Shown here: piece after piece, positions 1-64,000 of the stretch | How the letters are laid out: every line of letters starts with the position of its first letter | Position numbering within the stretch: position 1 is the first letter of the stretch | Assembly: GCA_964493115.1 (NCBI GenBank) | Contig: CAZBNF010000001.1 | Span: forward strand, 1,786-65,785 | Direction: 5' to 3' | From: an uncultured Planctomycetia bacterium | Lineage (GTDB): Bacteria; Omnitrophota; Gorgyraeia; JABMRG01 | Length of the DNA: 64,000 nt | Position numbers and translations under genes: made by a program | The notes under the pieces: model-generated | The model's input: only the letters and a program-made list of their open reading frames with translations | Told to the model about the DNA's origin: nothing | The model's database searches: none

Positions 1-2043
1 AACCGTTCCACTACCTACTTTGCTTTCTACCTTTATGCTGCCGTTATTCCGTTGAACAAGTTCCTTGACAACAGCCAAGCCATAACCACTGCCTTTAGCT
101 CCGCCTTTTGTAGTATAAAATGGCTTGAAAACCTTATCAAGATTATCTTTAGGTATGCCGCAGCCCGTGTCTTTTATCTCAACCCTTATTGCTTTGACAT
201 CCTCTTTTGCGATAACCGTAATTGTACCGTTTTCTCCTATGGCCTCAATAGCATTTCTTATGAGATTGAAAAATATCTGCTGCAGCTGATGCTCGTCTGC
301 TATTATCTTTGATAATTCCTTTGCTATTGACTTCGTAACTGTTATTTTTGTCTCTTCAAGTTTATGCCTAAGCAGGGCGAGAGATTCATCTAAAACCTTC
401 TCAATATCAACAGGCTTTGAAGCAACTATGTTTGAGGGCTTCGCAAACCCGGAAAGCTTGCTTGTTATATCCGTTACTTTTTTTATCTCTTCCATGGTAT
501 TTGACATTATCTGTTCTGCCTTATCGGAACCGGCCTTTGAAGATTTTTCATCTTTATCATTAAGATACATCTGCATTTGCATGCTTATCCTGCTTAGCGG
601 GCCGCAGATTTCATGGTTTATAGCAGAGGTAATAGTGCCTATCGTAGCTAGCTTTTCATTCTGAGCAGCCTGCATGAAAAGCCTGGCATTGCTTATAGCT
701 ATGGACAAGGCTTTGGTCAGGGTTGTCAATATGTCAATGTCTTCTGCGCTGTACTCCTGGTCTGATTTTTTAGGGCCTAAGCTTAATATACCTACAAGCT
801 CACTATGGATAATTAAAGGTATGCATAAATGAGAGCATATTTTATCCATATCTTTTTTAACAGCATCAGAGGCCTGAAGTACCTTATCATAGCTTTGATA
901 CAGTAACGGTATGCTATTAGACCGTAATGATTTCATAAGCTCACTTTCAGTATCAAGATATATTCCCTTATCCTCTATGCCGATGGAATCATATATTTCA
1001 TAACCTATTTCCTCCCTGCTTAACAATAGTATCGCACAATTAGCAAGATATAGATTGTTAACCAGCGTCTCCGCTGTAACTTTACAAAGCCTGTCAAGAT
1101 TTAGAATGGTCAATACCTCATCCGCGAAATCCCTTAGAATCTTTCCGGGGCTGTATTTTTTCTGAAAGAGGTACCTGTTTGTTATATTCACAAGGAAATT
1201 CTTAAAAGGATCATGCAGTAATATAATAAGAAAAATGCTTATTGCAATGGATGAATAGAGATTTACTCGTCCGGCAGGCAGCAGGAAAAACGAAACAAAA
1301 CTTACAACCCCGGCAAAAACACCAAACATCAGGCCGAACAAACCGGCAAATACCAGTGTCTTTTTGATTATAACTTCTATATTAAGGAGCTTATGGCGTA
1401 TTATCGCATATGCCACTAATACCACGTATCCGACTATCAAGATATTCGGATATGGTGGAAATTTTATGTTATACCACATAGGCCAATTAGATGCTCCTCC
1501 TATAAATCCAAAAACAGCTGCTACCAAACAATACTTGATCTGCTCATGCTTCAAACCGCTGCTATCTTTTAATCCTAACACAAAATACCTAAAACCATAT
1601 AATGCCTGGGCAAACCAAAAAACTAAATACACACTAAAAAGCGTGCTCGGGACAGGCCACAATCCAAAATTATATTTCGTTATAAAGTTTTCATAAAAAA
1701 AGCCTGAAAAATTACAATAACCGAAAACAATACTAATCACATATATGATAGCCAACGGTTTCTTTTTTTCTGATATTTTATCAGTAAAAACAAAAACAAA
1801 ATGTAGAAAAGCGGCATTTATCAATATAAATCCTAAAACCAGAACTTTAAACCAAAATATTTTGCTCGCCAAATCAGCAGTTACTTGCCACAAGAAATAA
1901 CCTACACTATAAAGCGTTATAGATAAATTAACATTTAAATATGCTTTGCTTGTGGATGTATTAGGGTTTTTTAGGTACCCATATAAGCCAAGCACAAGGC
2001 TGGTTGCTGCATTTAATAAACCGGTAAAAGCTAAAAAAGTCAT
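1..2043 (-). CDS. Sensor histidine kinase: N-terminal multi-TM domain, GAF-like domain, HisKA and HATPase_c. The C-terminal ~20-30 aa run off the left window edge (partial).
   Basis: Reverse-strand translation from ATG at 2043..2041 gives MTFLAFTGLLNAATSLVLGLYGY... with ~7 hydrophobic segments. It is followed by a GAF-like region, an H-box (AINHEICGPLSRISMQMQ) and N/G boxes (IRNAIEAIGENG, GSGYGLAVVKELV) reaching position 1. It is absent from the ORF track because its stop lies outside the window. Confidence 0.7.
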   Translation of the reverse strand, partial: MTFLAFTGLLNAATSLVLGLYGYLKNPNTSTSKAYLNVNLSITLYSVGYFLWQVTADLASKIFWFKVLVLGFILINAAFLHFVFVFTDKISEKKKPLAIIYVISIVFGYCNFSGFFYENFITKYNFGLWPVPSTLFSVYLVFWFAQALYGFRYFVLGLKDSSGLKHEQIKYCLVAAVFGFIGGASNWPMWYNIKFPPYPNILIVGYVVLVAYAIIRHKLLNIEVIIKKTLVFAGLFGLMFGVFAGVVSFVSFFLLPAGRVNLYSSIAISIFLIILLHDPFKNFLVNITNRYLFQKKYSPGKILRDFADEVLTILNLDRLCKVTAETLVNNLYLANCAILLLSREEIGYEIYDSIGIEDKGIYLDTESELMKSLRSNSIPLLYQSYDKVLQASDAVKKDMDKICSHLCIPLIIHSELVGILSLGPKKSDQEYSAEDIDILTTLTKALSIAISNARLFMQAAQNEKLATIGTITSAINHEICGPLSRISMQMQMYLNDKDEKSSKAGSDKAEQIMSNTMEEIKKVTDITSKLSGFAKPSNIVASKPVDIEKVLDESLALLRHKLEETKITVTKSIAKELSKIIADEHQLQQIFFNLIRNAIEAIGENGTITVIAKEDVKAIRVEIKDTGCGIPKDNLDKVFKPFYTTKGGAKGSGYGLAVVKELVQRNNGSIKVESKVGSGTV

Positions 2044-2047
2044 TGTT

Positions 2048-3388
2048 TTATTTCTTGGTTATATTGAAAAATAAAATTATATTGGATTTATCTCTTTCAA
2101 TTTTTAAATCAAAGCTCTCTGCTATGCTGTTATGTACTATATCCAGTATATTCTTTTCGTTTCTTGGATAAAATGTCCAATTAGCCCACCAATCAATGGG
2201 AATGGGGTCATATTGTGTCATATCTTTGTGGGCCAAAACTAAGGAACCCCATGGTTGCAGGATACTAAACCAAAAGGAAATTAGCCGTTTAAGTATTTTG
2301 TCAGGAATATAATCCGCCAATCCTATGCTATAGATAAGTGAATAATTACCTAAAATCTTTTTGTATTCCTGGTCATTTTTTATATAATCTAATACATTAT
2401 GATTCAAATAATTGAATTTTAAATCTTTGGATTCGTAAGAAGCCAGGGCATTTCTGGAAAAATCCAAAGCCTCCTGATCATGATCTACCAATGTAAAAAT
2501 CATTTCTTTTTTTGGTACAGAACCTGTGCACAATACATCTACTATTTCCCTGCAAGATCCACAAGCAATGTTTAATATCTTTATAGCACCGGGTTGTCCG
2601 CTAATCAAATGCTTATTAAGTATGTCCTTCATCTTGTCTTTTCTGTTTCTCACAGCAACAGCATACTTATTATTTAGAAAATACGTGTCCGAGCAATATC
2701 CAATACCTTCCGAAATTGCTTTATTGTCATATATGAATTCTATGGTTAAGTAGTCTCCTGGATATCCACGCGGCTTTTCAAAAGCTCGCTTAAGAATTTT
2801 ACCTTTATACCCCCATGGCCCTAAAAGTGTCCTGAAACACTCTTTCAATTTTTTAGCAAGCGGTTTACTATTAAGCAGATTTTCAATTTCATGACCCTTT
2901 TTTACAATATCATCATTTAAATTTTCAGATTTCTTGCACGCATGGTCTAATAAGATATTATTATCTCGAATACTGCATGCAAGGGAATCCAATTGTGACA
3001 TAAACTTCTTACAATAAACAACAAAAAAATCTATCACTCTTTGTTTTGTTTCAAAAACTGGTATGTTGCCAACTACGCGCTCTATTGCCTTACGTATATA
3101 TATCTCACGTAAAAGATCTCGTTCTTTTTCTTTTAACCGTATAAAACAGGCACCATACCTGAACTTGCCTTTCTGCACAAGCTGCTTGTTCCAGATAACC
3201 TTAAACTCTGTTTTTATTGACTCTTTTGGTGATAACTCTATTTCTGCGGTTACTTTTGACAGCGATAGAGGTTTTTCAAAAACCAGACCAAGGCCTGTCT
3301 GGCTAATATCCACAACCTCGCCAAGAATATTAGAATCAATTTTTATAGGAAAAGACGCGTTGACTCTTGGATATGCCCGATTCTCCAT
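2048..3388 (-). CDS. PilZ-domain protein fused to a class I SAM-dependent methyltransferase (446 aa).
   Basis: The N-terminus has PilZ-like motifs (RAYPRV...DISQTGLGL). The C-terminal half has methyltransferase motif I (ILNIACGSCREIVDV) and downstream motifs (LVDHDQEALDFSRN, IYSIGLADYIPD). Its start overlaps the upstream gene (ATGA at 3388) and its stop lies 4 nt before the kinase start. Confidence 0.6.
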   Translation of the reverse strand: MENRAYPRVNASFPIKIDSNILGEVVDISQTGLGLVFEKPLSLSKVTAEIELSPKESIKTEFKVIWNKQLVQKGKFRYGACFIRLKEKERDLLREIYIRKAIERVVGNIPVFETKQRVIDFFVVYCKKFMSQLDSLACSIRDNNILLDHACKKSENLNDDIVKKGHEIENLLNSKPLAKKLKECFRTLLGPWGYKGKILKRAFEKPRGYPGDYLTIEFIYDNKAISEGIGYCSDTYFLNNKYAVAVRNRKDKMKDILNKHLISGQPGAIKILNIACGSCREIVDVLCTGSVPKKEMIFTLVDHDQEALDFSRNALASYESKDLKFNYLNHNVLDYIKNDQEYKKILGNYSLIYSIGLADYIPDKILKRLISFWFSILQPWGSLVLAHKDMTQYDPIPIDWWANWTFYPRNEKNILDIVHNSIAESFDLKIERDKSNIILFFNITKK

Positions 3389-4302
3389 TACTTAACCTTT
3401 TTTACTAAATCATGCTTAAAACATATTGACCAGAGCATCTTATTAAGGCGCTCTGCGTTTTCCTTGTTCTTTTCTTCGTCATATTTGAACATATCTTCAC
3501 CCTCAACCCAGATACCAGTGCTTTGAATAGTGCCTTTTAAACCGTGGGAATTTATATCCTGTTGTGTGCCGTGTACGATTATCGCCTTGGGGGCATATTT
3601 CGATTTCATAATATCAGCTAGCAGGCCGGCTGTTGGTTCAGATTTTCTGCCATGAGGTTCATCCATAGGCACATCTGTAGCGCATATTACTATATCGGGC
3701 CTGAATGCTGATAATGCTGACAGCACTTCCTTTTGACAATATACAGATATATACTCGTATTCGCCGTAAGGCTCTATAAGCGGGGGTGGGTATTCATTTT
3801 CACCATCCTGAATCGGCAAAAGATACGGCATCCAGAACTCTCTTTCCACAAAAAGTATCTTTGCCACAGGGATAACATCATCGCGTTTTTTGATTTCATC
3901 AAGTGTAACAGGAATAACTGTTGTATCTTTATCTTTCTGAGCCTTTAATACCTCATCAAGCCTTTCTTTTATTTCATTTAATACAGGGGGCTTTGGGAAA
4001 AAGCCGTCAACTCCAAGCTTTGCCACCACATCTTTCACCTGGGAATCATAGCTTGTTATCACTAATACTTTTGTTGAGGCGTATTTCTCGCGTATTATTT
4101 TTAGTATTTGCGTACCTTTTATGCCGGGAAGCTGCATATCAAGCAGAACCGCATCAGGCCTTTGCGTTTCAAGTATTTTCAAGGCCTCTTCACCTGTTAA
4201 GGCAACGTATAATTCATAATCAGAGGCCTTTAAAAAGTAACTTTCAAACAGGTTTACCAGGCTTTGATCATCTTCTACCATGAGAACTTTCATATTAGGC
4301 AT
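3388..4302 (-). CDS. Response regulator: N-terminal REC domain plus an uncharacterised ~180-aa C-terminal output domain.
   Basis: MKVLMVEDDQ...DAVLLDMQLPGIKG...VLVITSY...GVDGFFPKP is a typical CheY-like receiver with the phospho-acceptor Asp in LLDMQLPG. The C-terminal half (DVPMDEPHG...AIIVHGTQQD) matches no family I can name from memory. A GAGGAGG Shine-Dalgarno sequence lies 5 nt upstream. Confidence 0.75.
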   Translation of the reverse strand: MPNMKVLMVEDDQSLVNLFESYFLKASDYELYVALTGEEALKILETQRPDAVLLDMQLPGIKGTQILKIIREKYASTKVLVITSYDSQVKDVVAKLGVDGFFPKPPVLNEIKERLDEVLKAQKDKDTTVIPVTLDEIKKRDDVIPVAKILFVEREFWMPYLLPIQDGENEYPPPLIEPYGEYEYISVYCQKEVLSALSAFRPDIVICATDVPMDEPHGRKSEPTAGLLADIMKSKYAPKAIIVHGTQQDINSHGLKGTIQSTGIWVEGEDMFKYDEEKNKENAERLNKMLWSICFKHDLVKKVK

Positions 4303-4451
4303 ACCATCCTCCTCTTAAAGCTTAGCTTTTTTTAGTTTAGTATTATTATAACAAATAGAAATACCTTATGGTAGGGGAAAGTGAGAGAAGCGGTGTTTTT
4401 TTAATATGATAGTTTTGCTGGGGGTATGAGATATGCGAACAGACTATATAA

Positions 4452-7400
4452 TTACGCGGCTTTTTGTATTGCGCTGTTTCTATTTTTAAGGTTTCTAAGA
4501 TTTGCAGGGTCAATTCTGTTGCTTCTTATATCAACAGCAGGCGTTGTGACCGTGGTTTCTTGTGGAGTCATTAATGTATCGGATGTAATGCTTCTTTGGG
4601 CATTAGCAGATGATAATAATCTCATAACAGCTTTTTCAAGGATCAGGCTTGAGCGATGTTTTTGCTGCAGCCTCTGCAAAACAGGAAGTGCCCTTATATC
4701 TTCTATTTTACCTAATACTTCGGCAAGGCCTTCCATTTGACTTATACTATTAGTTTTTTCTATCGTATTTAGCAAAACAGGCACTATTTCTTTGCCTTTT
4801 TGTGTTAATACCTCTATGGCTTGTTCTCTTTTTTCTAAGGCAAGATGTTCTTCATTATAAGAACCAGCGCTTGAAGATTTCACCTGCATTTCAGCAGTTT
4901 TTGAAAGACTATTAACCCCAACTTCGGAAGCGGGTTTTTGATGCACTATAATATCTATTAAAACTTTGGCCAACACTTTTGGTAAATCATCAATCTCATT
5001 AACTAAAATAAATGGTTTATAAACATCTTTTACGTATTCCATAGCATATCCAATACCTATGCCAATTACTTCTATGTGTTTTCTATGGGCTTCAGCTAAA
5101 TATTTAGTTACACTCTCTCTCCCATTGCCCTGCCCATCTGTAATTACAATAGCTATCTTTGAATCTCCATCTTGACTTTCTAATTCCTTGATTGCCAACT
5201 CTACAGCCTCTGCATCGTTAGTGCCTTGTCCGCGTGCCATATAACTTAGCACTTCACTAATCAGGCTATCCTTGTTTTCATACCGGAATTTCTTGCCAAA
5301 CTCTTTATGAATCCAAGCTCTTTCGCTAAAACCTATTACGCTAAAATCAATATCCAGCCGCGATAGTACTTCTTGCAATAATACCAGGCTATGCATAGCG
5401 TTTATTACCTTATCAGAAGATCCCATTGAACCGCTTTCATCTAAAACAAGTGCAAATTTGAAGCTGCGCTTAGTAGGCTTTACTCTTCTTAACCATATGT
5501 CCATATCTGCGGTTTGTTCCATTTGCATGGCTTTTCTCAAATTTAGTTTTGGCCCGGTAGAATAATCACCTTTATATTTAGGCTTAATGTCTTTATGTAA
5601 TTCATTATCCAAAACACCGAATAACTGTTCAATCAAGCGGGTCATAGGAAGATAGTACTCATCATAACGTGTTAATTTTCTTTTACTATCTTGGTCGAGC
5701 TTCTCTCTAAGCTCTATTTGCTCTAATGCTGAAAGAGATTTTTCGCTTTTAGAAGCTGGGATACTTCGATCCATTAAGCCCTGAGGCTGCCCTACTCCTT
5801 CAGAAATTTTAGATTTACTATCTTTTCGTTCCCGACTTTCTTCTTTAGTAAGTGCGTCTGATGCTGTTTTTTTCTCATCAGTCTTATCTGCGCTACCCTT
5901 TATTACTTGGTTTTTAGTATCTGCTCTGCCGGCATCTTTCTTTACCCTGCTGCTTCCCGCAGTTTTATCTTCGGAAACAGTTTTTTCCAATTCTTCGTCA
6001 ATGGGAAATTTTCGCCCTAAAGCGTCTGCTGCTTCTTTAGATTTTTGTTCAACTTCTTGATTAGCTTTTTCCTGTTGTTGCTGAGAAGAAGCACCCTTAC
6101 CACTAGTTCGACTATTATTTTGCTTAGCTATACTTTTAGAGTCCTCTACGAGCTCATTATACGCGGGCAATATGTTGTGCTTGATAATCCATGCTGCATT
6201 TTGTGCAGCGCTTATTTTTTCTTCTGCGCTAGGGCTGAGATTGATAACAATATGGTGGGTTTCCCCTTCGGATAAACTAATGATTTCTTTATGACCCCTT
6301 GCTGTTGTCAGTACAATTTTATTCTCATCGATGCGCTGTATAGCACTTATATCAGGCTGTCCCAAATATTGCCTTTGCCCTATATGAGGAAGGTCAATAG
6401 ACATTGGTTTAAATACAGGAGAAGAAATTGTTATTCTATTTCCGCGTTCTTTTGTTACTGAAATAGTTCCCGGTAATGTTTCATAGGCCCTAATAGCGTC
6501 TTCCCTGGTTCTTTGCAGGACATCTAAAACGCGCTTATTCTTAATTGCAGGATGCTCTTTACCGTAAAACCAGTGGTGGATCAATCCTAATCCATATTGA
6601 ATATGCGGTAAAACAGTTGAATCATGAAAGGGCTCTTTTTGATCTATGGGGAATGTTTCTTTGTATAGATCTCTAAAGTAAGAAGAAGCCCCCTTATATT
6701 TTGCCATAATCCAATTATTGACCCGTGGATCTTCTACAGCATTAAATAAAAATCTATTTGATTCTGATTCGTGGAATTCGGGGTCAACCCATGTAATGTC
6801 ACGATGGCTGCCCTCATGCATAGCAGTTGCTACGTTGCACCGCCAGTTCTTCTTCATTAAATCCTTCTCAGGAAATACAATCGTGGGCGGGTCGGTATCA
6901 TATGTAATGCCCCATTCGTTTCCTGGATGGGGCTGAACTTTAACATTAAAATCTCCGCCAAAAAATTTCGCGGTTAATTCAATTTTACGCATAGCACTGT
7001 TTACCCGCTGCAGCTTTTGCCAGCGGTTTAACCTGCTAAACCAGCTTAATTCCTGCTGAGCCTCAGTTATATGCAATCCTGCAGAAGATGATTTTTGCGA
7101 AGTCAAATTTTCTGGATTTTTTCCTAGCTGTTCCTGCAAATTCGCTATTTCTTTATACATGCCATCTATTTTCTTGCTTAACTGGGCTAGGGCATCGCTT
7201 GTTGATTTAAGACTTTCTAATTTCTTCTGCATTGTTTCCAGATCATCTTCTGGATCTTTAGCAATTTGGCCTAAGGTTCCTTGCTGTTTTACATTTTTCT
7301 TTAAAATTAAATCTAGCTGTTCTTGAATATCATCAAGTTTGCTTTCAGTGCTTTTGGTTTCAACCGTTTTAGTTTCCAGCTCTTGTTGCGGAGCTCTGGC

Positions 7401-10400
7401 GGACTCCTCTAATCTTGCCTCTTTTTCCTGTCTTTCTTTTTCAGCTTGTGCTTTGTGCGCGGTTTCTGCTTCGGTTGCTTGAATACGGGATTCTGCTTCT
7501 TTAAATTTCTGCTCAAAACGGTCTTTTAATTCTTGCGTTCTTTGTGGATCATGCCTTTCCACAATAACTATCTTTTCTTCAAACAACTTTCTTTCTCTCT
7601 CTAAACCCTCTCTGCTGCCTGCTGAGGATGTCTTAGTAGCCGCGATATTGTCTAGGGACTGCATAATCGACTCTATATCAGACACAGCATTTCCCACGCT
7701 GATTGCAATAGCGCGCTCTGTATCAATCTTTTGCCTTCTGGCATTTATCTCTTTTTCAATATCGGCAAACTCGGCGTACAAGTCCTCTCCATATCCTTGC
7801 TTAAATTCCACGGAATATTTACCCGCATGCTCTTCGGACGCAGCTATCAGGACTATATCATTAACTATATCTTCATTTTTATCTATTATTGACTCTATTT
7901 GTTTAGACTGCTGCCTGCTTAGCTCTTCTAATCTTGCCTCTTTTACAAATAAAGTTCTGGGTTGTGAAATAGTTTTAAAAAACTCATTTGGAATTTCAGT
8001 TTCTTTTGTCTCTCTTTCAGGAGCAGCCAAGTAATGTTTGACTATTGAAATTTGTTCTTCTTCAGGCTGTTCACCAGAAACCCACAGTAAGCTAAATTTG
8101 TTAAGCATGGCCAAAGACAACCTCATTCTGCCTGCATAACTTTCAGGATTCATCGCAGCAAATAACCTAAAGGTGGGGTGTATACGATAAAAACCTTGTT
8201 TCCTCAACTGCGCATGAGCAATACTATCTGCTGTAGCAGGGTCTCGCGTAATGTTACCGCTTTTTAGTATCTCTTCTTTAAGTTTGTTGAATTTAGTATC
8301 ATATAATTTTGCGGGTAAATAAACTTCGTTCTCATGCTCTGTAACCACAAGAATTCCATCATCATCTAAGAGACTATTTATGCGCTCAAGCACTTCAGGC
8401 TCAGCTAAATTTAACTCATCAATGAGAATCCAACTGCCAGTTTCTAATGCTTGGAGCAATGCCCCTGGGTACCATTTATATCGGTTGGTCTTTTCCTCGG
8501 GAATAAACTGACCTATGAGTTCAGCTACATCCGTTTGGCCATCAAGATCTAAACTTATAAAATTTATATTGACAAGATCCGATAGATGTCTTACAAAAGC
8601 AGTTTTTCCGCCTCCTGTTGGCCCGACAAGAAGCATGGGTTCGTTTCTTAGTACCGCCTTGGCTAATTTTTTAAGATACTTAGAGGTAGAAGGTGTTAAA
8701 TCTAAAGGATGAGCAGGAACATAAATATCCCTACGGCCATTTGTTTCAAGATATATATCTCCGAAATATATTTTATTACCCTTACTAGAAATCTGATAAT
8801 CAGTATCATAAAAATCACTGCCAAATTTTTCAGCTAGCGTATCATAAAGATATTTTCTAAGTTCCTCTTGATGCATTTCTTCAGATAATCCATCACCATA
8901 AACTTCTTTGCCCTCTAAAACAGCCGCTCTTCTTAACGTATTTTCATCTTTAACCGTAGTGTCTTTTATGCGGTTCAGCCACCGCATTAAATGTCTAATA
9001 GTATAATATATCTTGCCATCTGCCAACTTTCTCCCTTTCTCTTTTATCTGGAAATGTACATCTAAAAACTTATCTAGAAGCTGGGCAGGGAGCTCCCTTC
9101 CGTAAAGTTCCTTGATGATGTCCATTGTATCGGGGTCTCTACGTAGTTCATCTATCCACTTAACCCTGAATCTATTCATTAAAGCTGGTGAAAATCTTTT
9201 TCTACCAGCATATTCTGCATCAGCGGGATTCATTGTCGCTAACAAACGGAAGTCTGGATGTATGCGGTATAGTTTTGTATCTTTAACCACAAGATACTCT
9301 GCGCCGTTTGAGTCCTTTTTAATCGCATCTGTATTGGATTTAAGTAAAATCTTTTTTTGATCATCATACCTCTCTGCCTGTATCCATTTCTCATTCTCAT
9401 GTTCGGTCACTACTAAAAATCCATCATCGTCTAATAAGGAATTTAATCTCTCAATGATCTGAGACGGGGCAAGATTGATCTCATCTAAAACAAGCCAATG
9501 CCCTTCTCGCATTGCTTCGATTAATATGCCATTGCGCCAAACAAAAACGCCATTTTCATCGGGCTTAAAGCCACCAATAAATTCTAATTTTTCTGTTTGG
9601 CCGCTTAGATTAAATCTTCGGAAATTATTTCGTGATTTATTAGCAAGATATCTTATAAAAGAAGTCTTACCTACGCCTGTTTCTCCTACCAATAAAAGAG
9701 GTTCTTTTAAAATTATACTCAAGGCAATATTGCTGAGATTTAATTTTGTTTGAGGCGTTAAAATAAGTCTTGCAACTTCTTCACTGGGGACATAATCCAA
9801 TGTATTATTTTTATTAACAAGCACTTGGGCACCTTCAATGTCAATTGATTTACTATCAAAATTAATTTCAACAGGCACACGTCCAATCGCATACAATTTT
9901 AAATAATCCAAGTCCAACAACGGGACCGCCATTTGCTTTCCCTTCAAAACATCCTCAATAATCTCTATAAACAGTTTCCTGTCGTTTGTTTTTGAATCCT
10001 CTCCTTTTTCATTTTTATATCTGAATTCTTTGGCATGCAGCCTGTCAATATAGATATAAGCCAGTCCTTTATTAAATGCCTTATTCATGCCAACTTTAGG
10101 GCTCATCATGGAAATATAACGTGATAGAGCCCGCAATTCTCTTATGCTAAACTCATATTCTGCAGTAAAAACTGAAAGTTTTTTAAAAATATCCTGGAGT
10201 TCTGTGTGGAATAAAACCATGGCTTTAGCTGCTGAGTCCAAGGCGTGGCCTTTAATAGTACCTTTTGAATACTCCGATAAATATCCTTTAGTTATTTCCG
10301 TTAATTCTTCAAAAGACATATCGCCAGAAATCCAGATTTCGGTAAATTTATTACGCATTGCTATAGACAGCCTGTTTCTGCCTGCATAATGCTCTGGGTT

Positions 10401-13400
10401 CATTGCTGAAAAAAGTCTAAAATCAGGATGAATTCTAAATATCTTTTCTTTTGTCAGCTTTTCGATTGCCCTTTGCCTCGCTTCTTCTTTGGATACTCCC
10501 GAAGTAATATATTCCTTTATAAATACATCTAATTTCTTTTCGTATTCAACACTTGATATAAGTTTTTCGTTCTCATGTTCGGTTATCACCAAACAAGAGT
10601 CATCATCTAGAAGTGAATTTATGCGCTCTAAAATTTCAGCTTCAGCTAAATTAATTTCATCAAATAGTACCCACCATCCTTCTTTAAGCGCTCTCACTAG
10701 CATACCGTCCTGCCAGAAAAATTCGTTCTTCTTTCCCTCAACAGGAACATATTGCCCAATGAGTTCGGAAGTATCTGTTTGAGCATCTAAATTCATCCTG
10801 GCAAAATTATTTTGCGTAAGATGTGCTATATAACGAATAAATGAGGTTTTCGCACTTCCTGTCGGGCCTACCAGCAGAACTTTTTCATTCATCATAACAG
10901 CCTTGGCAATTCTTCTTAGATAATGTAAAGTACTCTGTGTGTGGGTTAAGATTGCTTCGCGTCCCGGTATGTATGGGCCTCCTCTTTGATTTTTGGGTAC
11001 AACTATATCTCCAAAAATAGAGTCAGATTGCACAATTTGCGGACTTTGGCCTAAAACAGATTGTTTCTCAAACGCTATCCTTATAAGTTCATTGGCCAGG
11101 AAGTCCTGTTCATCTTCATCACGAATTCTATCGCTATAAACCTCCCAAAGCTCTCGCATAAGGATATCATCCCTTTGGTAACCATCTAGAGGCATGCTTG
11201 TATTGTTTTCTTCTAAATCTATTATACGTGCTACTCGTTTTCCTAATTTTAAAAGATCGCGAATTGAATAGTGATACGGATCAACTGCATCTTTTCCAAT
11301 TTCCCGTAGCTTAGCTGCTGTTGATATGCGCTCATGAACAATACCAAGCCTGTCTAATGACCCGTCTCCTGAAATAAAATGCTTTTCAATGTCGTCTTTA
11401 AGGGCACCTGTTTCTTTAGCATAATACTTTTCTAAAAGTACGAGTTTTTTTTCTGTGGTGGTAAGCTCATCTATCCACTTGACCCTAAATCTATTCATAA
11501 GAGCGGGGGAAAGAATTTTACGCCCTGCATATTCAGCAGGATTCATTGTTGCAAATAAACGGAAATCGGGATGAACACAATAAATCCTTCTTCCGTCACT
11601 ATCTACAAGATAGTTAACTTTTCTAAACTCATCGAAGAACTCTTCAGCTCCCTGTCTTTTTTTCTCTTCATATACTCCGATAGACTTAAAATGCTCTCCT
11701 AAGTGTTCTGCCAAAACCAATGTGCGATCATCGTCTAAAAGCGAGTTTAGTCTTTCAAGAACCTGTGATTCTGCAAGATTTAACTCATCCAAAACCAGCC
11801 AATGCCCATAAAGCATTGCCTCTAACAGTATTCCGTCTTTCCACTTAAATACTCCTGATAGATCCGGCTTATATCCTCCTATAAATTCTGTTTTATCGGT
11901 TTGGCCGCTTAGGTTAAATCTCCTAAAACTGTGCCTGGTCAAATTAGCTAAATATCGCACCAAAGATGTTTTGCCTACGCCTGTTTCTCCTATTAATAAA
12001 ACAGGGTCATCTAATAATACAGAAAGAGATATTTGTTTTAGGGCCTTGACAGTATCTATAACAGGGATTAATTCAGAATTTTCTGATTCAGGAATAAAAA
12101 CTTGCGTATTTCCTGAATCCTGTAATGGCGCGGGTACAAAGATTTTATATATAAGAGCGCCGTTGTCCAACCGCTTGATTGCGTCTGGCCGCAATGTTTT
12201 TAGCATATCATCTTTGCTTGTAGCTTCTTTTTTTATACTTGCCACTATATTATTACTTTCAAGTAACGCATTACGATATTTTTTAAAGGTCTCTATTATC
12301 AAAGGTCCATAGCTTGATAAAATTTCCCTAAATCCAATCCATTCTCTCTTTTTAATTTCATCACCATATATTGCTTTTATAGGTTTATATACGATTTCTC
12401 TAAATGTAGTTGCGGCTAAAATAGTAAAACTGGAAATAAAATAACCAAAAGCTCCTCCGGTAATCGCGCCAAATGCAATCTGTGTCCACTGCGGAACCCA
12501 CCCAATAATAGGAATTACGGGCAGGCTGTCTATTTTTGCAGTATGGAATAGCGAAATATTGAAAATTATACCCAATATAAAGCCTGATAAAAGCGTAAGC
12601 TTGCCATACCACGTATTAAAATAATTAAGTTTTTCTTCTGATTCAAATGGGAAGTGAATAAATTTGCCTTCTTTCGTTTTTTCAAGCAATGAATAAAAGT
12701 CCTCTAAATCCAATGCCAATTTTTTATATCGTGCAGAAAGTATTTGTAGCTGCGGTAAATAAATAAGATAATATGATTGCCCGAGTAAATCTAACAGGCC
12801 AAAACTAATTCCAAATACCCCCGAAAATATACTTAAATAAGCAGAAAATACAAGTATACTGCTAGTTGTGTATAAAGCTAAAATTACGGGCAAAGTAAGC
12901 AGGCCTGCTACAATAGTGCCTGTGACTAAATAGGTAGCGGCGTTTTCTTTATTGAATCTCCAAATCCTGCTTCCAAATAGGTATCCCAAAAAAGCAATTA
13001 AAGCTGTGCTTAAGCTAAAAGACGAAGCTTGCAATATAAAAGGTGTAGCAAAAATCATTACTGCTGAACTAATAAGAAGTAAAGAAATTATTGTTGATTT
13101 TTTCTTTAAAAACCCAAATATACCCAAATAATCTCCTGAACTGTCTTTTAATCTAATAAGTCTTTGCAAAGTCTTATCCCATGGCAATTTATCGGGGCGC
13201 TTGCCAGGGTTTTGCGAAAGACGCGGTATAGCTTTCTGTTCCCATTCCACCCATTCTAATTTTTCTAAAACCAAAGCTGAAGTTAATCTTAAATCTTGAT
13301 TATCATCGCTTAGAAATACCGCCAGCTTAGCCGCAAATGGTGTAAATTCATTAACAAAATTCTTATCCCTTGGGTCAAATACCTGACTTAACGTTTCCAT

Positions 13401-16400
13401 TGCTGCTTGTTTTATTTTTGAATTAGGGTGTTCTAAAGCTGCATCAATTAATTCAAGGGCAATGCCTTTTGGTAAAAGAGCAAAACCATATATACCATGG
13501 ATCTGCTTATCTGGATTAGTAAGATTAGAAAAAATATGGATTAAATATTTTTCCCGAAGTTCTTTGGGAAAGCCTAAGGTTAAATCAACAAACTTAGCGG
13601 CTAACTTCTGTGAGGCTATATCCATGCCTTCGCTTTTTCCCTGGCTAATTAGCTCATTAAAACTTACGCCTTCCCCTAAAAGCTCTCTTTCCTCTTCAAC
13701 GCTAATCGCCTCAAGCCCCCCAATACCAGACTGGACTGCCTGGGTAAAAATTGGCCCTAGTATTTCTTTATAAAATATATCCTTATCCCCTGAAATATGT
13801 TCTTTTGTTCTGGCAGCTGACCCATATAATCTGTCACAATATATATATATAGCGCCATCAAAAATAGCTCTATTTATTCCCCAATACCAAATATTATGAG
13901 GATCTGTCTTGATTTGTTCAAAAAATGCTATGGATTGCATGGTTTTTTCTATACCAGACTGTAATTCCTTCTTATATTCTTCTATCTTCTGAGGATCGCT
14001 TATCTTTGTTATCTCTTCTTTTATCTTAATTATCCGGGATGCTAGCTTTTGCTTATTGTCAGCATTTTTTTCTCTTTGTAGCAGACCTTCTAACGGGTTT
14101 AATTTTACTTCTTTGAGTTTTTCTATATATTCTTGTTTTTTTACAGGATCGGATATCATGGTTAATATTTCTCGTTTTTCATTTAATTGCTGCCTGTTAT
14201 CCTCAACTGATTTCGCAATAACTCCTTCACCAATCTGCATAACTAGATTTCTAATAAACTCAGCCCAATCCTTTAGGTCTCTAAGGCTAAAGTTATAATC
14301 TTCAGCATTTCCAGATAAAGCAAGCCTATTAAATCTATTCTCTCTGATCTTATTCAAAATAGACATATGGACTGAAGCCATAACTTCTATTATAGTATCC
14401 AAAGATTTGCCTTGAATAGGCGGTCCTTTAAATAAACCTTCTTTGGCCAAATAAAAACGTATAATTTCTTTTAATTCTTCGGGGGAAAAATCCCCGCTAA
14501 ACCATTTTTCAATAAATTTATTTTTCATTGCTAAAGACAGCCTATTTCTACCAGCATAATGCTCTGGATTCATAGCAGCAAATAGCCTGAAATTTTCATG
14601 AATACGGCGTAAATTAGCCATATTTTCACCATTAGCTTTTTTTTCATCATAAACATAACCAGGAATCCAGACTTCCCCTTTATGCTCAGTCACTACTAAT
14701 GAACCATCATCATCTAAAAGTGAATTTATGCGCTCTAAAATCTCAGGTTCTGCTAAATTAAACTCATCAAGAAGAAGCCAGTACCCTTCTTTCATTGCCC
14801 TAATCAGATCTCCATCCTGCCACAGAAACTCGGAAGTCCCCTCTTTGGGGATATTTTTACCGATTAAATCTCCAATATCGGTTTGACTATCAAGGTTAAG
14901 ACGAATAAAATTATTCTTTGTTAAATAAGCAATGTTTGTAAGCGAAGCTGTTTTTGCACTTCCTGTCGGGCCCACCAGAAGAAGGTTTTCTTTCATTTCA
15001 ATCGACCTGGCTAAATTTCTTAAATTTTTCTTCGTAGCAGGAATGGGGGCCAACTCTGCTTTGCTGGTAGGGATAAACAAGCCACCCTTCTTATTAATAG
15101 GTAAAGCAACGTCTCCAAAATACACTTTATTTTTAGGCTCATCTATTTTTATCTCTGTGTCAACCTGCGGAGGTTCGCATCCAAATACTTGTTCTTTTCT
15201 AAGCAGGCCCTTAAACAATCTTTGATCTGCTTCTGATTTCAGGCTATCGCCATAAACTTCCTGCGCCTCAAGAGCAAGCTGTTTGTTGATAATTTCAGGG
15301 GAAGGGATATTGCTAAGCCTAGATAGCCATTGCTGGATACGTAAAGCAAGCCTAAAGAATTGCCTAATTGTAAAATAATAAGGCTGGCCAATTTCCTTGC
15401 CTAATTCTCCTTCCTTACCAGAAATACCGGCTAGCTCAGCGTAGAAATTGGAAAGCCTGTTAATTATATCATCGTTTAAATGATATTTTTTTCTTAAAAT
15501 TTCGCATATTTCATCTTGAGTAAAGTTTCGTATCCATTTAACCCTGAATTTATTCATTAAAGCAGGCGAAAGCTGTTTTCTACCCTCATATTCGGGAGGA
15601 TTCATTGTAGCAAAAATCCTGAAATTAGGATGTATTCTAAAAATACCCCTCGCAGACAGCTGAGTAATAGCCTGTTTAATCAGATTTTCTCTTGTGCCGG
15701 TATGGCTACCTGCATATTCGTTAACCAATTTATCATAATCTTTAGCTTGCAGCCATTGCTCTCCTTTATGTTCATTGATCTTTAAGTAGCCCTTTGGTTC
15801 AAGAAGATAACGAATACGTTCGATTACTTCTGGTTCAGCTAAATTAATCTCATCTAGAACGAGCCAGTGTCCTTTCTGCATTGACTCAATTAGAATGCCA
15901 TTGTACCATTCAAACTTAACCCCTTTCTGTTTATCAAGGCCCTTTTTATGAGCAATTGCCTCTGCAACATTGGCAACCAATTCCCATCTACGGGCGCTTA
16001 AGGCATCTTGTATTAGTTTTTTGGCTTTTGGAAAAGATATCTTGCCTCCAGTAATTAATCCTACTGATTCGGCCAATATCCGCTGCTCCTGTCTTGTCGA
16101 TGCTGCCACAGCTTGATTAATAATATCAATTGCGTCTTCCCGCGTTAAATATGTATGCGAAGGCTTAAAGCCTCCGATAAACTCCAGCTTATCAGTTTGA
16201 CCATTAAGGTTAAAGCGTCTAAAAGCATTTTTAGTTAAAAAAGCCAAATCTCTAACCAGGGATGTCTTGCCAACACCTGTTTCACCTATTAAAAGAACTG
16301 GGTCATTTAAATCTACTGCCAAGGCCACTTTTTCAAGATCCTCTATTGTCCTGGGTATAAGAACAAGTTCTGCCGACTGCCTGCTAGGTATATATTCGGA

Positions 16401-19400
16401 ATCAGTAGAAACATTTATTTTTATTTTCAGATCACCAATTGTTATATCTCTATCGTTTTTAACAATATTGTTTATAGCTTGTTCTTTAGACAAAAGCGCT
16501 AATAAATCAATTTTTCTACCCTCTTTATAATCTGCCAATTCAAGAACTTCTAAATCTAGACTCAAAGCATTTATATTATAATAAAATCTATCTTTATCTT
16601 TTTGGTTTTCCATGCGGTCAGCATAAACATAAACAGCACCTTTTATAAATGATGTGGCAGCCCCCCATTGGGTGTGAAAACGTTGATAAAATTTAGCCCA
16701 TTTATAGAGTTCCCTTAAAGTGAATTCATAAGGTTCGAGCTTGTTTTCTCCTATATTCCTTTTGTGAATATCTGCTACCATTTTTCTGTGAAACCTTACC
16801 ATAAGATTAGCTATTTTAGGCTCTATATCATATTTTGTTCCAAGATAAGAAGCTATTCTTTTCGAATGCAAATCTTGCCATAGAGATATTACTTTATCTC
16901 TTAACACAACCATTATTGCAGCGGATAAACCGTGCTGCAAATCCTTAGGGTAAAACTGCCTAATGTACTTAATCAGTAAATCTGGAATTTTCTCTATTCC
17001 ATAATTCTGGGCGTACGTTAAGATCTCATGGAATTTTCTATCATCGAGATCATTATCTGCTTTGAGCACAGAAAGAACTTCTTCTTGTTGGCTGGGTACG
17101 AAAGAAAGGAAACGCATTATTTCATGACGGAGAACGGTAAGCTCCTCTATCACAGGAGGGGCCCTCCGATTTAAGGATTCAACTAAAATATGCTGTAATT
17201 CATGCTCTATTTCCATAAATAACAAATAGTAAGATTTAAAAGCATCTTTATCAATTATAATTTCGTGAGTATTCTTGTCCAAATGCATAAGGCGGTCATT
17301 GCCTGTAACAATTTTGATTTTGGTTATTTTTTGAATTGCCTGTAAATTTCCCGACGCGGCTAATTCAGATAAAACTTTTTCCAGCATTCCCTTTTCTTTA
17401 GAGGTAATTAAGTCCTTGTAGTTGGAATTTATTCGTAATTCTATATTCAATCCGCTTCTAATAAATGCTTCTGCAATAATCATAGGTTTTTGGTTTAAGC
17501 CAACATGCCTTAATATGGATGACGCTTTCCTTTTAGTTTTCTGTTCTCTTATATATTTAATAAATCCAAATAAGCCCCCAATACCCACCAAGATTATAAG
17601 ATATGACGGGGCTAATACTCTCGCCCATTTTTTTATTTCAGGCCATGTAACATAATTGAAGTGGAGGTTTTGATGAGTCTTTTGCGCTTCCAGATAATCT
17701 ATTTTCCATAAAACTGCTTTAGCCAAGCCGCTTAATTCTAGATCGGACTTATCCCAAATAGAATTAGTAAGCGCTCTTTTTGAAGGAGCGCCTATTCTAA
17801 CAAGAACATTAAGAAGAGCCTGCCTTGTTAAGGGGTTTTCATTACGTAAATTTGCAACCAATTCATCACAAGCAGGCTTACCTATACTTACTAAGGCCTC
17901 TGCTGATAGTTGTCTTGTCAGGACATCTTTGCTTTCCAAACCAACAATAAGGGCTCTAACTCCTTGCGTATCCAGCATCTTTATAGCGTTTAAAGCATGG
18001 GCCCGTTCAGTTTCCGGAGATTCTTGAGAAGCTAACACTCTTACTAATCTATAGACAATTTGCGAGTTGGACTTTTCTTTTAACTCTGCAATCGCGGTTT
18101 TTCTAATATTTTCACCATGATGTAGAATTCTCTGCAAAAATCTGTCTATGTACACATTATCAAGAGCAATTATCTCTTCAATTGCCTTGGCAGTAGTTAA
18201 CCTAACATATTCATCAGGATCATTTAGAGCCTTATTTAAAAATATTTGTATGTTTGGAGGTGAAAGCCTGCCCAAAGAAAAAACCGTTTGCCTGCGTACA
18301 TAAGGATTCGGATCATCTAAATAAGGCGTTAGCGAATTAATAATCTCCTGAGAATAGCTAAAATTACCTAAAATATTTGCAGCAACCGCCCTAACCCGCC
18401 AATCAGAATCTCTTAAACTTGCGGCTATCCTATGAGCAACTAAATTTCGAAATTGATAATTAAGAGAGGCTCTTTCCAAGCTAACTATTGCTGCTTTGCG
18501 CACAAATAGATCATCATCCTGCAGGCGTTCCATCAACGGGCCAATGGATTGCGCAGTATCAAAGCCTCCATTAGAGCCCAAAGCCTGAACCGCAGCCTTA
18601 CGCACTCGTACTGATTTATCATTGGTAATGCCGATAAGCGGGCCCACGGCTTGCTTGTCCGTCATTTGAGCTAATGCAATAGCTGCTCTCCAGCGAACAT
18701 CTTCGTTTTGGTTCTGTAAAGCCGGAATAAGCAAATTAATTGATGCGTCAGGGTTGTTGATATCCAACAAGGCGTTTAAAGCGCCTTCTCTTACCGTGTA
18801 AGCATCAGAGCCAAAAGCTTGAATTAAAGAAGGAATTGCAGGAACGCCTATCCTGGTAAGCAATTCTACCGATTGTTTTCTTGCAGAAGGATTCCAATGG
18901 TTTAACCTCTCCACAAGAGGGCTCACTGCTTCGGGGCCGATTTTCGCTAAAATATTTTGCGCTTCTTCTCCAGTTTTTTCATGATCAGAAATCCGAAGAA
19001 GCGGCATAGCAGCAGGCCGGCCTATTTGGACAAGCGCTTCTTCGACAATGCTTCTTTTTATCTCGAGATTACGAGAACCATAATAAGGACGATTATGTTC
19101 AGCTTTTAAAGGATAGATTAGATGCTCGCCTGATATAGTGCTGTTTTTTAAAATTCTAATAATGGGCCTTACCGCTTTTTCTGCCCGTAATCTGCCCAAA
19201 GTTTGTATTGAGATATTTACTATATCGCTCTCTCTGTCATCCAGCCTTTCTATAAACGGTTTGATTATATCAGGGCTATTACTTCTTGCTAAAACCATTG
19301 CTGCTGTGCGGCACACCTCATCGTCGTTGTCTTGCAGTGCTTTAAGCAGTATGGGTGTAGGATCAGCCCCGCTTATATGTATTATCGCCTCAACAACTAC

Positions 19401-22400
19401 TTGAATGTCAAAATCTTTATCATAACGACCTTTTGCCATTAATAGCAATGGCTCTACAGCCCTGCTGTCATTCAGTTGAGTTAGTGCGTCAATGGCTATT
19501 TTCCAATTTATGCGCCTATTTTGCATGGCATTTATAATCGGTTCAACCGCTGCTTTATCACCTATTATTCCTAGAATTTTAGCTGCAAAGTCAGCCCTGT
19601 TAAGCCCATCCCTTCTATAAGTATGGTGTCGGCTCGGGCCATCTAATGCACTGATCAGAAAACTTACCGCTGGTTTTCCCATATTTACCAGTGCGTTTTC
19701 ATCATAGTTATCTATAGATCTTAATATGCTGGCTTCTTGAGAATCTGTCTTGACACGCGCTAGAGCCTTTACAGCGTGCTCCCTTATTTCCCAATCGCTA
19801 TCGCTGGATGCCCTCATTAAAAAATCTACTGCTTGAGGGTTATTTAATTCAGAAACAATCTCCACAGCCCTTCGCCTAACACTTGGATTATCATTAGAAA
19901 GAACCTTGGATGCTGCTTGCATTACCTGCTGAGGATGATCTTTGCCAATTCTAACTAAAGCTGCCTTTGCAGTATCTTGATATTGAGAGTTATTAATATC
20001 ACGTAACATATCCGCCAAACTAGATAACGCAGGTCTTCCTATTCGCACAAACGCATCTGTAACTTTGCTTTGAAGTTCTGAATTCAGGCCTAGTATTTTC
20101 TTTAACAATTCAGTATCTGTAGTATTTTCTATAACACCTAACCTGTTCAATGAAGCAACGGCTGCGCGTCTTACCTCATAAGAACTATCGTTTAATGCTT
20201 CGATTAAAGGCTTAATAGCCTGGCTGTCGCCGCAAATGCCCAAAGCCTCAGCAGCAGCTTCTCTTATAGATGTTTCTCTGTCCGATAAGGCCTCAATAAG
20301 TGAAATGATTATTTTCTGATCCCGCGAACCCCGCTGTTTATGCTCCGTCAACCCTTTTATGGCTGTAATTCTATTCGCTGATTCTTTACTAGAAAAATAA
20401 ACAGCGGTTTTATAGCCTATGAAACCAGAAATGCCCGAAAATGCTATAACTAAAAATAAGGCTACACCACTTACGGGGCGTGATAATTTCTTTTTTATAA
20501 TATATCTCACTGTAGCAAAAAGTGACAAGAAGCCAAGGAACCCAAATGTTACCCACATGGTTGTTATAGATATGTTGTTCAGTAACTTTGCAAGTTCGTT
20601 TACAGATGGGCTGGATTTTTTTAATAGTTCTTCATGCATACCAATGCTATAGAGTAAATAAAAGCAGTAAACCATGAAAAAAACACTAGCAGCTGTTATT
20701 TCTTTACCTACTCTTTTCTCTTCTATTTGTCCTTTAATAAATTCTTCTGTTTTTTCAACCCCCTTTATAAATCCGCTTATAGGATAATAAATTAGGTATT
20801 TGCCAAAATAATAAGGCAGCAATACTGTATGCTTGATAGCTTTACCTATGCCCTTGCCTACGGCTTTAGAATTCTCAACACTTGCCTTAATAAGATAACC
20901 TGCTCCCACAATAGAGCCTAAACCAAGAATGCTAAGGCCTATCCATTTAAAAACCATGCCTGCCAACCGGCGCCGTTCGGCTTCCACGCGTTTACGTTCT
21001 GCCTGCTCCTGCTCTCGTTTAATTCTCTCTTCTTGGCGTTTACGCTCTTGCTCTATTCGGGCTGCTTCTGCTCGTTTTTGACGCTCTATTCGAGCTTTTT
21101 CTTCTTCGAGTCTTTGTTGCTCTGTTTTTTCAGGTGTTTCAACCGTCTGTTGGGGGATTGCCTGAGGCCTCTGCCTCACAGTAGGCAACTCTATCTTGGT
21201 TTCCTCCTCACTTGGCTGGGTGGTTCGCATAATATGTTCTTCTGGAACAGGCTGTTGTGCATGTATTTGCGGCGTAAATCCTAACCAGGAAGAAACTATA
21301 ACTAACCCCATCAAAAACATTTTGGGGCCCTTAAACCAGCGTTTGGCCCTATCTAACATTCCTGATTTTGGTAATTTAGATTTACTGATAGCCTGATTTA
21401 TGTTTTGCTCTTCCTGGTTTACTCTTTCAAGGAGATTTTTTAATTCTTTGATAATTTCACTCTCCGGGCGCCTCGCTGTCTTGCTAATTCTATCAATCTC
21501 ATATGATGAATTTAATACATCTTTAATTATTGCTCTTGTATCTTCAAAAGGCTGTGTAAGAATATAAACATCAACTTCTCCAACTAAAGAAATCCACCTC
21601 TCCCAGCTTGCTTTTGTCACAAGAAATCTTATCGCATCCCGCCCACCAGCCTCAGCGAGAGCGATTGTAATTGCTCTCATCAATTCTATCTTCAATCTTT
21701 CGTTCCCAATAATGCTAAGTGGATATTTATCAATTAATGTTTGAACAATGTAAGAACGCTTCTCCGTCTGCGTAGGGGTTGCTAACCCAGCCCCGATTTT
21801 GCCTAATGCTAAAATTGCTTCTAAACCAGTCTTACCTCCACTGATAGAATTTGTGAGAGGCGCAATAGCTTCTTCTGCACCGACAAATCCTAATGCGCGA
21901 ATTGCATTAACCTTTATGCTATCATCTGGGTCAAGACTGGTTAAAGATTTTAACAATATCGAAATTAGTTCGGGGTCTATTTGAATTTCCTTTATTCTAT
22001 CTATAAATTCAACCGGTGGTTGAGTTAATGCGCGTGACTCTGGAAACTTTTTATCAAACATATCAGTTCTATCTTTAAACTCGCATAAAAGCGAAATTAT
22101 TTCTACCTTAGGATTTCTTATCTTAAATTTAGCCAATTCCAGGGCAGATAGTCTCAGAAGATCCCAGTTAGATTCTTTGTCGTTTAAAATATCCAGCAAA
22201 GGTTGTTTAATAATCAGCTCTCTTGATATCTTAACTAACCTCTTTAATCTCTCGTTTTTGCTGGCAACGGCAAGCGTTGTGTCATTTTTGGTTTCTTCAA
22301 TTTTCTTATTTAATGCTTCTTTAACAATGTTTTCATCCATATCTTCTATACATTCAATTATAAAATTTATAATCTCTTTATCGGATTCTTCAAAAAAAGC

Positions 22401-25400
22401 AAGAATAAGCAGCTTAATTATGTCATTTGAACGCTCAAGGACTTTTGTTTTATTTTTATCTAAAATATATAGAATTAGTTCCGAGGCCTTAAGCCCTGCA
22501 GGGTCATTTATTTTCCTTAGGCTGCGGGCAATATGCTTTTTGACTATCCATAACGGATTTTCTAAGCAACGCATTAATTCTAAACCCCCAGCATTACCAA
22601 GTGCAGCCAAACTATCTTCAGCCTGTGTTTTTTTGGTGTCTACCTGGGTTTCTATTACATTGATTAATGGATCGATTGCTCGTAAATCTTTTGCTTTAGC
22701 CAAAGCGTGACCTACTATAAGAGGGTTTACATTTTTTCCTTCTCTCCAGCTATTTAAGAGATACTCTAAGGCCGGTTTTCCTAAAGCAACAAAAATATCT
22801 AACACTTCTGATTCAAAACGGTCGTAATCATGCCAAGGAATACTGCGCTCCTTTTCAATTAACAACCTAACTATGGGAAGACCAATTGCAATCAAGCTGT
22901 TTCTCGCAGCCAAACGTTTTTGCTCATTCTCGCTTACTAAACTATTAACAAACTCTTCTATTTCCTTCTGAGAAAACTTTATTTTAGTCTCTGTTCTTTC
23001 GTCCCTGGGAACTTCAGGCGCTTTCTCGATTTTTGCTTTTGAAATGGGCGGAGTAACTGCAGGCGGAGCCTTTTCTACTACTGGCGCTGTTTCAGCTTTT
23101 ACTTCAGAAACAGGCGGCTTAACTTGAAGAGCTGGGGACTTTACTTCAACTTCTGCCTTCTTTTCAATAACAGAAAGCACTTGCTGAGCCTTACTCGCCT
23201 GCGGCTCTTTGCCTAAGCGGGCAGCGTTTTGAAGGTATTTTATAGAGCCCCTGTCTTTCTTCCCTTTTTGATATGAATCTATTGCTTTAAGTACTCTATC
23301 TATAAAATCCTTATCTTCAGGGATACCATCTTTAATTGGCTGGACATAACTCATCCTGACAGCATTGCTTTTATGGTAAATTCTATCTAAAGTAAGTATA
23401 TCTGGTAACAGCCGAAGCGCATTGGGGTTATGGACACTATAGAATGCGTACTTAGCCCACTCCTGAACCTCTTCTGATTTGCTATATAAAGCATCTTTTA
23501 AAAATAGGAATCCTTCTTTATCTCCCAGTTGCATAAGAGCCCCCGCAAGAAGTATACATGCTTCGCTGGGACCATACCCCTCAAGGAGCTTATCTTTGCC
23601 TGCACTTTTTAGATATTCGCTGCTTTCTCTCGTAGCATATTTATCAAATACTTCTCTTATGCCCATTATCGCAGGGTCACCGATTGTATCGACAATATGC
23701 TGAAGAAGGCTTTTTAATGTTTTCGTACTATTTTCACGCACGCGACGCCACCCTGCGGGATCTTGCTGATATTGATGCTCAATTAGCGACGCAAATATTA
23801 ACCTCATCAAAGAATTTAAAGTACGGCTTATGCCTATAGGGCTGCCAAGAACACATAATAGGTGGGCAATTGAATTTAAAAAATCATCGCTATAGCTTAC
23901 TTTTCGGTTAATTGGTTTACCTTGAACATCATTATCTTTAATATAATAATAAGGATGGGCATATATTTCTTCAAGATATCGTATTGCAGAAAGCCTTATG
24001 TTTTCCAATTTTAATATATTTTCAATTACATCTCCACCAACACCATCTACATATAGTTGCATTAGCTCTCTTAAAACTGCACTATCGATTTCTTCTAACG
24101 ATTCCCAAATCTCTAAAACTTTTTGCATTTCTTCCGTGTTATAAAAACGCACCGCAGGATCTTCTAATCCGAGATCTTTAAGAGCTTTTTCTATAATAAC
24201 ACGTACATTTTTCGCACTAATAAGTTTTGGTTTTTCTTCAACAGGGGCTGTTGATTCTGGCTTAACTATTGGTTTGGTCGGAGCTTCTTCTACTACTGGC
24301 TCTGTTTCAGCTTTTACTTCAGGAACAGGCGGCTTAATTTTTTCAATAGGCCAGATTCTGGCAAAACCGCGCCAGGTCCAAGGATCTTTTCTTGGAAAAG
24401 AATCTAAAATTTCTTTATCCACGCCTATAGGCGCTAAACCCAGGCCTGCAAGCCTGCTTTGATAGGCAGTTTCTGAATCTGTCGGCACGATTTCAGATGC
24501 CTTATTCTCACGGCTAAGCGGTGGAAGTGTTGCGGTATATTCCCTTGCGTATTTTTTCTGAAAATACCCAACAAGCCCGCCATTAGGTGCATAAAAATTA
24601 GAAACAAAACCTAACCAGACTTGCTTAAATCCTGTATCTTGAGCGTATTTTGTTAAAGTCCCTATTATCTGTTCGCCAACGCCTGTAGATTCCTGAAGAT
24701 TATTAAAGGGGGGATTTTTCTCTCTCGGTTTAGGCATCGTATGAAATGGGCCTGCATCCTTAGAGGGCAGCTGCAAGGCATCGATAAGTAAAACAGCTTG
24801 ATTGTCTTTGTTTCTGGCAGCTGCTGTATAGACATTTCCTGCCCACTCCCACTGTCCTTGCGTAAGTTGTTTATACAATCTAAATTTTAAGAAACCCGGG
24901 CTGCGAATGTGGCCAAGAACATACTTTAAAAAAGGAGAACCATTGGCAAAGCCTGGGTCAGTACAATCCGCGCTGATATAACCCCCAATTAAATCTAAGA
25001 TATCACGCGGCGCTAAAACAAGCTTGTATTGACGGCCATTATAAGTAAAACCTAATCCGTTTTCTATAGAAGAGGGTGTTGCATCAAAAGATTCCTTTAA
25101 TCCGGCCTGCCTTTTAAACTGGTCGTAATCCTGCACAGAAAGCATATCCTCTTTTTTTATTCTTCCTCCTTGGGAAATGCTGCTGTAAAGGCTCTCTATT
25201 ATTCGGCTTAAAGAAGCGTCTTTTTTTGCCAGGTCAATTAACATTGCCTTAATTTCTGCTTTTGAGTCTTTAAAAGGATACAAGTTATTAAGCACAGCCC
25301 AAATATTCTGATCATGCTGGGGGATATTATCAAAGAGCTGGCTTATCATATATTCGGGAGTTCTTCTTCTGGCCTGTTCTTTCGCCTCTTCTTCTGTCAT

Positions 25401-28400
25401 GATTTTTGTTTCATAGATTTTCAATATATTCTGCTGAAACTCCCTGATATATTTAAGGATCTCGTATGTAGCAGGCCATCCCTTCTTACTTACCAAGTCT
25501 TCTGAAAATCTTATTCCGTCTTTTCCTAAACTTGCAAGCAAGCTGCCTTCTGGCTTTCCGCCTACAGAAACAATGTGTGCTTTGTATAAGGCATTCTTAA
25601 AATCCAAGTCCAGGCCGCCGGGATAGAAAGAATCCCCCATAATAAGCAATGCCTCGCCAGGGGTTTTTTGCTGGTATTTTTCATCAACTACATCCCTGAT
25701 GAAATGCTCTGCCGCAACAGCTTTGTTTGCGCCTGTTGTTAATATATGTATCGTGCGCCCGCCTGCTACGCGGGGAACAAGCGGCCAGCCGTTAGCTTTA
25801 AATAAATCTATCAATTCCCCAAAGGCCTTTTTCCTATCCTTAAGGCCGGATACTGTAAGAAGTCCCTGCCTGTAATGCAATTTGGCTTTAGAGTCTATTT
25901 TTTCTCTTATAGCTTTGGCTATTGTTTTTTCGCATTCTTTATTTGTAGCAAGAGGTGTATTTTCAGAGGCATCATAAACAGGCGTATCTATTAAATTGCC
26001 ATTTTCGTCAAACCTATTGCATCTTGCGCCTGCTGCGGTATAAATAGTAAGATTATTCAGTAGCTTTTTATCTTTTGCTGCTGCCTTATCTATAATATAT
26101 CTTTTAACTTCATCTAGTCCCTGCGTGGTAATTAACGCGATTTGAACCCCTTGCCCTAATAAAGAGAGCAGTTCATTTAGCATCTTCATATCAATTTCTT
26201 TTGTAACATCGGTAAGGGTGTTGTCTATATCAAATATCATTGCACGATAAGGTTGAGGCGGGGTAGCCTTAGGCAATATTACCTTGGGCTTTTCTATCTC
26301 TTCTTTTTCTTTTCTAAGCCGGGAAAGCTCTTGCTCTAAAGACTCTTTTTGCCCTGCCAGCTTTTCAACATCTAAAGCAAGAGTTTGCCTTTGAGACTTA
26401 AGCTGAGTTATTTCGGAGTTTAGTTTTTCGTGTATTTTCTCTGATTGAGATATCTCACTTCTAATACCGTCTAATCGTGCGCTTAAGATTTCTTTTTCTT
26501 TGGTCAGCATGGCTAATGCCGACTGCTGTGCTTGCGTTACAGACTTTAAGGACTGCAGTTGTTGCGTAATACCACGTAAGTCCTGCTCAAGCTGGGATGT
26601 TTTTTCTAAAAGCGAGTCCTTTTGTTTGGTAAGCCGGCTCACTTCCTCTTCAAGCGTGTCTTTTTGTTTCTGCGCTGACTGGAGTTCCTCATTTTTCTGA
26701 GTAATCTGAGCGAGCAGATCCTGTATTTTGGAGTTTAAATTATCTATCTGCGAGACCTTATCGCTTGCCTTGTCTTTTTCAGCAGTTTCTTTTTCACCTT
26801 TTTCACCAATAATTTCAGCTGCTTGGGCACGTAAATTAGTCAATTTTTCTGTAAGCGCAGACAGCTCGTTTTGCTCTGAAGATAATTTATCTTCAACAGC
26901 TTTTTTACGCTTAGCAAGCTCTGCGATGTCTGATTCATACTGGGTTTTTTCAGCGCTTAGCCTGCTAAGACCCGAGTTTATACTGTCAAGTCTATTCTTG
27001 GCTTCTTTAATATGCTGGTCGGATTTTTCTTCTTCAGCCTTAAGCGTTGCTATCCTATCTTCAAGTGCCTTCTCTTGCTGCTGCTTCTTTTTAATCTCAG
27101 AAACAAGGATTGAAAGAGTATCGCGGGCCTGCGGTATCTGTTTTTGGATATTGTTTAATTCTTCCTGAAGGGAAGTTCTGTTATCTGATAGGGTGGATAT
27201 TTCTTTTTCAATAGATGCTCTTGCTATATTAAGATTTTGAACATCTTGCTCAAGAGCGGACTTTGTATTTTCAAGGCTCTGTATCTGCTGTTGCGGGCCT
27301 GCAGCTTCTGGTGCGCTTGCTTGGAGTTTTTCTTTTTCCTTTTTATCTATTGCTGATTGTATGTTTATAAGGCGCTGTTCTAAGTCGGCTATTTCTTTTG
27401 TTAGGTTGTTTTTTTCCTGTCTTAATCGGGCTATTTCATTTGATAGAGCCGTATTCTCTGATTGCAGTTCTTTTTCTCTTGTGGCAAGAGCCTGTATTTT
27501 TTCTTTAAGACTATCCTGGTCTTTTAATAGTTGATCTATGTCTTCTTGAGGAGCTTTAGGCTTTTCCTGTACAATGGCTGCGACTGCCTCTTGTCTCTTA
27601 GAGGCCCTGGCCATTAATCGTGCCTCTCCCATTTTAAATAAATAAGGCTTAACAGGGAGATTAAGTTCGTCTAAGAGGGCTTTCTTTTTCTTTAATGTCT
27701 CTTCGCTTACAGTAAGAAGTCCTATGTATTTCCCTTCCCCAACATCTATTCCTAACTCATTTTTTATAAAATCTGCTCTTTTGGCTAAGTCTACTTTTGT
27801 GTATCTTGCAAGCCGCTGAACATATTTTGCCTGCATATTTGCCCCTAGAGACTCGAGTAGAGCTTTTTGTTTTTCAGGTGTTGTTTGTGCAGGCGGGGCC
27901 CTTGGCTCAGTTTTTTCTAAAACATCTGGGGCAACCGGTTTTTCGCTTATATCCCCTTTTAAACCTTCCACTTGCTTATATAAAGCATCTACTGCCTTAC
28001 CCATTTGGGCAAGGGCATCTCTTGCTGCTTCAAGCTCTTTTAATTGTTCTCTTGCGGATTTTAACCATTCTGTTAAATCTTCATTTTCAGCAGGCGGCTC
28101 TGTAATCTTATGTTGTTTTGTCATACCATCCAGAAATACACCTAGTTGCTTTTCAACATCATCGGTTTTTTTCTCAAGTTCTGTAATTCTTTTTGCATTA
28201 TGTTCGAGATCCTCGGCAGGGTCTGCATCTATTTTTTTAACTTCTCTAACAGGTGGTATTGCAGCGGCGGCCACTGGCTTTTCTGTTGGTTCTGCGGGTT
28301 TTGCAGGTACTGCTTGCGCTACTGGTACTGCAGGTGCTAATGGTTTTGCAACCGCAGGAGCCTCTTGAGGTTGTTGATGTGCTTCAGTATCCGGTTTTTG

Positions 28401-30212
28401 TTGTTCTCTAAAAAGCCTTTCAAGTTCTACGGCTTTATCTTTATTTTCTGCGGCACTTCTTTTGGCGTCTTCTTTATCCTGTTTTGCTTTAGCTAAGAGC
28501 CTTTTTGCCTCTTTAAGCTCATCTTCTTTCTGCTTTAAAGACGCTTCAAGTGCTTTTGACTCTGCTATTTTCGATTTAAGGGCTTTATTTCGTGCTAATA
28601 AAGCTATAATTGAAACTATAGGAATACCTATAAGTAATAAGAGTGATAAAATGGCTAGCGTTTTTTGAAGGGCAGAGCTGTCTTGCCAGAATCTGATTAA
28701 TGTGTGGGGGGCTTCTGTCTCTTGTTTAAGTTTTTGTTCATATACTTTTTGCTGAGCAGAGAGCTCTTTTTCAAGGCTGGCTACCTTTTCTTCCTGCTCT
28801 GTTATTTTATCCTGCTGTTGGCTGACTTTATCTTCATAGGCCTTTGCTTGCCTCTGAGAATCTTCCAGGCTTTGGGCAAGAGTTTCTGCCTTTTGCCTTT
28901 GCCCACCAAGCTTATCTTCTAAATCCCGGGCCATTACTTCTGCCTGATCTGCCTGGCTTTGTAGTAAGTCCTTAACTTCTGTTATTTTTTCTACAAATTC
29001 GTCCTGAGCGCCTGTAACCTTATCTTGCAATTCAGAAAATCTTTCTAAAACCTCTGCTTTTTCTTCCTGTAAAGACTCTACATCACTTTCTAAAACCTGA
29101 GTTCTGTCTTGAAGCTCAGCAATCCTTTGTCTATCCTGTAATCTTTCGCGAGCTTCTCTTAATTGCCCTAATGGTTGGCGTCTTAAGCCCTGTTCTTCTA
29201 AATCTTGGGCCAAGCGCCCCATATCAGGCGACCAATACAAGTAATTGTTTACCTGCTCAAGGCTGCCTTTACCTTTTCTTAAGGAATTTAAAGCCATTCT
29301 TAACCGTAATAGATCAGCACGAGAAAGTGAGTCGTCTTTTTCAGCGCCACGTAAGGCCTCTACTGTCTGTCGGCCAATTCTTACGCCCTCCCAGAAGGTA
29401 TGGCTGTCCCTGTCCGCAAGCTGGCATATCAGTGAGGCTATTTCAGAATACCTTACTGCTTCAATTCTTTGTATATCAACCTGCTCTTGTTGCGTTAATG
29501 GTATTATAACTTCCGCGGGTTGAGTTTGCGCATTAGACATGCTGGCCAGGCCCATTGTGAAAATAAATGCTGAGATAAGCAGTATGTTTCGAAGTATTTT
29601 AGTGGGGTTTAAATTTTTAAAGAATGTGGGTTTTGCAGATGAGATACCTGATGAAGATGACTTAACATCCTGCTGCTTGATTTTAGGAAGCGGCATACTC
29701 TCTCTGCCTGTTCCCGCAGCTATATCTATTTTACTTTTAAGATAATCTATGTCTAATGCCCTGATAAGTTCAATTGTTTCAGGGTCTATACTGCCTAAAT
29801 CAACGCCCTTATATCCTAATGCCCCCTCTATTTCTAAACTAATAGGATTTGACTTTACAGATTGTGCTCTTAAAGCAGAGTCTTTATTGAATGAAAAGTC
29901 CCAATTACATGCCCACGAGATATCGTGGAGTAAAAAGGCAAGGATTATAACTATAGAAATGATTTTAAAGATAAAACGGCTGGTCTTATTACGTTGCCAC
30001 ACCATGAATAAACCTCTATTTGAGACGTTTATATAATCTTTGAAAAAAGACTTATAAAGATAATAGCATAATTCTAGTTTTCTGTCAATAAAAATTTGTA
30101 CTTTTTTGAAGTTTTTTTTGTAAGTGTTTGGGTGATCTTTTATATACCCCAATTGCTGCTTAGCAACATGGTTTATTATATCGCCAAACATTTGCATTGT
30201 AAAGCGGTTCAT
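4452..30212 (-). CDS. Giant multidomain membrane protein (8586 aa), midasin-like. From N to C it carries N-terminal TM and signal-like segments, a long coiled coil, a HAD-like domain, HEAT/PBS-lyase repeat arrays, internal multi-TM blocks, six AAA+ (AAA_5/MoxR/dynein-midasin type) ATPase domains, an HExxH motif region, and a C-terminal vWA/MIDAS domain.
   Basis: A single uninterrupted ORF of 25,761 nt. It contains six Walker A motifs (GETGVGKT or GPTGSAKT/GPTGGGKT types), a DxSxS MIDAS motif (VLDESGSMGSS) with a downstream VITDGQGNG, a HAD DxD motif (MIFDIDNTLTD), and a long array of AAEALGxxGDxxAIxPLIxAL-type HEAT repeats. Its start codon overlaps the stop of the upstream small ORF (ATGA). 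Confidence 0.85.
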   Translation of the reverse strand: MNRFTMQMFGDIINHVAKQQLGYIKDHPNTYKKNFKKVQIFIDRKLELCYYLYKSFFKDYINVSNRGLFMVWQRNKTSRFIFKIISIVIILAFLLHDISWACNWDFSFNKDSALRAQSVKSNPISLEIEGALGYKGVDLGSIDPETIELIRALDIDYLKSKIDIAAGTGRESMPLPKIKQQDVKSSSSGISSAKPTFFKNLNPTKILRNILLISAFIFTMGLASMSNAQTQPAEVIIPLTQQEQVDIQRIEAVRYSEIASLICQLADRDSHTFWEGVRIGRQTVEALRGAEKDDSLSRADLLRLRMALNSLRKGKGSLEQVNNYLYWSPDMGRLAQDLEEQGLRRQPLGQLREARERLQDRQRIAELQDRTQVLESDVESLQEEKAEVLERFSELQDKVTGAQDEFVEKITEVKDLLQSQADQAEVMARDLEDKLGGQRQKAETLAQSLEDSQRQAKAYEDKVSQQQDKITEQEEKVASLEKELSAQQKVYEQKLKQETEAPHTLIRFWQDSSALQKTLAILSLLLLIGIPIVSIIALLARNKALKSKIAESKALEASLKQKEDELKEAKRLLAKAKQDKEDAKRSAAENKDKAVELERLFREQQKPDTEAHQQPQEAPAVAKPLAPAVPVAQAVPAKPAEPTEKPVAAAAIPPVREVKKIDADPAEDLEHNAKRITELEKKTDDVEKQLGVFLDGMTKQHKITEPPAENEDLTEWLKSAREQLKELEAARDALAQMGKAVDALYKQVEGLKGDISEKPVAPDVLEKTEPRAPPAQTTPEKQKALLESLGANMQAKYVQRLARYTKVDLAKRADFIKNELGIDVGEGKYIGLLTVSEETLKKKKALLDELNLPVKPYLFKMGEARLMARASKRQEAVAAIVQEKPKAPQEDIDQLLKDQDSLKEKIQALATREKELQSENTALSNEIARLRQEKNNLTKEIADLEQRLINIQSAIDKKEKEKLQASAPEAAGPQQQIQSLENTKSALEQDVQNLNIARASIEKEISTLSDNRTSLQEELNNIQKQIPQARDTLSILVSEIKKKQQQEKALEDRIATLKAEEEKSDQHIKEAKNRLDSINSGLSRLSAEKTQYESDIAELAKRKKAVEDKLSSEQNELSALTEKLTNLRAQAAEIIGEKGEKETAEKDKASDKVSQIDNLNSKIQDLLAQITQKNEELQSAQKQKDTLEEEVSRLTKQKDSLLEKTSQLEQDLRGITQQLQSLKSVTQAQQSALAMLTKEKEILSARLDGIRSEISQSEKIHEKLNSEITQLKSQRQTLALDVEKLAGQKESLEQELSRLRKEKEEIEKPKVILPKATPPQPYRAMIFDIDNTLTDVTKEIDMKMLNELLSLLGQGVQIALITTQGLDEVKRYIIDKAAAKDKKLLNNLTIYTAAGARCNRFDENGNLIDTPVYDASENTPLATNKECEKTIAKAIREKIDSKAKLHYRQGLLTVSGLKDRKKAFGELIDLFKANGWPLVPRVAGGRTIHILTTGANKAVAAEHFIRDVVDEKYQQKTPGEALLIMGDSFYPGGLDLDFKNALYKAHIVSVGGKPEGSLLASLGKDGIRFSEDLVSKKGWPATYEILKYIREFQQNILKIYETKIMTEEEAKEQARRRTPEYMISQLFDNIPQHDQNIWAVLNNLYPFKDSKAEIKAMLIDLAKKDASLSRIIESLYSSISQGGRIKKEDMLSVQDYDQFKRQAGLKESFDATPSSIENGLGFTYNGRQYKLVLAPRDILDLIGGYISADCTDPGFANGSPFLKYVLGHIRSPGFLKFRLYKQLTQGQWEWAGNVYTAAARNKDNQAVLLIDALQLPSKDAGPFHTMPKPREKNPPFNNLQESTGVGEQIIGTLTKYAQDTGFKQVWLGFVSNFYAPNGGLVGYFQKKYAREYTATLPPLSRENKASEIVPTDSETAYQSRLAGLGLAPIGVDKEILDSFPRKDPWTWRGFARIWPIEKIKPPVPEVKAETEPVVEEAPTKPIVKPESTAPVEEKPKLISAKNVRVIIEKALKDLGLEDPAVRFYNTEEMQKVLEIWESLEEIDSAVLRELMQLYVDGVGGDVIENILKLENIRLSAIRYLEEIYAHPYYYIKDNDVQGKPINRKVSYSDDFLNSIAHLLCVLGSPIGISRTLNSLMRLIFASLIEHQYQQDPAGWRRVRENSTKTLKSLLQHIVDTIGDPAIMGIREVFDKYATRESSEYLKSAGKDKLLEGYGPSEACILLAGALMQLGDKEGFLFLKDALYSKSEEVQEWAKYAFYSVHNPNALRLLPDILTLDRIYHKSNAVRMSYVQPIKDGIPEDKDFIDRVLKAIDSYQKGKKDRGSIKYLQNAARLGKEPQASKAQQVLSVIEKKAEVEVKSPALQVKPPVSEVKAETAPVVEKAPPAVTPPISKAKIEKAPEVPRDERTETKIKFSQKEIEEFVNSLVSENEQKRLAARNSLIAIGLPIVRLLIEKERSIPWHDYDRFESEVLDIFVALGKPALEYLLNSWREGKNVNPLIVGHALAKAKDLRAIDPLINVIETQVDTKKTQAEDSLAALGNAGGLELMRCLENPLWIVKKHIARSLRKINDPAGLKASELILYILDKNKTKVLERSNDIIKLLILAFFEESDKEIINFIIECIEDMDENIVKEALNKKIEETKNDTTLAVASKNERLKRLVKISRELIIKQPLLDILNDKESNWDLLRLSALELAKFKIRNPKVEIISLLCEFKDRTDMFDKKFPESRALTQPPVEFIDRIKEIQIDPELISILLKSLTSLDPDDSIKVNAIRALGFVGAEEAIAPLTNSISGGKTGLEAILALGKIGAGLATPTQTEKRSYIVQTLIDKYPLSIIGNERLKIELMRAITIALAEAGGRDAIRFLVTKASWERWISLVGEVDVYILTQPFEDTRAIIKDVLNSSYEIDRISKTARRPESEIIKELKNLLERVNQEEQNINQAISKSKLPKSGMLDRAKRWFKGPKMFLMGLVIVSSWLGFTPQIHAQQPVPEEHIMRTTQPSEEETKIELPTVRQRPQAIPQQTVETPEKTEQQRLEEEKARIERQKRAEAARIEQERKRQEERIKREQEQAERKRVEAERRRLAGMVFKWIGLSILGLGSIVGAGYLIKASVENSKAVGKGIGKAIKHTVLLPYYFGKYLIYYPISGFIKGVEKTEEFIKGQIEEKRVGKEITAASVFFMVYCFYLLYSIGMHEELLKKSSPSVNELAKLLNNISITTMWVTFGFLGFLSLFATVRYIIKKKLSRPVSGVALFLVIAFSGISGFIGYKTAVYFSSKESANRITAIKGLTEHKQRGSRDQKIIISLIEALSDRETSIREAAAEALGICGDSQAIKPLIEALNDSSYEVRRAAVASLNRLGVIENTTDTELLKKILGLNSELQSKVTDAFVRIGRPALSSLADMLRDINNSQYQDTAKAALVRIGKDHPQQVMQAASKVLSNDNPSVRRRAVEIVSELNNPQAVDFLMRASSDSDWEIREHAVKALARVKTDSQEASILRSIDNYDENALVNMGKPAVSFLISALDGPSRHHTYRRDGLNRADFAAKILGIIGDKAAVEPIINAMQNRRINWKIAIDALTQLNDSRAVEPLLLMAKGRYDKDFDIQVVVEAIIHISGADPTPILLKALQDNDDEVCRTAAMVLARSNSPDIIKPFIERLDDRESDIVNISIQTLGRLRAEKAVRPIIRILKNSTISGEHLIYPLKAEHNRPYYGSRNLEIKRSIVEEALVQIGRPAAMPLLRISDHEKTGEEAQNILAKIGPEAVSPLVERLNHWNPSARKQSVELLTRIGVPAIPSLIQAFGSDAYTVREGALNALLDINNPDASINLLIPALQNQNEDVRWRAAIALAQMTDKQAVGPLIGITNDKSVRVRKAAVQALGSNGGFDTAQSIGPLMERLQDDDLFVRKAAIVSLERASLNYQFRNLVAHRIAASLRDSDWRVRAVAANILGNFSYSQEIINSLTPYLDDPNPYVRRQTVFSLGRLSPPNIQIFLNKALNDPDEYVRLTTAKAIEEIIALDNVYIDRFLQRILHHGENIRKTAIAELKEKSNSQIVYRLVRVLASQESPETERAHALNAIKMLDTQGVRALIVGLESKDVLTRQLSAEALVSIGKPACDELVANLRNENPLTRQALLNVLVRIGAPSKRALTNSIWDKSDLELSGLAKAVLWKIDYLEAQKTHQNLHFNYVTWPEIKKWARVLAPSYLIILVGIGGLFGFIKYIREQKTKRKASSILRHVGLNQKPMIIAEAFIRSGLNIELRINSNYKDLITSKEKGMLEKVLSELAASGNLQAIQKITKIKIVTGNDRLMHLDKNTHEIIIDKDAFKSYYLLFMEIEHELQHILVESLNRRAPPVIEELTVLRHEIMRFLSFVPSQQEEVLSVLKADNDLDDRKFHEILTYAQNYGIEKIPDLLIKYIRQFYPKDLQHGLSAAIMVVLRDKVISLWQDLHSKRIASYLGTKYDIEPKIANLMVRFHRKMVADIHKRNIGENKLEPYEFTLRELYKWAKFYQRFHTQWGAATSFIKGAVYVYADRMENQKDKDRFYYNINALSLDLEVLELADYKEGRKIDLLALLSKEQAINNIVKNDRDITIGDLKIKINVSTDSEYIPSRQSAELVLIPRTIEDLEKVALAVDLNDPVLLIGETGVGKTSLVRDLAFLTKNAFRRFNLNGQTDKLEFIGGFKPSHTYLTREDAIDIINQAVAASTRQEQRILAESVGLITGGKISFPKAKKLIQDALSARRWELVANVAEAIAHKKGLDKQKGVKFEWYNGILIESMQKGHWLVLDEINLAEPEVIERIRYLLEPKGYLKINEHKGEQWLQAKDYDKLVNEYAGSHTGTRENLIKQAITQLSARGIFRIHPNFRIFATMNPPEYEGRKQLSPALMNKFRVKWIRNFTQDEICEILRKKYHLNDDIINRLSNFYAELAGISGKEGELGKEIGQPYYFTIRQFFRLALRIQQWLSRLSNIPSPEIINKQLALEAQEVYGDSLKSEADQRLFKGLLRKEQVFGCEPPQVDTEIKIDEPKNKVYFGDVALPINKKGGLFIPTSKAELAPIPATKKNLRNLARSIEMKENLLLVGPTGSAKTASLTNIAYLTKNNFIRLNLDSQTDIGDLIGKNIPKEGTSEFLWQDGDLIRAMKEGYWLLLDEFNLAEPEILERINSLLDDDGSLVVTEHKGEVWIPGYVYDEKKANGENMANLRRIHENFRLFAAMNPEHYAGRNRLSLAMKNKFIEKWFSGDFSPEELKEIIRFYLAKEGLFKGPPIQGKSLDTIIEVMASVHMSILNKIRENRFNRLALSGNAEDYNFSLRDLKDWAEFIRNLVMQIGEGVIAKSVEDNRQQLNEKREILTMISDPVKKQEYIEKLKEVKLNPLEGLLQREKNADNKQKLASRIIKIKEEITKISDPQKIEEYKKELQSGIEKTMQSIAFFEQIKTDPHNIWYWGINRAIFDGAIYIYCDRLYGSAARTKEHISGDKDIFYKEILGPIFTQAVQSGIGGLEAISVEEERELLGEGVSFNELISQGKSEGMDIASQKLAAKFVDLTLGFPKELREKYLIHIFSNLTNPDKQIHGIYGFALLPKGIALELIDAALEHPNSKIKQAAMETLSQVFDPRDKNFVNEFTPFAAKLAVFLSDDNQDLRLTSALVLEKLEWVEWEQKAIPRLSQNPGKRPDKLPWDKTLQRLIRLKDSSGDYLGIFGFLKKKSTIISLLLISSAVMIFATPFILQASSFSLSTALIAFLGYLFGSRIWRFNKENAATYLVTGTIVAGLLTLPVILALYTTSSILVFSAYLSIFSGVFGISFGLLDLLGQSYYLIYLPQLQILSARYKKLALDLEDFYSLLEKTKEGKFIHFPFESEEKLNYFNTWYGKLTLLSGFILGIIFNISLFHTAKIDSLPVIPIIGWVPQWTQIAFGAITGGAFGYFISSFTILAATTFREIVYKPIKAIYGDEIKKREWIGFREILSSYGPLIIETFKKYRNALLESNNIVASIKKEATSKDDMLKTLRPDAIKRLDNGALIYKIFVPAPLQDSGNTQVFIPESENSELIPVIDTVKALKQISLSVLLDDPVLLIGETGVGKTSLVRYLANLTRHSFRRFNLSGQTDKTEFIGGYKPDLSGVFKWKDGILLEAMLYGHWLVLDELNLAESQVLERLNSLLDDDRTLVLAEHLGEHFKSIGVYEEKKRQGAEEFFDEFRKVNYLVDSDGRRIYCVHPDFRLFATMNPAEYAGRKILSPALMNRFRVKWIDELTTTEKKLVLLEKYYAKETGALKDDIEKHFISGDGSLDRLGIVHERISTAAKLREIGKDAVDPYHYSIRDLLKLGKRVARIIDLEENNTSMPLDGYQRDDILMRELWEVYSDRIRDEDEQDFLANELIRIAFEKQSVLGQSPQIVQSDSIFGDIVVPKNQRGGPYIPGREAILTHTQSTLHYLRRIAKAVMMNEKVLLVGPTGSAKTSFIRYIAHLTQNNFARMNLDAQTDTSELIGQYVPVEGKKNEFFWQDGMLVRALKEGWWVLFDEINLAEAEILERINSLLDDDSCLVITEHENEKLISSVEYEKKLDVFIKEYITSGVSKEEARQRAIEKLTKEKIFRIHPDFRLFSAMNPEHYAGRNRLSIAMRNKFTEIWISGDMSFEELTEITKGYLSEYSKGTIKGHALDSAAKAMVLFHTELQDIFKKLSVFTAEYEFSIRELRALSRYISMMSPKVGMNKAFNKGLAYIYIDRLHAKEFRYKNEKGEDSKTNDRKLFIEIIEDVLKGKQMAVPLLDLDYLKLYAIGRVPVEINFDSKSIDIEGAQVLVNKNNTLDYVPSEEVARLILTPQTKLNLSNIALSIILKEPLLLVGETGVGKTSFIRYLANKSRNNFRRFNLSGQTEKLEFIGGFKPDENGVFVWRNGILIEAMREGHWLVLDEINLAPSQIIERLNSLLDDDGFLVVTEHENEKWIQAERYDDQKKILLKSNTDAIKKDSNGAEYLVVKDTKLYRIHPDFRLLATMNPADAEYAGRKRFSPALMNRFRVKWIDELRRDPDTMDIIKELYGRELPAQLLDKFLDVHFQIKEKGRKLADGKIYYTIRHLMRWLNRIKDTTVKDENTLRRAAVLEGKEVYGDGLSEEMHQEELRKYLYDTLAEKFGSDFYDTDYQISSKGNKIYFGDIYLETNGRRDIYVPAHPLDLTPSTSKYLKKLAKAVLRNEPMLLVGPTGGGKTAFVRHLSDLVNINFISLDLDGQTDVAELIGQFIPEEKTNRYKWYPGALLQALETGSWILIDELNLAEPEVLERINSLLDDDGILVVTEHENEVYLPAKLYDTKFNKLKEEILKSGNITRDPATADSIAHAQLRKQGFYRIHPTFRLFAAMNPESYAGRMRLSLAMLNKFSLLWVSGEQPEEEQISIVKHYLAAPERETKETEIPNEFFKTISQPRTLFVKEARLEELSRQQSKQIESIIDKNEDIVNDIVLIAASEEHAGKYSVEFKQGYGEDLYAEFADIEKEINARRQKIDTERAIAISVGNAVSDIESIMQSLDNIAATKTSSAGSREGLERERKLFEEKIVIVERHDPQRTQELKDRFEQKFKEAESRIQATEAETAHKAQAEKERQEKEARLEESARAPQQELETKTVETKSTESKLDDIQEQLDLILKKNVKQQGTLGQIAKDPEDDLETMQKKLESLKSTSDALAQLSKKIDGMYKEIANLQEQLGKNPENLTSQKSSSAGLHITEAQQELSWFSRLNRWQKLQRVNSAMRKIELTAKFFGGDFNVKVQPHPGNEWGITYDTDPPTIVFPEKDLMKKNWRCNVATAMHEGSHRDITWVDPEFHESESNRFLFNAVEDPRVNNWIMAKYKGASSYFRDLYKETFPIDQKEPFHDSTVLPHIQYGLGLIHHWFYGKEHPAIKNKRVLDVLQRTREDAIRAYETLPGTISVTKERGNRITISSPVFKPMSIDLPHIGQRQYLGQPDISAIQRIDENKIVLTTARGHKEIISLSEGETHHIVINLSPSAEEKISAAQNAAWIIKHNILPAYNELVEDSKSIAKQNNSRTSGKGASSQQQQEKANQEVEQKSKEAADALGRKFPIDEELEKTVSEDKTAGSSRVKKDAGRADTKNQVIKGSADKTDEKKTASDALTKEESRERKDSKSKISEGVGQPQGLMDRSIPASKSEKSLSALEQIELREKLDQDSKRKLTRYDEYYLPMTRLIEQLFGVLDNELHKDIKPKYKGDYSTGPKLNLRKAMQMEQTADMDIWLRRVKPTKRSFKFALVLDESGSMGSSDKVINAMHSLVLLQEVLSRLDIDFSVIGFSERAWIHKEFGKKFRYENKDSLISEVLSYMARGQGTNDAEAVELAIKELESQDGDSKIAIVITDGQGNGRESVTKYLAEAHRKHIEVIGIGIGYAMEYVKDVYKPFILVNEIDDLPKVLAKVLIDIIVHQKPASEVGVNSLSKTAEMQVKSSSAGSYNEEHLALEKREQAIEVLTQKGKEIVPVLLNTIEKTNSISQMEGLAEVLGKIEDIRALPVLQRLQQKHRSSLILEKAVMRLLSSANAQRSITSDTLMTPQETTVTTPAVDIRSNRIDPANLRNLKNRNSAIQKAA
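4950..5480 (-). other. C-terminal von Willebrand A (vWA) domain with a MIDAS motif, part of the giant protein.
   Basis: The minus strand encodes RSFKFALVLDESGSMGSSDKVIN at ~5405-5460 (DxSxS) and KIAIVITDGQGNG at ~5120-5160. Confidence 0.75.
6650..6950 (-). other. HExxH motif region of the giant protein (zinc-metallopeptidase-like, possibly DUF2201_N-like). It is followed by a K/E/S-rich low-complexity linker leading to the vWA domain.
   Basis: CNVATAMHEGSHRDITWVDPEF is encoded at ~6790-6840, with HEGSH at 6804..6818. The Ser/Lys/Glu-rich linker is encoded at ~5600-6300. Confidence 0.4.
8000..16600 (-). other. Six AAA+ ATPase domains of the giant protein arranged as three tandem two-domain modules. 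A multi-TM block (~12400-13250) lies between module 1 and module 2.
   Basis: Walker A motifs are encoded at ~16262-16285 (LLIGETGVGKTS), ~14941-14989 (LLLVGPTGSAKTA), ~11967-11990 (LLIGETGVGKTS), ~10843-10890 (LLVGPTGSAKTS), ~9661-9710 (LLLVGETGVGKTS) and ~8583-8640 (LLVGPTGGGKTA). Each is followed by NFxRxNLxGQTD and Walker B (WLVLDEINLA or LLLDEFNLA) motifs typical of MoxR/midasin AAA_5 domains. Confidence 0.8.
17750..20330 (-). other. PBS-lyase/HEAT-like repeat array of the giant protein (~860 aa). It is flanked by TM segments at ~17560-17650 and ~20400-20960.
   Basis: Tandem ~31-aa repeats of the form xxVRxxAAxALGxIGxxxAVxPLIxxLxDxD, e.g. REAAAEALGICGDSQAIKPLIEALNDSSYEVRRAAVASL, encoded ~20130-20270. 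Confidence 0.7.
25600..26245 (-). other. HAD-superfamily hydrolase-like domain embedded in the giant protein.
   Basis: Motif I MIFDIDNTLTD is encoded ~26218-26240, and a downstream LLIMGDSFYPGG (motif IV-like GD) at ~25625-25670. Confidence 0.55.
26250..29320 (-). other. Long coiled-coil (SMC/apolipoprotein-like heptad) region of the giant protein, interrupted by a Pro/Ala-rich spacer and a TM helix.
   Basis: Roughly 1000 aa of E/K/Q/L-rich heptad sequence, e.g. LEQELSRLRKEKEEIEK and LQEEKAEVLERFSELQDKV. A P/A-rich spacer (KPLAPAVPVAQAVPAKPAEPTEKP) is encoded ~28260-28340, and a TM helix (AILSLLLLIGIPIVSIIALLA) at ~28600-28680. Confidence 0.6.
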
Positions 30213-30451
30213 AAAAACTTTTTGCTACAATTGTATAAAGATATTTTGATAGAGATCGCCTCTGGTGATTGGGGGTTCTTTACCGACTTACTTCTCGTAA
30301 AATCAACAATCCATGCCTTCGGCAGCCATGCTTTCCGGTTGTCAAATTCTATCAAGATAGCTTTGCGGGTTTCATGCACAAGCAGAACATCTACCCATAT
30401 ATAGTCATAGTAAGCGTATGGAGCTTTAAGCAACCGCCATATATTAAACAT
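30209..30451 (-). CDS. Small hypothetical protein (~80 aa), translationally coupled to the giant gene.
   Basis: The ORF ends in a TGA overlapping the giant gene ATG (ATGA at 30212..30209). The likely start is ATG at 30451, with AGAGG 5 nt upstream; the ORF track uses GTG at 30457. Its function is unknown. Confidence 0.5.
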   Translation of the reverse strand: MFNIWRLLKAPYAYYDYIWVDVLLVHETRKAILIEFDNRKAWLPKAWIVDFTRSKSVKNPQSPEAISIKISLYNCSKKFL

Positions 30452-30893
30452 GGCCACCTCTCTTTCTTCTTAGGCGCTCTGCGCCGAGTTGCATCCATGG
30501 TGGCATTTCGTATCTTTGCTGAGGTTGGCATACCCGCTTGCGCTCACTCGCACGGACAAGCAGCTTGCGGTATTTAATCTGTAAAGTATTAACTGGTAAA
30601 TCCTGTAATTCTACCCACACCTTTGGCTTTTTGTTCTTATATCCGCGAACCATCTCTTTCTGCGTTGTTACAAGGCCCATATTGATAAGCTCCTGCCTTG
30701 CCTTATAAATGGTGGCATTTGCAAGGCTTGTTGCCTCTCTCAGCGCCTTAGCGCTGTAACAGCTCTTCCCTTCTACCCCGCCTGCTAAGACATAAAGAAT
30801 ATATAGCTTTGATGCTGAAGAGGACATGTCTCTTAAAAAACCTAATTCTTTTAAGTCTCTGTCTATCCAGCCAAATGGGTATAATTTTCTCAT
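30444..30893 (-). CDS. Winged helix-turn-helix DNA-binding protein (149 aa), a putative regulator of the giant-gene operon.
   Basis: SKLYILYVLAGGVEGKSCYSAKALREATSLANATIYKARQELINMGLVT resembles a wHTH DNA-binding region, and the C-terminus is basic. Its stop overlaps the downstream small ORF by 8 nt. Confidence 0.5.
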   Translation of the reverse strand: MRKLYPFGWIDRDLKELGFLRDMSSSASKLYILYVLAGGVEGKSCYSAKALREATSLANATIYKARQELINMGLVTTQKEMVRGYKNKKPKVWVELQDLPVNTLQIKYRKLLVRASERKRVCQPQQRYEMPPWMQLGAERLRRKRGGHV

Positions 30894-30924
30894 GCAACCC
30901 CGCTATGCTTAATTTTGGTCTTGA

Positions 30925-30958
30925 GATTGCTTCGTCGCTTCGCTCCTCGCAAAGACGA
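30925..30958. repeat. Copy A of a 34-bp direct repeat (gattgcttcgtcgcttcgctcctcgcaaagacga), ~30 nt upstream of the wHTH gene start.
   Basis: It differs from the copy at 31128..31161 by 1 mismatch in 34 bp. It also has an internal 5-bp inverted end (tcgtc...gacga). Confidence 0.7.
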
Positions 30959-31075
30959 AACATTCAAATACTCTTTATTTCTCTTTACTCTATTTAATAT
31001 GTATAGAGAGTTCAAAATCTGAAACATGCTATACTTAAAGCTGGTTTCAAAAATTGAAATATGCTTTTGGGATTG

Positions 31076-31116
31076 GGGAAAAAGAAAAAGGGAAGTTAGA
31101 ATGTTTCTAACTTCCC
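31076..31116 (-). terminator. Rho-independent terminator downstream of tRNA-Glu and the gyrA operon.
   Basis: An 11-bp perfect stem (gggaagttaga / tctaacttccc, loop atgt) at 31090..31116. On the minus strand it is followed by CTTTTTCTTTTTCC. Confidence 0.65.
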
Positions 31117-31127
31117 TAATGCCTTGG

Positions 31128-31161
31128 GATTGCTTCGTCGCTTCGCTCCTCGCAATGACGA
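31128..31161. repeat. Copy B of the 34-bp direct repeat (gattgcttcgtcgcttcgctcctcgcaatgacga), between the terminator and tRNA-Glu.
   Basis: Near-identical to the copy at 30925..30958 and 203 bp away from it. Confidence 0.7.
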
Positions 31162-31214
31162 GCGCAATCCGTAACTCGTTACAACTCTTTAAGTTACAAG
31201 AGTGTCTGAATCGA

Positions 31215-31292
31215 TGGTGACCCCAGCGGGACTCGAACCCGCGTAAACGGCTCGAAAAGCCGTTGTCCTAGACCGCTAGACGATGGGGCCAC
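31215..31292 (-). tRNA. tRNA-Glu (anticodon TTC), with CCA encoded.
   Basis: The reverse complement GTGGCCCCATCGTCTAGCGGTCTAGGACAACGGCTTTTCGAGCCGTTTACGCGGGTTCGAGTCCCGCTGGGGTCACCA folds as a cloverleaf. The anticodon loop is TTTTCGA (anticodon TTC), similar to bacterial tRNA-Glu. Confidence 0.8.
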
Positions 31293-31315
31293 TAATAAAT
31301 CGTGCCTTGTATTAA

Positions 31316-34300
31316 CTAACCTACTGTCTCTGCGACAACAGAGGCCACTGCCGATACCTTATCTTTTGTGCCTTTAAGCGTAATAACGCATACCCCCTGC
31401 GTAGAGCGGCCGCTTTCCCTGATACCTTTTACGGATGTGCGAACAATTGAACCGCTTTCCGTGATAAGCATTATCTCATCATTTTCGGATACTACGCGCA
31501 GGGCTACAGCAAAACCGGTTTTGTCTGTTGTCTTTATGTTGATTATACCCTTCCCGCCTCGTGATTGTATTCTATATTCGCCAATAGGGGTTCTTTTGCC
31601 AAATCCTTTCTCGGATATTGTCAGCAAAGTCGAGTCAGCACGCGCTATCACCATACCTATCACAAGGTCTTTTTTGCCTAAAGATATCCCCCGTACGCCC
31701 CGGGCGGCACGGCCCATGTTCCTGATGGCACTGGACTTAAATCGAATTGCCTTGCCCTCTTTTGTGGCCAAGATAATGTCATCCTTGTCATCTGTGCATG
31801 CCGCCTCGATAAGCTTGTCCCCTTTTTCGATAGTAATGCCTATGATGCCGCCTTTACGCGTATTGGCATAGGCGGCAAGCTCGGTTTTTTTGACAACACC
31901 TTGTTCTGTTGCCATAAAAATATAACCGCCTTTTTCAAAATCCTTGACCCTTACAAAAGCACTTATGGCTTCTCCAGTAGACAGTTGGAGAAGATTAACA
32001 ATCGCCTTGCCTTTTGATGCTCTTCCAGCCTGCGGGATTTCGTGCACCTTGACCATATACGCCTTGCCTGTGTTGCTAAAAAATAGTATGTGCTCGTGCG
32101 TTGTCGCGATAAATAAATGCTCGGCAAAGTCCTCTTCTTTAAGCTCGGCCCCCACCATGCCTTTGCCGCCTCTTTTTTGGCGGCGGTAAGCACTTACAGG
32201 CAATCTTTTAATATACCCTCCGTGGCTTATAGTAATCACCACATCTTCTTCCGCTATAAAATCTTCTATCCGCAGGTCCTCTACTTCACCTACAATATCC
32301 GTGCGCCTGTCATCACCGTATTTTTTTTGCATCTCAAGCAACTCTTCTTTTATGATGCCCAGGACGCGAACCTCGCTTGCCAGGATTGCCTCATATCCTT
32401 GTATTTTTTTGATCAATTCTAAATATTCCGCGTCTATCTTGGTGCGCTCAAGCGCTGTCAGCCGCTGAAGCTGCATCTCGAGAATAGCCTGAGCCTGACG
32501 CGTGCTCAGGTCAAAGTTTTTTTCAAGCGCATTTTTTGCCGACTGCGTATCCTTTGCGGACTTTATAGTCTTAATAATTTTATCGATATACTTAAGCGCT
32601 ATTTTTAAACCTTCCAAAATATGGGCGCGTTCCTGGGCCTTGCGTAACAGAAAATCTGTACGCCGCCTTACAATCTCTTTACGATGGTCAACATGCAGAT
32701 CAAGCATCTGGCGCAGGTTCAAGACCCGGGGCTGGTTGTTAACCAGCGCAAGCATAATAATACCAAATGTCGAGGCAAGTTGTGTGTGTTTGTAGAGTTG
32801 GTTTAAAATAACCTGCGCGGGCCTATCACGCCTAAGCTCCACAACAATCCGGATCCCGTCTTTGTCGGATTCATCTCGTATATCGGAAATGCCGTCTATT
32901 TTTTTATCCGTCACAAGCCTTGCGATAGACTCGATAAGGTTTGTCTTGTTTACCTGATACGGCAGCTCTGTTATGATAATGGCGCTCTTGCCGGCTTTTT
33001 GTTCCTCCACGCTGGCGCGCGCATGCAGTTTTATAATGCCGCGCCCTGTGGTATAAGCGCTCTTTATACCGCTTTTACCACAGATAGTCGCCCCTGTCGG
33101 GAAATCAGGGCCCCTTACAATCTTCATAAGGCCGCTCATATCTGTCTGCGGCTCATCTATCACTTTAATAATCGCGTTGATCGTCTCGCGTAAATTATGA
33201 GGCGGAATATTAGTTGCCATACCTACCGCGATACCGCTGCAGCCATTTACAAGAAGGGTAGGAAGCGCTGATGGCAGCAGCACCGGCTCTTTAAGCGAGC
33301 CATCAAAGTTTGGCGTGAAATCCACGGTCTCTTTATCAATATCCGCAAGAAGCTCATCCGCTATAGAGGCCATGCGCGCCTCCGTGTATCTCATAGCCGC
33401 CGCGGGGTCACCGTCGACCGATCCCCAGTTGCCCTGCCCGTCAACAAGCGGATACCGCAGAGAAAAATTCTGCACCATGCGCACCAGGGCATCATACACT
33501 GACGAATCGCCGTGCGGGTGATATTTTCCGAGGCAATTGTGAGAAAGTATGCCGTTTGCAATAAATTCGTGGTCCCCTTCGACTTGTATATCGTAGGTTT
33601 TTTCTGCAGGCGCTCGTTCGGTTGATGCCACGTTCATGAAATATATATCATCCCTGATAACATCTCTTAAAAAAGTGTAGAGCGGCGAGTTAACCTTGTG
33701 CAGCTTATCCAGTATGCCCCATTCGATAATCTGGGATTTCCTGAGCGCTTTTTCTTTAAGATCTGCCGCATATCTTATCTTGCAGCCCCCTGGATATTTT
33801 ATGCCCGCCCTGAACTTGTTGCCTTCTCCGCCTTGATACCATCCTGCCCCTATGTGTTTTTCGCTTAATTCGCTAAAAACCATCGCGCCGCTATATGGTA
33901 TAATGTCGCAATTTGATTTTTTTAAATTTCTGTTATTTAGTTCCGCGATCCTTTCTTGTTTCTTTTTATCAACCAGGTTTAGTTTGCCCGCTAAGAGTTT
34001 CGCGTTTATGCCTTTTAACTCCAGGGAATAAAATGCTTGCCTGGTATTGACGCGCCTGCCATTTATAACATCCCCCCCCCTTTTGTCTTTGTTTTTGTAT
34101 TTCGCGCCGAACATACCGTAGTGTTGCAGCAAGACAAGAAGCTTATCAATTAAACATTCTGAAGTTGAGCCGTAGTGTATAACGCATCTCTCTTTATGAA
34201 TACTGCCGTCTCCATCGACCAGCCCCGAAACAAAGGAAAAAACAACAGATTCAGGTGAATTAAATATTTGCTGTGGTATTGTTTTTGTGGCCGCCTTTGC

Positions 34301-35149
34301 CCCTTCTATCCCAAAATTTTCCCTTAAAAAATCCACCACATTTTTTCTGCAGGTTCTTGTCGTGTATTGACGGTGTGCGCTGATTACGTACTTGCCATGC
34401 GATACATAGATTTTTTCTTTGATACACGGCACATAGTTGAAATTGGCCATCAATATGTCTGCTATCTTTTCTATTGTTTCGCGCGAATTACAAGAAAAGC
34501 CTATTCTATAAGTGTCTTTTCTGCTCTTTTCCTTTGTTATCCATCCTTCGGCTATAAAAAATCCTAAAAGATAAGCCATATCTTCGTTTAGTTGCGCTGG
34601 GCACTGCCCGCCACAGCATTGACTCAATGCCGTTTTATGTTTGATATCCGGGTATGCGGCCCTTAAAACTACGTAGTCGTTGCTTGTTAGGTTTTTTGCT
34701 TCCTTCCACTCAAGCCCAAATTCTTTGTTTAGCACCTTAAATTTCTGTGAAGGGGTTGCTGTGGCTGTGTTTCCGTTGGCAAGGATAATTTTTACCAGTT
34801 CCTTGGGCGGCATTTCATACAACTCTGATACCGCGCAAATGCCCTTCTGCGTGTAAACACACTCTCCTCGTTTTACATCCTGAATAGGCACAAGCCCTCT
34901 GCTTGTCAAAACAAGTGTGTCTTTTACGAAACAATCCCCTACTATACGAGCGCTTTTTTTGTATGGCTTGGAGTACTGTAAGCTGAGCCCGTGCATAGTG
35001 TAAAGTATTCTGCGCTGAACAGGCTTTAGGCCGTCGCGCGCATCCGGCAGGGCGCGCCCGACAATTACACTCATAGCGTAATTAATATACGAGTCTTTTA
35101 TCTCGTCTTCAACATAGCGCTTCGCTATCTTTTCACCTTGTGTGTACAT
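31316..35149 (-). CDS. gyrA: DNA gyrase subunit A, interrupted by a 466-aa intein with a LAGLIDADG homing-endonuclease domain.
   Basis: The N-terminus has ...[30 protein letters not shown]. The extein reads KSARIVGD|C...SHN|[20 protein letters not shown]. Removing residues 73-538 leaves an ~811-aa GyrA with a C-terminal beta-pinwheel. Confidence 0.9.
33536..34933 (-). mobile_element. GyrA intein (466 aa), inserted in the GD/KYHPHGD region next to the active site, with a LAGLIDADG homing-endonuclease core.
   Basis: It starts with Cys (CFVKDTLVL) and ends with HN followed by a +1 Cys. Two LAGLIDADG-like blocks are present ([11 protein letters not shown] and [11 protein letters not shown]). Coordinates were checked against codon frame. 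Confidence 0.8.
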
Positions 35150-35168
35150 TTATATTTCCTTTAGTCTG

Positions 35169-39330
<4,162 letters not shown>

Positions 39331-39333
39331 GTT

Positions 39334-40428
39334 TTATGTTATCTGCATGGGCAGGACAATATATACATATTCGTCACGTATCCTTAGCACCCCGGGCTTC
39401 TCCGGGCCCGTAAATTCTATTTCCACCGTTTCTTCTTCTATGCTTTTCAAGACATCTAAAAGATATGTTGGATTAAACCCTATCTGCAGTTCCGCGCCCG
39501 AATAAACCACCTCAAGCTCTTCTGTGGTCTCCCCTACCTCCGGTGTTGTTTTACTAATTATGAGTTTATTTTTTGTCAGGTGAAGCTTTATTGCCTGCGA
39601 TTCTACTGTTGTTAGCAGGCTTGCCCGTTTTATGGCTGGTATCAACTGTTCCTTGTTGATCGTTAGCGCGGTTTCTGTTTTGCATGGTATGGCCTGCTGG
39701 TAGTTGGGGAATTCACCCTCAATAAGCCTTGATATGATGGTGGTGTTGTCTATTTGGAAAACAATTTGATTGGTTGTAAATTTTATTAGCACACTGCCGT
39801 CTTCTTTTAGGGTTTTGAATAACTCTTGTACTGTTTTTGCTGGTATTATTATAGTTTGCCCCTCCCGCACCTCTGATTTATGTGGTTTCTTTATAATAGC
39901 CAGGCGCCTGCCGTCCGTTGCTATAATTTGCAGATGTTTCAGTTGGATCTCCATGCAAACCCCATTCAGCACATACCTGGTCTCTTCCTTGCTCATCGCG
40001 AACGCTGTATAGGTAAGCATTTGCTTTAGTGTGTTTTGTTGCATAGTAAGTGTTTGTGTGTTTTGATTGGTAGGTATATTGGGAAATTCTTCTTTTGGTA
40101 TGGTTAGTATTTTAAAAACGGTGTTTTTGGTTGTAATTAATAAGATGTTGTTTTTTTTGGTTGTTATTTGTATATCTTCATTCGGAAACTCTTTAATGAT
40201 ATCCAGAAACCTTTTTGCGGGTATTGTGGTAGAGCCTTGCTCAAATACACCCGCTTCTTGTGTATGTGTTATGCCTATATTTAAATCTGTCGCGGTTATT
40301 TTAATTGCGGTTGGTTCTGTTTCAAGTAATATGTTCGCCAATATAGGGAGTGTATTTTTTTGGGCCACCGCCCCCATTACTATTTGTAAAGATTCTAGCA
40401 GTGCTTGTTTTGGTATAGTTATCCTCAT
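39334..40428 (-). CDS. dnaN: DNA polymerase III beta sliding clamp.
   Basis: A 364-aa protein with a three-domain beta-clamp-like sequence (MRITIPKQALLESLQIVMGAV...) in the conserved dnaA-dnaN synteny. Confidence 0.9.
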   Translation of the reverse strand: MRITIPKQALLESLQIVMGAVAQKNTLPILANILLETEPTAIKITATDLNIGITHTQEAGVFEQGSTTIPAKRFLDIIKEFPNEDIQITTKKNNILLITTKNTVFKILTIPKEEFPNIPTNQNTQTLTMQQNTLKQMLTYTAFAMSKEETRYVLNGVCMEIQLKHLQIIATDGRRLAIIKKPHKSEVREGQTIIIPAKTVQELFKTLKEDGSVLIKFTTNQIVFQIDNTTIISRLIEGEFPNYQQAIPCKTETALTINKEQLIPAIKRASLLTTVESQAIKLHLTKNKLIISKTTPEVGETTEELEVVYSGAELQIGFNPTYLLDVLKSIEEETVEIEFTGPEKPGVLRIRDEYVYIVLPMQIT

Positions 40429-40509
40429 ATTAACACCCTCTATTTTATCTATTTATTTATTAAATATAATAGTATTAATAGTAATTGGTGTGGAAAGGTG
40501 TATAAACAC
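40429..40509. promoter_or_regulatory. Candidate oriC / DNA-unwinding element in the dnaA-dnaN intergenic spacer.
   Basis: A very AT-rich tract (tctattttatctatttatttattaaatataatagtattaatag) is followed by degenerate DnaA-box-like sequences (tgtggaaag) and a palindrome (aggtgtataaacacct). Confidence 0.35.
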
Positions 40510-41883
40510 CTAACCCCCACACCTAATTTGTTTTATAAGATTATCTACAATTTGTGTTAGTTGTGTGTTATTTACCATAGCCGACTCTATCTTGTTACAG
40601 GCATGCAATACGGTTGTGTGATCACGCCCCCCAAAAAAACCACCAATTTCTGTCAAGGGGGATTTGGTAAGTTCACGCGCTAAATACATAGCAATCTGCC
40701 GCGGGAAAGCCAACAACCTGGTTCTTTTTTTAATACGCATAGTGTTGGCGCCAACACTAAAATAATCCGCTACAATGCGCTGTATTTTATCAACAGTAAT
40801 ATCAAGCCCCCGCTTGGCCTCAACCTCTTGCAGCACATCTTTAACCGATCCCATACTCACAGGCTGGCCCATAAGAGATGAGTACGCGATTACGCGAATA
40901 AGCGCGCCCTCTAACTCCCTTATGTTTGTTTTAATATTTTCGGCGATATATAACAAAACCCCATCTTCAACCGAGGCGTTTGAAAACTCAAGTTTTTTTC
41001 TTAAGATCGCTACCCGGGTTTCTATATCTGGCGGCTGTATGTCTGTGACAAGCCCCCACTCAAACCGCGAAACCAGACGATTTTCCAGGGCAGGTATTTC
41101 TTTGGGGGGCCTGTCGCTAGAGACAATAATTTGCTTGTGGGCGTCGTATAGGGTGTTGAATGTGTGAAAGAATTCTTCCTGTGTCGATTCTTTACCGGAG
41201 AGAAACTGTATGTCATCAACCATTAAAACATCCAGTTGCCGGTAGTGGTCTTTGAATTTTTGCGTTGTACGGTTTTGTATGGCGCTGATTAGTTGGTTGG
41301 TGAATTTTTCGCTCGACATATACAACACCTTAAGCCTGGGGTGTTTTGTTAGGGTGTGCTGTCCAATCGCCTGCATTAAATGAGTTTTACCAAGCCCGAC
41401 ACCGCCGTAAATAAACAGCGGATTATAGGATTTAGCGGGTGATTCCGCAACAGCAGTGGCGGCAGCGTGTGAAAAACGATTACACCCGCCAATTACGAAA
41501 CTGTCAAAGGTGTATCTGGGGTTGAAATTACTTTCTTTCGCGGCCGGAGCGCGTTCAAATGGATTCTGGAAAAGACGAAAACCGCCACGCTTATCCTGTG
41601 CGTGCGTATCGTCCTGCGGGCCCGCTTCTACCCTGGCCGGTGTTTGGTAGTCTATTGTTAGCTGCTCTTTCTCGATACTTTTTAGGGCGAGGCTTATCTG
41701 GCCTGAATAATGTTCTATAAGCCAGTCTTTAAAAAAAGTGTTTGGCACCTCGACGGAAATTGAATCCATTCCTGAGGACAGCTGCCTGGTGGGGGCGAAC
41801 CACGTTTCATAACTTTGCGGGCTTACTTGTTTGCGTACGTGCTGCAAAACAGCGCCCCACGTACCATCAAGTGCTTGAGACAT
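40510..41883 (-). CDS. dnaA: Chromosomal replication initiator DnaA.
   Basis: A 457-aa protein with the Walker A motif GGVGLGKTHLMQAIG and a C-terminal DnaA DNA-binding helix (VLHACNKIESAM). Confidence 0.95.
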   Translation of the reverse strand: MSQALDGTWGAVLQHVRKQVSPQSYETWFAPTRQLSSGMDSISVEVPNTFFKDWLIEHYSGQISLALKSIEKEQLTIDYQTPARVEAGPQDDTHAQDKRGGFRLFQNPFERAPAAKESNFNPRYTFDSFVIGGCNRFSHAAATAVAESPAKSYNPLFIYGGVGLGKTHLMQAIGQHTLTKHPRLKVLYMSSEKFTNQLISAIQNRTTQKFKDHYRQLDVLMVDDIQFLSGKESTQEEFFHTFNTLYDAHKQIIVSSDRPPKEIPALENRLVSRFEWGLVTDIQPPDIETRVAILRKKLEFSNASVEDGVLLYIAENIKTNIRELEGALIRVIAYSSLMGQPVSMGSVKDVLQEVEAKRGLDITVDKIQRIVADYFSVGANTMRIKKRTRLLAFPRQIAMYLARELTKSPLTEIGGFFGGRDHTTVLHACNKIESAMVNNTQLTQIVDNLIKQIRCGG

Positions 41884-41967
41884 AAAACAAACCTCACTTT
41901 AATGTGTAATGGAAAAATAAGAATGCAATCATTATAACAAAAACTTGCCCTTTTGCAAGAGAAAAGT

Positions 41968-41997
41968 TTTTGCCTTGACTTAAAACCTTTTTATGCT
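41968..41997 (+). promoter_or_regulatory. Sigma70-like promoter for rpmH-rnpA-yidD-yidC.
   Basis: TTGACT, a 16-17-nt spacer, then TATACT, ~15 nt upstream of the rpmH ATG. Confidence 0.5.
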
Positions 41998-42011
41998 ATA
42001 CTCGTTTTACT

Positions 42012-42149
42012 ATGAAAAAACACTTAACAAATAAGTCTAATTTAAAGCGTAAGCGCAAACATGGCTTTAAAAAGCGCATGAGCACAGCAGGCGGCAGAAA
42101 AGTGCTTAAGCGGCGCAGGCGCAAGGGAAGAAAAACCCTGTCTGTATGA
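42012..42149 (+). CDS. rpmH: 50S ribosomal protein L34 (45 aa). It is not in the ORF track because it is shorter than 60 aa.
   Basis: Translates to [45 protein letters not shown]. Its stop overlaps the rnpA ATG (ATGA). Confidence 0.9.
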
Positions 42150-42526
42150 GGCGGGAATCGTCCGTGCGTATACCTGTGCGCCTAGCAGCTTACCGGCTAA
42201 AACGAATCTCTAAGACACGGGATTATCGGCACGCTTACACAGCAGGCACAAAGCTTTCGACGCAACTGCTTAAAATATACATTGTGGGTAGCCTGTTAGG
42301 CTGTACAAGATTGGGTATTGTGGTTGGCAGGCGTGTCAGCCTAAAAGCGGTTGTGCGCAACAGGATAAAGCGTGTAATAAGGCACTGGTTTAGTCAACAC
42401 CTCCCAGCCGCGCTGCGCAATTCATATGATATCGCGGTTGTGGTGCGCCCGGGAGCTGCGCGCGAGAACTGCTCCGCGTCTCTACACATCGACTTAGAAA
42501 CAGTACTAAAAAAATGGCCTTTGTAA
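42146..42526 (+). CDS. rnpA: Ribonuclease P protein component.
   Basis: A 126-aa basic protein (...[15 protein letters not shown]...[12 protein letters not shown]) in the conserved position after rpmH. Confidence 0.85.
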
Positions 42527-42744
42527 ATAAATTGCTCTGCCTGTGCGCTGTGTCTATGATTAAGCTGTATCAGCAGTGTTTTTTTGCCTACCGGCAATAC
42601 GCGCGTTGCAAATACTTCCCCAATTGTTCTGACTATATGATTATGGCTTTGCAAAAATATGGTTTTTGGACAGGCGTAACGCGGGGCGTATGGCGTATAA
42701 TGCGTTGCCACCCGCTGGCAAAAGGCGGGCTTGATTTACCATAA
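42514..42744 (+). CDS. yidD: Membrane protein insertion efficiency factor YidD.
   Basis: A 76-aa protein with the motif YQQCFFAYRQYARCKYFPNCSDYMIMALQKYGF, in conserved synteny. Confidence 0.85.
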   Translation: MAFVNKLLCLCAVSMIKLYQQCFFAYRQYARCKYFPNCSDYMIMALQKYGFWTGVTRGVWRIMRCHPLAKGGLDLP

Positions 42745-42795
42745 TCAATATACAACCGTATCATAACATAACCCACCTTATTTAAAGGACTTATA

Positions 42796-44421
42796 ATGAA
42801 TACAGAAAAACGCTTAATGTTAGCAGTAGCCGCGTCAGTTGTTATTATTGTTTTATACCAAGCTTATATGAAGCAATTTGTGAAACCGTATCAGGCAGGA
42901 AATGTAAATGATACGGTTGCAACAGAGCGGGTTGTAGAACAATCGCCTGTGCCAAGCGTGGCGCAACAGGGGACAACAGCCGTTAGCCCAACCGTATCAT
43001 ATGATACGGTTACCATAAGTAACGATATAATGCAAATAGACACAACCGATTCTGGGGCAACGATTAATGAATTATTATTACGAGATTATTATAATAAAGA
43101 AGGTCAGCCTTACCCCTTGCTTGTGTACCAGGAGGGGCAACCCATGCTGTTTGAAACAGTTTTTCTCTCAGGCAACGTGCCCGGCAAGTGGCAATTAGAC
43201 TACAGCCAGGGGCAAGTGGCCCGATATAAAATTGCAAGTGACGGTTTGGCCATATCAAAGACTATTACATTAGATAAGGCGAACCACTTTATTACGCTGG
43301 ATCTTACAATAACAAACACGAGCCCAAAGCAGCAGCTAATACAGTATCGCGTGTATAACGGTTATATAGAAACAGTGCGTGGCCACATGGACAGTAGGTA
43401 TCTGGGTGCTGATATCTTTGTGGATGGTAAGGCCCTCAGAAGACGCGCGTCAAGGGAAACCATGCAAGATGGCGAATTGATACCAGGTACACCAACATGG
43501 ATTTCCACGCGCGGTAGGTATTTTTCGTTTCTTATGAAGCCCGGGCAAGATGCCGAGTCAGCGTTTGTGCAGAGCAGAGGTAAAAACGACCTTTGCACTG
43601 GTTTAGTCTCTTATCCTATTACCCTGATGCCACACAGCGTAGTTAAGCACACTTTTTGGGTGTATGCCGGCCCAAATGATCTTGATGCTATGATGGCTCT
43701 TGACCCAACCGCAACAGAGGTAATTAATTACGGCATTTTTCACATTATAGGTAGATTATTGTTTAAGGGCTTAGGTATGTTTTATCACTGGACCAACAAC
43801 TATGGCGTAGCCATTATTTTGTTGGCGCTGGTGATAAGTTTAATTATGTTGCCGCTTACTCGTAAAAGCCTGCATTCCATGAAAGAGATGCAAAAGATAC
43901 AGCCAGAGACAGAGCTCATACGCAAACAGTATAGTGATAACCCGCAAAAGATGAATAAAGAGATAATGGGGCTTTATAAAAAACATAAAATTAACCCTAT
44001 TGGTGGTTGCCTGCCAATGCTTCTACAGATCCCGATCTTTTTCTCTTTATACCAAGTGTTGTTACGTAGCGTAGAGCTCAAGGGGGCTACTTTTTTATGG
44101 ATAAAGGATTTGGCAGAACCAGATGCGGCATTTGCATTGCCATCTGCCATGCAAAACCTGCCTTTTCTAGGTGGGCACATCAATATACTGCCCATACTAA
44201 TGGCTATTGCAATGGCATTCCAGCAAAGGTTATCGCAGGGCGGTAGCCAGAAAATGTCTGAGCAGCAACGCCTGATGGCAGGGATAATGCCGATTATGTT
44301 TGGTATGATATTTTATAATATGCCCTCAGGGCTCGTGCTATATTGGTTTACCAACACGCTCTTCATGCTTGTTATACAGGAAGTGGTGTTAAAGTCACGT
44401 TTTTTTGCAAAGGCAGTATAG
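42796..44421 (+). CDS. yidC: Membrane protein insertase YidC.
   Basis: A 541-aa protein with an N-terminal TM segment, a periplasmic domain, and the conserved C-terminal core (GGCLPMLLQIPIFFSLYQVL). Confidence 0.9.
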   Translation: MNTEKRLMLAVAASVVIIVLYQAYMKQFVKPYQAGNVNDTVATERVVEQSPVPSVAQQGTTAVSPTVSYDTVTISNDIMQIDTTDSGATINELLLRDYYNKEGQPYPLLVYQEGQPMLFETVFLSGNVPGKWQLDYSQGQVARYKIASDGLAISKTITLDKANHFITLDLTITNTSPKQQLIQYRVYNGYIETVRGHMDSRYLGADIFVDGKALRRRASRETMQDGELIPGTPTWISTRGRYFSFLMKPGQDAESAFVQSRGKNDLCTGLVSYPITLMPHSVVKHTFWVYAGPNDLDAMMALDPTATEVINYGIFHIIGRLLFKGLGMFYHWTNNYGVAIILLALVISLIMLPLTRKSLHSMKEMQKIQPETELIRKQYSDNPQKMNKEIMGLYKKHKINPIGGCLPMLLQIPIFFSLYQVLLRSVELKGATFLWIKDLAEPDAAFALPSAMQNLPFLGGHINILPILMAIAMAFQQRLSQGGSQKMSEQQRLMAGIMPIMFGMIFYNMPSGLVLYWFTNTLFMLVIQEVVLKSRFFAKAV

Positions 44422-44445
44422 TAGCAATTTTTATATCTTTTATGG

Positions 44446-44474
44446 TTGACAAAGCAGTCGTAATGGTATAAAAT
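44446..44474 (+). promoter_or_regulatory. Sigma70-like promoter upstream of parAB.
   Basis: TTGACA at 44446..44451, then TATAAAAT about 15-17 nt downstream. Confidence 0.45.
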
Positions 44475-44526
44475 TTCTATAGTAAGTAGCATAAGTTGTG
44501 ACCAAAGTGTTATGGCGAGTGGGGCA

Positions 44527-44542
44527 TGTTCCACGTGAAACT
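44527..44542. promoter_or_regulatory. parS centromere-like site.
   Basis: tGTTcCACGTGAAACt has 1 mismatch to the consensus tGTTTCACGTGAAACa. It lies 18 nt upstream of the parA start. Confidence 0.6.
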
Positions 44543-44559
44543 TATGCGGAGAGGACTCA

Positions 44560-45507
44560 GTGGGCAAGACAATAGCAATATGTAATCAAAAAGGTGGTGT
44601 AGGCAAAACAACCACTTCTATTAATCTTGCAGCATCCCTTGCTCTTTTGGGCGCAAATACCCTGTTGGTTGATCTGGACCCGCAAGCGAATACTACAAGC
44701 GGCGTGGGCATAGATAAGAAAACTATTGCACACAGCATATACCACGTGCTTATTGGTGCGCAACCGTTAAAAAGTGTTGTTGTGAATACGGCTATTGATA
44801 AGATGTCTTTAGCCCCAGCAGATATGCATCTTAACGGCGCGCAAATAGAGCTGGTTAGCGCATTCAACAGGGAAAAGCGGTTAAAAGCTAGCTTAGAAGC
44901 AATAAAGCAAGAATACGATTTTATATTAATAGACTGTCCGCCAAGCTTGGGCCTGCTTACCATTAATGCCCTCACTGCTGCTGATACCACGCTTATACCA
45001 TTGCAATGCGAATATTATGCCATGGAAGGCTTAAGCCAGTTGCTTCATACGATTAAACTCGTGCAGGACCACCTTAACCCAGCCTTGGCCATAGAGGGGG
45101 TTGTTCTTACAATGGCAGATTATAGGACGAACCTGACTAATGAAGTTATAAGCGAAGCAAGGGCATTTTTTAAAGACAAGGTATATAATGCTATTATCCC
45201 CCGCTCTATTCGGCTGAGCGAAGCGCCTGGTCACGGGCAACCTGTTATTTTGTATGACAAACATTCAAACGGTGCTGTGGCTTATCAACAACTTGCTGTA
45301 GAGATACTTAATCATAACAACCTTATTAGCAGTACTTTACAAAGCATATCAAGCCTAACTAACAAACAACCCACAGAAACCATACATAGCGCAAATAATA
45401 ATGTTGAGCCAGCATGTGTGGACACAGCCAACACTCAAAACCCAACACTTAACCCCCAAAACTTAACACCTAATACCGAGCCCATAAGCGGAGGAGAGCA
45501 TGGATAA
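44560..45507 (+). CDS. parA: Chromosome partitioning ATPase ParA/Soj (GTG start), with a ~60-aa Thr/Asn/Pro-rich C-terminal extension.
   Basis: Contains the deviant Walker A KGGVGKTT and the ParA box LVDLDPQAN. The C-terminal tail reads NKQPTETIHSANNNVEPACVDTANTQNPTLNPQNLTPNTEPISGGEHG. Confidence 0.9.
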   Translation: MGKTIAICNQKGGVGKTTTSINLAASLALLGANTLLVDLDPQANTTSGVGIDKKTIAHSIYHVLIGAQPLKSVVVNTAIDKMSLAPADMHLNGAQIELVSAFNREKRLKASLEAIKQEYDFILIDCPPSLGLLTINALTAADTTLIPLQCEYYAMEGLSQLLHTIKLVQDHLNPALAIEGVVLTMADYRTNLTNEVISEARAFFKDKVYNAIIPRSIRLSEAPGHGQPVILYDKHSNGAVAYQQLAVEILNHNNLISSTLQSISSLTNKQPTETIHSANNNVEPACVDTANTQNPTLNPQNLTPNTEPISGGEHG

Positions 45508-46372
45508 ACGTAAGGCCCTAGGGAGAGGTTTCCAGGCATTAATGCCTGATATGGATAGTGATAGCAATACTGCGAACATCTTAACAGCTCAAACAAGCGC
45601 CAGTGTGCATATGCTGAGCGTAGATGAAATTATACCAGGCAGATATCAACCGAGATCAGCTTTTAAGCAGGAAAAACTTGACGAGCTAATCTCATCGATT
45701 AAAGAAAAAGGTGTTGTCCAGCCGGTCCTTGTCAGGCGGACAGATGCCGGCTATGAGCTCATAGCCGGAGAGCGCCGCCTGCGCGCAGTAAAGACATTAG
45801 GCCTTAAAACCATGCCCGCGATTATCAAGGACGTGGATGATCTTAATGCTATGGAGATGGCGCTTATTGAAAACCTCCAGCGCGAAGACCTAAACCCAAT
45901 AGAAGAAGCTCATGCGTATCAGCGTCTCAACCAGGAATTCCACTTCACACAAGAACAGATTGCCCAAGCTATAGGCAGAGACAGGGCATCTGTGGCTAAC
46001 ACACTGCGCTTGCTTAACTTGCCGGATAAAATACAGCTCTTAGTGTCAGATGACATAATACAAATGGGTCACGCGCGGGCATTGCTTGCTGTGCCCGATG
46101 CGCAAAGGCAGATGCGCCTATGCGAAAAGATAATAAACAAAGGCCTGTCTGTGCGCGAGGTTGAGCATATGGTGCGGCCGCACGCGCAGCAACGCAGACA
46201 AAAGCCATATGGCGTTACGCAGGATCCACACACCCAGGCGGTAGAGGAAGAACTTGAAAAAATATTAGGGACAAAAATCAGCATACACCACAGAAAAAAA
46301 CGCGGAAAAATAATAATAGATTATTTTTCGCTGGATGACCTTAACCGCATAATCGAGATAATTAAAAAATGA
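45500..46372 (+). CDS. parB: Chromosome partitioning protein ParB/Spo0J.
   Basis: A 290-aa protein with ParB box motifs (VRRTDAGYELIAGERRLRA, LQREDLNPIEEA). It overlaps parA by 8 nt. Confidence 0.9.
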   Translation: MDKRKALGRGFQALMPDMDSDSNTANILTAQTSASVHMLSVDEIIPGRYQPRSAFKQEKLDELISSIKEKGVVQPVLVRRTDAGYELIAGERRLRAVKTLGLKTMPAIIKDVDDLNAMEMALIENLQREDLNPIEEAHAYQRLNQEFHFTQEQIAQAIGRDRASVANTLRLLNLPDKIQLLVSDDIIQMGHARALLAVPDAQRQMRLCEKIINKGLSVREVEHMVRPHAQQRRQKPYGVTQDPHTQAVEEELEKILGTKISIHHRKKRGKIIIDYFSLDDLNRIIEIIKK

Positions 46373-46455
46373 CAGCGTGTGTCATTTAAAATAGCAATTG
46401 ACATTTCTCTATCTCTATATATAATATATCAATACACAAACAAGAGACAATTTTT

Positions 46456-46956
46456 ATGAAAGAAGCTACATTAGTTCTTATCAAGCCGGACGGGCTTAAA
46501 AAATCCCTTACAGGAAATATCCTTACGCGGCTTTCCGAAACTAAGCTTGACATAGTCGCGACGCGCATAGCCCATGTTAGCGTTGAGTTAGCTAAAGAGC
46601 ATTACAGGGCGTTGGCAGGTAAACCGTTTTTTGCCGAACTCATCAAATATATACAAGGCGAGCTGCATGAAAAACGCAAAGTTATGGCAATGGTGTATTG
46701 TGGAGAAGGCGCTATAGAAAAGGTGCGCAAGATAGCAGGCGCCACCAACCCGGAAGAGGCTGACTCGGTAAGTATACGCGGCCAATATGGGCGGATTACC
46801 ACAAAGGGCGTCTATGAAAATGTTATACATGCCTCTGCCAATACTGAAGACGCGGAGCGTGAAATCAAGCTGTGGTTTAACCCTTCGGAAATTATCGTCG
46901 ATCTATACCCCACAAAAGAAGCGGAATTGGCCATACGCGGTAAGGTATGGGCTTAA
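46456..46956 (+). CDS. ndk: Nucleoside diphosphate kinase (divergent).
   Basis: Has an NDK fold signature (TLVLIKPDG, YxxLxGKPFFxxL, NVIHAS). It is preceded by a TTGACA...TATAAT-like promoter at ~46398-46430. Confidence 0.75.
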   Translation: MKEATLVLIKPDGLKKSLTGNILTRLSETKLDIVATRIAHVSVELAKEHYRALAGKPFFAELIKYIQGELHEKRKVMAMVYCGEGAIEKVRKIAGATNPEEADSVSIRGQYGRITTKGVYENVIHASANTEDAEREIKLWFNPSEIIVDLYPTKEAELAIRGKVWA

Positions 46957-47004
46957 TCGTTAGCCCCGGTTATTTGCAAACCACTCAAAACAAAGGTAAA
47001 ATAT

Positions 47005-47886
47005 ATGTTGCTTAGCATGACAGGTTTTGGCAAGGGCGAGGCCTCAGGAAAGCCAGGTGTAGTGAAGATAGAGATCAAGAGCTTAAATTATAAATTTTTT
47101 GAAGTGATAAGCAAGCTTCCGCCCAATCTGGCAGTATTTGAGGACAGAGTAAGAGAGTTGCTTCAAAAAAGGGTGGCAAGAGGTAGGTTGAATCTTTTTC
47201 TGGCATATGATACTAATGCTAAAAAAACAGACGAGGTGCACCTTAATAAGGATATAGCAAAGCAATATTATAACAGAATAATCGCCCTAAAACGCTTTTT
47301 AGGCGCCAAAGGCGATATCAGTATAAGCCAGATTATAAATCTGCCGGGGGTTGTAGAATATAAGCCGCAGGAAGAGAAGACGAATAATCTGTGGCCTCTT
47401 ATACGGCAAGCCCTGGTGCTCGCGATTGATGATCTGCAAAAGGCCAAAGCCCGCGAAGGCCTGATGCTTAAAAAGAATGTCCGCAATATCGTCAAGGAGA
47501 TAGAGACCTCATTGCGCAAAATACAGATTCGTTCACCGCAGGTTACCAATGATTACAGAAAGAGGCTGTTAAAAAATGTCAAGGATTTAGCGGGTACCAA
47601 GCGTGCGTTAAACGGACAGCGCATCGCGGAAGAGGCCGCGGTGTTTGCTAGAAACTGTGATATAACAGAAGAAACACACAGGATAGCCGCGCATATAACA
47701 GGTTTTAAAAAGGTGCTTCTTAACAGCGGCGAGGCCGGCAGGCGGCTGGATTTTATAGCACAGGAAATGCATAGAGAGGTAAATACGATAGGGGCGAAAG
47801 CAAATGATTTTCCCATAGCAAAGGAAGTTATAAAGATAAAGAGCCAGATAGACAAGATAAGAGAGCAGGTGCAGAATGTCGAATAA
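47005..47886 (+). CDS. yicC: YicC/YloC family stress-induced protein.
   Basis: [12 protein letters not shown]... has the YicC N-terminal signature, and the C-terminus has a DUF1732-like region. It shares synteny with remA and gmk. Confidence 0.8.
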
Positions 47887-48127
47887 GAAAAACTTCGCCA
47901 CCCTTATCAACCTGGGCTTTAACAACGTGGTTGTAAAGGAAAAAATAGTGGCAATAGTATCTCCTGATGCGGCACCTATAAAGCGCTTAAAGGAAGAGGC
48001 GCGGCAAAGCAAAAAACTTATTGACGCTACAAGCGGTAGGCGCGCGCGCGCGGTTATTATAACAGAAAGCGACCACGTGATTTTAGCAAGCGTTCAGCCC
48101 GAGACCATAGCCCAAAGGTTTAAGTGA
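47876..48127 (+). CDS. DUF370 / RemA-like small regulator.
   Basis: Contains [70 protein letters not shown]. It sits in the conserved position between yicC and gmk. Confidence 0.75.
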
Positions 48128-48738
48128 TGGTAATGCCTGCCTTACCTCCGATAGTATTAAAAAAGATAAAAACAAAAGGCAGGCTTTTTGTTGTATCAGG
48201 GCCTTCAGGCTGCGGCAAAACCACGCTGTGTGAAAAACTGCTGAAACAGAACTTAGGCCTTGTCCGGTCAGTGTCAGTTACCACACGCGAAGCCCGCGGG
48301 ACGGAGCAGCATAAAAAAGATTACATCTATACAAGTACGGCGGATTTTAAACACCAGCTGGGTAAAGGGTTGTTTTTAGAGTATGCTCAGGTTTTTGGTA
48401 ATTATTATGGCACCCCGAAACGTTTTATAGAAAATAAACTGGAACGAGGCAAGGATGTTTTACTGAACATAGACGTTCAGGGGGCCGCGCAGATAAAGCG
48501 AAAATCAAAAGATGCTGTTCTGGTATTTATCCTGCCGCCATCTATACAAGAACTCAAAAGGCGCCTTTTGGGGCGCTTAACCGATACAAAAGCACAGATA
48601 CGCAAGCGGCTTACTATCGCGCGGACAGAGTTAACGGCAATTAATAGTTATGACTATTATGTGATTAATGGGAACCTGAAGGCCGCGGCTGAAGAATTAA
48701 AACATATTATAATGGCCTCGCGGCGCAGAATATTATAG
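48124..48738 (+). CDS. gmk: Guanylate kinase.
   Basis: Has the P-loop [12 protein letters not shown] and guanylate kinase motifs. Its start overlaps the upstream gene. Confidence 0.9.
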
Positions 48739-48747
48739 GAGGACGAT

Positions 48748-48951
48748 TTGGATAAAATAAACATAGACTTAGAAACACTTTATAATAAGACAGGCAGTAT
48801 CTATAAGCTGGTTGTAATGGCAGCCAAGCGCGCGATAGAGATAAACGCGGGTGCCGCGCAGTTAACGCAGCACCAGAAAGGTAATGTTATCGCGACAGCC
48901 CTGCAGGAAATATCAGAAGGCAAGGTATCTTTCAAGGCGCGTAAAGCATAA
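48748..48951 (+). CDS. rpoZ: DNA-directed RNA polymerase subunit omega (TTG start).
   Basis: A 67-aa protein (...YKLVVMAAKRAIEINAG) with AGGAGG upstream, in conserved gmk-rpoZ synteny. Confidence 0.8.
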   Translation: MDKINIDLETLYNKTGSIYKLVVMAAKRAIEINAGAAQLTQHQKGNVIATALQEISEGKVSFKARKA

Positions 48952-48959
48952 TAAGACAG

Positions 48960-49514
48960 ATGCGAAAAACAAACGGAAAGAAACATACAGTTCTTCTTGG
49001 CGTATGTGCCGGGATAGCGGCCTACAAAGCGTGCGACGTTATAAGCTGTTTGCGCAAAGATAATATAGATGTCGTGGTATGCATGAGCAAAGACGCGCAC
49101 CATTTTATAACACCTCTTACATTACAGACATTATCCGCCAACAAGGTTTTTGAAGGCATGTTTGCGCGTCAGCAGGATTATAGCCCGGTTCACATATCGC
49201 TTGCCGAGAAAGCGGACCTTGTGCTTATTGTTCCGGCAACAGCGGATATTATAGCAAAAACAGCGCACGGAATCTGCGATGAACTGCTTACCTGTACCAT
49301 TGCCTCCACTGCCGCGCCTGTCTTATTTGCCCCCGCGATGAATAGCCTGATGTATAAGAATAAAACACTGCAGGCAAATATCAGCACATTAAAAAAACTC
49401 CATTATCATTTCGTAGGCCCTGTAACAGGCCGTCTTGCCTGCGGCACAACAGGTATCGGGCATATCGCGGATACAGATGATATCCTGCGTAAGGCCAAGA
49501 CCCTCCTTAAATGA
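48960..49514 (+). CDS. coaC: Phosphopantothenoylcysteine decarboxylase (flavoprotein, CoaC half), encoded as a separate gene.
   Basis: A 184-aa protein with the flavoprotein fold signature (VLLGVCAGIAAYKA...PAMN). Its stop overlaps the coaB start (ATGA). Confidence 0.8.
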   Translation: MRKTNGKKHTVLLGVCAGIAAYKACDVISCLRKDNIDVVVCMSKDAHHFITPLTLQTLSANKVFEGMFARQQDYSPVHISLAEKADLVLIVPATADIIAKTAHGICDELLTCTIASTAAPVLFAPAMNSLMYKNKTLQANISTLKKLHYHFVGPVTGRLACGTTGIGHIADTDDILRKAKTLLK

Positions 49515-50167
49515 TCCCGCTTAATATATTAATTACAGCAGGTCCGACACACGAAGCGATAGACCCTGTGCGGTTTATTACCAACCACTCCACAGGCCAG
49601 ATGGGCTATATAATAGCGCGCAAAGCCCAACGCGCAGGCCACAAGGTAACGCTTATAAGCGGGCCAGCGGGCCTTAATCCCCCGTCACATGTGCGGATGA
49701 TCAGTGTGCGCACCGCGCGGGAGATGTTCGGCAAGGTAAAAACTTATATCAAAGGTAAAGATTGTCTTATTATGTCTGCGGCAGTGTCAGATTTTCGCCC
49801 TATTGTGTGTTTAGCAGGTAAAATGAAAAGAAAGAATAGCCCGGGGGTGATTCGTCTTCAACAAAATCCTGACATACTCTCCTGGGTGGGCAAGCATAAA
49901 GGGAGGCTTATTGTAGCGGGTTTTTGCATGGAGACGAAAAATCTTTTAAAGCACGCTAAAGAAAAACAGAAAACAAAAAATGCCGACTTTATGATAGCAA
50001 ACAGGATAACGAAACTCAACACGCCATTTGGGGCAGGCCCAACAAGCGTCGCTATCCTGTGCCCTGGCAATAAAACATTACGCTTACACAACGTAAGCAA
50101 GGATAAAGTAGCCGGAATTCTGCTTGATAAAATACAGAAATTGTGGTATAAAAAACATCCTCAATAA
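49511..50167 (+). CDS. coaB: Phosphopantothenate-cysteine ligase (CoaB half), encoded as a separate gene.
   Basis: A 218-aa protein with ILITAGPTHEAIDPVRFITNHSTGQMGY, a DFP-family signature. Confidence 0.8.
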   Translation: MIPLNILITAGPTHEAIDPVRFITNHSTGQMGYIIARKAQRAGHKVTLISGPAGLNPPSHVRMISVRTAREMFGKVKTYIKGKDCLIMSAAVSDFRPIVCLAGKMKRKNSPGVIRLQQNPDILSWVGKHKGRLIVAGFCMETKNLLKHAKEKQKTKNADFMIANRITKLNTPFGAGPTSVAILCPGNKTLRLHNVSKDKVAGILLDKIQKLWYKKHPQ

Positions 50168-50178
50168 GATTTACCCAG

Positions 50179-50253
50179 GGCGTGGTACCCAAGCGGTAAG
50201 GGAGCGGTTTGCAAAACCGTTATTCACCGGTTCGAATCCGGTCCACGCCTCCA
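50179..50253 (+). tRNA. tRNA-Cys (anticodon GCA), with CCA encoded.
   Basis: GGCGTGGTACCCAAGCGGTAAGGGAGCGGTTTGCAAAACCGTTATTCACCGGTTCGAATCCGGTCCACGCCTCCA has a perfect 7-bp acceptor stem and the anticodon loop TGCAAAA. Confidence 0.8.
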
Positions 50254-50363
50254 TTCTTAATTATTCTATAATTCTAATAATCCTATCTCTCGCGATAACT
50301 GTATTTGCACAGCAATTAAAGCTATATGAAGTATCTCCTACAGATTGGGCCTCACTCTCAGAG

Positions 50364-50570
50364 ATGGAAAAAGAAATATTTGTTGCCCAGTCCTGTCAGG
50401 AGATTATGGAAATCGGCAAAGAAAAGTTTGCTATCATCCCTGATGTGAAGATGATTGTCAGGGCTCTGGATGCAGGTGTTAAAGAAGTTAAAAAAGAAAA
50501 CCCAAAAATCACCATGTTTAAACTTCTATACCATTCCCTGAAAGATACTGGATATTTTGTACAACACTAA
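50364..50570 (+). CDS. Hypothetical small protein, start uncertain.
   Basis: The ORF-track start at 50124 overlaps tRNA-Cys and is rejected. The first in-frame ATG after the tRNA is 50364 (MEKEIFVAQSCQEIMEIG...). An in-frame hydrophobic stretch upstream (IILIILSLAITVFAQQ) hints at a non-canonical start with a signal peptide. Confidence 0.25.
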   Translation: MEKEIFVAQSCQEIMEIGKEKFAIIPDVKMIVRALDAGVKEVKKENPKITMFKLLYHSLKDTGYFVQH

Positions 50571-50584
50571 AAGCGAGGTTAGAT

Positions 50585-50722
50585 ATGACTTGCCCCCTAT
50601 TAGATTTATGCAAATGTGACGGAGCGCAAATATGTTTATTCTGTAAAGTACTCACAGGTATAGCTATTGCTGTGGCAGCTGGTGCAGTGGGGTATGTTGT
50701 AGGTAAAAGGAAAAGAGGTTAA
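50585..50722 (+). CDS. Hypothetical 45-aa Cys-rich membrane peptide. It is not in the ORF track because it is shorter than 60 aa.
   Basis: Translates to MTCPLLDLCKCDGAQICLFCKVLTGIAIAVAAGAVGYVVGKRKRG. A Cys cluster is followed by one TM helix and a basic tail. Confidence 0.25.
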   Translation: MTCPLLDLCKCDGAQICLFCKVLTGIAIAVAAGAVGYVVGKRKRG

Positions 50723-50789
50723 GCATAAAATAGCAGAAATGGGTTGACTTATCATTAAAGGTATGGTAAATTTATTATGCAAGGTTTAC

Positions 50790-50850
50790 ATATGTAAATG
50801 ATGATAATGTGGTTTACAAAAGTAAATAGAATTTAGCTAGTTTACAAGGT
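50790..50850. promoter_or_regulatory. Palindromic operator-like repeats upstream of the toxin-antitoxin pair.
   Basis: A perfect 14-bp palindrome (TTTACATATGTAAA) is followed by tttacaaaagtaaa and agtttacaa. A TTGACT -35-like element lies upstream at ~50743. Confidence 0.4.
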
Positions 50851-50857
50851 GGAATAA

Positions 50858-51115
50858 ATGGAAAACAAAGAGTTTATGTCAATACCTGAGGCTGCAAAAG
50901 TGCTTGGTTTGAGCCGACAAGCAGTGCATAAGAGGGTTAAAAATGGGAAAATCGAGGCAATTAGGATAGGCAGAAACTACGCTATTCCTATAAAGAATTT
51001 AATCGGCGTGGTGAACAAAAGTCTTCAAGATGAAGATAAGGACAAAATACGTGATATAGTGAAAAGGGTCGTTGAGGAGTATGGAGAAGTGCTTAAATTG
51101 CTGGGTGATGGATAA
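50858..51115 (+). CDS. Excisionase-type HTH DNA-binding protein, the likely antitoxin partner of Doc.
   Basis: MSIPEAAKVLGLSRQAVHKRVKNGKIEAIRIGRNYAIP matches the HTH_17/excisionase pattern. Its stop overlaps the Doc start by 1 nt (TAATG). Confidence 0.65.
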   Translation: MENKEFMSIPEAAKVLGLSRQAVHKRVKNGKIEAIRIGRNYAIPIKNLIGVVNKSLQDEDKDKIRDIVKRVVEEYGEVLKLLGDG

Positions 51116-51531
51116 TGGCAAGTATTTCATTAGAAGAAGTTCAGTTTATAGCGCATGAATTAGCCCAGCAAAAACTAGGCTTCAATGAGCCAATACCGAG
51201 TTTTACTACACGTTATCCAAAAATATTGGAAAGCTGTTTAGCGGCCCCATTTCAAACATTTTCTAGAAAGGAACTATATCCAGGATTAGTTAACAAAGCA
51301 AGTATGCTGTTTTACCTTATGATTAAAAACCATCCTTTTCAGAATGGCAATAAAAGAGTAGCTGTAACAACCTTATTATTTTTTCTTGCCAAACATAAAA
51401 AGTGGATAAAGGCTAATTTTAGAACGCTATACCACTTTGCTGTCGACGTTGCTCAAAGCGATGCCAAGAAAACGAAGCAAATGCTGTTATATATAAAAAA
51501 TTTCATAGAAACTTTTATGGTGGATATCTAG
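51115..51531 (+). CDS. Doc (death-on-curing) / Fic-family toxin.
   Basis: A 138-aa protein with the Doc signature HPFQNGNKRVAVTTLLFFL (HxFx[D/N]GNKR). Confidence 0.7.
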   Translation: MASISLEEVQFIAHELAQQKLGFNEPIPSFTTRYPKILESCLAAPFQTFSRKELYPGLVNKASMLFYLMIKNHPFQNGNKRVAVTTLLFFLAKHKKWIKANFRTLYHFAVDVAQSDAKKTKQMLLYIKNFIETFMVDI

Positions 51532-51532
51532 A

Positions 51533-51820
51533 ATGGCTATATACAAGAAAAAAACAGATTACTACATAGACTACTACGCTAACGGTAGGCGTATACGAGA
51601 GAAGGTAGGTTCATCTAAGACTCTTGCTGAGAATGTTCTGCGTAAGCGCAAGCTTGCCATAGCAGAGAATAGATTCCTTGATGTTAGGAAGCAGAATAAG
51701 ATTAAGTTTGAAGAGGTTAAGGATATACGAAAATCCTTCTGGACAGCCTGTAAGGAATCTGTTATATTAAATGTCCGTTTCCATGGGCTAAAGTACACTT
51801 TTACATTTATAAGCAGTTAG
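51533..51820 (+). pseudogene. Tyrosine integrase N-terminal (Arm DNA-binding domain) fragment. The catalytic domain is missing.
   Basis: MAIYKKKTDYYIDYYANGRRIREKVGSSKTLAENVLRKRKLAIAENRFLDVRK matches the common integrase N-terminus (MAxYKRxxxWYIDYYxNGKRIRE...). The ORF ends after 95 aa, 7 nt before tRNA-Val. Confidence 0.6.
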
Positions 51821-51827
51821 GTTCTTC

Positions 51828-51904
51828 GGGCGCATAGCTCAGTTGGTTAGAGCGCCACGTTGACATCGTGGAGGTCAGAGGTTCAACTCCTCTTGTGCCC
51901 ACCA
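51828..51904 (+). tRNA. tRNA-Val (anticodon GAC), with CCA encoded.
   Basis: GGGCGCATAGCTCAGTTGGTTAGAGCGCCACGTTGACATCGTGGAGGTCAGAGGTTCAACTCCTCTTGTGCCCACCA has the anticodon loop TTGACAT. Confidence 0.8.
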
Positions 51905-51922
51905 TTTAGTTGACAGATAAGT

Positions 51923-51962
51923 AAAAAAACGCGTCCTGCTTAAAACAGGACGCGTTTTTTTT
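51923..51962. terminator. Bidirectional rho-independent terminator shared by tRNA-Val (+) and the GGDEF gene (-).
   Basis: A 10-bp stem (acgcgtcctg / caggacgcgt, loop cttaaaa) is flanked by A7 upstream and T8 downstream. Confidence 0.75.
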
Positions 51963-51976
51963 GCAAAGACTATTTT

Positions 51977-53320
51977 TTAAACCGGGCGCGGGGTATGCGG
52001 AGGCCAGGGCTCTTTACGTTGGTCAATGACAAAACAGCTGCCAGGCATATTTTTCGCTTTTTTCTTCACCTCAGCGGCTATATTGGTTACCTCGCCGTAA
52101 GAAGCAATAGGCCTTATCATATTGCTTATGCCCGCAAGAGATATAGTCATTATAGGGAACTTTATTATCTCATCACCATGGCGCGCTTTTGCCTCTATGT
52201 AGCCTTTGCCAAGATCCTCATTATCATATAATGGCCTTATGCGCTTATCGAATTCAGTAGTTATGCAGCTGCTGATATTGTCCGCTCTTTCAGGCGCAGT
52301 AAGTAATATAAAATCATCCCCACCCTCATGGCCTATAAAATCATCCGCGGAACCGTTTTTTCCCACAGCCTCTTTGAAGATCTCAGCGGTAAGCTTTATG
52401 GCGTCATCGCCCTTATGTATGCCGTATTTGTCGTTGAATGCCTTGAAATTATCCAGGTCGCAGTAAATCACAGTGAACTTCTCATTTTTTGATATACGCT
52501 CCTCCACCCGTTCCTGTATTACTATATTACCGGGCAGCTTAGTCAGCGGGTTGGCATTCTCTGCCCTCTGGCGCATTTTTTTAAGGTCTATTGCCATCAA
52601 ATTAAATGTGTCGGAAAGTTCTTCAAGCTCATCATTTGTATTAATATGAATCCTTAGATTTAAATCACCGCCAGCGATTTCTTTTGTAGCGGTGTTAAGC
52701 AATGATATAGGCCTTGTTACCCGCTTTGACAGCATGATGCCAAAAAATGTTGATGAAATAATAACTATTATTACAGTAAGTATCAGAGGCGCGTAAACCT
52801 GCTTAAGCGCGTCCTGCATATTGCCAAGAGAGATATCAAGACGCCCGACATAAGATGTACCGTCCTCCTTGGGCCTTATTGGTATATATAATGCAATAGT
52901 CCTTGTATGCTTGTCTACATAGGTATTGATACCCCTTGCGGACGAGCCGCCTTGCAGTGCCTGGCTGATCTGCGCTAATTCTGCGGTTGAGGCTTTTTTG
53001 CCAGTATATAGGTTATGGGTAGATGCCTTTATAGCCCCATCGTCTGAATATATATAGGCAGTATCAAAAAGCCCGGACTGGGTCAGCTGGTTTAGAGAGT
53101 TATGAAGAGTTTTGCTGATATTATCCTGCGCGCCAGGCTCGTTTAAAGATTTTTGTACTGCATCTTTTAATATCTGAGCGGCTAATCGCGCCTGCAAAGA
53201 GTTGAAAAGGGTGATTACGTGCAGCTGATTCTGAACCTGTATTGCCGCAAAAGCGCTTATGAGGACTACGGCAAATATAATTATAGCAGTCGTAATTCTA
53301 TTTTTTAAAGTAACGCGCAT
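51977..53320 (-). CDS. Membrane-bound diguanylate cyclase with a periplasmic sensor, HAMP domain and GGDEF domain, carrying a GGDDF variant motif.
   Basis: Has an N-terminal TM helix, a ~150-aa periplasmic region, a second TM helix, a HAMP domain (ISLLNTATKEIAGGDLNLRI), and a GGDEF domain (FIGHEGGDDFILL, RYG-like elements). Confidence 0.75.
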   Translation of the reverse strand: MRVTLKNRITTAIIIFAVVLISAFAAIQVQNQLHVITLFNSLQARLAAQILKDAVQKSLNEPGAQDNISKTLHNSLNQLTQSGLFDTAYIYSDDGAIKASTHNLYTGKKASTAELAQISQALQGGSSARGINTYVDKHTRTIALYIPIRPKEDGTSYVGRLDISLGNMQDALKQVYAPLILTVIIVIISSTFFGIMLSKRVTRPISLLNTATKEIAGGDLNLRIHINTNDELEELSDTFNLMAIDLKKMRQRAENANPLTKLPGNIVIQERVEERISKNEKFTVIYCDLDNFKAFNDKYGIHKGDDAIKLTAEIFKEAVGKNGSADDFIGHEGGDDFILLTAPERADNISSCITTEFDKRIRPLYDNEDLGKGYIEAKARHGDEIIKFPIMTISLAGISNMIRPIASYGEVTNIAAEVKKKAKNMPGSCFVIDQRKEPWPPHTPRPV

Positions 53321-53476
53321 ATAGTTTCCCTGTTTAAATTACACTTATTTTACTATAAAGTATATGCAATGTCAATACTCATGGGCAAATGGCCTCGGTA
53401 TTTATTGACAAAGCACGGGTTTTTTGGTATATTACGCTAAACAAGTTGCCCGTTAATCATATAAATACAACAAGGC

Positions 53477-53565
53477 GCCGGGATGGCGGAATTGGCAGAC
53501 GCCTTGGACTTAAAATCCAATGGGTAGTAATACCCGTGCCGGTTCAAATCCGGCTCCCGGCACCA
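53477..53565 (+). tRNA. tRNA-Leu (anticodon TAA), with a long variable arm and CCA encoded.
   Basis: GCCGGGATGGCGGAATTGGCAGACGCCTTGGACTTAAAATCCAATGGGTAGTAATACCCGTGCCGGTTCAAATCCGGCTCCCGGCACCA has the anticodon loop CTTAAAA. Confidence 0.8.
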
Positions 53566-53581
53566 TAACATAGAAAAGAAT

Positions 53582-55288
53582 ATGGACATAGAGATATTAA
53601 GGCATAGCACAGCGCACGTTATGGCGCATGCAGTAAAAAGTTTATGGCCGGATATCAAGATAGCGATAGGCCCTGCTATATCCGAAGGGTTCTACTATGA
53701 TTTTGATAAAAAAACCCCGTTTTTGCCCGAGGATCTTGACCTTATTGAAAAAAAGATGAAAGAGATCATAGGGCAGGACCATAAGTTTATAGAAAAGAAA
53801 GTGAGCAAGGATCAGGCACGCGAACTTTTTAAAAACCAACCATACAAACTCGAGCTGATAGACGGGATACCTGAAGGCGAGATAACCGTTTATTCTGGCG
53901 GCGATTTTTATGACCTGTGCAAAGGCCCACACATATCTTCAACAGGCGCAATAAAGGTGTTCAAGTTATTAAGCATAGCAGGCGCTTATTGGCGGGGCAG
54001 TGAAAAAAATCCAATGCTTCAAAGGATATACGGCACAGCTTTTTTTGCAGACAATGAACTTAAGCAGTATTTACATTTAATTGAAGAGGCCAAGAAGCGA
54101 GATCACAGGAAGATTGGACGTGAACTCGGGATTTACCTGACAGATGATTCTGTGGGCGCAGGTCTTATAATCTATCAGCCCAAGGGTGCTCTCCTGAGAA
54201 CGATTATAGAAGACTGGGAAAAGAAGGAGCACTTAAGAAGAGGTTACGATCTTATAATCAGCCCGCATATATATAAATCAGATATATGGATTCGTTCAGG
54301 CCATTACGAATTCTATAAAGAGAATATGTATATGTTCAAGGTTGAGGATGAGGAATATGCTGTAAAGCCCATGAACTGTCCAGGGCATATGCTTGTTTAT
54401 GGGTCAAAGACGAGAAGCTACCGTGAGCTTCCACTTAGGCTTTTTGAATTAGGCACGGTGTATCGAAACGAAAAAAGCGGTGTATTGCACGGCCTGCTGA
54501 GAGTAAGAGGTTTTACGCAGGATGACGCGCATATATTTTGCCTGCCCGAACAGCTTAAAGTAGAGATAAAGGATGTTTTGGATTTTGTAGTTTACGCGCT
54601 CGGGGTATTTGGTTTTTCCGATTATGCTGTTGAGATAAGTACGCGCCCTGAAAAATCCATAGGAAGCGACAAAGACTGGCAGGAGGCAACATCCGCCCTG
54701 ACAGAGTCTTTAAATGAAAAGGGCATATCTTATATAATAAATGAAGCTGATGGCGCGTTTTATGGGCCTAAGATAGATATCAAATTAAAAGATTCACTTA
54801 ACAGGGCATGGCAGTGCGCTACAATACAATGTGACTTTGCTCTTCCGGAGAGATTTAACCTGGAATATATAGCACCGGATGGGACGGGAAAGAGGCCTGT
54901 GATGATACACAGGGTTATACTGGGTTCCATGGAGCGCTTTATAGGGGCACTTATAGAGCATTATGCTGGTGCTTTCCCATTGTGGCTTTCACCCGAACAG
55001 ATAAGGGTTGCCCCTATTACGGACAATCAGCATGCTTACGCTAATAAGGTTTTAGAAGCCCTGTCAGAGTGCGGCTTCAGGGCAAAGCTTGATCCAAGAA
55101 ACGAGACCATAGGATATAAGATACGTGAAGCCCGCTCAGAAAAGATACCATACATGCTTATTATTGGACAAAAAGAAGAGCAGGCAGAAACGGTTGCCGT
55201 AAGAAGCAGGCAAAAAGGCGATGAGGGCCCTGTCAGGATTGAACAGTTTATAGAGAGAGTGAAAAAGGAAATCAACAACAAGAGCTAG
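53582..55288 (+). CDS. thrS: Threonyl-tRNA synthetase lacking the N-terminal TGS domain.
   Basis: A 568-aa protein that starts directly in the editing/SAD domain (RHSTAHVMAHAVKSLWP...CKGPH). It has class II catalytic motifs and a C-terminal anticodon-binding domain. There is no room upstream for a TGS domain, because tRNA-Leu ends 17 nt before the start. Confidence 0.85.
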   Translation: MDIEILRHSTAHVMAHAVKSLWPDIKIAIGPAISEGFYYDFDKKTPFLPEDLDLIEKKMKEIIGQDHKFIEKKVSKDQARELFKNQPYKLELIDGIPEGEITVYSGGDFYDLCKGPHISSTGAIKVFKLLSIAGAYWRGSEKNPMLQRIYGTAFFADNELKQYLHLIEEAKKRDHRKIGRELGIYLTDDSVGAGLIIYQPKGALLRTIIEDWEKKEHLRRGYDLIISPHIYKSDIWIRSGHYEFYKENMYMFKVEDEEYAVKPMNCPGHMLVYGSKTRSYRELPLRLFELGTVYRNEKSGVLHGLLRVRGFTQDDAHIFCLPEQLKVEIKDVLDFVVYALGVFGFSDYAVEISTRPEKSIGSDKDWQEATSALTESLNEKGISYIINEADGAFYGPKIDIKLKDSLNRAWQCATIQCDFALPERFNLEYIAPDGTGKRPVMIHRVILGSMERFIGALIEHYAGAFPLWLSPEQIRVAPITDNQHAYANKVLEALSECGFRAKLDPRNETIGYKIREARSEKIPYMLIIGQKEEQAETVAVRSRQKGDEGPVRIEQFIERVKKEINNKS

Positions 55289-55307
55289 CATTAGGAAGGA
55301 GGGGGTT

Positions 55308-55817
55308 ATTATACAAAATCGTTTAAGAGTAAATGAGCAGATCAGAATAAGTGAAATAAGGGTGATAGGAGCAGAAGGTGAACAGCTTGGTGTTATGACT
55401 CCGCAGGCTGCTTTGGCTAAGGCGCGTGAGACAGATCTCGATTTGGTTGAGGTTGCCCCGACGTCAAGGCCCCCTGTTTGCAGGATAATGGATTACAGCA
55501 AGTTTAAATATGATCAGGAAAAAAAAGAAAAAGAGGCAAGAAAACGCCAGCATATAATAAAGATAAAAGAAGTGAGATACAAGGCCACCATAGAAGAGCA
55601 TGATTACTGTACCAAGCTTACCCATATAAAAGATTTTCTTCAAAAGGGCAATAAGGTCAAGGTCAGCCTGCGGTTTAGAGGCAGAGAGATGGCTCATCAG
55701 GAAACAGGCAGGGCTCTGATGCAGAGGGTAATTAATGATATAATCGGTGTGGGTGAAGCAGAAAAGCCGCCATCAAAAGAAGGCCATTTTCTGAATATGG
55801 TGCTTAACCCTAAGTAA
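55308..55817 (+). CDS. infC: Translation initiation factor IF-3, with a probable AUU (ATT) start codon.
   Basis: The ORF track starts at GTG 55362. The in-frame upstream sequence encodes the conserved IF3 N-terminus (NRLRVNEQIRISEIRVIGAEGEQLGVM). ATT at 55308 is preceded by GGAGG at a 6-nt spacing. An AUU start is a known conserved autoregulatory feature of infC. Confidence 0.7.
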   Translation: MIQNRLRVNEQIRISEIRVIGAEGEQLGVMTPQAALAKARETDLDLVEVAPTSRPPVCRIMDYSKFKYDQEKKEKEARKRQHIIKIKEVRYKATIEEHDYCTKLTHIKDFLQKGNKVKVSLRFRGREMAHQETGRALMQRVINDIIGVGEAEKPPSKEGHFLNMVLNPK

Positions 55818-55866
55818 ATGAGGCCACCCCCATTCTTGCTTTCGCAAGAAAGCATGGGGGGAAGGA
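55818..55866 (+). ncRNA. Structured RNA element between infC and rpmI (operon leader/attenuator or terminator).
   Basis: A nested hairpin: outer stem cccccat/atggggg and inner stem ttcttgc/gcaagaa with loop tttc. Confidence 0.3.
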
Positions 55867-55944
55867 TCTACAGAGCTAGATTCTTCGTCGCGCTTTATGA
55901 CAAAAGCACATAAATTACGCATAAATTTACAATAGGAGCTCATT

Positions 55945-56136
55945 ATGCCAAAACTAAAGACAAGAAAATCTGTTAAGAAACGTATAAAAGTTACTAAGAG
56001 GGGCAAGGTAAAAGTGAAAAGGTCCTTCTCGGGGCACCTTTTAACCTGCAAAAACAGAAAACGAAAGCGCCATATGAAGAAAAAGACGGTTTTAACAAAA
56101 GCAGAATCCGCTAAACTGCGCGCGATGATTCAATGA
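55945..56136 (+). CDS. rpmI: 50S ribosomal protein L35.
   Basis: MPKLKTRKSVKKRIKVTKRGKVKVKRSFSGHLL, in conserved infC-rpmI-rplT synteny. Confidence 0.9.
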   Translation: MPKLKTRKSVKKRIKVTKRGKVKVKRSFSGHLLTCKNRKRKRHMKKKTVLTKAESAKLRAMIQ

Positions 56137-56226
56137 GGCTAGATTCTCCGCCCTCCGGATTCTGAATAACAGTAATTATAAGCATGTAATTGACAAAGCA
56201 GTTATACACAAAATAAGGAGTGATAT

Positions 56227-56583
56227 ATGGCAAGAGTAACACACGGTGTTTCATCAAGGAAGAGAAGAAAGCGGACACTAAAGGCCGCCAAAGGTTACAG
56301 AGGGGGCCGCGGCAAGCTATACAGAACAGCCAAAGAAACCGTTGCCAGGGCCAGGGCCTATTCGTATAGAGATAGGAAGGTAAAAAAGCGTGATTTCCGT
56401 TCTTTATGGATAACAAGAATAAACGCGGCATGTAAGATAAACGGCATAAAGTATTCAGAGTTTATCGACGGGTTGGCTAAGGCGAAGGTGCTTATAAACA
56501 GAAAAGTATTGGCAGAGCTGGCTGTATCGCATAAAACCGCTTTTAAAAAAATAGTCGATATCGCTAAACATAAAAAACAATAA
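56227..56583 (+). CDS. rplT: 50S ribosomal protein L20.
   Basis: MARVTHGVSSRKRRKRTLKAAKGYRGGRGKLYRTAKE... is a canonical L20 sequence. Confidence 0.95.
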   Translation: MARVTHGVSSRKRRKRTLKAAKGYRGGRGKLYRTAKETVARARAYSYRDRKVKKRDFRSLWITRINAACKINGIKYSEFIDGLAKAKVLINRKVLAELAVSHKTAFKKIVDIAKHKKQ

Positions 56584-56603
56584 AGTGTTCACACACTAAG
56601 CGC

Positions 56604-57968
56604 ATGCGCAAACACAAACTACAGCCTCCACAGGTCATAGTATTAAGTTTTCTTGCCGTTATAATATTAGGGGCAATACTATTAAGCCTGCCCATTGCCA
56701 CAGTTGCGGGGCAACGGATAAGTCTTGTTGACAGCCTCTTTACCGCTACAAGCGCGGTATGCGTCACAGGCCTTGTTGTTAATGATATAAGTACTTTTTT
56801 TTCTCCTTTTGGGAAGCTTGTCATGCTTTGCCTGATACAAACAGGCGGGTTGGGTATTATGACATTTTCTACGATGTTTGCCATACTATTAGGGCGCAGG
56901 CTTTCCATATCTGAGAACATAACAATTAAAAGTGCTTTAAGCCATACAAGGATAGAAGGCCTAAGCAAGCTCGTTCTTTATATTATTTTATTTACATTCA
57001 CTATCGAAATAATTGGCGCGGCGCTGTTATATATCAGGTGGTCGCGGATTTTTAACTGGGGCATGCTTGTAACAGCAGAACAGGCGATATTCCATTCTGT
57101 GTCAGCTTTTTGCAACGCGGGATTCTCCCTTTTCCCGCATAGCCTGGAGACTTTTTCAAAAGATGTTGTTGTTGTATCCGTATTTTCCCTGCTTGTTATA
57201 ATTGGAGGCTTAGGGTTTGTTGTTTTTATGGATATACCAAAGCTTAAATTCTGGAGAAAAGACAGAAGACTTATATTATCTCGTATCAGCCTGCAGACAA
57301 AAGTAGTATTCTTAGTTTCATTTTTTCTTATCATAGCGGGTGCGTTAGCAGTTTGGTTTTTTGAAAATGATTTTGCCCTGCGTGGTATGGGCATAAAAGA
57401 AAAAATATTGTCATGTTTTTTTACATCTGTTACAACGCGCACAGCGGGGTTTAATGTTCTTGGCACGGCGTCGCTGCGGCCCGTTACGCTGTTTATGATG
57501 ATAATGCTTATGTTTGTAGGGGCATCCCCGGGTTCAACCGGAGGAGGTATTAAAACAGTTACGCTCGGTATTATTATAGCTGCATTTTATTCAATGTTTC
57601 GAAACAGGGACAGGATAACTATTTTTAAAAGAACAATACCAAAGGAGACCTATCGACGCGCCGCCGTTATAGCCTTTCTCGCTTTAGCTGTTGTATTGTT
57701 ATCAACTTTTTTGCTTTCTGCTACAGAGAGCGTTCCGGCGCATAGCAGTCATTATTTTCTAAGCATGCTGTTTGAATCAACATCGGCCTTCGGCACAGTA
57801 GGCCTGTCAATGGGCATTACGCCAACTCTTACGGGCTGGGGAAAGATTATTATAATATTAACAATGTTAATAGGCAGAGTAGGCCCGCTTACTCTCGCGC
57901 TTGCTATAGCGATGAGAAGCGAGAAGGTGGAGTATCGTTATCCGGAAGAGAAATTAATGGTCGGGTAA
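56604..57968 (+). CDS. trkH: TrkH/KtrB-family potassium transporter membrane subunit.
   Basis: A 454-aa polytopic membrane protein with repeated selectivity-filter-like motifs (TGGLGIM, FNAGFSL, TRTAGFNV, GLSMGIT). Confidence 0.85.
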   Translation: MRKHKLQPPQVIVLSFLAVIILGAILLSLPIATVAGQRISLVDSLFTATSAVCVTGLVVNDISTFFSPFGKLVMLCLIQTGGLGIMTFSTMFAILLGRRLSISENITIKSALSHTRIEGLSKLVLYIILFTFTIEIIGAALLYIRWSRIFNWGMLVTAEQAIFHSVSAFCNAGFSLFPHSLETFSKDVVVVSVFSLLVIIGGLGFVVFMDIPKLKFWRKDRRLILSRISLQTKVVFLVSFFLIIAGALAVWFFENDFALRGMGIKEKILSCFFTSVTTRTAGFNVLGTASLRPVTLFMMIMLMFVGASPGSTGGGIKTVTLGIIIAAFYSMFRNRDRITIFKRTIPKETYRRAAVIAFLALAVVLLSTFLLSATESVPAHSSHYFLSMLFESTSAFGTVGLSMGITPTLTGWGKIIIILTMLIGRVGPLTLALAIAMRSEKVEYRYPEEKLMVG

Positions 57969-57986
57969 TTTAGTTCGTAGTTCATG

Positions 57987-58006
57987 CCTGCCTGTCGGCA
58001 GGCAGG
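57987..58006. terminator. GC-rich hairpin downstream of trkH, a probable terminator or regulatory hairpin.
   Basis: An 8-bp perfect stem (cctgcctg / caggcagg, loop tcgg). The 3' side has only a weak U-tract. It is flanked by ATGAACT/AGTTCAT heptamer copies. Confidence 0.4.
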
Positions 58007-58085
58007 GTTCATAGTTTGTAGATTAAAACATTTAGGCTATGAACTATGAACTCATAACTATGAACAATGAAACCAGGAGAAGAAA

Positions 58086-58751
58086 ATGAGACAGTTCGCC
58101 GTGATAGGATTAGGAAGATTTGGTTCAAGCGTGGCTAAGACCTTAAGTGAAAAAGGTTATCAGGTCCTGGCAATAGATATAGCCGACGATAAGGTGCAGG
58201 ATTTTTCAGAGATTGCATCGCAAGCAGTCTGTGTTGATGCCACTGATGAAAAGGCCCTAAAGGCAGTTGGGGTGGATTCTGTAGACGTAGCCGTAGTAAG
58301 TGTCGGCAACAACATAGAGGCATCTGTGTTGATAACGCTTGTGCTTAAAGAGATTGGCATCAAAGAGATTGTTGCCAAGGCGGTTTCAGAGGAGCAGGGC
58401 AAGGTGCTGGAGAAGGTAGGGGCTGACAGGGTGGTATTTCCTGAAAGAGATATGGGTATTCGCGTAGCTAACTCTCTTACATCACCAAAGGTAAGCGAAC
58501 ACATAGACCTTTCCTCCGCCTGTAGTATTATAGAGATAAAAGCGCCAAAAGACTTTATAGACAAAAGCCTTAAGCAGTTGAGCGTAAGAGTGAAATACGG
58601 GCTTAACATTGTTGCCATAAAAAGTATTGATGAAACAGGGGCTGAGTCAATCAACCCTACGCCTGAAGCGGATTACAAGATAAAGGCCCTTGATAAGCTT
58701 ATGGTGGTAGGCCCTAATGAGAAAATAGAAAAGCTTAAGCAGAAAGAATAA
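58086..58751 (+). CDS. trkA: TrkA/KtrA-family potassium uptake regulatory subunit (RCK_N + RCK_C).
   Basis: MRQFAVIGLGRFGSSVAKTLSEKGYQVLAIDIADDKV has a Rossmann GxGxxG motif, and the C-terminus has a TrkA-C region. Confidence 0.85.
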   Translation: MRQFAVIGLGRFGSSVAKTLSEKGYQVLAIDIADDKVQDFSEIASQAVCVDATDEKALKAVGVDSVDVAVVSVGNNIEASVLITLVLKEIGIKEIVAKAVSEEQGKVLEKVGADRVVFPERDMGIRVANSLTSPKVSEHIDLSSACSIIEIKAPKDFIDKSLKQLSVRVKYGLNIVAIKSIDETGAESINPTPEADYKIKALDKLMVVGPNEKIEKLKQKE

Positions 58752-58755
58752 ATAA

Positions 58756-59796
58756 GTGAAAGAGCGTTTAAAAGAAATAGAAATACAGGCCTTATCTGAA
58801 ATAGACGCGGCCTCTACGCGGCAGGCCCTTGAAGTGATACGCGCGAAATATTTAAGCAGAAAAGGTGTTCTATCCCGGCTTTATAAAGAACTCGGTTCGG
58901 TTGATGAACAGGACAGGCCCGCAATCGGGCAGGGAATAAACAGGCTCAAAGCGATCTTTGAGCAGGATATAGCGCAAAGGCTGCATGAGCTTTCCGCCAA
59001 AACAGGCCCGGCAGAAAGTGAAGCATTTGATATCACTATGCCAGGCATTTACCCTGATATCGGTAAAAAGCACCCAATAACAAAAACAATTGATGATATA
59101 TGCGGGGTTTTTTCCCGCATGGGTTTTGCTATCATAGAAGGCCCTGAGATAGAGACCGAATTTAATAATTTCGAAGCACTTAATATACCGCTTGATCATC
59201 CCTCGCGGGACACATTCGATACTTTTTATCTTGATACAGAAAATTTTGAAACAGACCCGCAGAAAAGACGCCTCTTAAGAAGCCACACATCCCCGGTACA
59301 GATTCGGTATATGCAAAAGCACAAGCCGCCTTTTTCAATTGCTGTGCCCGGCAAGGTTTTCAGGCCCGACGCTACAGACGCGAGCCACTCTTTTATGTTC
59401 CATCAGATTGAGGGGCTGGTTGTCGGAGACGGGATAAATTTCGCTAATCTTAAATGGGCTTTGTTTGAATTCGCGAGGCAATATTTTGGTGAATCGACGA
59501 AGGCCAGGTTCAGGCCGCATTTTTTTCCCTTTACAGAGCCGAGCGCTGAAGTGGATGTATCCTGTATAATTTGCCAAGGCCAGGGTTGCAGGGTGTGTTC
59601 TCAGAGCGGCTGGCTTGAAATACTTGGCGCGGGCATGGTAGACCCCAATGTTTTTAAAGAGGTCAATATAGACGCTGAAAAGTACAGCGGGTTTGCCTTT
59701 GGCATGGGGGTTGAAAGAATTGCCATGCTGAAATACGGCATTGATGATATACGTCTTTTTTATGAAAATGATTTAAGATTTTTAAGGCAGTTTTAA
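58756..59796 (+). CDS. pheS: Phenylalanyl-tRNA synthetase alpha subunit.
   Basis: A 346-aa protein with class II motifs (FRPDATDASHSFMFHQIEG, GFAFGMGVERIAML). Confidence 0.95.
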   Translation: MKERLKEIEIQALSEIDAASTRQALEVIRAKYLSRKGVLSRLYKELGSVDEQDRPAIGQGINRLKAIFEQDIAQRLHELSAKTGPAESEAFDITMPGIYPDIGKKHPITKTIDDICGVFSRMGFAIIEGPEIETEFNNFEALNIPLDHPSRDTFDTFYLDTENFETDPQKRRLLRSHTSPVQIRYMQKHKPPFSIAVPGKVFRPDATDASHSFMFHQIEGLVVGDGINFANLKWALFEFARQYFGESTKARFRPHFFPFTEPSAEVDVSCIICQGQGCRVCSQSGWLEILGAGMVDPNVFKEVNIDAEKYSGFAFGMGVERIAMLKYGIDDIRLFYENDLRFLRQF

Positions 59797-59798
59797 TT

Positions 59799-61835
59799 AT
59801 GAAAATATCATACGAATGGCTTAGGGAGTATATAAATACCAAGGTAAGCCCGGGGACCCTTGCGGGCTGGCTTACCATGGCAGGGCACGAGGCCTCTTTA
59901 ATAAAACAAAATAAAGGCGACGTTGTTTTTGACATAGAAGTCACTCCAAACAGGCCGGACTGCCTTTCTCATATAGGTATAGCGCGCGAGATATCCGCGG
60001 CGACAGGAAAGCCTTTTAGGCTTGGGCATATCAAGCTTTTAAAGACGCCGCGGGAAAAGAAAGGTTTTAAGATTGTCAGAGACGATAAGGCAATGTGCCC
60101 TTTCTATGCTATGCGGATTTTAAGAAATGTCAAGGTAGCCCCTTCCCCGAAATGGCTTGCCAAAAAGATAAGCTCCATAGGCCTTAGCCCGATAAACAAT
60201 ATCGTAGATATCGCAAATTTTGTGCTTTTTGAAACGGGCCATCCTCTGCACGCCTTTGATTTAGATAAACTTTCAGGAAACGAAATAATCATAAGAAAGG
60301 CACGCGCAGGCGAGTCTATCATTACAATAGACGATGTTGAAAGAAGGCTCAAACCCCACATGCTGGTTATCGCCGATCAATCAGGCCCTGTTGCCATAGC
60401 GGGTGTTATGGGGGGTAGAGACTCAGCCATAACAAGCCAGACAAAAAATATTCTTTTAGAAAGCGCGTATTTTGATCCAATAAGCATAAGAAGGACATCC
60501 CATGCGCTTGGGCTTTCCACTGATTCAAGCTATCGCTTTGAAAGGGGCGCTGATTTGGAAAGCGTTGTGCCTTCATCAAACAGAGCAGCGTCCCTTATAT
60601 GCGATATTGCAAAAGCAGGTATCGGCGGATTTTTAGAGTCAAGGGATAAGGCGCAGTCTCCTGCACGCATAATCTTGCGCGTGCCATATCTTAACAAAAT
60701 ACTCGGAACCTCTCTTAAGCGGGCAGAGATAAGGCAGATACTCGTAAGGCTTGGATATAGAGTAAAAGGGTCTTCTGTCCTGGAAGTTATACCGCCTTCA
60801 TATCGCGGCGATACCGCAAGGGAGGTGGATCTTATAGAAGAAGTCGCGAGGATATATGGGTATGATCGCATTAATTCTATCCCGGCTTCGATAATCGCAA
60901 CATGCCAGGATGATAACACCAAGGACTTTATCGCAAAGCGCAATATGGCAAAGGAAGCGCTTGTGTCGTCAGGTTTCAACGAAGTTGTCTCTTACAGCCT
61001 TATCAGCAAAGATCTGCTAAAAGACGCGCTATGGGCCGATGAAGGTTTTATTGAAATTAAAAACCCATTAAGCAAAGAGCAGGAAATTATGAGGCCCTCC
61101 CTCCTGCCGGGCATAATCAAGGCAGCAGCTTACAATATGAGCAGGCAGGTGTATGATATTAAGCTGTTTGAATTATCCAATATATATTTCAAGGATGCCA
61201 GAGAATACAGAGAAGAGCCGTATCTCGCGCTGGCATTGTATTCAAAAGCAAAGACTTTAAATCAAAAAGGTGTTTCAGGACAGGGCCTTTTACGGTTAAA
61301 GGGCGCTATCCTGAATCTGGCAGAAACACTTGGTGTAAAAAATCTTAAGCTTGAGAAGGCAACATCCAACATGCTGGATGAAGGCAGGTCAATAGCCGTT
61401 CTTTCAGGCAGCGGCATGCTTGGCTCAATGGGTAGATTAAAAGATAATATAGCTGCCGCTTTCGGCATCACAGGCTCTTTATTTGTTGCTGAAATCAACT
61501 TCAGGCAGCTTGCCTTATCAGCGCACCCGGAACGATATTATAAATCTCTGCCGCGTTTTCCATACGCGTACCGTGATATTTCCTTTGCGATAGGGGCTTT
61601 AGTTGAGTATAAGGAAATAGAGGCACTGATAAAACGTATTGGCAGCCGCCTCGTAGAAGAAATAGAATTGTTAAGCGAATATCGCGGCGAGCAGATAGAA
61701 AAGGGCAAAAGAAGCCTGGCTATACGCGTAATCTTTCGTTCTAAAGACAAGACATTGACAGAAGAAGAAATCAGTTCAGCTGATGCCGCGATACGAAGCG
61801 GGATAGAGAAAACTTTTAACGCTGTTTTACGCTAA
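59799..61835 (+). CDS. pheT: Phenylalanyl-tRNA synthetase beta subunit. It is short (678 aa) and appears to lack the N-terminal OB-fold tRNA-binding domain.
   Basis: The N-terminal B1 domain (MKISYEWLREYIN...MAGHEAS) runs directly into B3/4 (FDIEVTPNRPDCLSHIGIAREI). B5, the catalytic-like core and the C-terminal FDX-ACB domain are present. Confidence 0.85.
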   Translation: MKISYEWLREYINTKVSPGTLAGWLTMAGHEASLIKQNKGDVVFDIEVTPNRPDCLSHIGIAREISAATGKPFRLGHIKLLKTPREKKGFKIVRDDKAMCPFYAMRILRNVKVAPSPKWLAKKISSIGLSPINNIVDIANFVLFETGHPLHAFDLDKLSGNEIIIRKARAGESIITIDDVERRLKPHMLVIADQSGPVAIAGVMGGRDSAITSQTKNILLESAYFDPISIRRTSHALGLSTDSSYRFERGADLESVVPSSNRAASLICDIAKAGIGGFLESRDKAQSPARIILRVPYLNKILGTSLKRAEIRQILVRLGYRVKGSSVLEVIPPSYRGDTAREVDLIEEVARIYGYDRINSIPASIIATCQDDNTKDFIAKRNMAKEALVSSGFNEVVSYSLISKDLLKDALWADEGFIEIKNPLSKEQEIMRPSLLPGIIKAAAYNMSRQVYDIKLFELSNIYFKDAREYREEPYLALALYSKAKTLNQKGVSGQGLLRLKGAILNLAETLGVKNLKLEKATSNMLDEGRSIAVLSGSGMLGSMGRLKDNIAAAFGITGSLFVAEINFRQLALSAHPERYYKSLPRFPYAYRDISFAIGALVEYKEIEALIKRIGSRLVEEIELLSEYRGEQIEKGKRSLAIRVIFRSKDKTLTEEEISSADAAIRSGIEKTFNAVLR

Positions 61836-61874
61836 GGCCTTGATTTATATCGCGCGGCGTGATATATTGAATGT

Positions 61875-62045
61875 AGCCCTGCTGTGTGCGTGGCTTTTCG
61901 GTGAAACTTTGAGCCAACACCTTTATATCGGGAGCTTAACTTCATGAGCGGATGGCACGCTCTCTTAACAGAGAGAAGCCTGTGAAACTTGTGAGAGAGC
62001 ACCCACTTTACTATAAGGGTTCAAAGTGCATCATTTGCCCGGCAC
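61875..62045 (+). ncRNA. Candidate small structured RNA between pheT and rarA.
   Basis: A TTGATT...TATATT promoter-like element lies at ~61848-61876. A ~165-nt region follows with internal repeats (gtgaaactttgag / gtgaaacttgtgag) and hairpins (ctctcttaacagagag). It ends in a GC-rich hairpin (gcccggcacgtgcggggc) followed by TTTT at ~62028-62050. Confidence 0.3.
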
Positions 62046-62096
62046 GTGCGGGGCGTTTTAGTTGACAGTCCACAGAGAGGGTTAGAATTTAACACC

Positions 62097-63434
62097 ATGG
62101 ATCTATTCCAACAAACCGGCCAACCACCTAAAAAAGACTCCCCGCTCGCTGTTCGTATGCGGCCAAGAAACCTTGATGAATTTATAGGCCAACAACATAT
62201 CGCGGGCCCCGGTAAACTTTTGAACCGTACAATTGAGGCAGACAGGGTCGCGTCTTTTATTTTTTATGGCCCAAGCGGGGTTGGAAAAAACTGCCTTGCT
62301 CATATAATAAGCAATATAACAAAAAGCTATTTCGCGCGGATAAACGCGGTATCGTCTAATGTTTCAGAGATGCGTAAGCTTATAGAATCGGCAAAGAACA
62401 GGCGCGCGGTATCCGGCAAAAAAACAATACTATTTGTTGATGAAATACACCGCTTCAACAAGGCGCAGCAGGATATACTCATGCCCTACGTTGAAGAAGC
62501 AGACATCACCCTTATAGGCGCGACAACGCATAACCCCTTTTTTTATATTGTCCCGGCCCTTATCTCGCGCTCACTTATATTTGAATTAAAACTCTTAAGT
62601 GAAAATGAAATCAGGGTAATACTCCTTAATGCCTTACAAGACAAGGACAGGGGGCTTGGCGATAAGAATATAAAGATAGACGATAAGGCGCTAACTTTTC
62701 TTGCCAAGGTTTCTGATGGTGACGCACGCAGGGCCCTAAACGCCCTGGAAATCGGGGCATTGACCACGCCAGCCGATCAAGGCGGATACGTACATTACAC
62801 ACTAGAGGTAGCGCAGGAATCTGTACAGAAAAAGGCCGTCCTATATGATAAAGATGAGGATAGCCATTACGATACCATATCAGCGTTTATAAAATCCATG
62901 CGCGGTTCAGACCCTGATGCCGCGTTATATTGGCTTGCCAAGATGCTATATGCCGGCGAAGACCCGCGTTTCATAGTTAGGCGTATTGTGATATGCGCGT
63001 CAGAAGATGTTGGAAACGCGGATCCGCAGGCCTTGGTAGTTGCTAATGCCGCTTTGAATATCGCGGAATTTGTAGGCATGCCCGAGGCGCGCATACCATT
63101 AGCCCAGGCAACGGTTTATATAGCCACAGCGCCAAAATCAAACGCCTCTTATCTGGGTATTGAAAAAGCGCTCTCAGATGTAAAAGAAGGCCGCACGCTT
63201 GAAGTACCAGCACACCTTAAAGACGCAAGCTATAAAGGCGCCAAACAACTTGGACGCGGCCAAGGCTATAAATATGCTCATGAGTATGAGCACCATTATG
63301 TGGAACAGGACTATCTTCCCTATTCCTGTAGATACTATGAGCCGACAGAGATAGGCTATGAAAAGAGGATAAAAGATTATCTGTATAAGTTAAAGAAAGA
63401 TATTAGATACAAACCCCAGGATCTCTTGACTTAA
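62097..63434 (+). CDS. rarA: Replication-associated recombination protein A (RarA/MgsA), with an atypical Walker A GVGKN.
   Basis: Contains FYGPSGVGKNCLAHI, Walker B ILFVDEIHRFNKAQQD, sensor LIGATTHNPFFYIVPALISR, and a C-terminal MgsA helical domain. ATG 62097 is preferred over the ORF-track GTG 62046, which lies inside the upstream terminator hairpin. Confidence 0.85.
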   Translation: MDLFQQTGQPPKKDSPLAVRMRPRNLDEFIGQQHIAGPGKLLNRTIEADRVASFIFYGPSGVGKNCLAHIISNITKSYFARINAVSSNVSEMRKLIESAKNRRAVSGKKTILFVDEIHRFNKAQQDILMPYVEEADITLIGATTHNPFFYIVPALISRSLIFELKLLSENEIRVILLNALQDKDRGLGDKNIKIDDKALTFLAKVSDGDARRALNALEIGALTTPADQGGYVHYTLEVAQESVQKKAVLYDKDEDSHYDTISAFIKSMRGSDPDAALYWLAKMLYAGEDPRFIVRRIVICASEDVGNADPQALVVANAALNIAEFVGMPEARIPLAQATVYIATAPKSNASYLGIEKALSDVKEGRTLEVPAHLKDASYKGAKQLGRGQGYKYAHEYEHHYVEQDYLPYSCRYYEPTEIGYEKRIKDYLYKLKKDIRYKPQDLLT

Positions 63435-63539
63435 CCCCTTGTTTGGTGTATACTTAGTATATAAATGACCCATATGGGTTTTATTTTAGCATAAATAATA
63501 CATACTTTTAATAAGATAATAATATCATTAAGGGCATAT

Positions 63540-64000
63540 ATGTTTAAATATACAAAAAAGATACTATCACTTGTTTTAATTGTAAGTTTTATACTTACCA
63601 GCGCTATCCCATCATATGGGTTTAATGGCAGGACCCTGTTTACCCATAAATCCCATGCCCAAAGATACCTGAAAGATAAAGAGGCGTTGACCAATATAAT
63701 AGAGGCCCCATTCCTGTTAGATATTCCTCAATCAATGGGCAGAATCGTAGAAACTTACAAGGGTAAATCTGATTCCCTTATTATCCACATCCAGGACCGC
63801 CATATAGACCCGACCACGCAAAGTAACATATCTTCAATAATCGAACAGCTTAATACAAAATATAATGTTAATCTTATGTGTCTTGAAGGTGCCTCAGAAG
63901 AGCTCGATACATCTTTTTATGATAAGTATGAAGCAGGCCCAGCAAAGGAAAAGGTAGCAGGCCTTTTCATGCAGCAAGGGCTTTTTACAGGCGCGGAACT
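63540..64000 (+). CDS. Hypothetical secreted protein, partial (it continues beyond the right window edge).
   Basis: Starts at ATG 63540 and translates to MFKYTKKILSLVLIVSFILTSAIPSYGFNGRTLF..., a signal-peptide-like N-terminus. No stop codon occurs before the window end. Confidence 0.5.
   Translation, partial: MFKYTKKILSLVLIVSFILTSAIPSYGFNGRTLFTHKSHAQRYLKDKEALTNIIEAPFLLDIPQSMGRIVETYKGKSDSLIIHIQDRHIDPTTQSNISSIIEQLNTKYNVNLMCLEGASEELDTSFYDKYEAGPAKEKVAGLFMQQGLFTGAE

Follow-up and report, generated by a model that had tools for sequence, protein, structure and literature searches.

The window, that is, the whole stretch of 64,000 nucleotides analysed here, carries on its reverse strand a single open reading frame (ORF) for a protein of 8,586 amino acids, the stop codon being included in the coordinates (Table 1). 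The frame is open throughout 25.7 kb of DNA with 38% GC. The gene neighbourhood of the ORF is bacterial and comprises dnaA, gyrAB, and parAB. The giant proteins most closely related to it carry Omnitrophica/Omnitrophota labels, and the best matches of the DnaA protein are found in Omnitrophota MAGs, at an identity of just 50-52%; the source lineage is probably Omnitrophota.

The central and C-terminal parts of the protein are occupied by a motor portion. Six AAA_5 modules are found in one chain (AAA_5, E 2.4e-134, seven stretches), and matches to MoxR-clade AAA+ families are also obtained (AAA_3, 2e-27; bpMoxR, 6.3e-21). The Walker A motifs are located at amino acids 4643, 5081, 6075, 6449, 6843, and 7197, the Walker B motifs at amino acids 4785, 5147, 6140, 6516, 6908, and 7263, and both are intact in all six modules. 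AAA_lid_7 is matched over the protein in three stretches (E 7.8e-34), in addition to the lid preceding AAA1. The last AAA module is followed by a region of about 850 amino acids, which consists of a coiled coil, an HExxH-containing domain, and a charged stretch rich in Lys, Glu, and Ser, and for which neither Pfam nor NCBIfam gave a family match. This region leads to a C-terminal von Willebrand factor A (vWA) domain with a MIDAS motif.

Table 1. Features of the giant ORF, with positions in the window. Transmembrane (TM) helices are candidates, and their orientation (in, cytoplasm; out, outside) is predicted.
Feature	Residues (aa)	Window position	Strand	Remarks
Giant ORF	8,586 aa	4452..30212	(-)	colinear with the 7,557-aa relative P0121
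T3	518-540	28593..28661	(-)	most hydrophobic segment of the protein
T4	2964-2983	21264..21323	(-)	internal segment resembling a signal peptide, with HA|QQ after it
Four-helix TM cluster T5-T8	3086-3267	20412..20957	(-)	hydropathy, comparison with P0121
HEAT-repeat array, ~890 aa, between T8 and T9	3300-4190	17643..20315	(-)	HEAT_2, E 4.4e-88
TM helix T9	4199-4218	17559..17618	(-)	second tether, directly upstream of the motor; C-flank with 6 K/R; equivalent in P0121
Midasin-type lid before AAA1	4458-4543	16584..16841	(-)	AAA_lid_7, E 1.6e-8
AAA1-AAA2 pair	4615-5330	14223..16370	(-)	Walker A/B intact
Soluble part of the AAA2-AAA3 insertion	5331-5692	13137..14222	(-)	coiled coil splitting the AAA2 lid, and HEAT-like segment (profile positions 25-95)
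Conserved membrane module	5693-5960	12333..13136	(-)	alignments A1 and A2, profile search, AF2 model with six long helices
TM helix T10, in to out	5706-5727	13032..13097	(-)	N-flank KKK; hydropathy, AF2 model
TM helix T11, out to in	5731-5748	12969..13022	(-)	first half of the extra hairpin, which is confined to the window protein; alignments, hydropathy
TM helix T12, in to out	5760-5780	12873..12935	(-)	second half of the extra hairpin; alignments, hydropathy
TM helix T13, out to in	5785-5807	12792..12860	(-)	hydropathy, AF2 model
Conserved, predicted cytoplasmic loop	5808-5871	12600..12791	(-)	all invariant or near-invariant positions of the module lie here (R, Y, P, L, D, F, L)
TM helix T14, in to out	5872-5892	12537..12599	(-)	hydropathy, AF2 model
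TM helix T15, out to in	5911-5936	12405..12482	(-)	hydropathy, AF2 model
AAA3-AAA6	6047-7400	8013..12074	(-)	Walker A/B intact; odd and even module types alternate
Conserved HExxH-containing domain between ring and vWA	7740-8010	6183..6995	(-)	no Pfam or NCBIfam family match
C-terminal vWA domain	8254-8420	4953..5453	(-)	VWA_2, E 8.3e-8; DESGS (DxSxS) MIDAS motif at aa 8258

According to hydropathy, the protein contains 15 candidate TM helices. In the original prediction, a block of about eight helices had been placed between the first and the second AAA pair, at positions 12400-13250, an interval which corresponds to amino acids 5655-5938 in the gap between AAA2 and AAA3. The block is indeed present, as a true insertion into the series of AAA modules, and all six peptides quoted for it were found; the count of helices, in turn, has to be lowered to six, which lie between amino acids 5706 and 5936 (window positions 12405-13097). 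The two further TM clusters that had been announced, at about 17560-17650 and about 20400-20960, correspond to one and to four helices, respectively, and the proposed repeated threading of the protein through the membrane is supported. Four more candidates, at amino acids 80-98, 206-228, 518-540, and 2964-2983, had not been noted previously. Together with its flanks, the hydrophobic block forms a module composed of a GDYLG motif, the six TM helices, a loop with the motif RYK.L.L..DFY, which would be cytoplasmic, and an exit motif E.(I/V)YKP. A Pro/Trp-rich segment, SLPVIPIIGWVPQW, precedes T15 and is probably interfacial.

The protein is rich in Ile and Leu, and since hydrophobic windows are common in such a composition, a single window is a weak criterion. 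A count of Kyte-Doolittle windows of at least 1.6 over the whole protein gave 21 runs, while shuffled sequences gave a mean of 11.7 and a maximum of 23; as a significance test this count was dropped, because shuffling yields nearly as many runs. The length of charge-free runs, clustering, and conservation were used instead. Charge-free runs of 51, 43, and 42 amino acids are found in the block. When the sequence was shuffled 1,000 times, the longest run averaged 24.3 amino acids and reached 43 at most. The block is also the 232-amino acid window of lowest charge in the protein, with 9.9% Asp, Glu, Lys, and Arg versus a median of 28%.

Topology was derived from hydropathy, helix parity, and the positive-inside rule. 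In the window protein, the numbers of Lys and Arg along the loops of the module are 3, 0, 3, and 0, followed by the long Lys/Arg-rich loop and by 1 and 3, which is the pattern expected if both ends of the module are cytoplasmic. Among 11 family sequences, the central loop contains 5-12 and the C-terminal flank 2-7 such residues, while the short loops contain 0-1 and 0-2. The helix count of the module is even, namely six in the window protein and four in those relatives with complete halves; the difference is exactly one extra hairpin, so that the count stays even. Even count and alternating charge would thus place all six AAA modules and the vWA domain on the Lys/Arg-rich cytoplasmic side, and not on opposite sides of the membrane, which the original prediction could not have accommodated. 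Hydropathy gives a fifth peak in some relatives, at the Pro/Trp-rich segment that precedes the last helix; if this peak truly spanned the membrane, the count would become odd. The same rules predict that the HEAT array (amino acids 3300-4190) is extracytoplasmic. At the N-terminus, the candidates T1 and T2 both look as if their N-terminal ends were inside, and therefore they are not both usable as annotated.

The module is found, whole or in part, in ten other metagenomic proteins, at the same junction wherever that junction is present. It occurs in this position in P0001-P0006, P0121, and P0122 and was also detected on the fragments P0123, P0124, and P0169. Its helices are its least conserved parts, and the invariant residues are all located in the predicted cytoplasmic loop. 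Upstream of AAA1, the succession of a TM helix and a lid recurs in P0003, P0005, P0006, and P0121. The module is very rare, being present in about 9 of 1.84 billion cluster representatives, and can therefore serve as a marker of the protein family. A search of the GTDB species representatives with the module segment gave no confirmed locus. A homologue search with nothing but the insertion gave zero matches; here the word prefilter missed true homologues, as the database contains the module-bearing proteins P0001-P0006.

It is extremely improbable that the arrangement is an artefact, be it a misassembly or a read-through gene call by which an AAA gene, a membrane protein gene, and a second AAA gene were fused, or helices that are in reality the buried core of a soluble domain. 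Such an origin would fit the abundance of single hydrophobic windows in a protein of this composition as well as the split of the locus into two ORFs in two relatives (P0002 is accompanied by an upstream 3,448-amino acid HEAT gene, and P0001 begins inside AAA2), from which it follows that assemblies of the gene are fragile. It is opposed by the uninterrupted frame, by the colinearity with P0121 across the junctions, by the recurrence of the order AAA2-module-AAA3 in independent metagenomic proteins from ENA, JGI, NCBI, and Logan, and by the low charge of the block with its alternating Lys/Arg bias. The original prediction favoured a channel or transporter made up of the helices, with the AAA+ modules around it powering its gating or transport; this idea is very unlikely. 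It could draw on the presence of six helices in one compact block and on a conserved Pro/Trp-rich segment (ADSLPV.P...WPP) on the predicted outer side, which is shared by several members and might be a re-entrant element. A weak similarity to the membrane domain of ComEC/Rec2 at amino acids 5699-5791 points in the same direction (PF03772, 18.2 bits versus a cut-off of 23; TIGR00360 of NCBIfam, 19.2 bits versus a cut-off of 36.5); this similarity was rejected, as the match is below threshold in both Pfam and NCBIfam and spans the hairpin that is missing from the relatives. AF2 modelling on the family alignment of 11 sequences placed six long helices where they had been predicted (pLDDT 62.8, pTM 0.54), while the model from the single sequence (pLDDT 45) is usable for secondary structure only. 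Comparison of the module model with solved membrane transport proteins revealed no known channel or transporter fold; these negative searches are not strong evidence, because the model is of moderate confidence and was built on 11 sequences.

It is fairly probable that the block constitutes a genuine and conserved integral-membrane module other than a channel, which is inserted between the first and the second AAA pair of a single-chain midasin-like motor and enters the membrane in hairpins from the cytoplasm. In this way, the motor in its entirety is probably stitched to the cell membrane on the inside. The module would actually be inserted into the bilayer, with its hairpins (two in the relatives, three in the window protein) entering and leaving from the cytoplasmic side, while the six AAA modules would close into one ring. 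The cytoplasmic parts would be the ring, the MIDAS/vWA domain at the C-terminus, and the conserved HExxH domain, and the HEAT solenoid of about 890 amino acids upstream of T9 would lie outside. The part of the module that is conserved and would be functionally important is the cytoplasmic juxtamembrane region (GDYLG, Y.VIYLPQY..RYK.LPL..DFY.LL, E.IYKP) rather than the helices. Midasin and the MoxR-vWA systems suggest, by analogy, that the MIDAS domain would seize a target via its metal site, and ATP-driven movements of the ring would pull or remodel it. The motor would thereby have a remodelling function at the membrane, which might be exerted on partners or on parts of the same surface-exposed giant protein; a coupling of ATP hydrolysis to a membrane process is possible.

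Transmembrane coupling, either mechanical or by signals, is unlikely. Here, the two tethers, T9 and the module, would relay movements of the ring to the HEAT solenoid or would pass outside signals inward, in the manner of inside-out signalling. T9 forms the direct link between the presumably external HEAT array and that end of the motor which carries the lid and AAA1, an arrangement that recurs in relatives, and the motor would have two attachment points on the membrane, one on either side of AAA1-2; in addition, HEAT repeats of published Omnitrophota giant proteins are confined to predicted extracellular regions (10.1101/2023.11.21.568195). Against this stand the purely architectural nature of the argument, the short outside loops of the module, with just 3-20 residues, and an HExxH-containing domain of about 240 amino acids between T9 and the lid, owing to which the coupling would not be rigid. 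An even more far-reaching proposal, which is quite unlikely, sees in the protein a member of an undescribed class of prokaryotic motors. Its single-chain six-AAA+ ring would have arisen by triplication of an AAA pair, independently of midasin and dynein, and would be integrated into the inner membrane by the conserved module; ATP would serve to move or remodel the outside HEAT solenoid of about 890 amino acids, for instance to extend, retract, or load an arm for attachment or predation, with the MIDAS domain as cytoplasmic grip. If this were true, a new type of transmembrane force transducer would exist, and single-chain hexa-AAA/MIDAS machines would be present in prokaryotes, with a bearing on the view that such hexa-AAA chains arose early in eukaryotic evolution (PMC3495828). 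As to the membrane-stitched motor regarded as fairly probable, the known AAA+ rings of the MoxR/midasin/dynein clade are either soluble or peripheral to the membrane, and a chain of six modules that is broken by a membrane module would represent a new placement of such a motor. The module itself, with 230-290 amino acids and sharply defined motifs, provides a testable handle on the organization of the multi-pass giant proteins of Omnitrophota.

Comparing the protein with known systems, the closest resemblance in solved structures is to midasin (Rea1/Mdn1). Midasins, all of them soluble, are the only matches with E < 1e-10 (E ~1e-134), in support of the original prediction that characterised MoxR and midasin proteins have nothing comparable to the block. 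Shared features are six AAA_5-type modules per chain, AAA_lid_7 lids, and a C-terminal MIDAS vWA domain; the long non-AAA region with a highly charged stretch that leads to this domain may correspond to the long helical linker and D/E-rich region of midasin. Midasin differs in being soluble, nuclear, and devoid of TM helices, whereas the window protein has 15 candidates, six of them inside the AAA chain; it has a linker of about 2,000 amino acids instead of the region of about 850 amino acids with the HExxH domain, and the large N-terminal HEAT, coiled-coil, and HAD-like parts of the window protein are a further difference. The best matches of AAA2-6 are all midasin AAA3 or AAA5, and the chain is a triplication of an (odd, even) pair. 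As the modules show no one-to-one correspondence to midasin AAA1-AAA6, a point with a bearing on how midasin and dynein originated, an assignment as midasin orthologue was rejected; bacterial gene context and the candidate TM helices likewise argue against a soluble nucleoplasmic protein acting on pre-60S particles.

The MoxR-vWA systems RavA-ViaA, CbbQ-CbbO, and NorQ-NorD belong to the same AAA+ clade and have an obligatory MIDAS-vWA partnership, and several such systems act at the inner membrane (PMC3893208, PMC13036017). Their rings are homo-hexamers in which each subunit has one AAA domain, their vWA protein is a separate polypeptide, and their association with the membrane is only peripheral; in the window protein, by contrast, a single chain comprises all six modules as well as the vWA domain and is predicted to be membrane-integrated. 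In the literature on membrane AAA+ proteins, only N-terminally anchored machines such as FtsH and YME1L were found, which have one anchor per subunit of a homo-hexamer; with these, as with membrane adenylyl cyclases, there is analogy only, without sequence homology or confident structural homology. Literature searches for midasin-like bacterial proteins or for TM insertions between AAA domains gave nothing relevant, and no description of a membrane block inside a midasin-like AAA chain was found for this ATPase family.

With the Archaeovorins (West-Roberts et al. 2023, 10.1101/2023.11.21.568195), in which AAA_5 and HAD-type domains are frequent, the protein shares the probable Omnitrophota origin and numerous TM helices alternating with cytoplasmic and outside regions, including, according to helix parity and charge bias, a HEAT array outside. 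Archaeovorins exceed 30,000 amino acids (genes of more than 90 kb), compared with 8,586 here, and their description includes no six-AAA ring that contains a membrane module. The domains by which the class is defined, among them glycosyltransferase, methyltransferase, glycosyl hydrolase, peptidase, NUDIX, and SecA_DEAD domains, were absent from whole-protein Pfam scans; an assignment to the Archaeovorins was rejected on length and domain content. Single-chain proteins with six AAA_5 modules and a MIDAS domain are documented by the present analysis in bacteria, and a TM-free version is found in an archaeon. The latter, P0008, a protein of 4,005 amino acids from a Thermoproteota MAG, has the same triplicated (odd, even) order, the HExxH...EDPRVNN domain, and the C-terminal vWA domain. 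It differs in the lack of TM helices and in carrying a soluble insertion of about 830 amino acids at the second of the two pair junctions, between AAA4 and AAA5.

The hydrophobic block lies in a single open reading frame of 8,586 residues (window 4452..30212, minus strand). Within it, the interval 12400-13250 covers aa 5655-5938 and falls between AAA2 (Walker B motif at aa 5147) and AAA3 (Walker A motif at aa 6075). The protein contains each of the six peptides quoted in the original prediction, while the predicted figure of about eight helices is an over-count; hydropathy placement gives six, and an AlphaFold2 model built from the family alignment shows, independently of hydropathy, six long helices at the same positions, albeit with moderate confidence (pLDDT 62.8). 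The number of 19-residue hydropathy windows at or above 1.6 is weak as proof (21 in the giant protein versus a mean of 11.7 and a maximum of 23 in shuffles), because a shuffled Ile/Leu-rich protein gives almost as many. The block contains charge-free runs of 51, 43, and 42 residues, the longest run in 1,000 shuffles averaging 24.3 and never exceeding 43, and no other 232-residue window of the protein has so few charged residues (9.9% versus a median of 28%); both features are far from chance. The further transmembrane clusters predicted at ~17560-17650 and ~20400-20960 were confirmed, comprising one and four helices, respectively, and four more candidates are found closer to the N-terminus.

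When the insertion alone served as query, the word prefilter caused a false negative, and no match was obtained. The whole motor retrieved the relatives P0001-P0007 at 35-53% identity, followed by an archaeal protein and then by eukaryotic midasins at ~25%. A homologous hydrophobic block is found at the same AAA2-AAA3 junction in P0001-P0006 (P0004 starts and P0006 stops within it), with the common motifs GDYLG.F, Y.VIYLPQY..RYK.LPL..DFY.LL, ADSLPV.P, and E.IYKPL. Among 1.84 billion cluster representatives, a profile of the module region found the membrane part in only ~9 (P0001, P0004-6, P0121-124, P0169); all remaining matches cover the upstream HEAT-like segment only. P0121 is a second full-length giant of 7,557 aa, colinear with the window protein and with transmembrane candidates at equivalent sites. 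From these data it is clear that the module is real, conserved, and very narrowly distributed. Two relatives have a split version of the equivalent gene; P0002 (locus L001, ERZ795054 contig) is preceded 72 bp upstream by a 3,448-aa HEAT-repeat ORF, and P0001 (locus L002, Logan ERR10755942) begins within AAA2, after a 2,851-aa ORF. These splits are probably frameshifts or assembly breaks in one giant gene, so that database lengths would be too low for the real proteins of the family.

Relatives containing both halves of the module mostly possess four helices, arranged 2 + 2 around a conserved loop. Compared with these, the window protein carries an insertion of ~50 residues, which is exactly one extra hairpin (columns 213-263 of family alignment A1; also seen in alignment A2), so that both versions have an even number of helices, with the caveat that in a few relatives a Pro/Trp-rich stretch before the last helix appears as an additional hydrophobic peak. 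Successive flanks in the window protein contain 3, 0, 3, and 0 K/R residues, then a long K/R-rich loop, 1, and 3; family-wide, 5-12 are found in the central loop and 2-7 in the C-flank, versus 0-1 and 0-2 in the two short loops. This distribution fits the pattern expected of an N-in/C-in module. No transmembrane helix is found between AAA6 and the vWA domain. Even helix count, K/R pattern, and the helix-free AAA6-vWA region together would place the six ATPase modules and the MIDAS domain on one K/R-rich, predicted cytoplasmic side. ATPase modules must be cytoplasmic to meet ATP. The original prediction that the giant ATPase threads the membrane, and a placement of all AAA and vWA domains on the same side, are thereby supported by helix parity and K/R bias, opposite sides not being indicated.

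Helix T9, with six K/R in its C-flank, is predicted to run out-to-in, which would place the HEAT array outside. This agrees with the HEAT repeats of Omnitrophota giant proteins, which fall in predicted extracellular regions (10.1101/2023.11.21.568195). The T7-T8 loop (RYIIKKKLSR) is predicted inside, the signal-peptide-like T4 in-to-out. At the N-terminus, T1 and T2 conflict with each other, each appearing N-in. Between T4 and T5, ~100 residues are nearly all E, R, K, and Q (…EEEKARIERQKRAEAARIEQERKRQEERIKREQEQAERKRVEAERRR); this stretch, predicted to be outside, resembles an ER/K single alpha-helix spacer, and one of the same kind is present in P0121. Several internal hydrophobic segments display full signal-peptide anatomy (i.e., K/R-rich n-region, h-region, A-x-A, then Q), which suggests that signal peptidase I might cleave the giant protein to yield more than one product.

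Features of the giant protein and its locus (a slash marks the position following A-x-A)
Feature	Window position	Residues (aa)	Remarks
Signal-peptide-like segment	29529-29597	206-228	...ASMSNA/QTQP
Signal-peptide-like segment T4	21258-21323	2964-2985	...TPQIHA/QQPV
Signal-peptide-like segments of P0005		~470-498 and ~783-811	...GSPIMA/QDKETP, two copies
E/R/K/Q stretch	21000-21260	~2986-3085	T4-T5
Four-helix cluster	20412-20957	3086-3267	
HEAT-repeat array		~3300-4190	Pfam HEAT_2, E 4.4e-88
Helix T9	17559-17618	4199-4218	
Second HExxH motif region	16893-17495	4240-4440	IEHELQH at aa 4337
'Even' lid ahead of AAA1	16584-16841	4458-4543	
AAA_5 modules, six			Pfam, E 2.4e-134
Midasin-type lids			Pfam AAA_lid_7
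Six helices of the module		5706-5727, 5731-5748, 5760-5780, 5785-5807, 5872-5892, 5911-5936	T10-T15
HExxH-containing domain	6183-6995	7740-8010	between AAA6 and vWA; MHEGSH at aa 7799
C-terminal vWA domain		~8254-8361	Pfam VWA_2; MIDAS motif DESGS
Response regulator and PilZ-domain protein	2048-4302 (-)	304 and 446	directly downstream of the giant gene; regulator with receiver domain and C-terminal half without assignment
gyrA	31316-35149	1,277	Intein_splicing and LAGLIDADG_3 homing endonuclease domain
gyrB	35169-39032	1,287	Intein_splicing

Walker A and Walker B are intact in 6/6 modules. By pairwise scores, AAA1, 3, and 5 are mutually alike, as are AAA2, 4, and 6; an (odd, even) pair has thus been triplicated to give the chain. 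Ahead of AAA1 is an 'even' lid of midasin type, AAA6 appears without its own lid (aa ~7390-7420), and the ring may be closed by this circularly permuted lid. The order of transmembrane helix and lid directly upstream of AAA1 recurs in P0003, P0005, P0006, and P0121. The HExxH domain between AAA6 and vWA is kept in every relative, that of the archaeon included (HE..H...NAVEDPRVNNW), and might act with the vWA domain as its metallopeptidase-like partner; neither HExxH region matches any Pfam or NCBIfam family.

The window is a bacterial chromosome region adjoining the replication origin (dnaA, dnaN, gyrB, gyrA, yidC, parA/parB). Its yidC encodes a periplasmic domain, and both gyrase subunits are lengthened by inteins. 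The giant gene comes after gyrA; downstream of it, on the same strand, are the genes for the response regulator and the PilZ-domain protein, with which it may be co-transcribed; these neighbours hint at c-di-GMP or two-component control. Its G+C content (0.35-0.41; 4001-30000) is below that of the housekeeping neighbours (0.42-0.47; 30001-64000), the minimum of 0.353 at 12001-14000 lying over the membrane module. Since DnaA, compared with the GTDB species representatives, finds its top matches in two Candidatus Omnitrophota MAGs, with identities of only 50-52%, and the nearest relatives of the giant protein carry Omnitrophica/Omnitrophota annotation, the host is probably a member of the Omnitrophota without a close sequenced representative.

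The channel-like module that the original prediction considered is not supported. Mean top-residue frequency is lowest in the helices (0.32-0.46), and its highest values belong to the GDYLG flank (0.60) and to the central cytoplasmic loop (0.50), which holds all invariant and near-invariant residues of the module, and helix number differs among family members. A Foldseek search of the model against the PDB gave no match at E <= 0.001 (best E 3.5, TM-score <= 0.21). At the family level, the sole similarity is to the membrane domain of ComEC; it stays well under threshold in Pfam and NCBIfam and spans the hairpin absent from the relatives. Because of the moderate model confidence, this negative evidence is suggestive, short of conclusive. 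A dedicated membrane anchor that carries a conserved juxtamembrane element on its cytoplasmic side is the best reading of the module. Its insertion at the junction of duplicated AAA pairs makes sense, an archaeal relative (P0008) having an insertion at another pair junction. By analogy with what is established for midasin and MoxR-vWA (PMC7159879, PMC3495828, PMC13036017), the MIDAS domain would bind a target, which the ring would remodel at the membrane; as an attractive, putative extension, T9 may pass ring movement on to the HEAT solenoid outside. Ring closure, membrane insertion, and function of the giant protein are all putative.

On paper, midasin and MoxR-vWA share this working, and midasin is the sole solved-structure sequence matching at E < 1e-10. 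The window protein is not a midasin orthologue, AAA2-6 all best matching midasin AAA3 or AAA5 whatever their position. In the comparison with P0008, a 4,005-aa protein from a Thermoproteota archaeon MAG, odd modules pair with odd ones and even with even. From both comparisons, the hexa-AAA chain looks independently concatenated. Both proteins have the (odd, even) x 3 AAA_5 chain, the HExxH...EDPRVNN domain, and the C-terminal vWA domain, whereas P0008 lacks transmembrane helices and has its own large soluble insertion at AAA4-AAA5. Single-chain six-AAA/MIDAS proteins thus occur in both prokaryotic domains, and, mapping to midasin AAA1-6 without 1:1 correspondence, they bear on the stated view of an early eukaryotic origin for the six-AAA chain (PMC3495828). 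In the literature on bacterial midasin-like proteins or transmembrane insertions between AAA domains, only N-terminally anchored machines, such as FtsH and YME1L, were found. Neither of the two preprints on Omnitrophota giant proteins that were searched, from 2023 and 2026, mentions midasin, dynein, or MoxR; in the former, AAA_5 appears only in a list of the 20 most frequent domains (10.1101/2023.11.21.568195), and the latter does not mention PF07728 or vWA. The window protein and the 'Archaeovorin' giants have in common a multi-pass topology, HEAT arrays on the outside, and AAA_5/HAD-type content, but the window protein is four-fold under the length threshold of these giants and without their defining enzyme domains. 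Summarizing, the sequence points to a membrane-integrated single-chain MoxR/midasin-type motor, of inferred function, within an Omnitrophota-style multi-pass giant; motor and giant are each of a known kind, while their membrane-integrated combination is new, rare, and conserved.

Follow-up and report, generated by a model that had tools for sequence, protein, structure and literature searches.

gyrA locus and insertion site

The window (the whole stretch of DNA analysed, 64,000 nt, from an uncultured Omnitrophota bacterium) contained a gyrA gene with an intein-coding insert and, adjoining it, a gyrB gene with an intein of its own (see below). The gyrA ORF matched Pfam DNA_topoisoIV (E = 5.6e-160) plus six DNA_gyraseA_C repeats, and it scored above the cut-offs of the NCBIfam gyrA equivalogs NF004043 and TIGR01063. 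It was composed as follows:

31316..35149, minus strand: gyrA precursor ORF (N-extein, intein, and C-extein), 1277 aa, uninterrupted
34934..35149, minus strand: N-extein, GyrA residues 1-72, ending ...KKSARIVGD, with numbering collinear with E. coli GyrA
33536..34933, minus strand: intein from Cys1 to Asn466, 466 aa, CFVKDTLV...GILSHN
31316..33535, minus strand: C-extein, GyrA residues 73-811 plus stop codon

The intein occupied precursor residues 73-538 with the N-side flank ...SARIVGD, its excision left an 811-aa GyrA, and the window's fused exteins read CGTATAGTAGGGGAT|TGCCTCGGAAAATATCACCC at the junction. The initial annotation had described GyrA as interrupted by a 466-aa LAGLIDADG intein at 33536-34933, which was exact. 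The canonical GyrA of about 811 aa that it expected after excision was borne out by a gap-free alignment of the spliced extein to E. coli GyrA (3nuh residues 8-249 corresponding to query residues 8-249), and this collinearity placed the junction at Asp72|residue 73. As to the site, given there as GD|KYHPHGD, the GD side held, but the intein lay three residues upstream of KYHPHGD rather than directly adjacent to it.

The insertion site belonged to the N-terminal catalytic region of GyrA: it was located 10 residues upstream of Ser83 (E. coli numbering), in the quinolone-resistance-determining region, and Tyr122 followed 50 residues downstream of the insertion. Cys73 was common in Omnitrophota GyrA, even in intein-free ones; the insertion site and the retained Cys73 bear on the co-evolution of homing sites and +1 residues with the host. 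No published description of an Asp72|Cys73 intein site was found in the literature searched.

Splicing and endonuclease domains of the gyrA intein

The following features were recognized within the intein, with counts referring to 75 family members:

34895..34933, minus strand: block A with the Cys1 nucleophile; C1, F2, T6, and G13 each in 75/75
34730..34774, minus strand: block B, non-canonical; T60 (B:7) and Q63 at B:10, a position usually held by His; T60 and Q63 each in 75/75
33914..34606, minus strand: LAGLIDADG homing-endonuclease domain, about intein residues 110-340, from Pfam, PDB sequence, and Foldseek matches
34541..34573, minus strand: LAGLIDADG motif 1 with catalytic acid E129; position 129 being D in 66/75 and E in 9/75, G130 in 75/75
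34199..34234, minus strand: LAGLIDADG motif 2 with catalytic acid D242 (74/75); G241 and G243 in 75/75
33638..33898, minus strand: region between endonuclease domain and block F (residues 346-432), from conservation counts and helix/strand content in the model
33554..33598, minus strand: block F with D448 (F:4) and H455 (F:13); T446, D448, and H455 each in 75/75
33533..33553, minus strand: block G plus the +1 residue (GILSHN|C); H465, N466, and Cys+1 invariant

The intein matched Pfam Intein_splicing (PF14890; E = 2.7e-17, 63.5 bits against a curated cut-off of 35.8) and scored above the cut-off of NCBIfam TIGR01443 (intein_Cterm), while NCBIfam TIGR01445 (intein_Nterm) reached 17 bits, under its cut-off of 24.5, owing to a block B that read TPSQ. 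A search with intein models, suggested earlier as a check, accordingly gave Pfam and NCBIfam matches above cut-offs, intein_Nterm excepted. C1, T60, Q63, D448, H455, H465, N466, and C+1 were invariant in 75/75 family members, which covered the Cys start, the His-Asn end, and the +1 Cys pointed out by the initial annotation. Inspection of Hint blocks A, B, F, and G had also been proposed there: A, F, and G were present and invariant, but B was TPSQ instead of TxxH, a departure that had gone unnoticed. The AlphaFold (AF2) model of the intein had pLDDT 90.1 and pTM 0.90, and its best Foldseek match was the TliVMA intein 7qss (E = 2.7e-25), followed by PI-PfuI, PI-PkoII, and PI-SceI, all of them whole-length matches.

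Pfam LAGLIDADG_3 (PF14528) matched the endonuclease region in two stretches (E = 3e-21, above the curated cut-off); PDB sequence matches of this region were PI-PkoII and TliVMA, and Foldseek matches of the domain were I-DmoI, PI-PfuI, and PI-PkoII. The two LAGLIDADG-like blocks noted earlier were both located, at 34541..34573 and 34199..34234, and each had an acidic residue at its end and then Gly (...IAE129-G and ...DGD242-G). Residues 346-432 contained many invariant basic or aromatic residues (H360, W365, K373, R375, K385, R387, and Y388) and constituted a putative accessory DNA-binding domain. The dN/dS values were 0.09-0.24 for the endonuclease domain (10 family pairs) and 0.07-0.25 for the splicing domain (family pairs); this selection analysis is about the intein family rather than the window copy, because the closest relative of the window intein beyond a near-identical strain was only 56% identical (see below).

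Taken together, the gyrA insert is very probably a class-1 intein of full length in which a single-chain LAGLIDADG homing endonuclease with two motifs is nested; its integration at Asp72|residue 73 is in frame. That it might instead be a lineage-specific GyrA insertion, with only the sub-threshold intein_Nterm score in its favor, has a negligible probability: Hint and LAGLIDADG matches lay above cut-offs, the intein fold was recovered, the junctions were invariant, and orthologues lacked the exact segment. The case that the initial annotation named as refuting its reading, an insertion devoid of Hint blocks, was excluded by the presence of blocks A, F, and G together with the intein fold.

Block B and comparison with known inteins

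The name GyrA-a has been published for the site of the Mycobacterium xenopi GyrA intein (PMC5050341). The mycobacterial GyrA inteins (Mxe/Mle, GyrA-a, NF038098) and the window intein were all class-1 inteins with Cys1 and His-Asn, integrated within the N-terminal catalytic region of GyrA; however, the mycobacterial site followed the active-site Tyr (AMRY|C/T) instead of lying at Asp72|Cys73, and there was no meaningful similarity between 1am2 and the window intein (E = 0.12, C-terminal block only). Membership in NCBIfam NF038098 (GyrA_w_intein) was likewise rejected, since the score was 935 bits where 1850 are required and the site differed. Mxe GyrA, a mini-intein, has the canonical TxxH.

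The archaeal endonuclease-inteins TliVMA/PhoVMA (7qss and 7qst), PI-PfuI (1dq3), and PI-PkoII (2cw7), together with the yeast PI-SceI, displayed the same architecture as the window intein, namely a Hint domain interrupted by a LAGLIDADG endonuclease with two motifs and, preceding block F, an additional region. Among the fold matches they ranked first (E = 2.7e-25 to 1e-12), as they did among the PDB sequence matches. These solved endonuclease-inteins were only 12-19% identical to the window intein, resided in other host proteins, and carried His at B:10 where the window intein had Gln. The nearest non-GyrA relatives (24-28% identity; E = 5e-10 to 8e-5) were DNA cytosine methyltransferase inteins inserted at the catalytic Pro-Cys motif (P0036 and P0039-P0041): they had a start nearly identical to that of the window intein and contained a LAGLIDADG domain, but kept a canonical TxxH (TPNH, TEEH, and TLNH) and occupied a different host gene.

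Block B of the gyrA intein read TPSQ (T60-P-S-Q63), i.e., T-x-x-Q versus the canonical T-x-x-H. In profile (HMM) alignments, the block-B His of TliVMA, PI-PfuI, and gp41-1 fell at the position of Q63, and no His was found in residues 1-98 of the window intein. Gln was also present at B:10 in 27 of 29 more distant inteins at the same site, where P0192 and P0200 had TxxH, and the family further had Lys64 in 60/75 and Lys/Arg66 in 73/75 members. No intein residue is said to be more conserved than His B:10, and it was essential in the inteins tested (PMC3196547, PMC4031507). Reviews listed only two inteins without a block-B His: (i) Tko CDC21-1, which splices, and (ii) Arth_1007 (PMC3196547, PMC4031507), which has Asn at B:10 and is a dead pseudogene (PMC3196547). 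The Tko CDC21-1 type, the sole active exception according to the same reviews (PMC4031507, PMC3196547), was a natural functional group lacking the block-B His as the window family does; it differed from the latter in its host protein CDC21/MCM, its unrelated sequence, and compensation by Lys58 outside the conserved blocks, and the distribution of the window GyrA intein family was far wider.

Since the block-B His, normally the activator of the N-terminal scissile bond, was replaced by an invariant Gln, the first splicing step must be activated otherwise. We hypothesize that Gln63 would activate this bond by hydrogen bonding, possibly with help from Lys64/Lys66 and from a -1 residue (Glu/Asp) that is bulky and acidic; loss of the block-B His can be offset in the Ssp DnaB intein when the -1 side chain is larger (PMC6333167). 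It is nearly as likely as not that this intein relies on invariant-Gln catalysis, perhaps together with Lys64/Lys66 and the acidic -1 residue, and that a slower or conditional first step could tune gyrase maturation in these uncultured lineages with small genomes. Neither Gln at B:10 nor such a catalytic solution was described in the literature searched. The gyrA intein as such is ordinary, GyrA and GyrB inteins being catalogued and their domains flagged by annotation pipelines; what sets it apart is a whole intein family with Gln replacing the most conserved catalytic His. An invariant-Gln family in an essential gene offers a natural, testable system in which to study an N-S acyl shift without His, and protein engineers might draw from it inteins that differ in kinetics or in the exteins they tolerate.

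In the proposed mechanism, the precursor of 1277 aa would fold its Hint domain; Cys1 would attack the Asp72-Cys1 bond in an N-S acyl shift, the N-extein would pass to Cys+1 by trans-thioesterification, Asn466 would cyclise with the assistance of His465, and a final S-N shift would yield the 811-aa GyrA with an Asp72-Cys73 peptide bond. The freed intein would then bind metal ions through Glu129 and Asp242 and cut intein-less gyrA across the codon 72/73 junction, and recombinational repair would copy the intein into the cut allele.

Mobility of the family, alternative readings, and the gyrB intein

More than 100 homologues were found at the same GyrA site, which was shared by 35/35 GyrA-borne homologues, and at least 178 bacterial and archaeal GTDB species genomes encoded a relative, including Omnitrophota, CPR, Elusimicrobiota, DPANN, Thermoplasmata, and others. 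The closest GyrA relatives of the window extein (85-91% identical, 811 aa) had an empty RIVGD|CLG site; L082 among the compared loci harbored a dnaA-dnaN-dciA-gyrB-gyrA locus that was syntenic but free of the intein, and when its DNA was aligned to the window, the alignment broke at both intein boundaries. Host pairs at about 90% extein identity had an intein identity of only about 50%, and the nearest relatives of the window intein were one 99.7% identical strain and then an intein only 56% identical. Empty sites in close relatives plus this discordance between intein and host support the intein family being mobile, as judged from sequence comparison. Related genomes displayed three intein sites clustered within about 50 residues of GyrA, and in P0006, P0023, L042, and L045 a single gyrA contained inteins at both the window-family and the mycobacterial site.

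Foreign origin by GC content was considered and rejected: the intein (42.1%) was lower than the extein (48%), but it equalled the window mean (41.2%), and the same held for the gyrB intein. There was no compositional sign of recent import of the gyrA intein. The comparison with the intein-free L082 gave no clear identity peak or trough at the junction indicative of a co-conversion tract, and viral contigs (IMG/VR) contained only distant LAGLIDADG inteins (at most 28% identity) and 0 family members.

The splicing activity of the gyrA intein is predicted from conservation and gyrase essentiality only, because His B:10 is essential in the inteins tested. Very improbably, the block-B Gln makes the intein splicing-defective and the gyrA allele non-functional or poorly functional: this would agree with that essentiality, with Asn-bearing Arth_1007 being a pseudogene (PMC3196547), and with the intein_Nterm score under cut-off, but Gln was kept in all 75 family members and in nearly all of the more distant inteins at this site, over at least 178 species, the host gene was essential, of single-copy type, and at the origin locus, the ORF was intact with normal extein conservation and a splicing-domain dN/dS of 0.07-0.25, and the natural His-less intein Tko CDC21-1 splices (PMC4031507). 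A functional splicing domain combined with an endonuclease that no longer homes, whether because the element is passed on only vertically, late in the homing cycle, or because its endonuclease has been co-opted for another role, is unlikely but deserves more weight. Consistent with it were the lack of any relative above 56% identity save the 99.7% identical strain, an intein GC equal to the genome mean that suggests long residence, and the existence of degenerate family members such as P0031, visibly so with 369 aa and DSGGE in motif 2; against it stood two intact catalytic acids, deviation of the window intein in only 1 of 94 family-conserved columns, a family dN/dS as low on the endonuclease domain as on the splicing domain, and empty sites in relatives 85-91% identical. 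The intact E129/D242, the single deviating column, the empty sites, and the purifying selection on the family favor the active or recently active endonuclease suggested by the initial annotation.

Retention of the intein as a post-translational gyrase switch, with conditional splicing through, e.g., redox control via Cys1/Cys+1 or slow His-less activation, appears somewhat less likely still than loss of homing. Both junction residues were Cys, the non-canonical block B could slow the first step, three GyrA intein sites lay close together in related genomes, and the precursor should be inactive since the insertion falls in the catalytic N-terminal region. However, patchy presence among close relatives combined with a maintained endonuclease is what a selfish element predicts, and conservation of endonuclease targets would likewise make inteins cluster at conserved sites. 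The preferred reading accordingly remains that of a splicing intein with a homing endonuclease.

The intein of the adjoining gyrB was inserted at DSAGG|C...HN|S, the site of the Synechocystis GyrB intein. It scored above the cut-offs of the N- and C-terminal intein models and contained no LAGLIDADG domain; its insert was HNH-like (HNH_3 only, E = 0.07), and some relatives had PF13392. It belonged to the family named intein-containing DNA gyrase subunit B, which was unrelated to the gyrA intein. According to the initial annotation, inteins in both gyrase subunits are uncommon, with mycobacteria, cyanobacteria, and some archaea as exceptions; this did not hold for the uncultured lineages compared, where 15 of the 41 related loci with a visible gyrB had both the gyrA and the gyrB intein.

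Identity of the intein in gyrA

The gyrA ORF (31316..35149, minus strand) ran without interruption and encoded 1277 aa. The initial annotation had called a 466-aa intein within it; the sequence bore out the coordinates and length given there, as well as the junction residues and the two LAGLIDADG-like strings.

Features of the gyrase region
33536..34933, minus strand: GyrA intein (precursor residues 73-538, CFVKDTLV...GILSHN, 466 aa)
36345..37640, minus strand: gyrB intein (432 aa), inside the gyrB ORF 35169..39032
39334..41883, minus strand: dnaN (364 aa) and dnaA (457 aa), upstream of gyrB
30444..30893, minus strand: 149-aa ORF, between gyrA and a giant gene
4452..30212, minus strand: giant ORF (8586 aa), directly downstream of gyrA

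The intein was flanked by ...KKSARIVGD on the N side and [12 protein letters not shown] on the C side, and its deletion left 811 aa of GyrA, the canonical product that had been expected. The spliced GyrA passed the curated thresholds of the gyrA equivalog models and aligned without gaps to Escherichia coli GyrA (3nuh residues 8-249 = query residues 8-249). The insertion point is therefore the junction of Asp72 with residue 73, which is Val in E. coli and Cys in the window; Ser83 lies 10 residues further on and active-site Tyr122 50 residues further on. The site first given as GD/KYHPHGD was right as to its location in GyrA but not as to direct contact with KYHPHGD, since Cys-Leu-Gly intervened.

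The intein matched two Pfam families over their gathering scores, LAGLIDADG_3 in two stretches (E=3e-21) and Intein_splicing (E=2.7e-17), and passed the cut-off of NCBIfam intein_Cterm; intein_Nterm fell short (17 bits versus 24.5) because the block B His was absent. The AlphaFold model (25 homologues as input; pLDDT 90.1, pTM 0.90) was matched by Foldseek over its whole length to the solved endonuclease-inteins TliVMA (E=2.7e-25), PI-PfuI, PhoVMA, PI-PkoII, and PI-SceI, followed by I-DmoI, which matched the nuclease core. These domain and fold matches ruled out a lineage-specific GyrA insertion devoid of Hint blocks, the one alternative that the initial annotation had raised. The segment is an intein with a LAGLIDADG homing endonuclease, as first interpreted: an ordinary kind of element with one non-canonical catalytic motif. 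It is not a member of the mycobacterial GyrA_w_intein family: the window GyrA scored 935 bits against a cut-off of 1850 and had another insertion site.

GyrA inteins in general are already known: one survey catalogued 50 (PMC4760082), and another study discarded 23 from archaea (PMC9348778). In the literature searched, neither the Asp72/Cys73 insertion site nor Gln at block B position 10 (B:10) was described.

The same-site family and its block B glutamine

The intein search yielded 35 GyrA-borne homologues (31-63% identical), all at one site, VVG[ED]/CF...HN/C[LM]GKYHPHGD. A GTDB scan with an intein-only alignment and one genome per species recovered relatives in at least 178 genomes, with identities to the window intein of at most 56%. 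The best 80 of these 178 had (i) bacterial hosts, namely Omnitrophota, Elusimicrobiota, Stahlbacteria/WOR-3, several Patescibacteria, Desantisbacteria, Bipolaricaulota, and Chloroflexota, and (ii) archaeal hosts, namely Woese-, Nano-, and Micrarchaeota, Thermoplasmata, Methanosarcinales, and Methanomassiliicoccales. At E<=1e-30, 44 clusters came out of a profile-free search run exhaustively over 1.84 billion representatives.

Across the window intein and 74 resolved genome copies, Cys1, Phe2, Thr6, Thr60, Gln63, Asp448, His455, His465, Asn466, and Cys+1 were invariant; the LAGLIDADG acids were kept at Asp/Glu129 (75/75) and Asp242 (74/75), and the -1 residue was Glu in 68 copies and Asp in six. 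The window intein departed from consensus in one of the 94 columns conserved at 90% or more (family median, three). The residues of Hint blocks A, F, and G were thereby accounted for, but block B (G-N-T-A-T-A-T60-P-S-Q63-K-F-K-V-L) had Gln in place of His: in profile alignments Gln63 faced the block B His of TliVMA (TPIH), PI-PfuI (SPWH), and gp41-1 (SEEH), and residues 1-98 contained no His.

Gln at B:10 was shared by all 75 family members and, among 29 same-site inteins of greater distance, by 27. TxxH was kept in the other two, P0192 and P0200 (31-32% identical; TLNH and TPDH), which may have retained the ancestral motif or entered the GyrA site independently. TxxH was also found in the nearest non-GyrA relatives, the LAGLIDADG inteins between Pro and Cys of the catalytic motif of DNA cytosine-5 methyltransferases (P0036, P0039, P0040, and P0041; junctions FAGFP/[10 protein letters not shown]...VHN/CQGFS), whose first ten residues were near-identical to those of the GyrA family. 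Gln is thus a derived state of the GyrA intein lineage.

His at B:10 ranks as the most highly conserved residue of inteins according to reviews, which name only two inteins lacking it, the Arth_1007 pseudogene (Asn) and Tko CDC21-1, the latter offsetting the loss by Lys58 (PMC3196547, PMC4031507, PMC7765530); in the Ssp DnaB intein, -1 side chains larger than aminobutyrate can replace His in the N-S acyl shift (PMC6333167). Because of these exceptions and this -1 effect, we propose that Gln63 would hydrogen-bond the scissile amide, while Lys64 and Lys66 (basic in 60/75 and 73/75 family members, respectively) together with Glu/Asp at -1 would give strain or oxyanion stabilisation. Four-step class-1 splicing would yield GyrA with Asp72-Cys73. 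The Glu129/Asp242 site would cut intein-less gyrA in a metal-dependent manner, with homing proceeding through recombinational repair, and the conserved region 346-432 has a putative DNA-binding role. The non-canonical block B is worth a bench test.

Empty sites and mobility

The empty site RIVGD/CLG[KR]YHPHG was present in the nearest GyrA relatives (P0043-P0045 and P0047-P0054; 83-91% identical, 811-844 aa, mostly exactly 811). One close relative, locus L082, had syntenic dnaA-dnaN-dciA-gyrB(850 aa)-gyrA(811 aa) with both gyrase inteins absent, and blastn alignments of this locus to the window ended no more than 16 bases away from the boundaries of the inteins (36345, 34932, and 33520). Residue 73 in 114 intein-free Omnitrophota GyrA (P0043-P0161) was Cys in 70, Val in 24, Ile in 12, and Thr in eight, and Cys73 was present in all the closest ones; it is either a pre-adapted homing site and +1 residue or a scar of earlier occupancy.

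Inteins only 48-52% identical resided in hosts with 88-91% identical exteins (L009/L048, L031/L064, and L065/L067), and mean intein identity was 47% between Bacteria and Archaea and 50-51% within each domain; such discordance and the similar identity across domains both point to repeated invasion or replacement. For ten family pairs of moderate divergence, dN/dS was the same in the endonuclease domain (0.09-0.24) as in the splicing domain (0.07-0.25); the nuclease is thus maintained by selection at the family level. GC content gave no import signal (intein, 42.1%; window mean, 41.2%; gyrase exteins GC-richer), and the viral contigs searched contained no family member.

Second and third gyrA intein sites, GQGNFG/C (after Gly110) and AMRY/C (after active-site Tyr122), were seen in related genomes (L026, L027, L033, L054, L065, and L075; also L042, L045, P0006, P0023, P0046, and P0092), so three insertion sites fell in about 50 residues of GyrA, and two inteins could occur within a single gyrA. 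Two of these, the close GyrA relatives P0046 (90% identical) and P0092 (76%), had site 72/73 empty, yet carried an intein at the classical mycobacterial position, after AMRY.

The gyrB intein and the surrounding locus

The gyrB intein (junctions DSAGG/CFSGETKV...VFVHN/SARQGRD; extein, 855 aa) exceeded the cut-offs of the N- and C-terminal intein models and had no LAGLIDADG; its insert contained an HNH-like string, [15 protein letters not shown] (HNH_3 at just E=0.07), and repeated QWQDE-type motifs. Its homologues, annotated as 'intein-containing DNA gyrase subunit B', came from cyanobacteria, CPR, Nanoarchaeota, and Omnitrophica. The presence of an intein in each gyrase subunit had been considered uncommon, but 15 of the 41 related loci with visible gyrB had both.

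With dnaN and dnaA upstream of gyrB, the genes in the window make up an origin-type cluster of the chromosome (dnaA-dnaN-...-gyrB-gyrA), syntenic with intein-free L082. The GyrA extein was 66-91% identical to Candidatus Omnitrophota GyrA and 99% identical to P0042 from ENA sample ERZ27248939 (nine nucleotide differences, none in the intein). The contig of that strain (L081, ERZ27248939 k141_626476; 99.7% identical) began within gyrB just downstream of the gyrB intein, matched window positions 36141..31172, and departed at about 31172, 144 bp past the gyrA stop; all nine gyrA differences were grouped in nucleotides 3407-3588, beside the breakpoint. Past it, L081 had HTH/HipA-like toxin-antitoxin genes, a C1 peptidase, a 531-aa protein, and a PEP-utilising enzyme, in place of which the window had the 149-aa ORF (no Pfam match) and the giant gene. 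The giant ORF comprised long HEAT-repeat arrays, coiled-coil-like stretches, and predicted transmembrane-looking segments in its N-terminal half and at least six dynein/midasin-type AAA_5 modules plus Midasin AAA lid domains in its C-terminal half.
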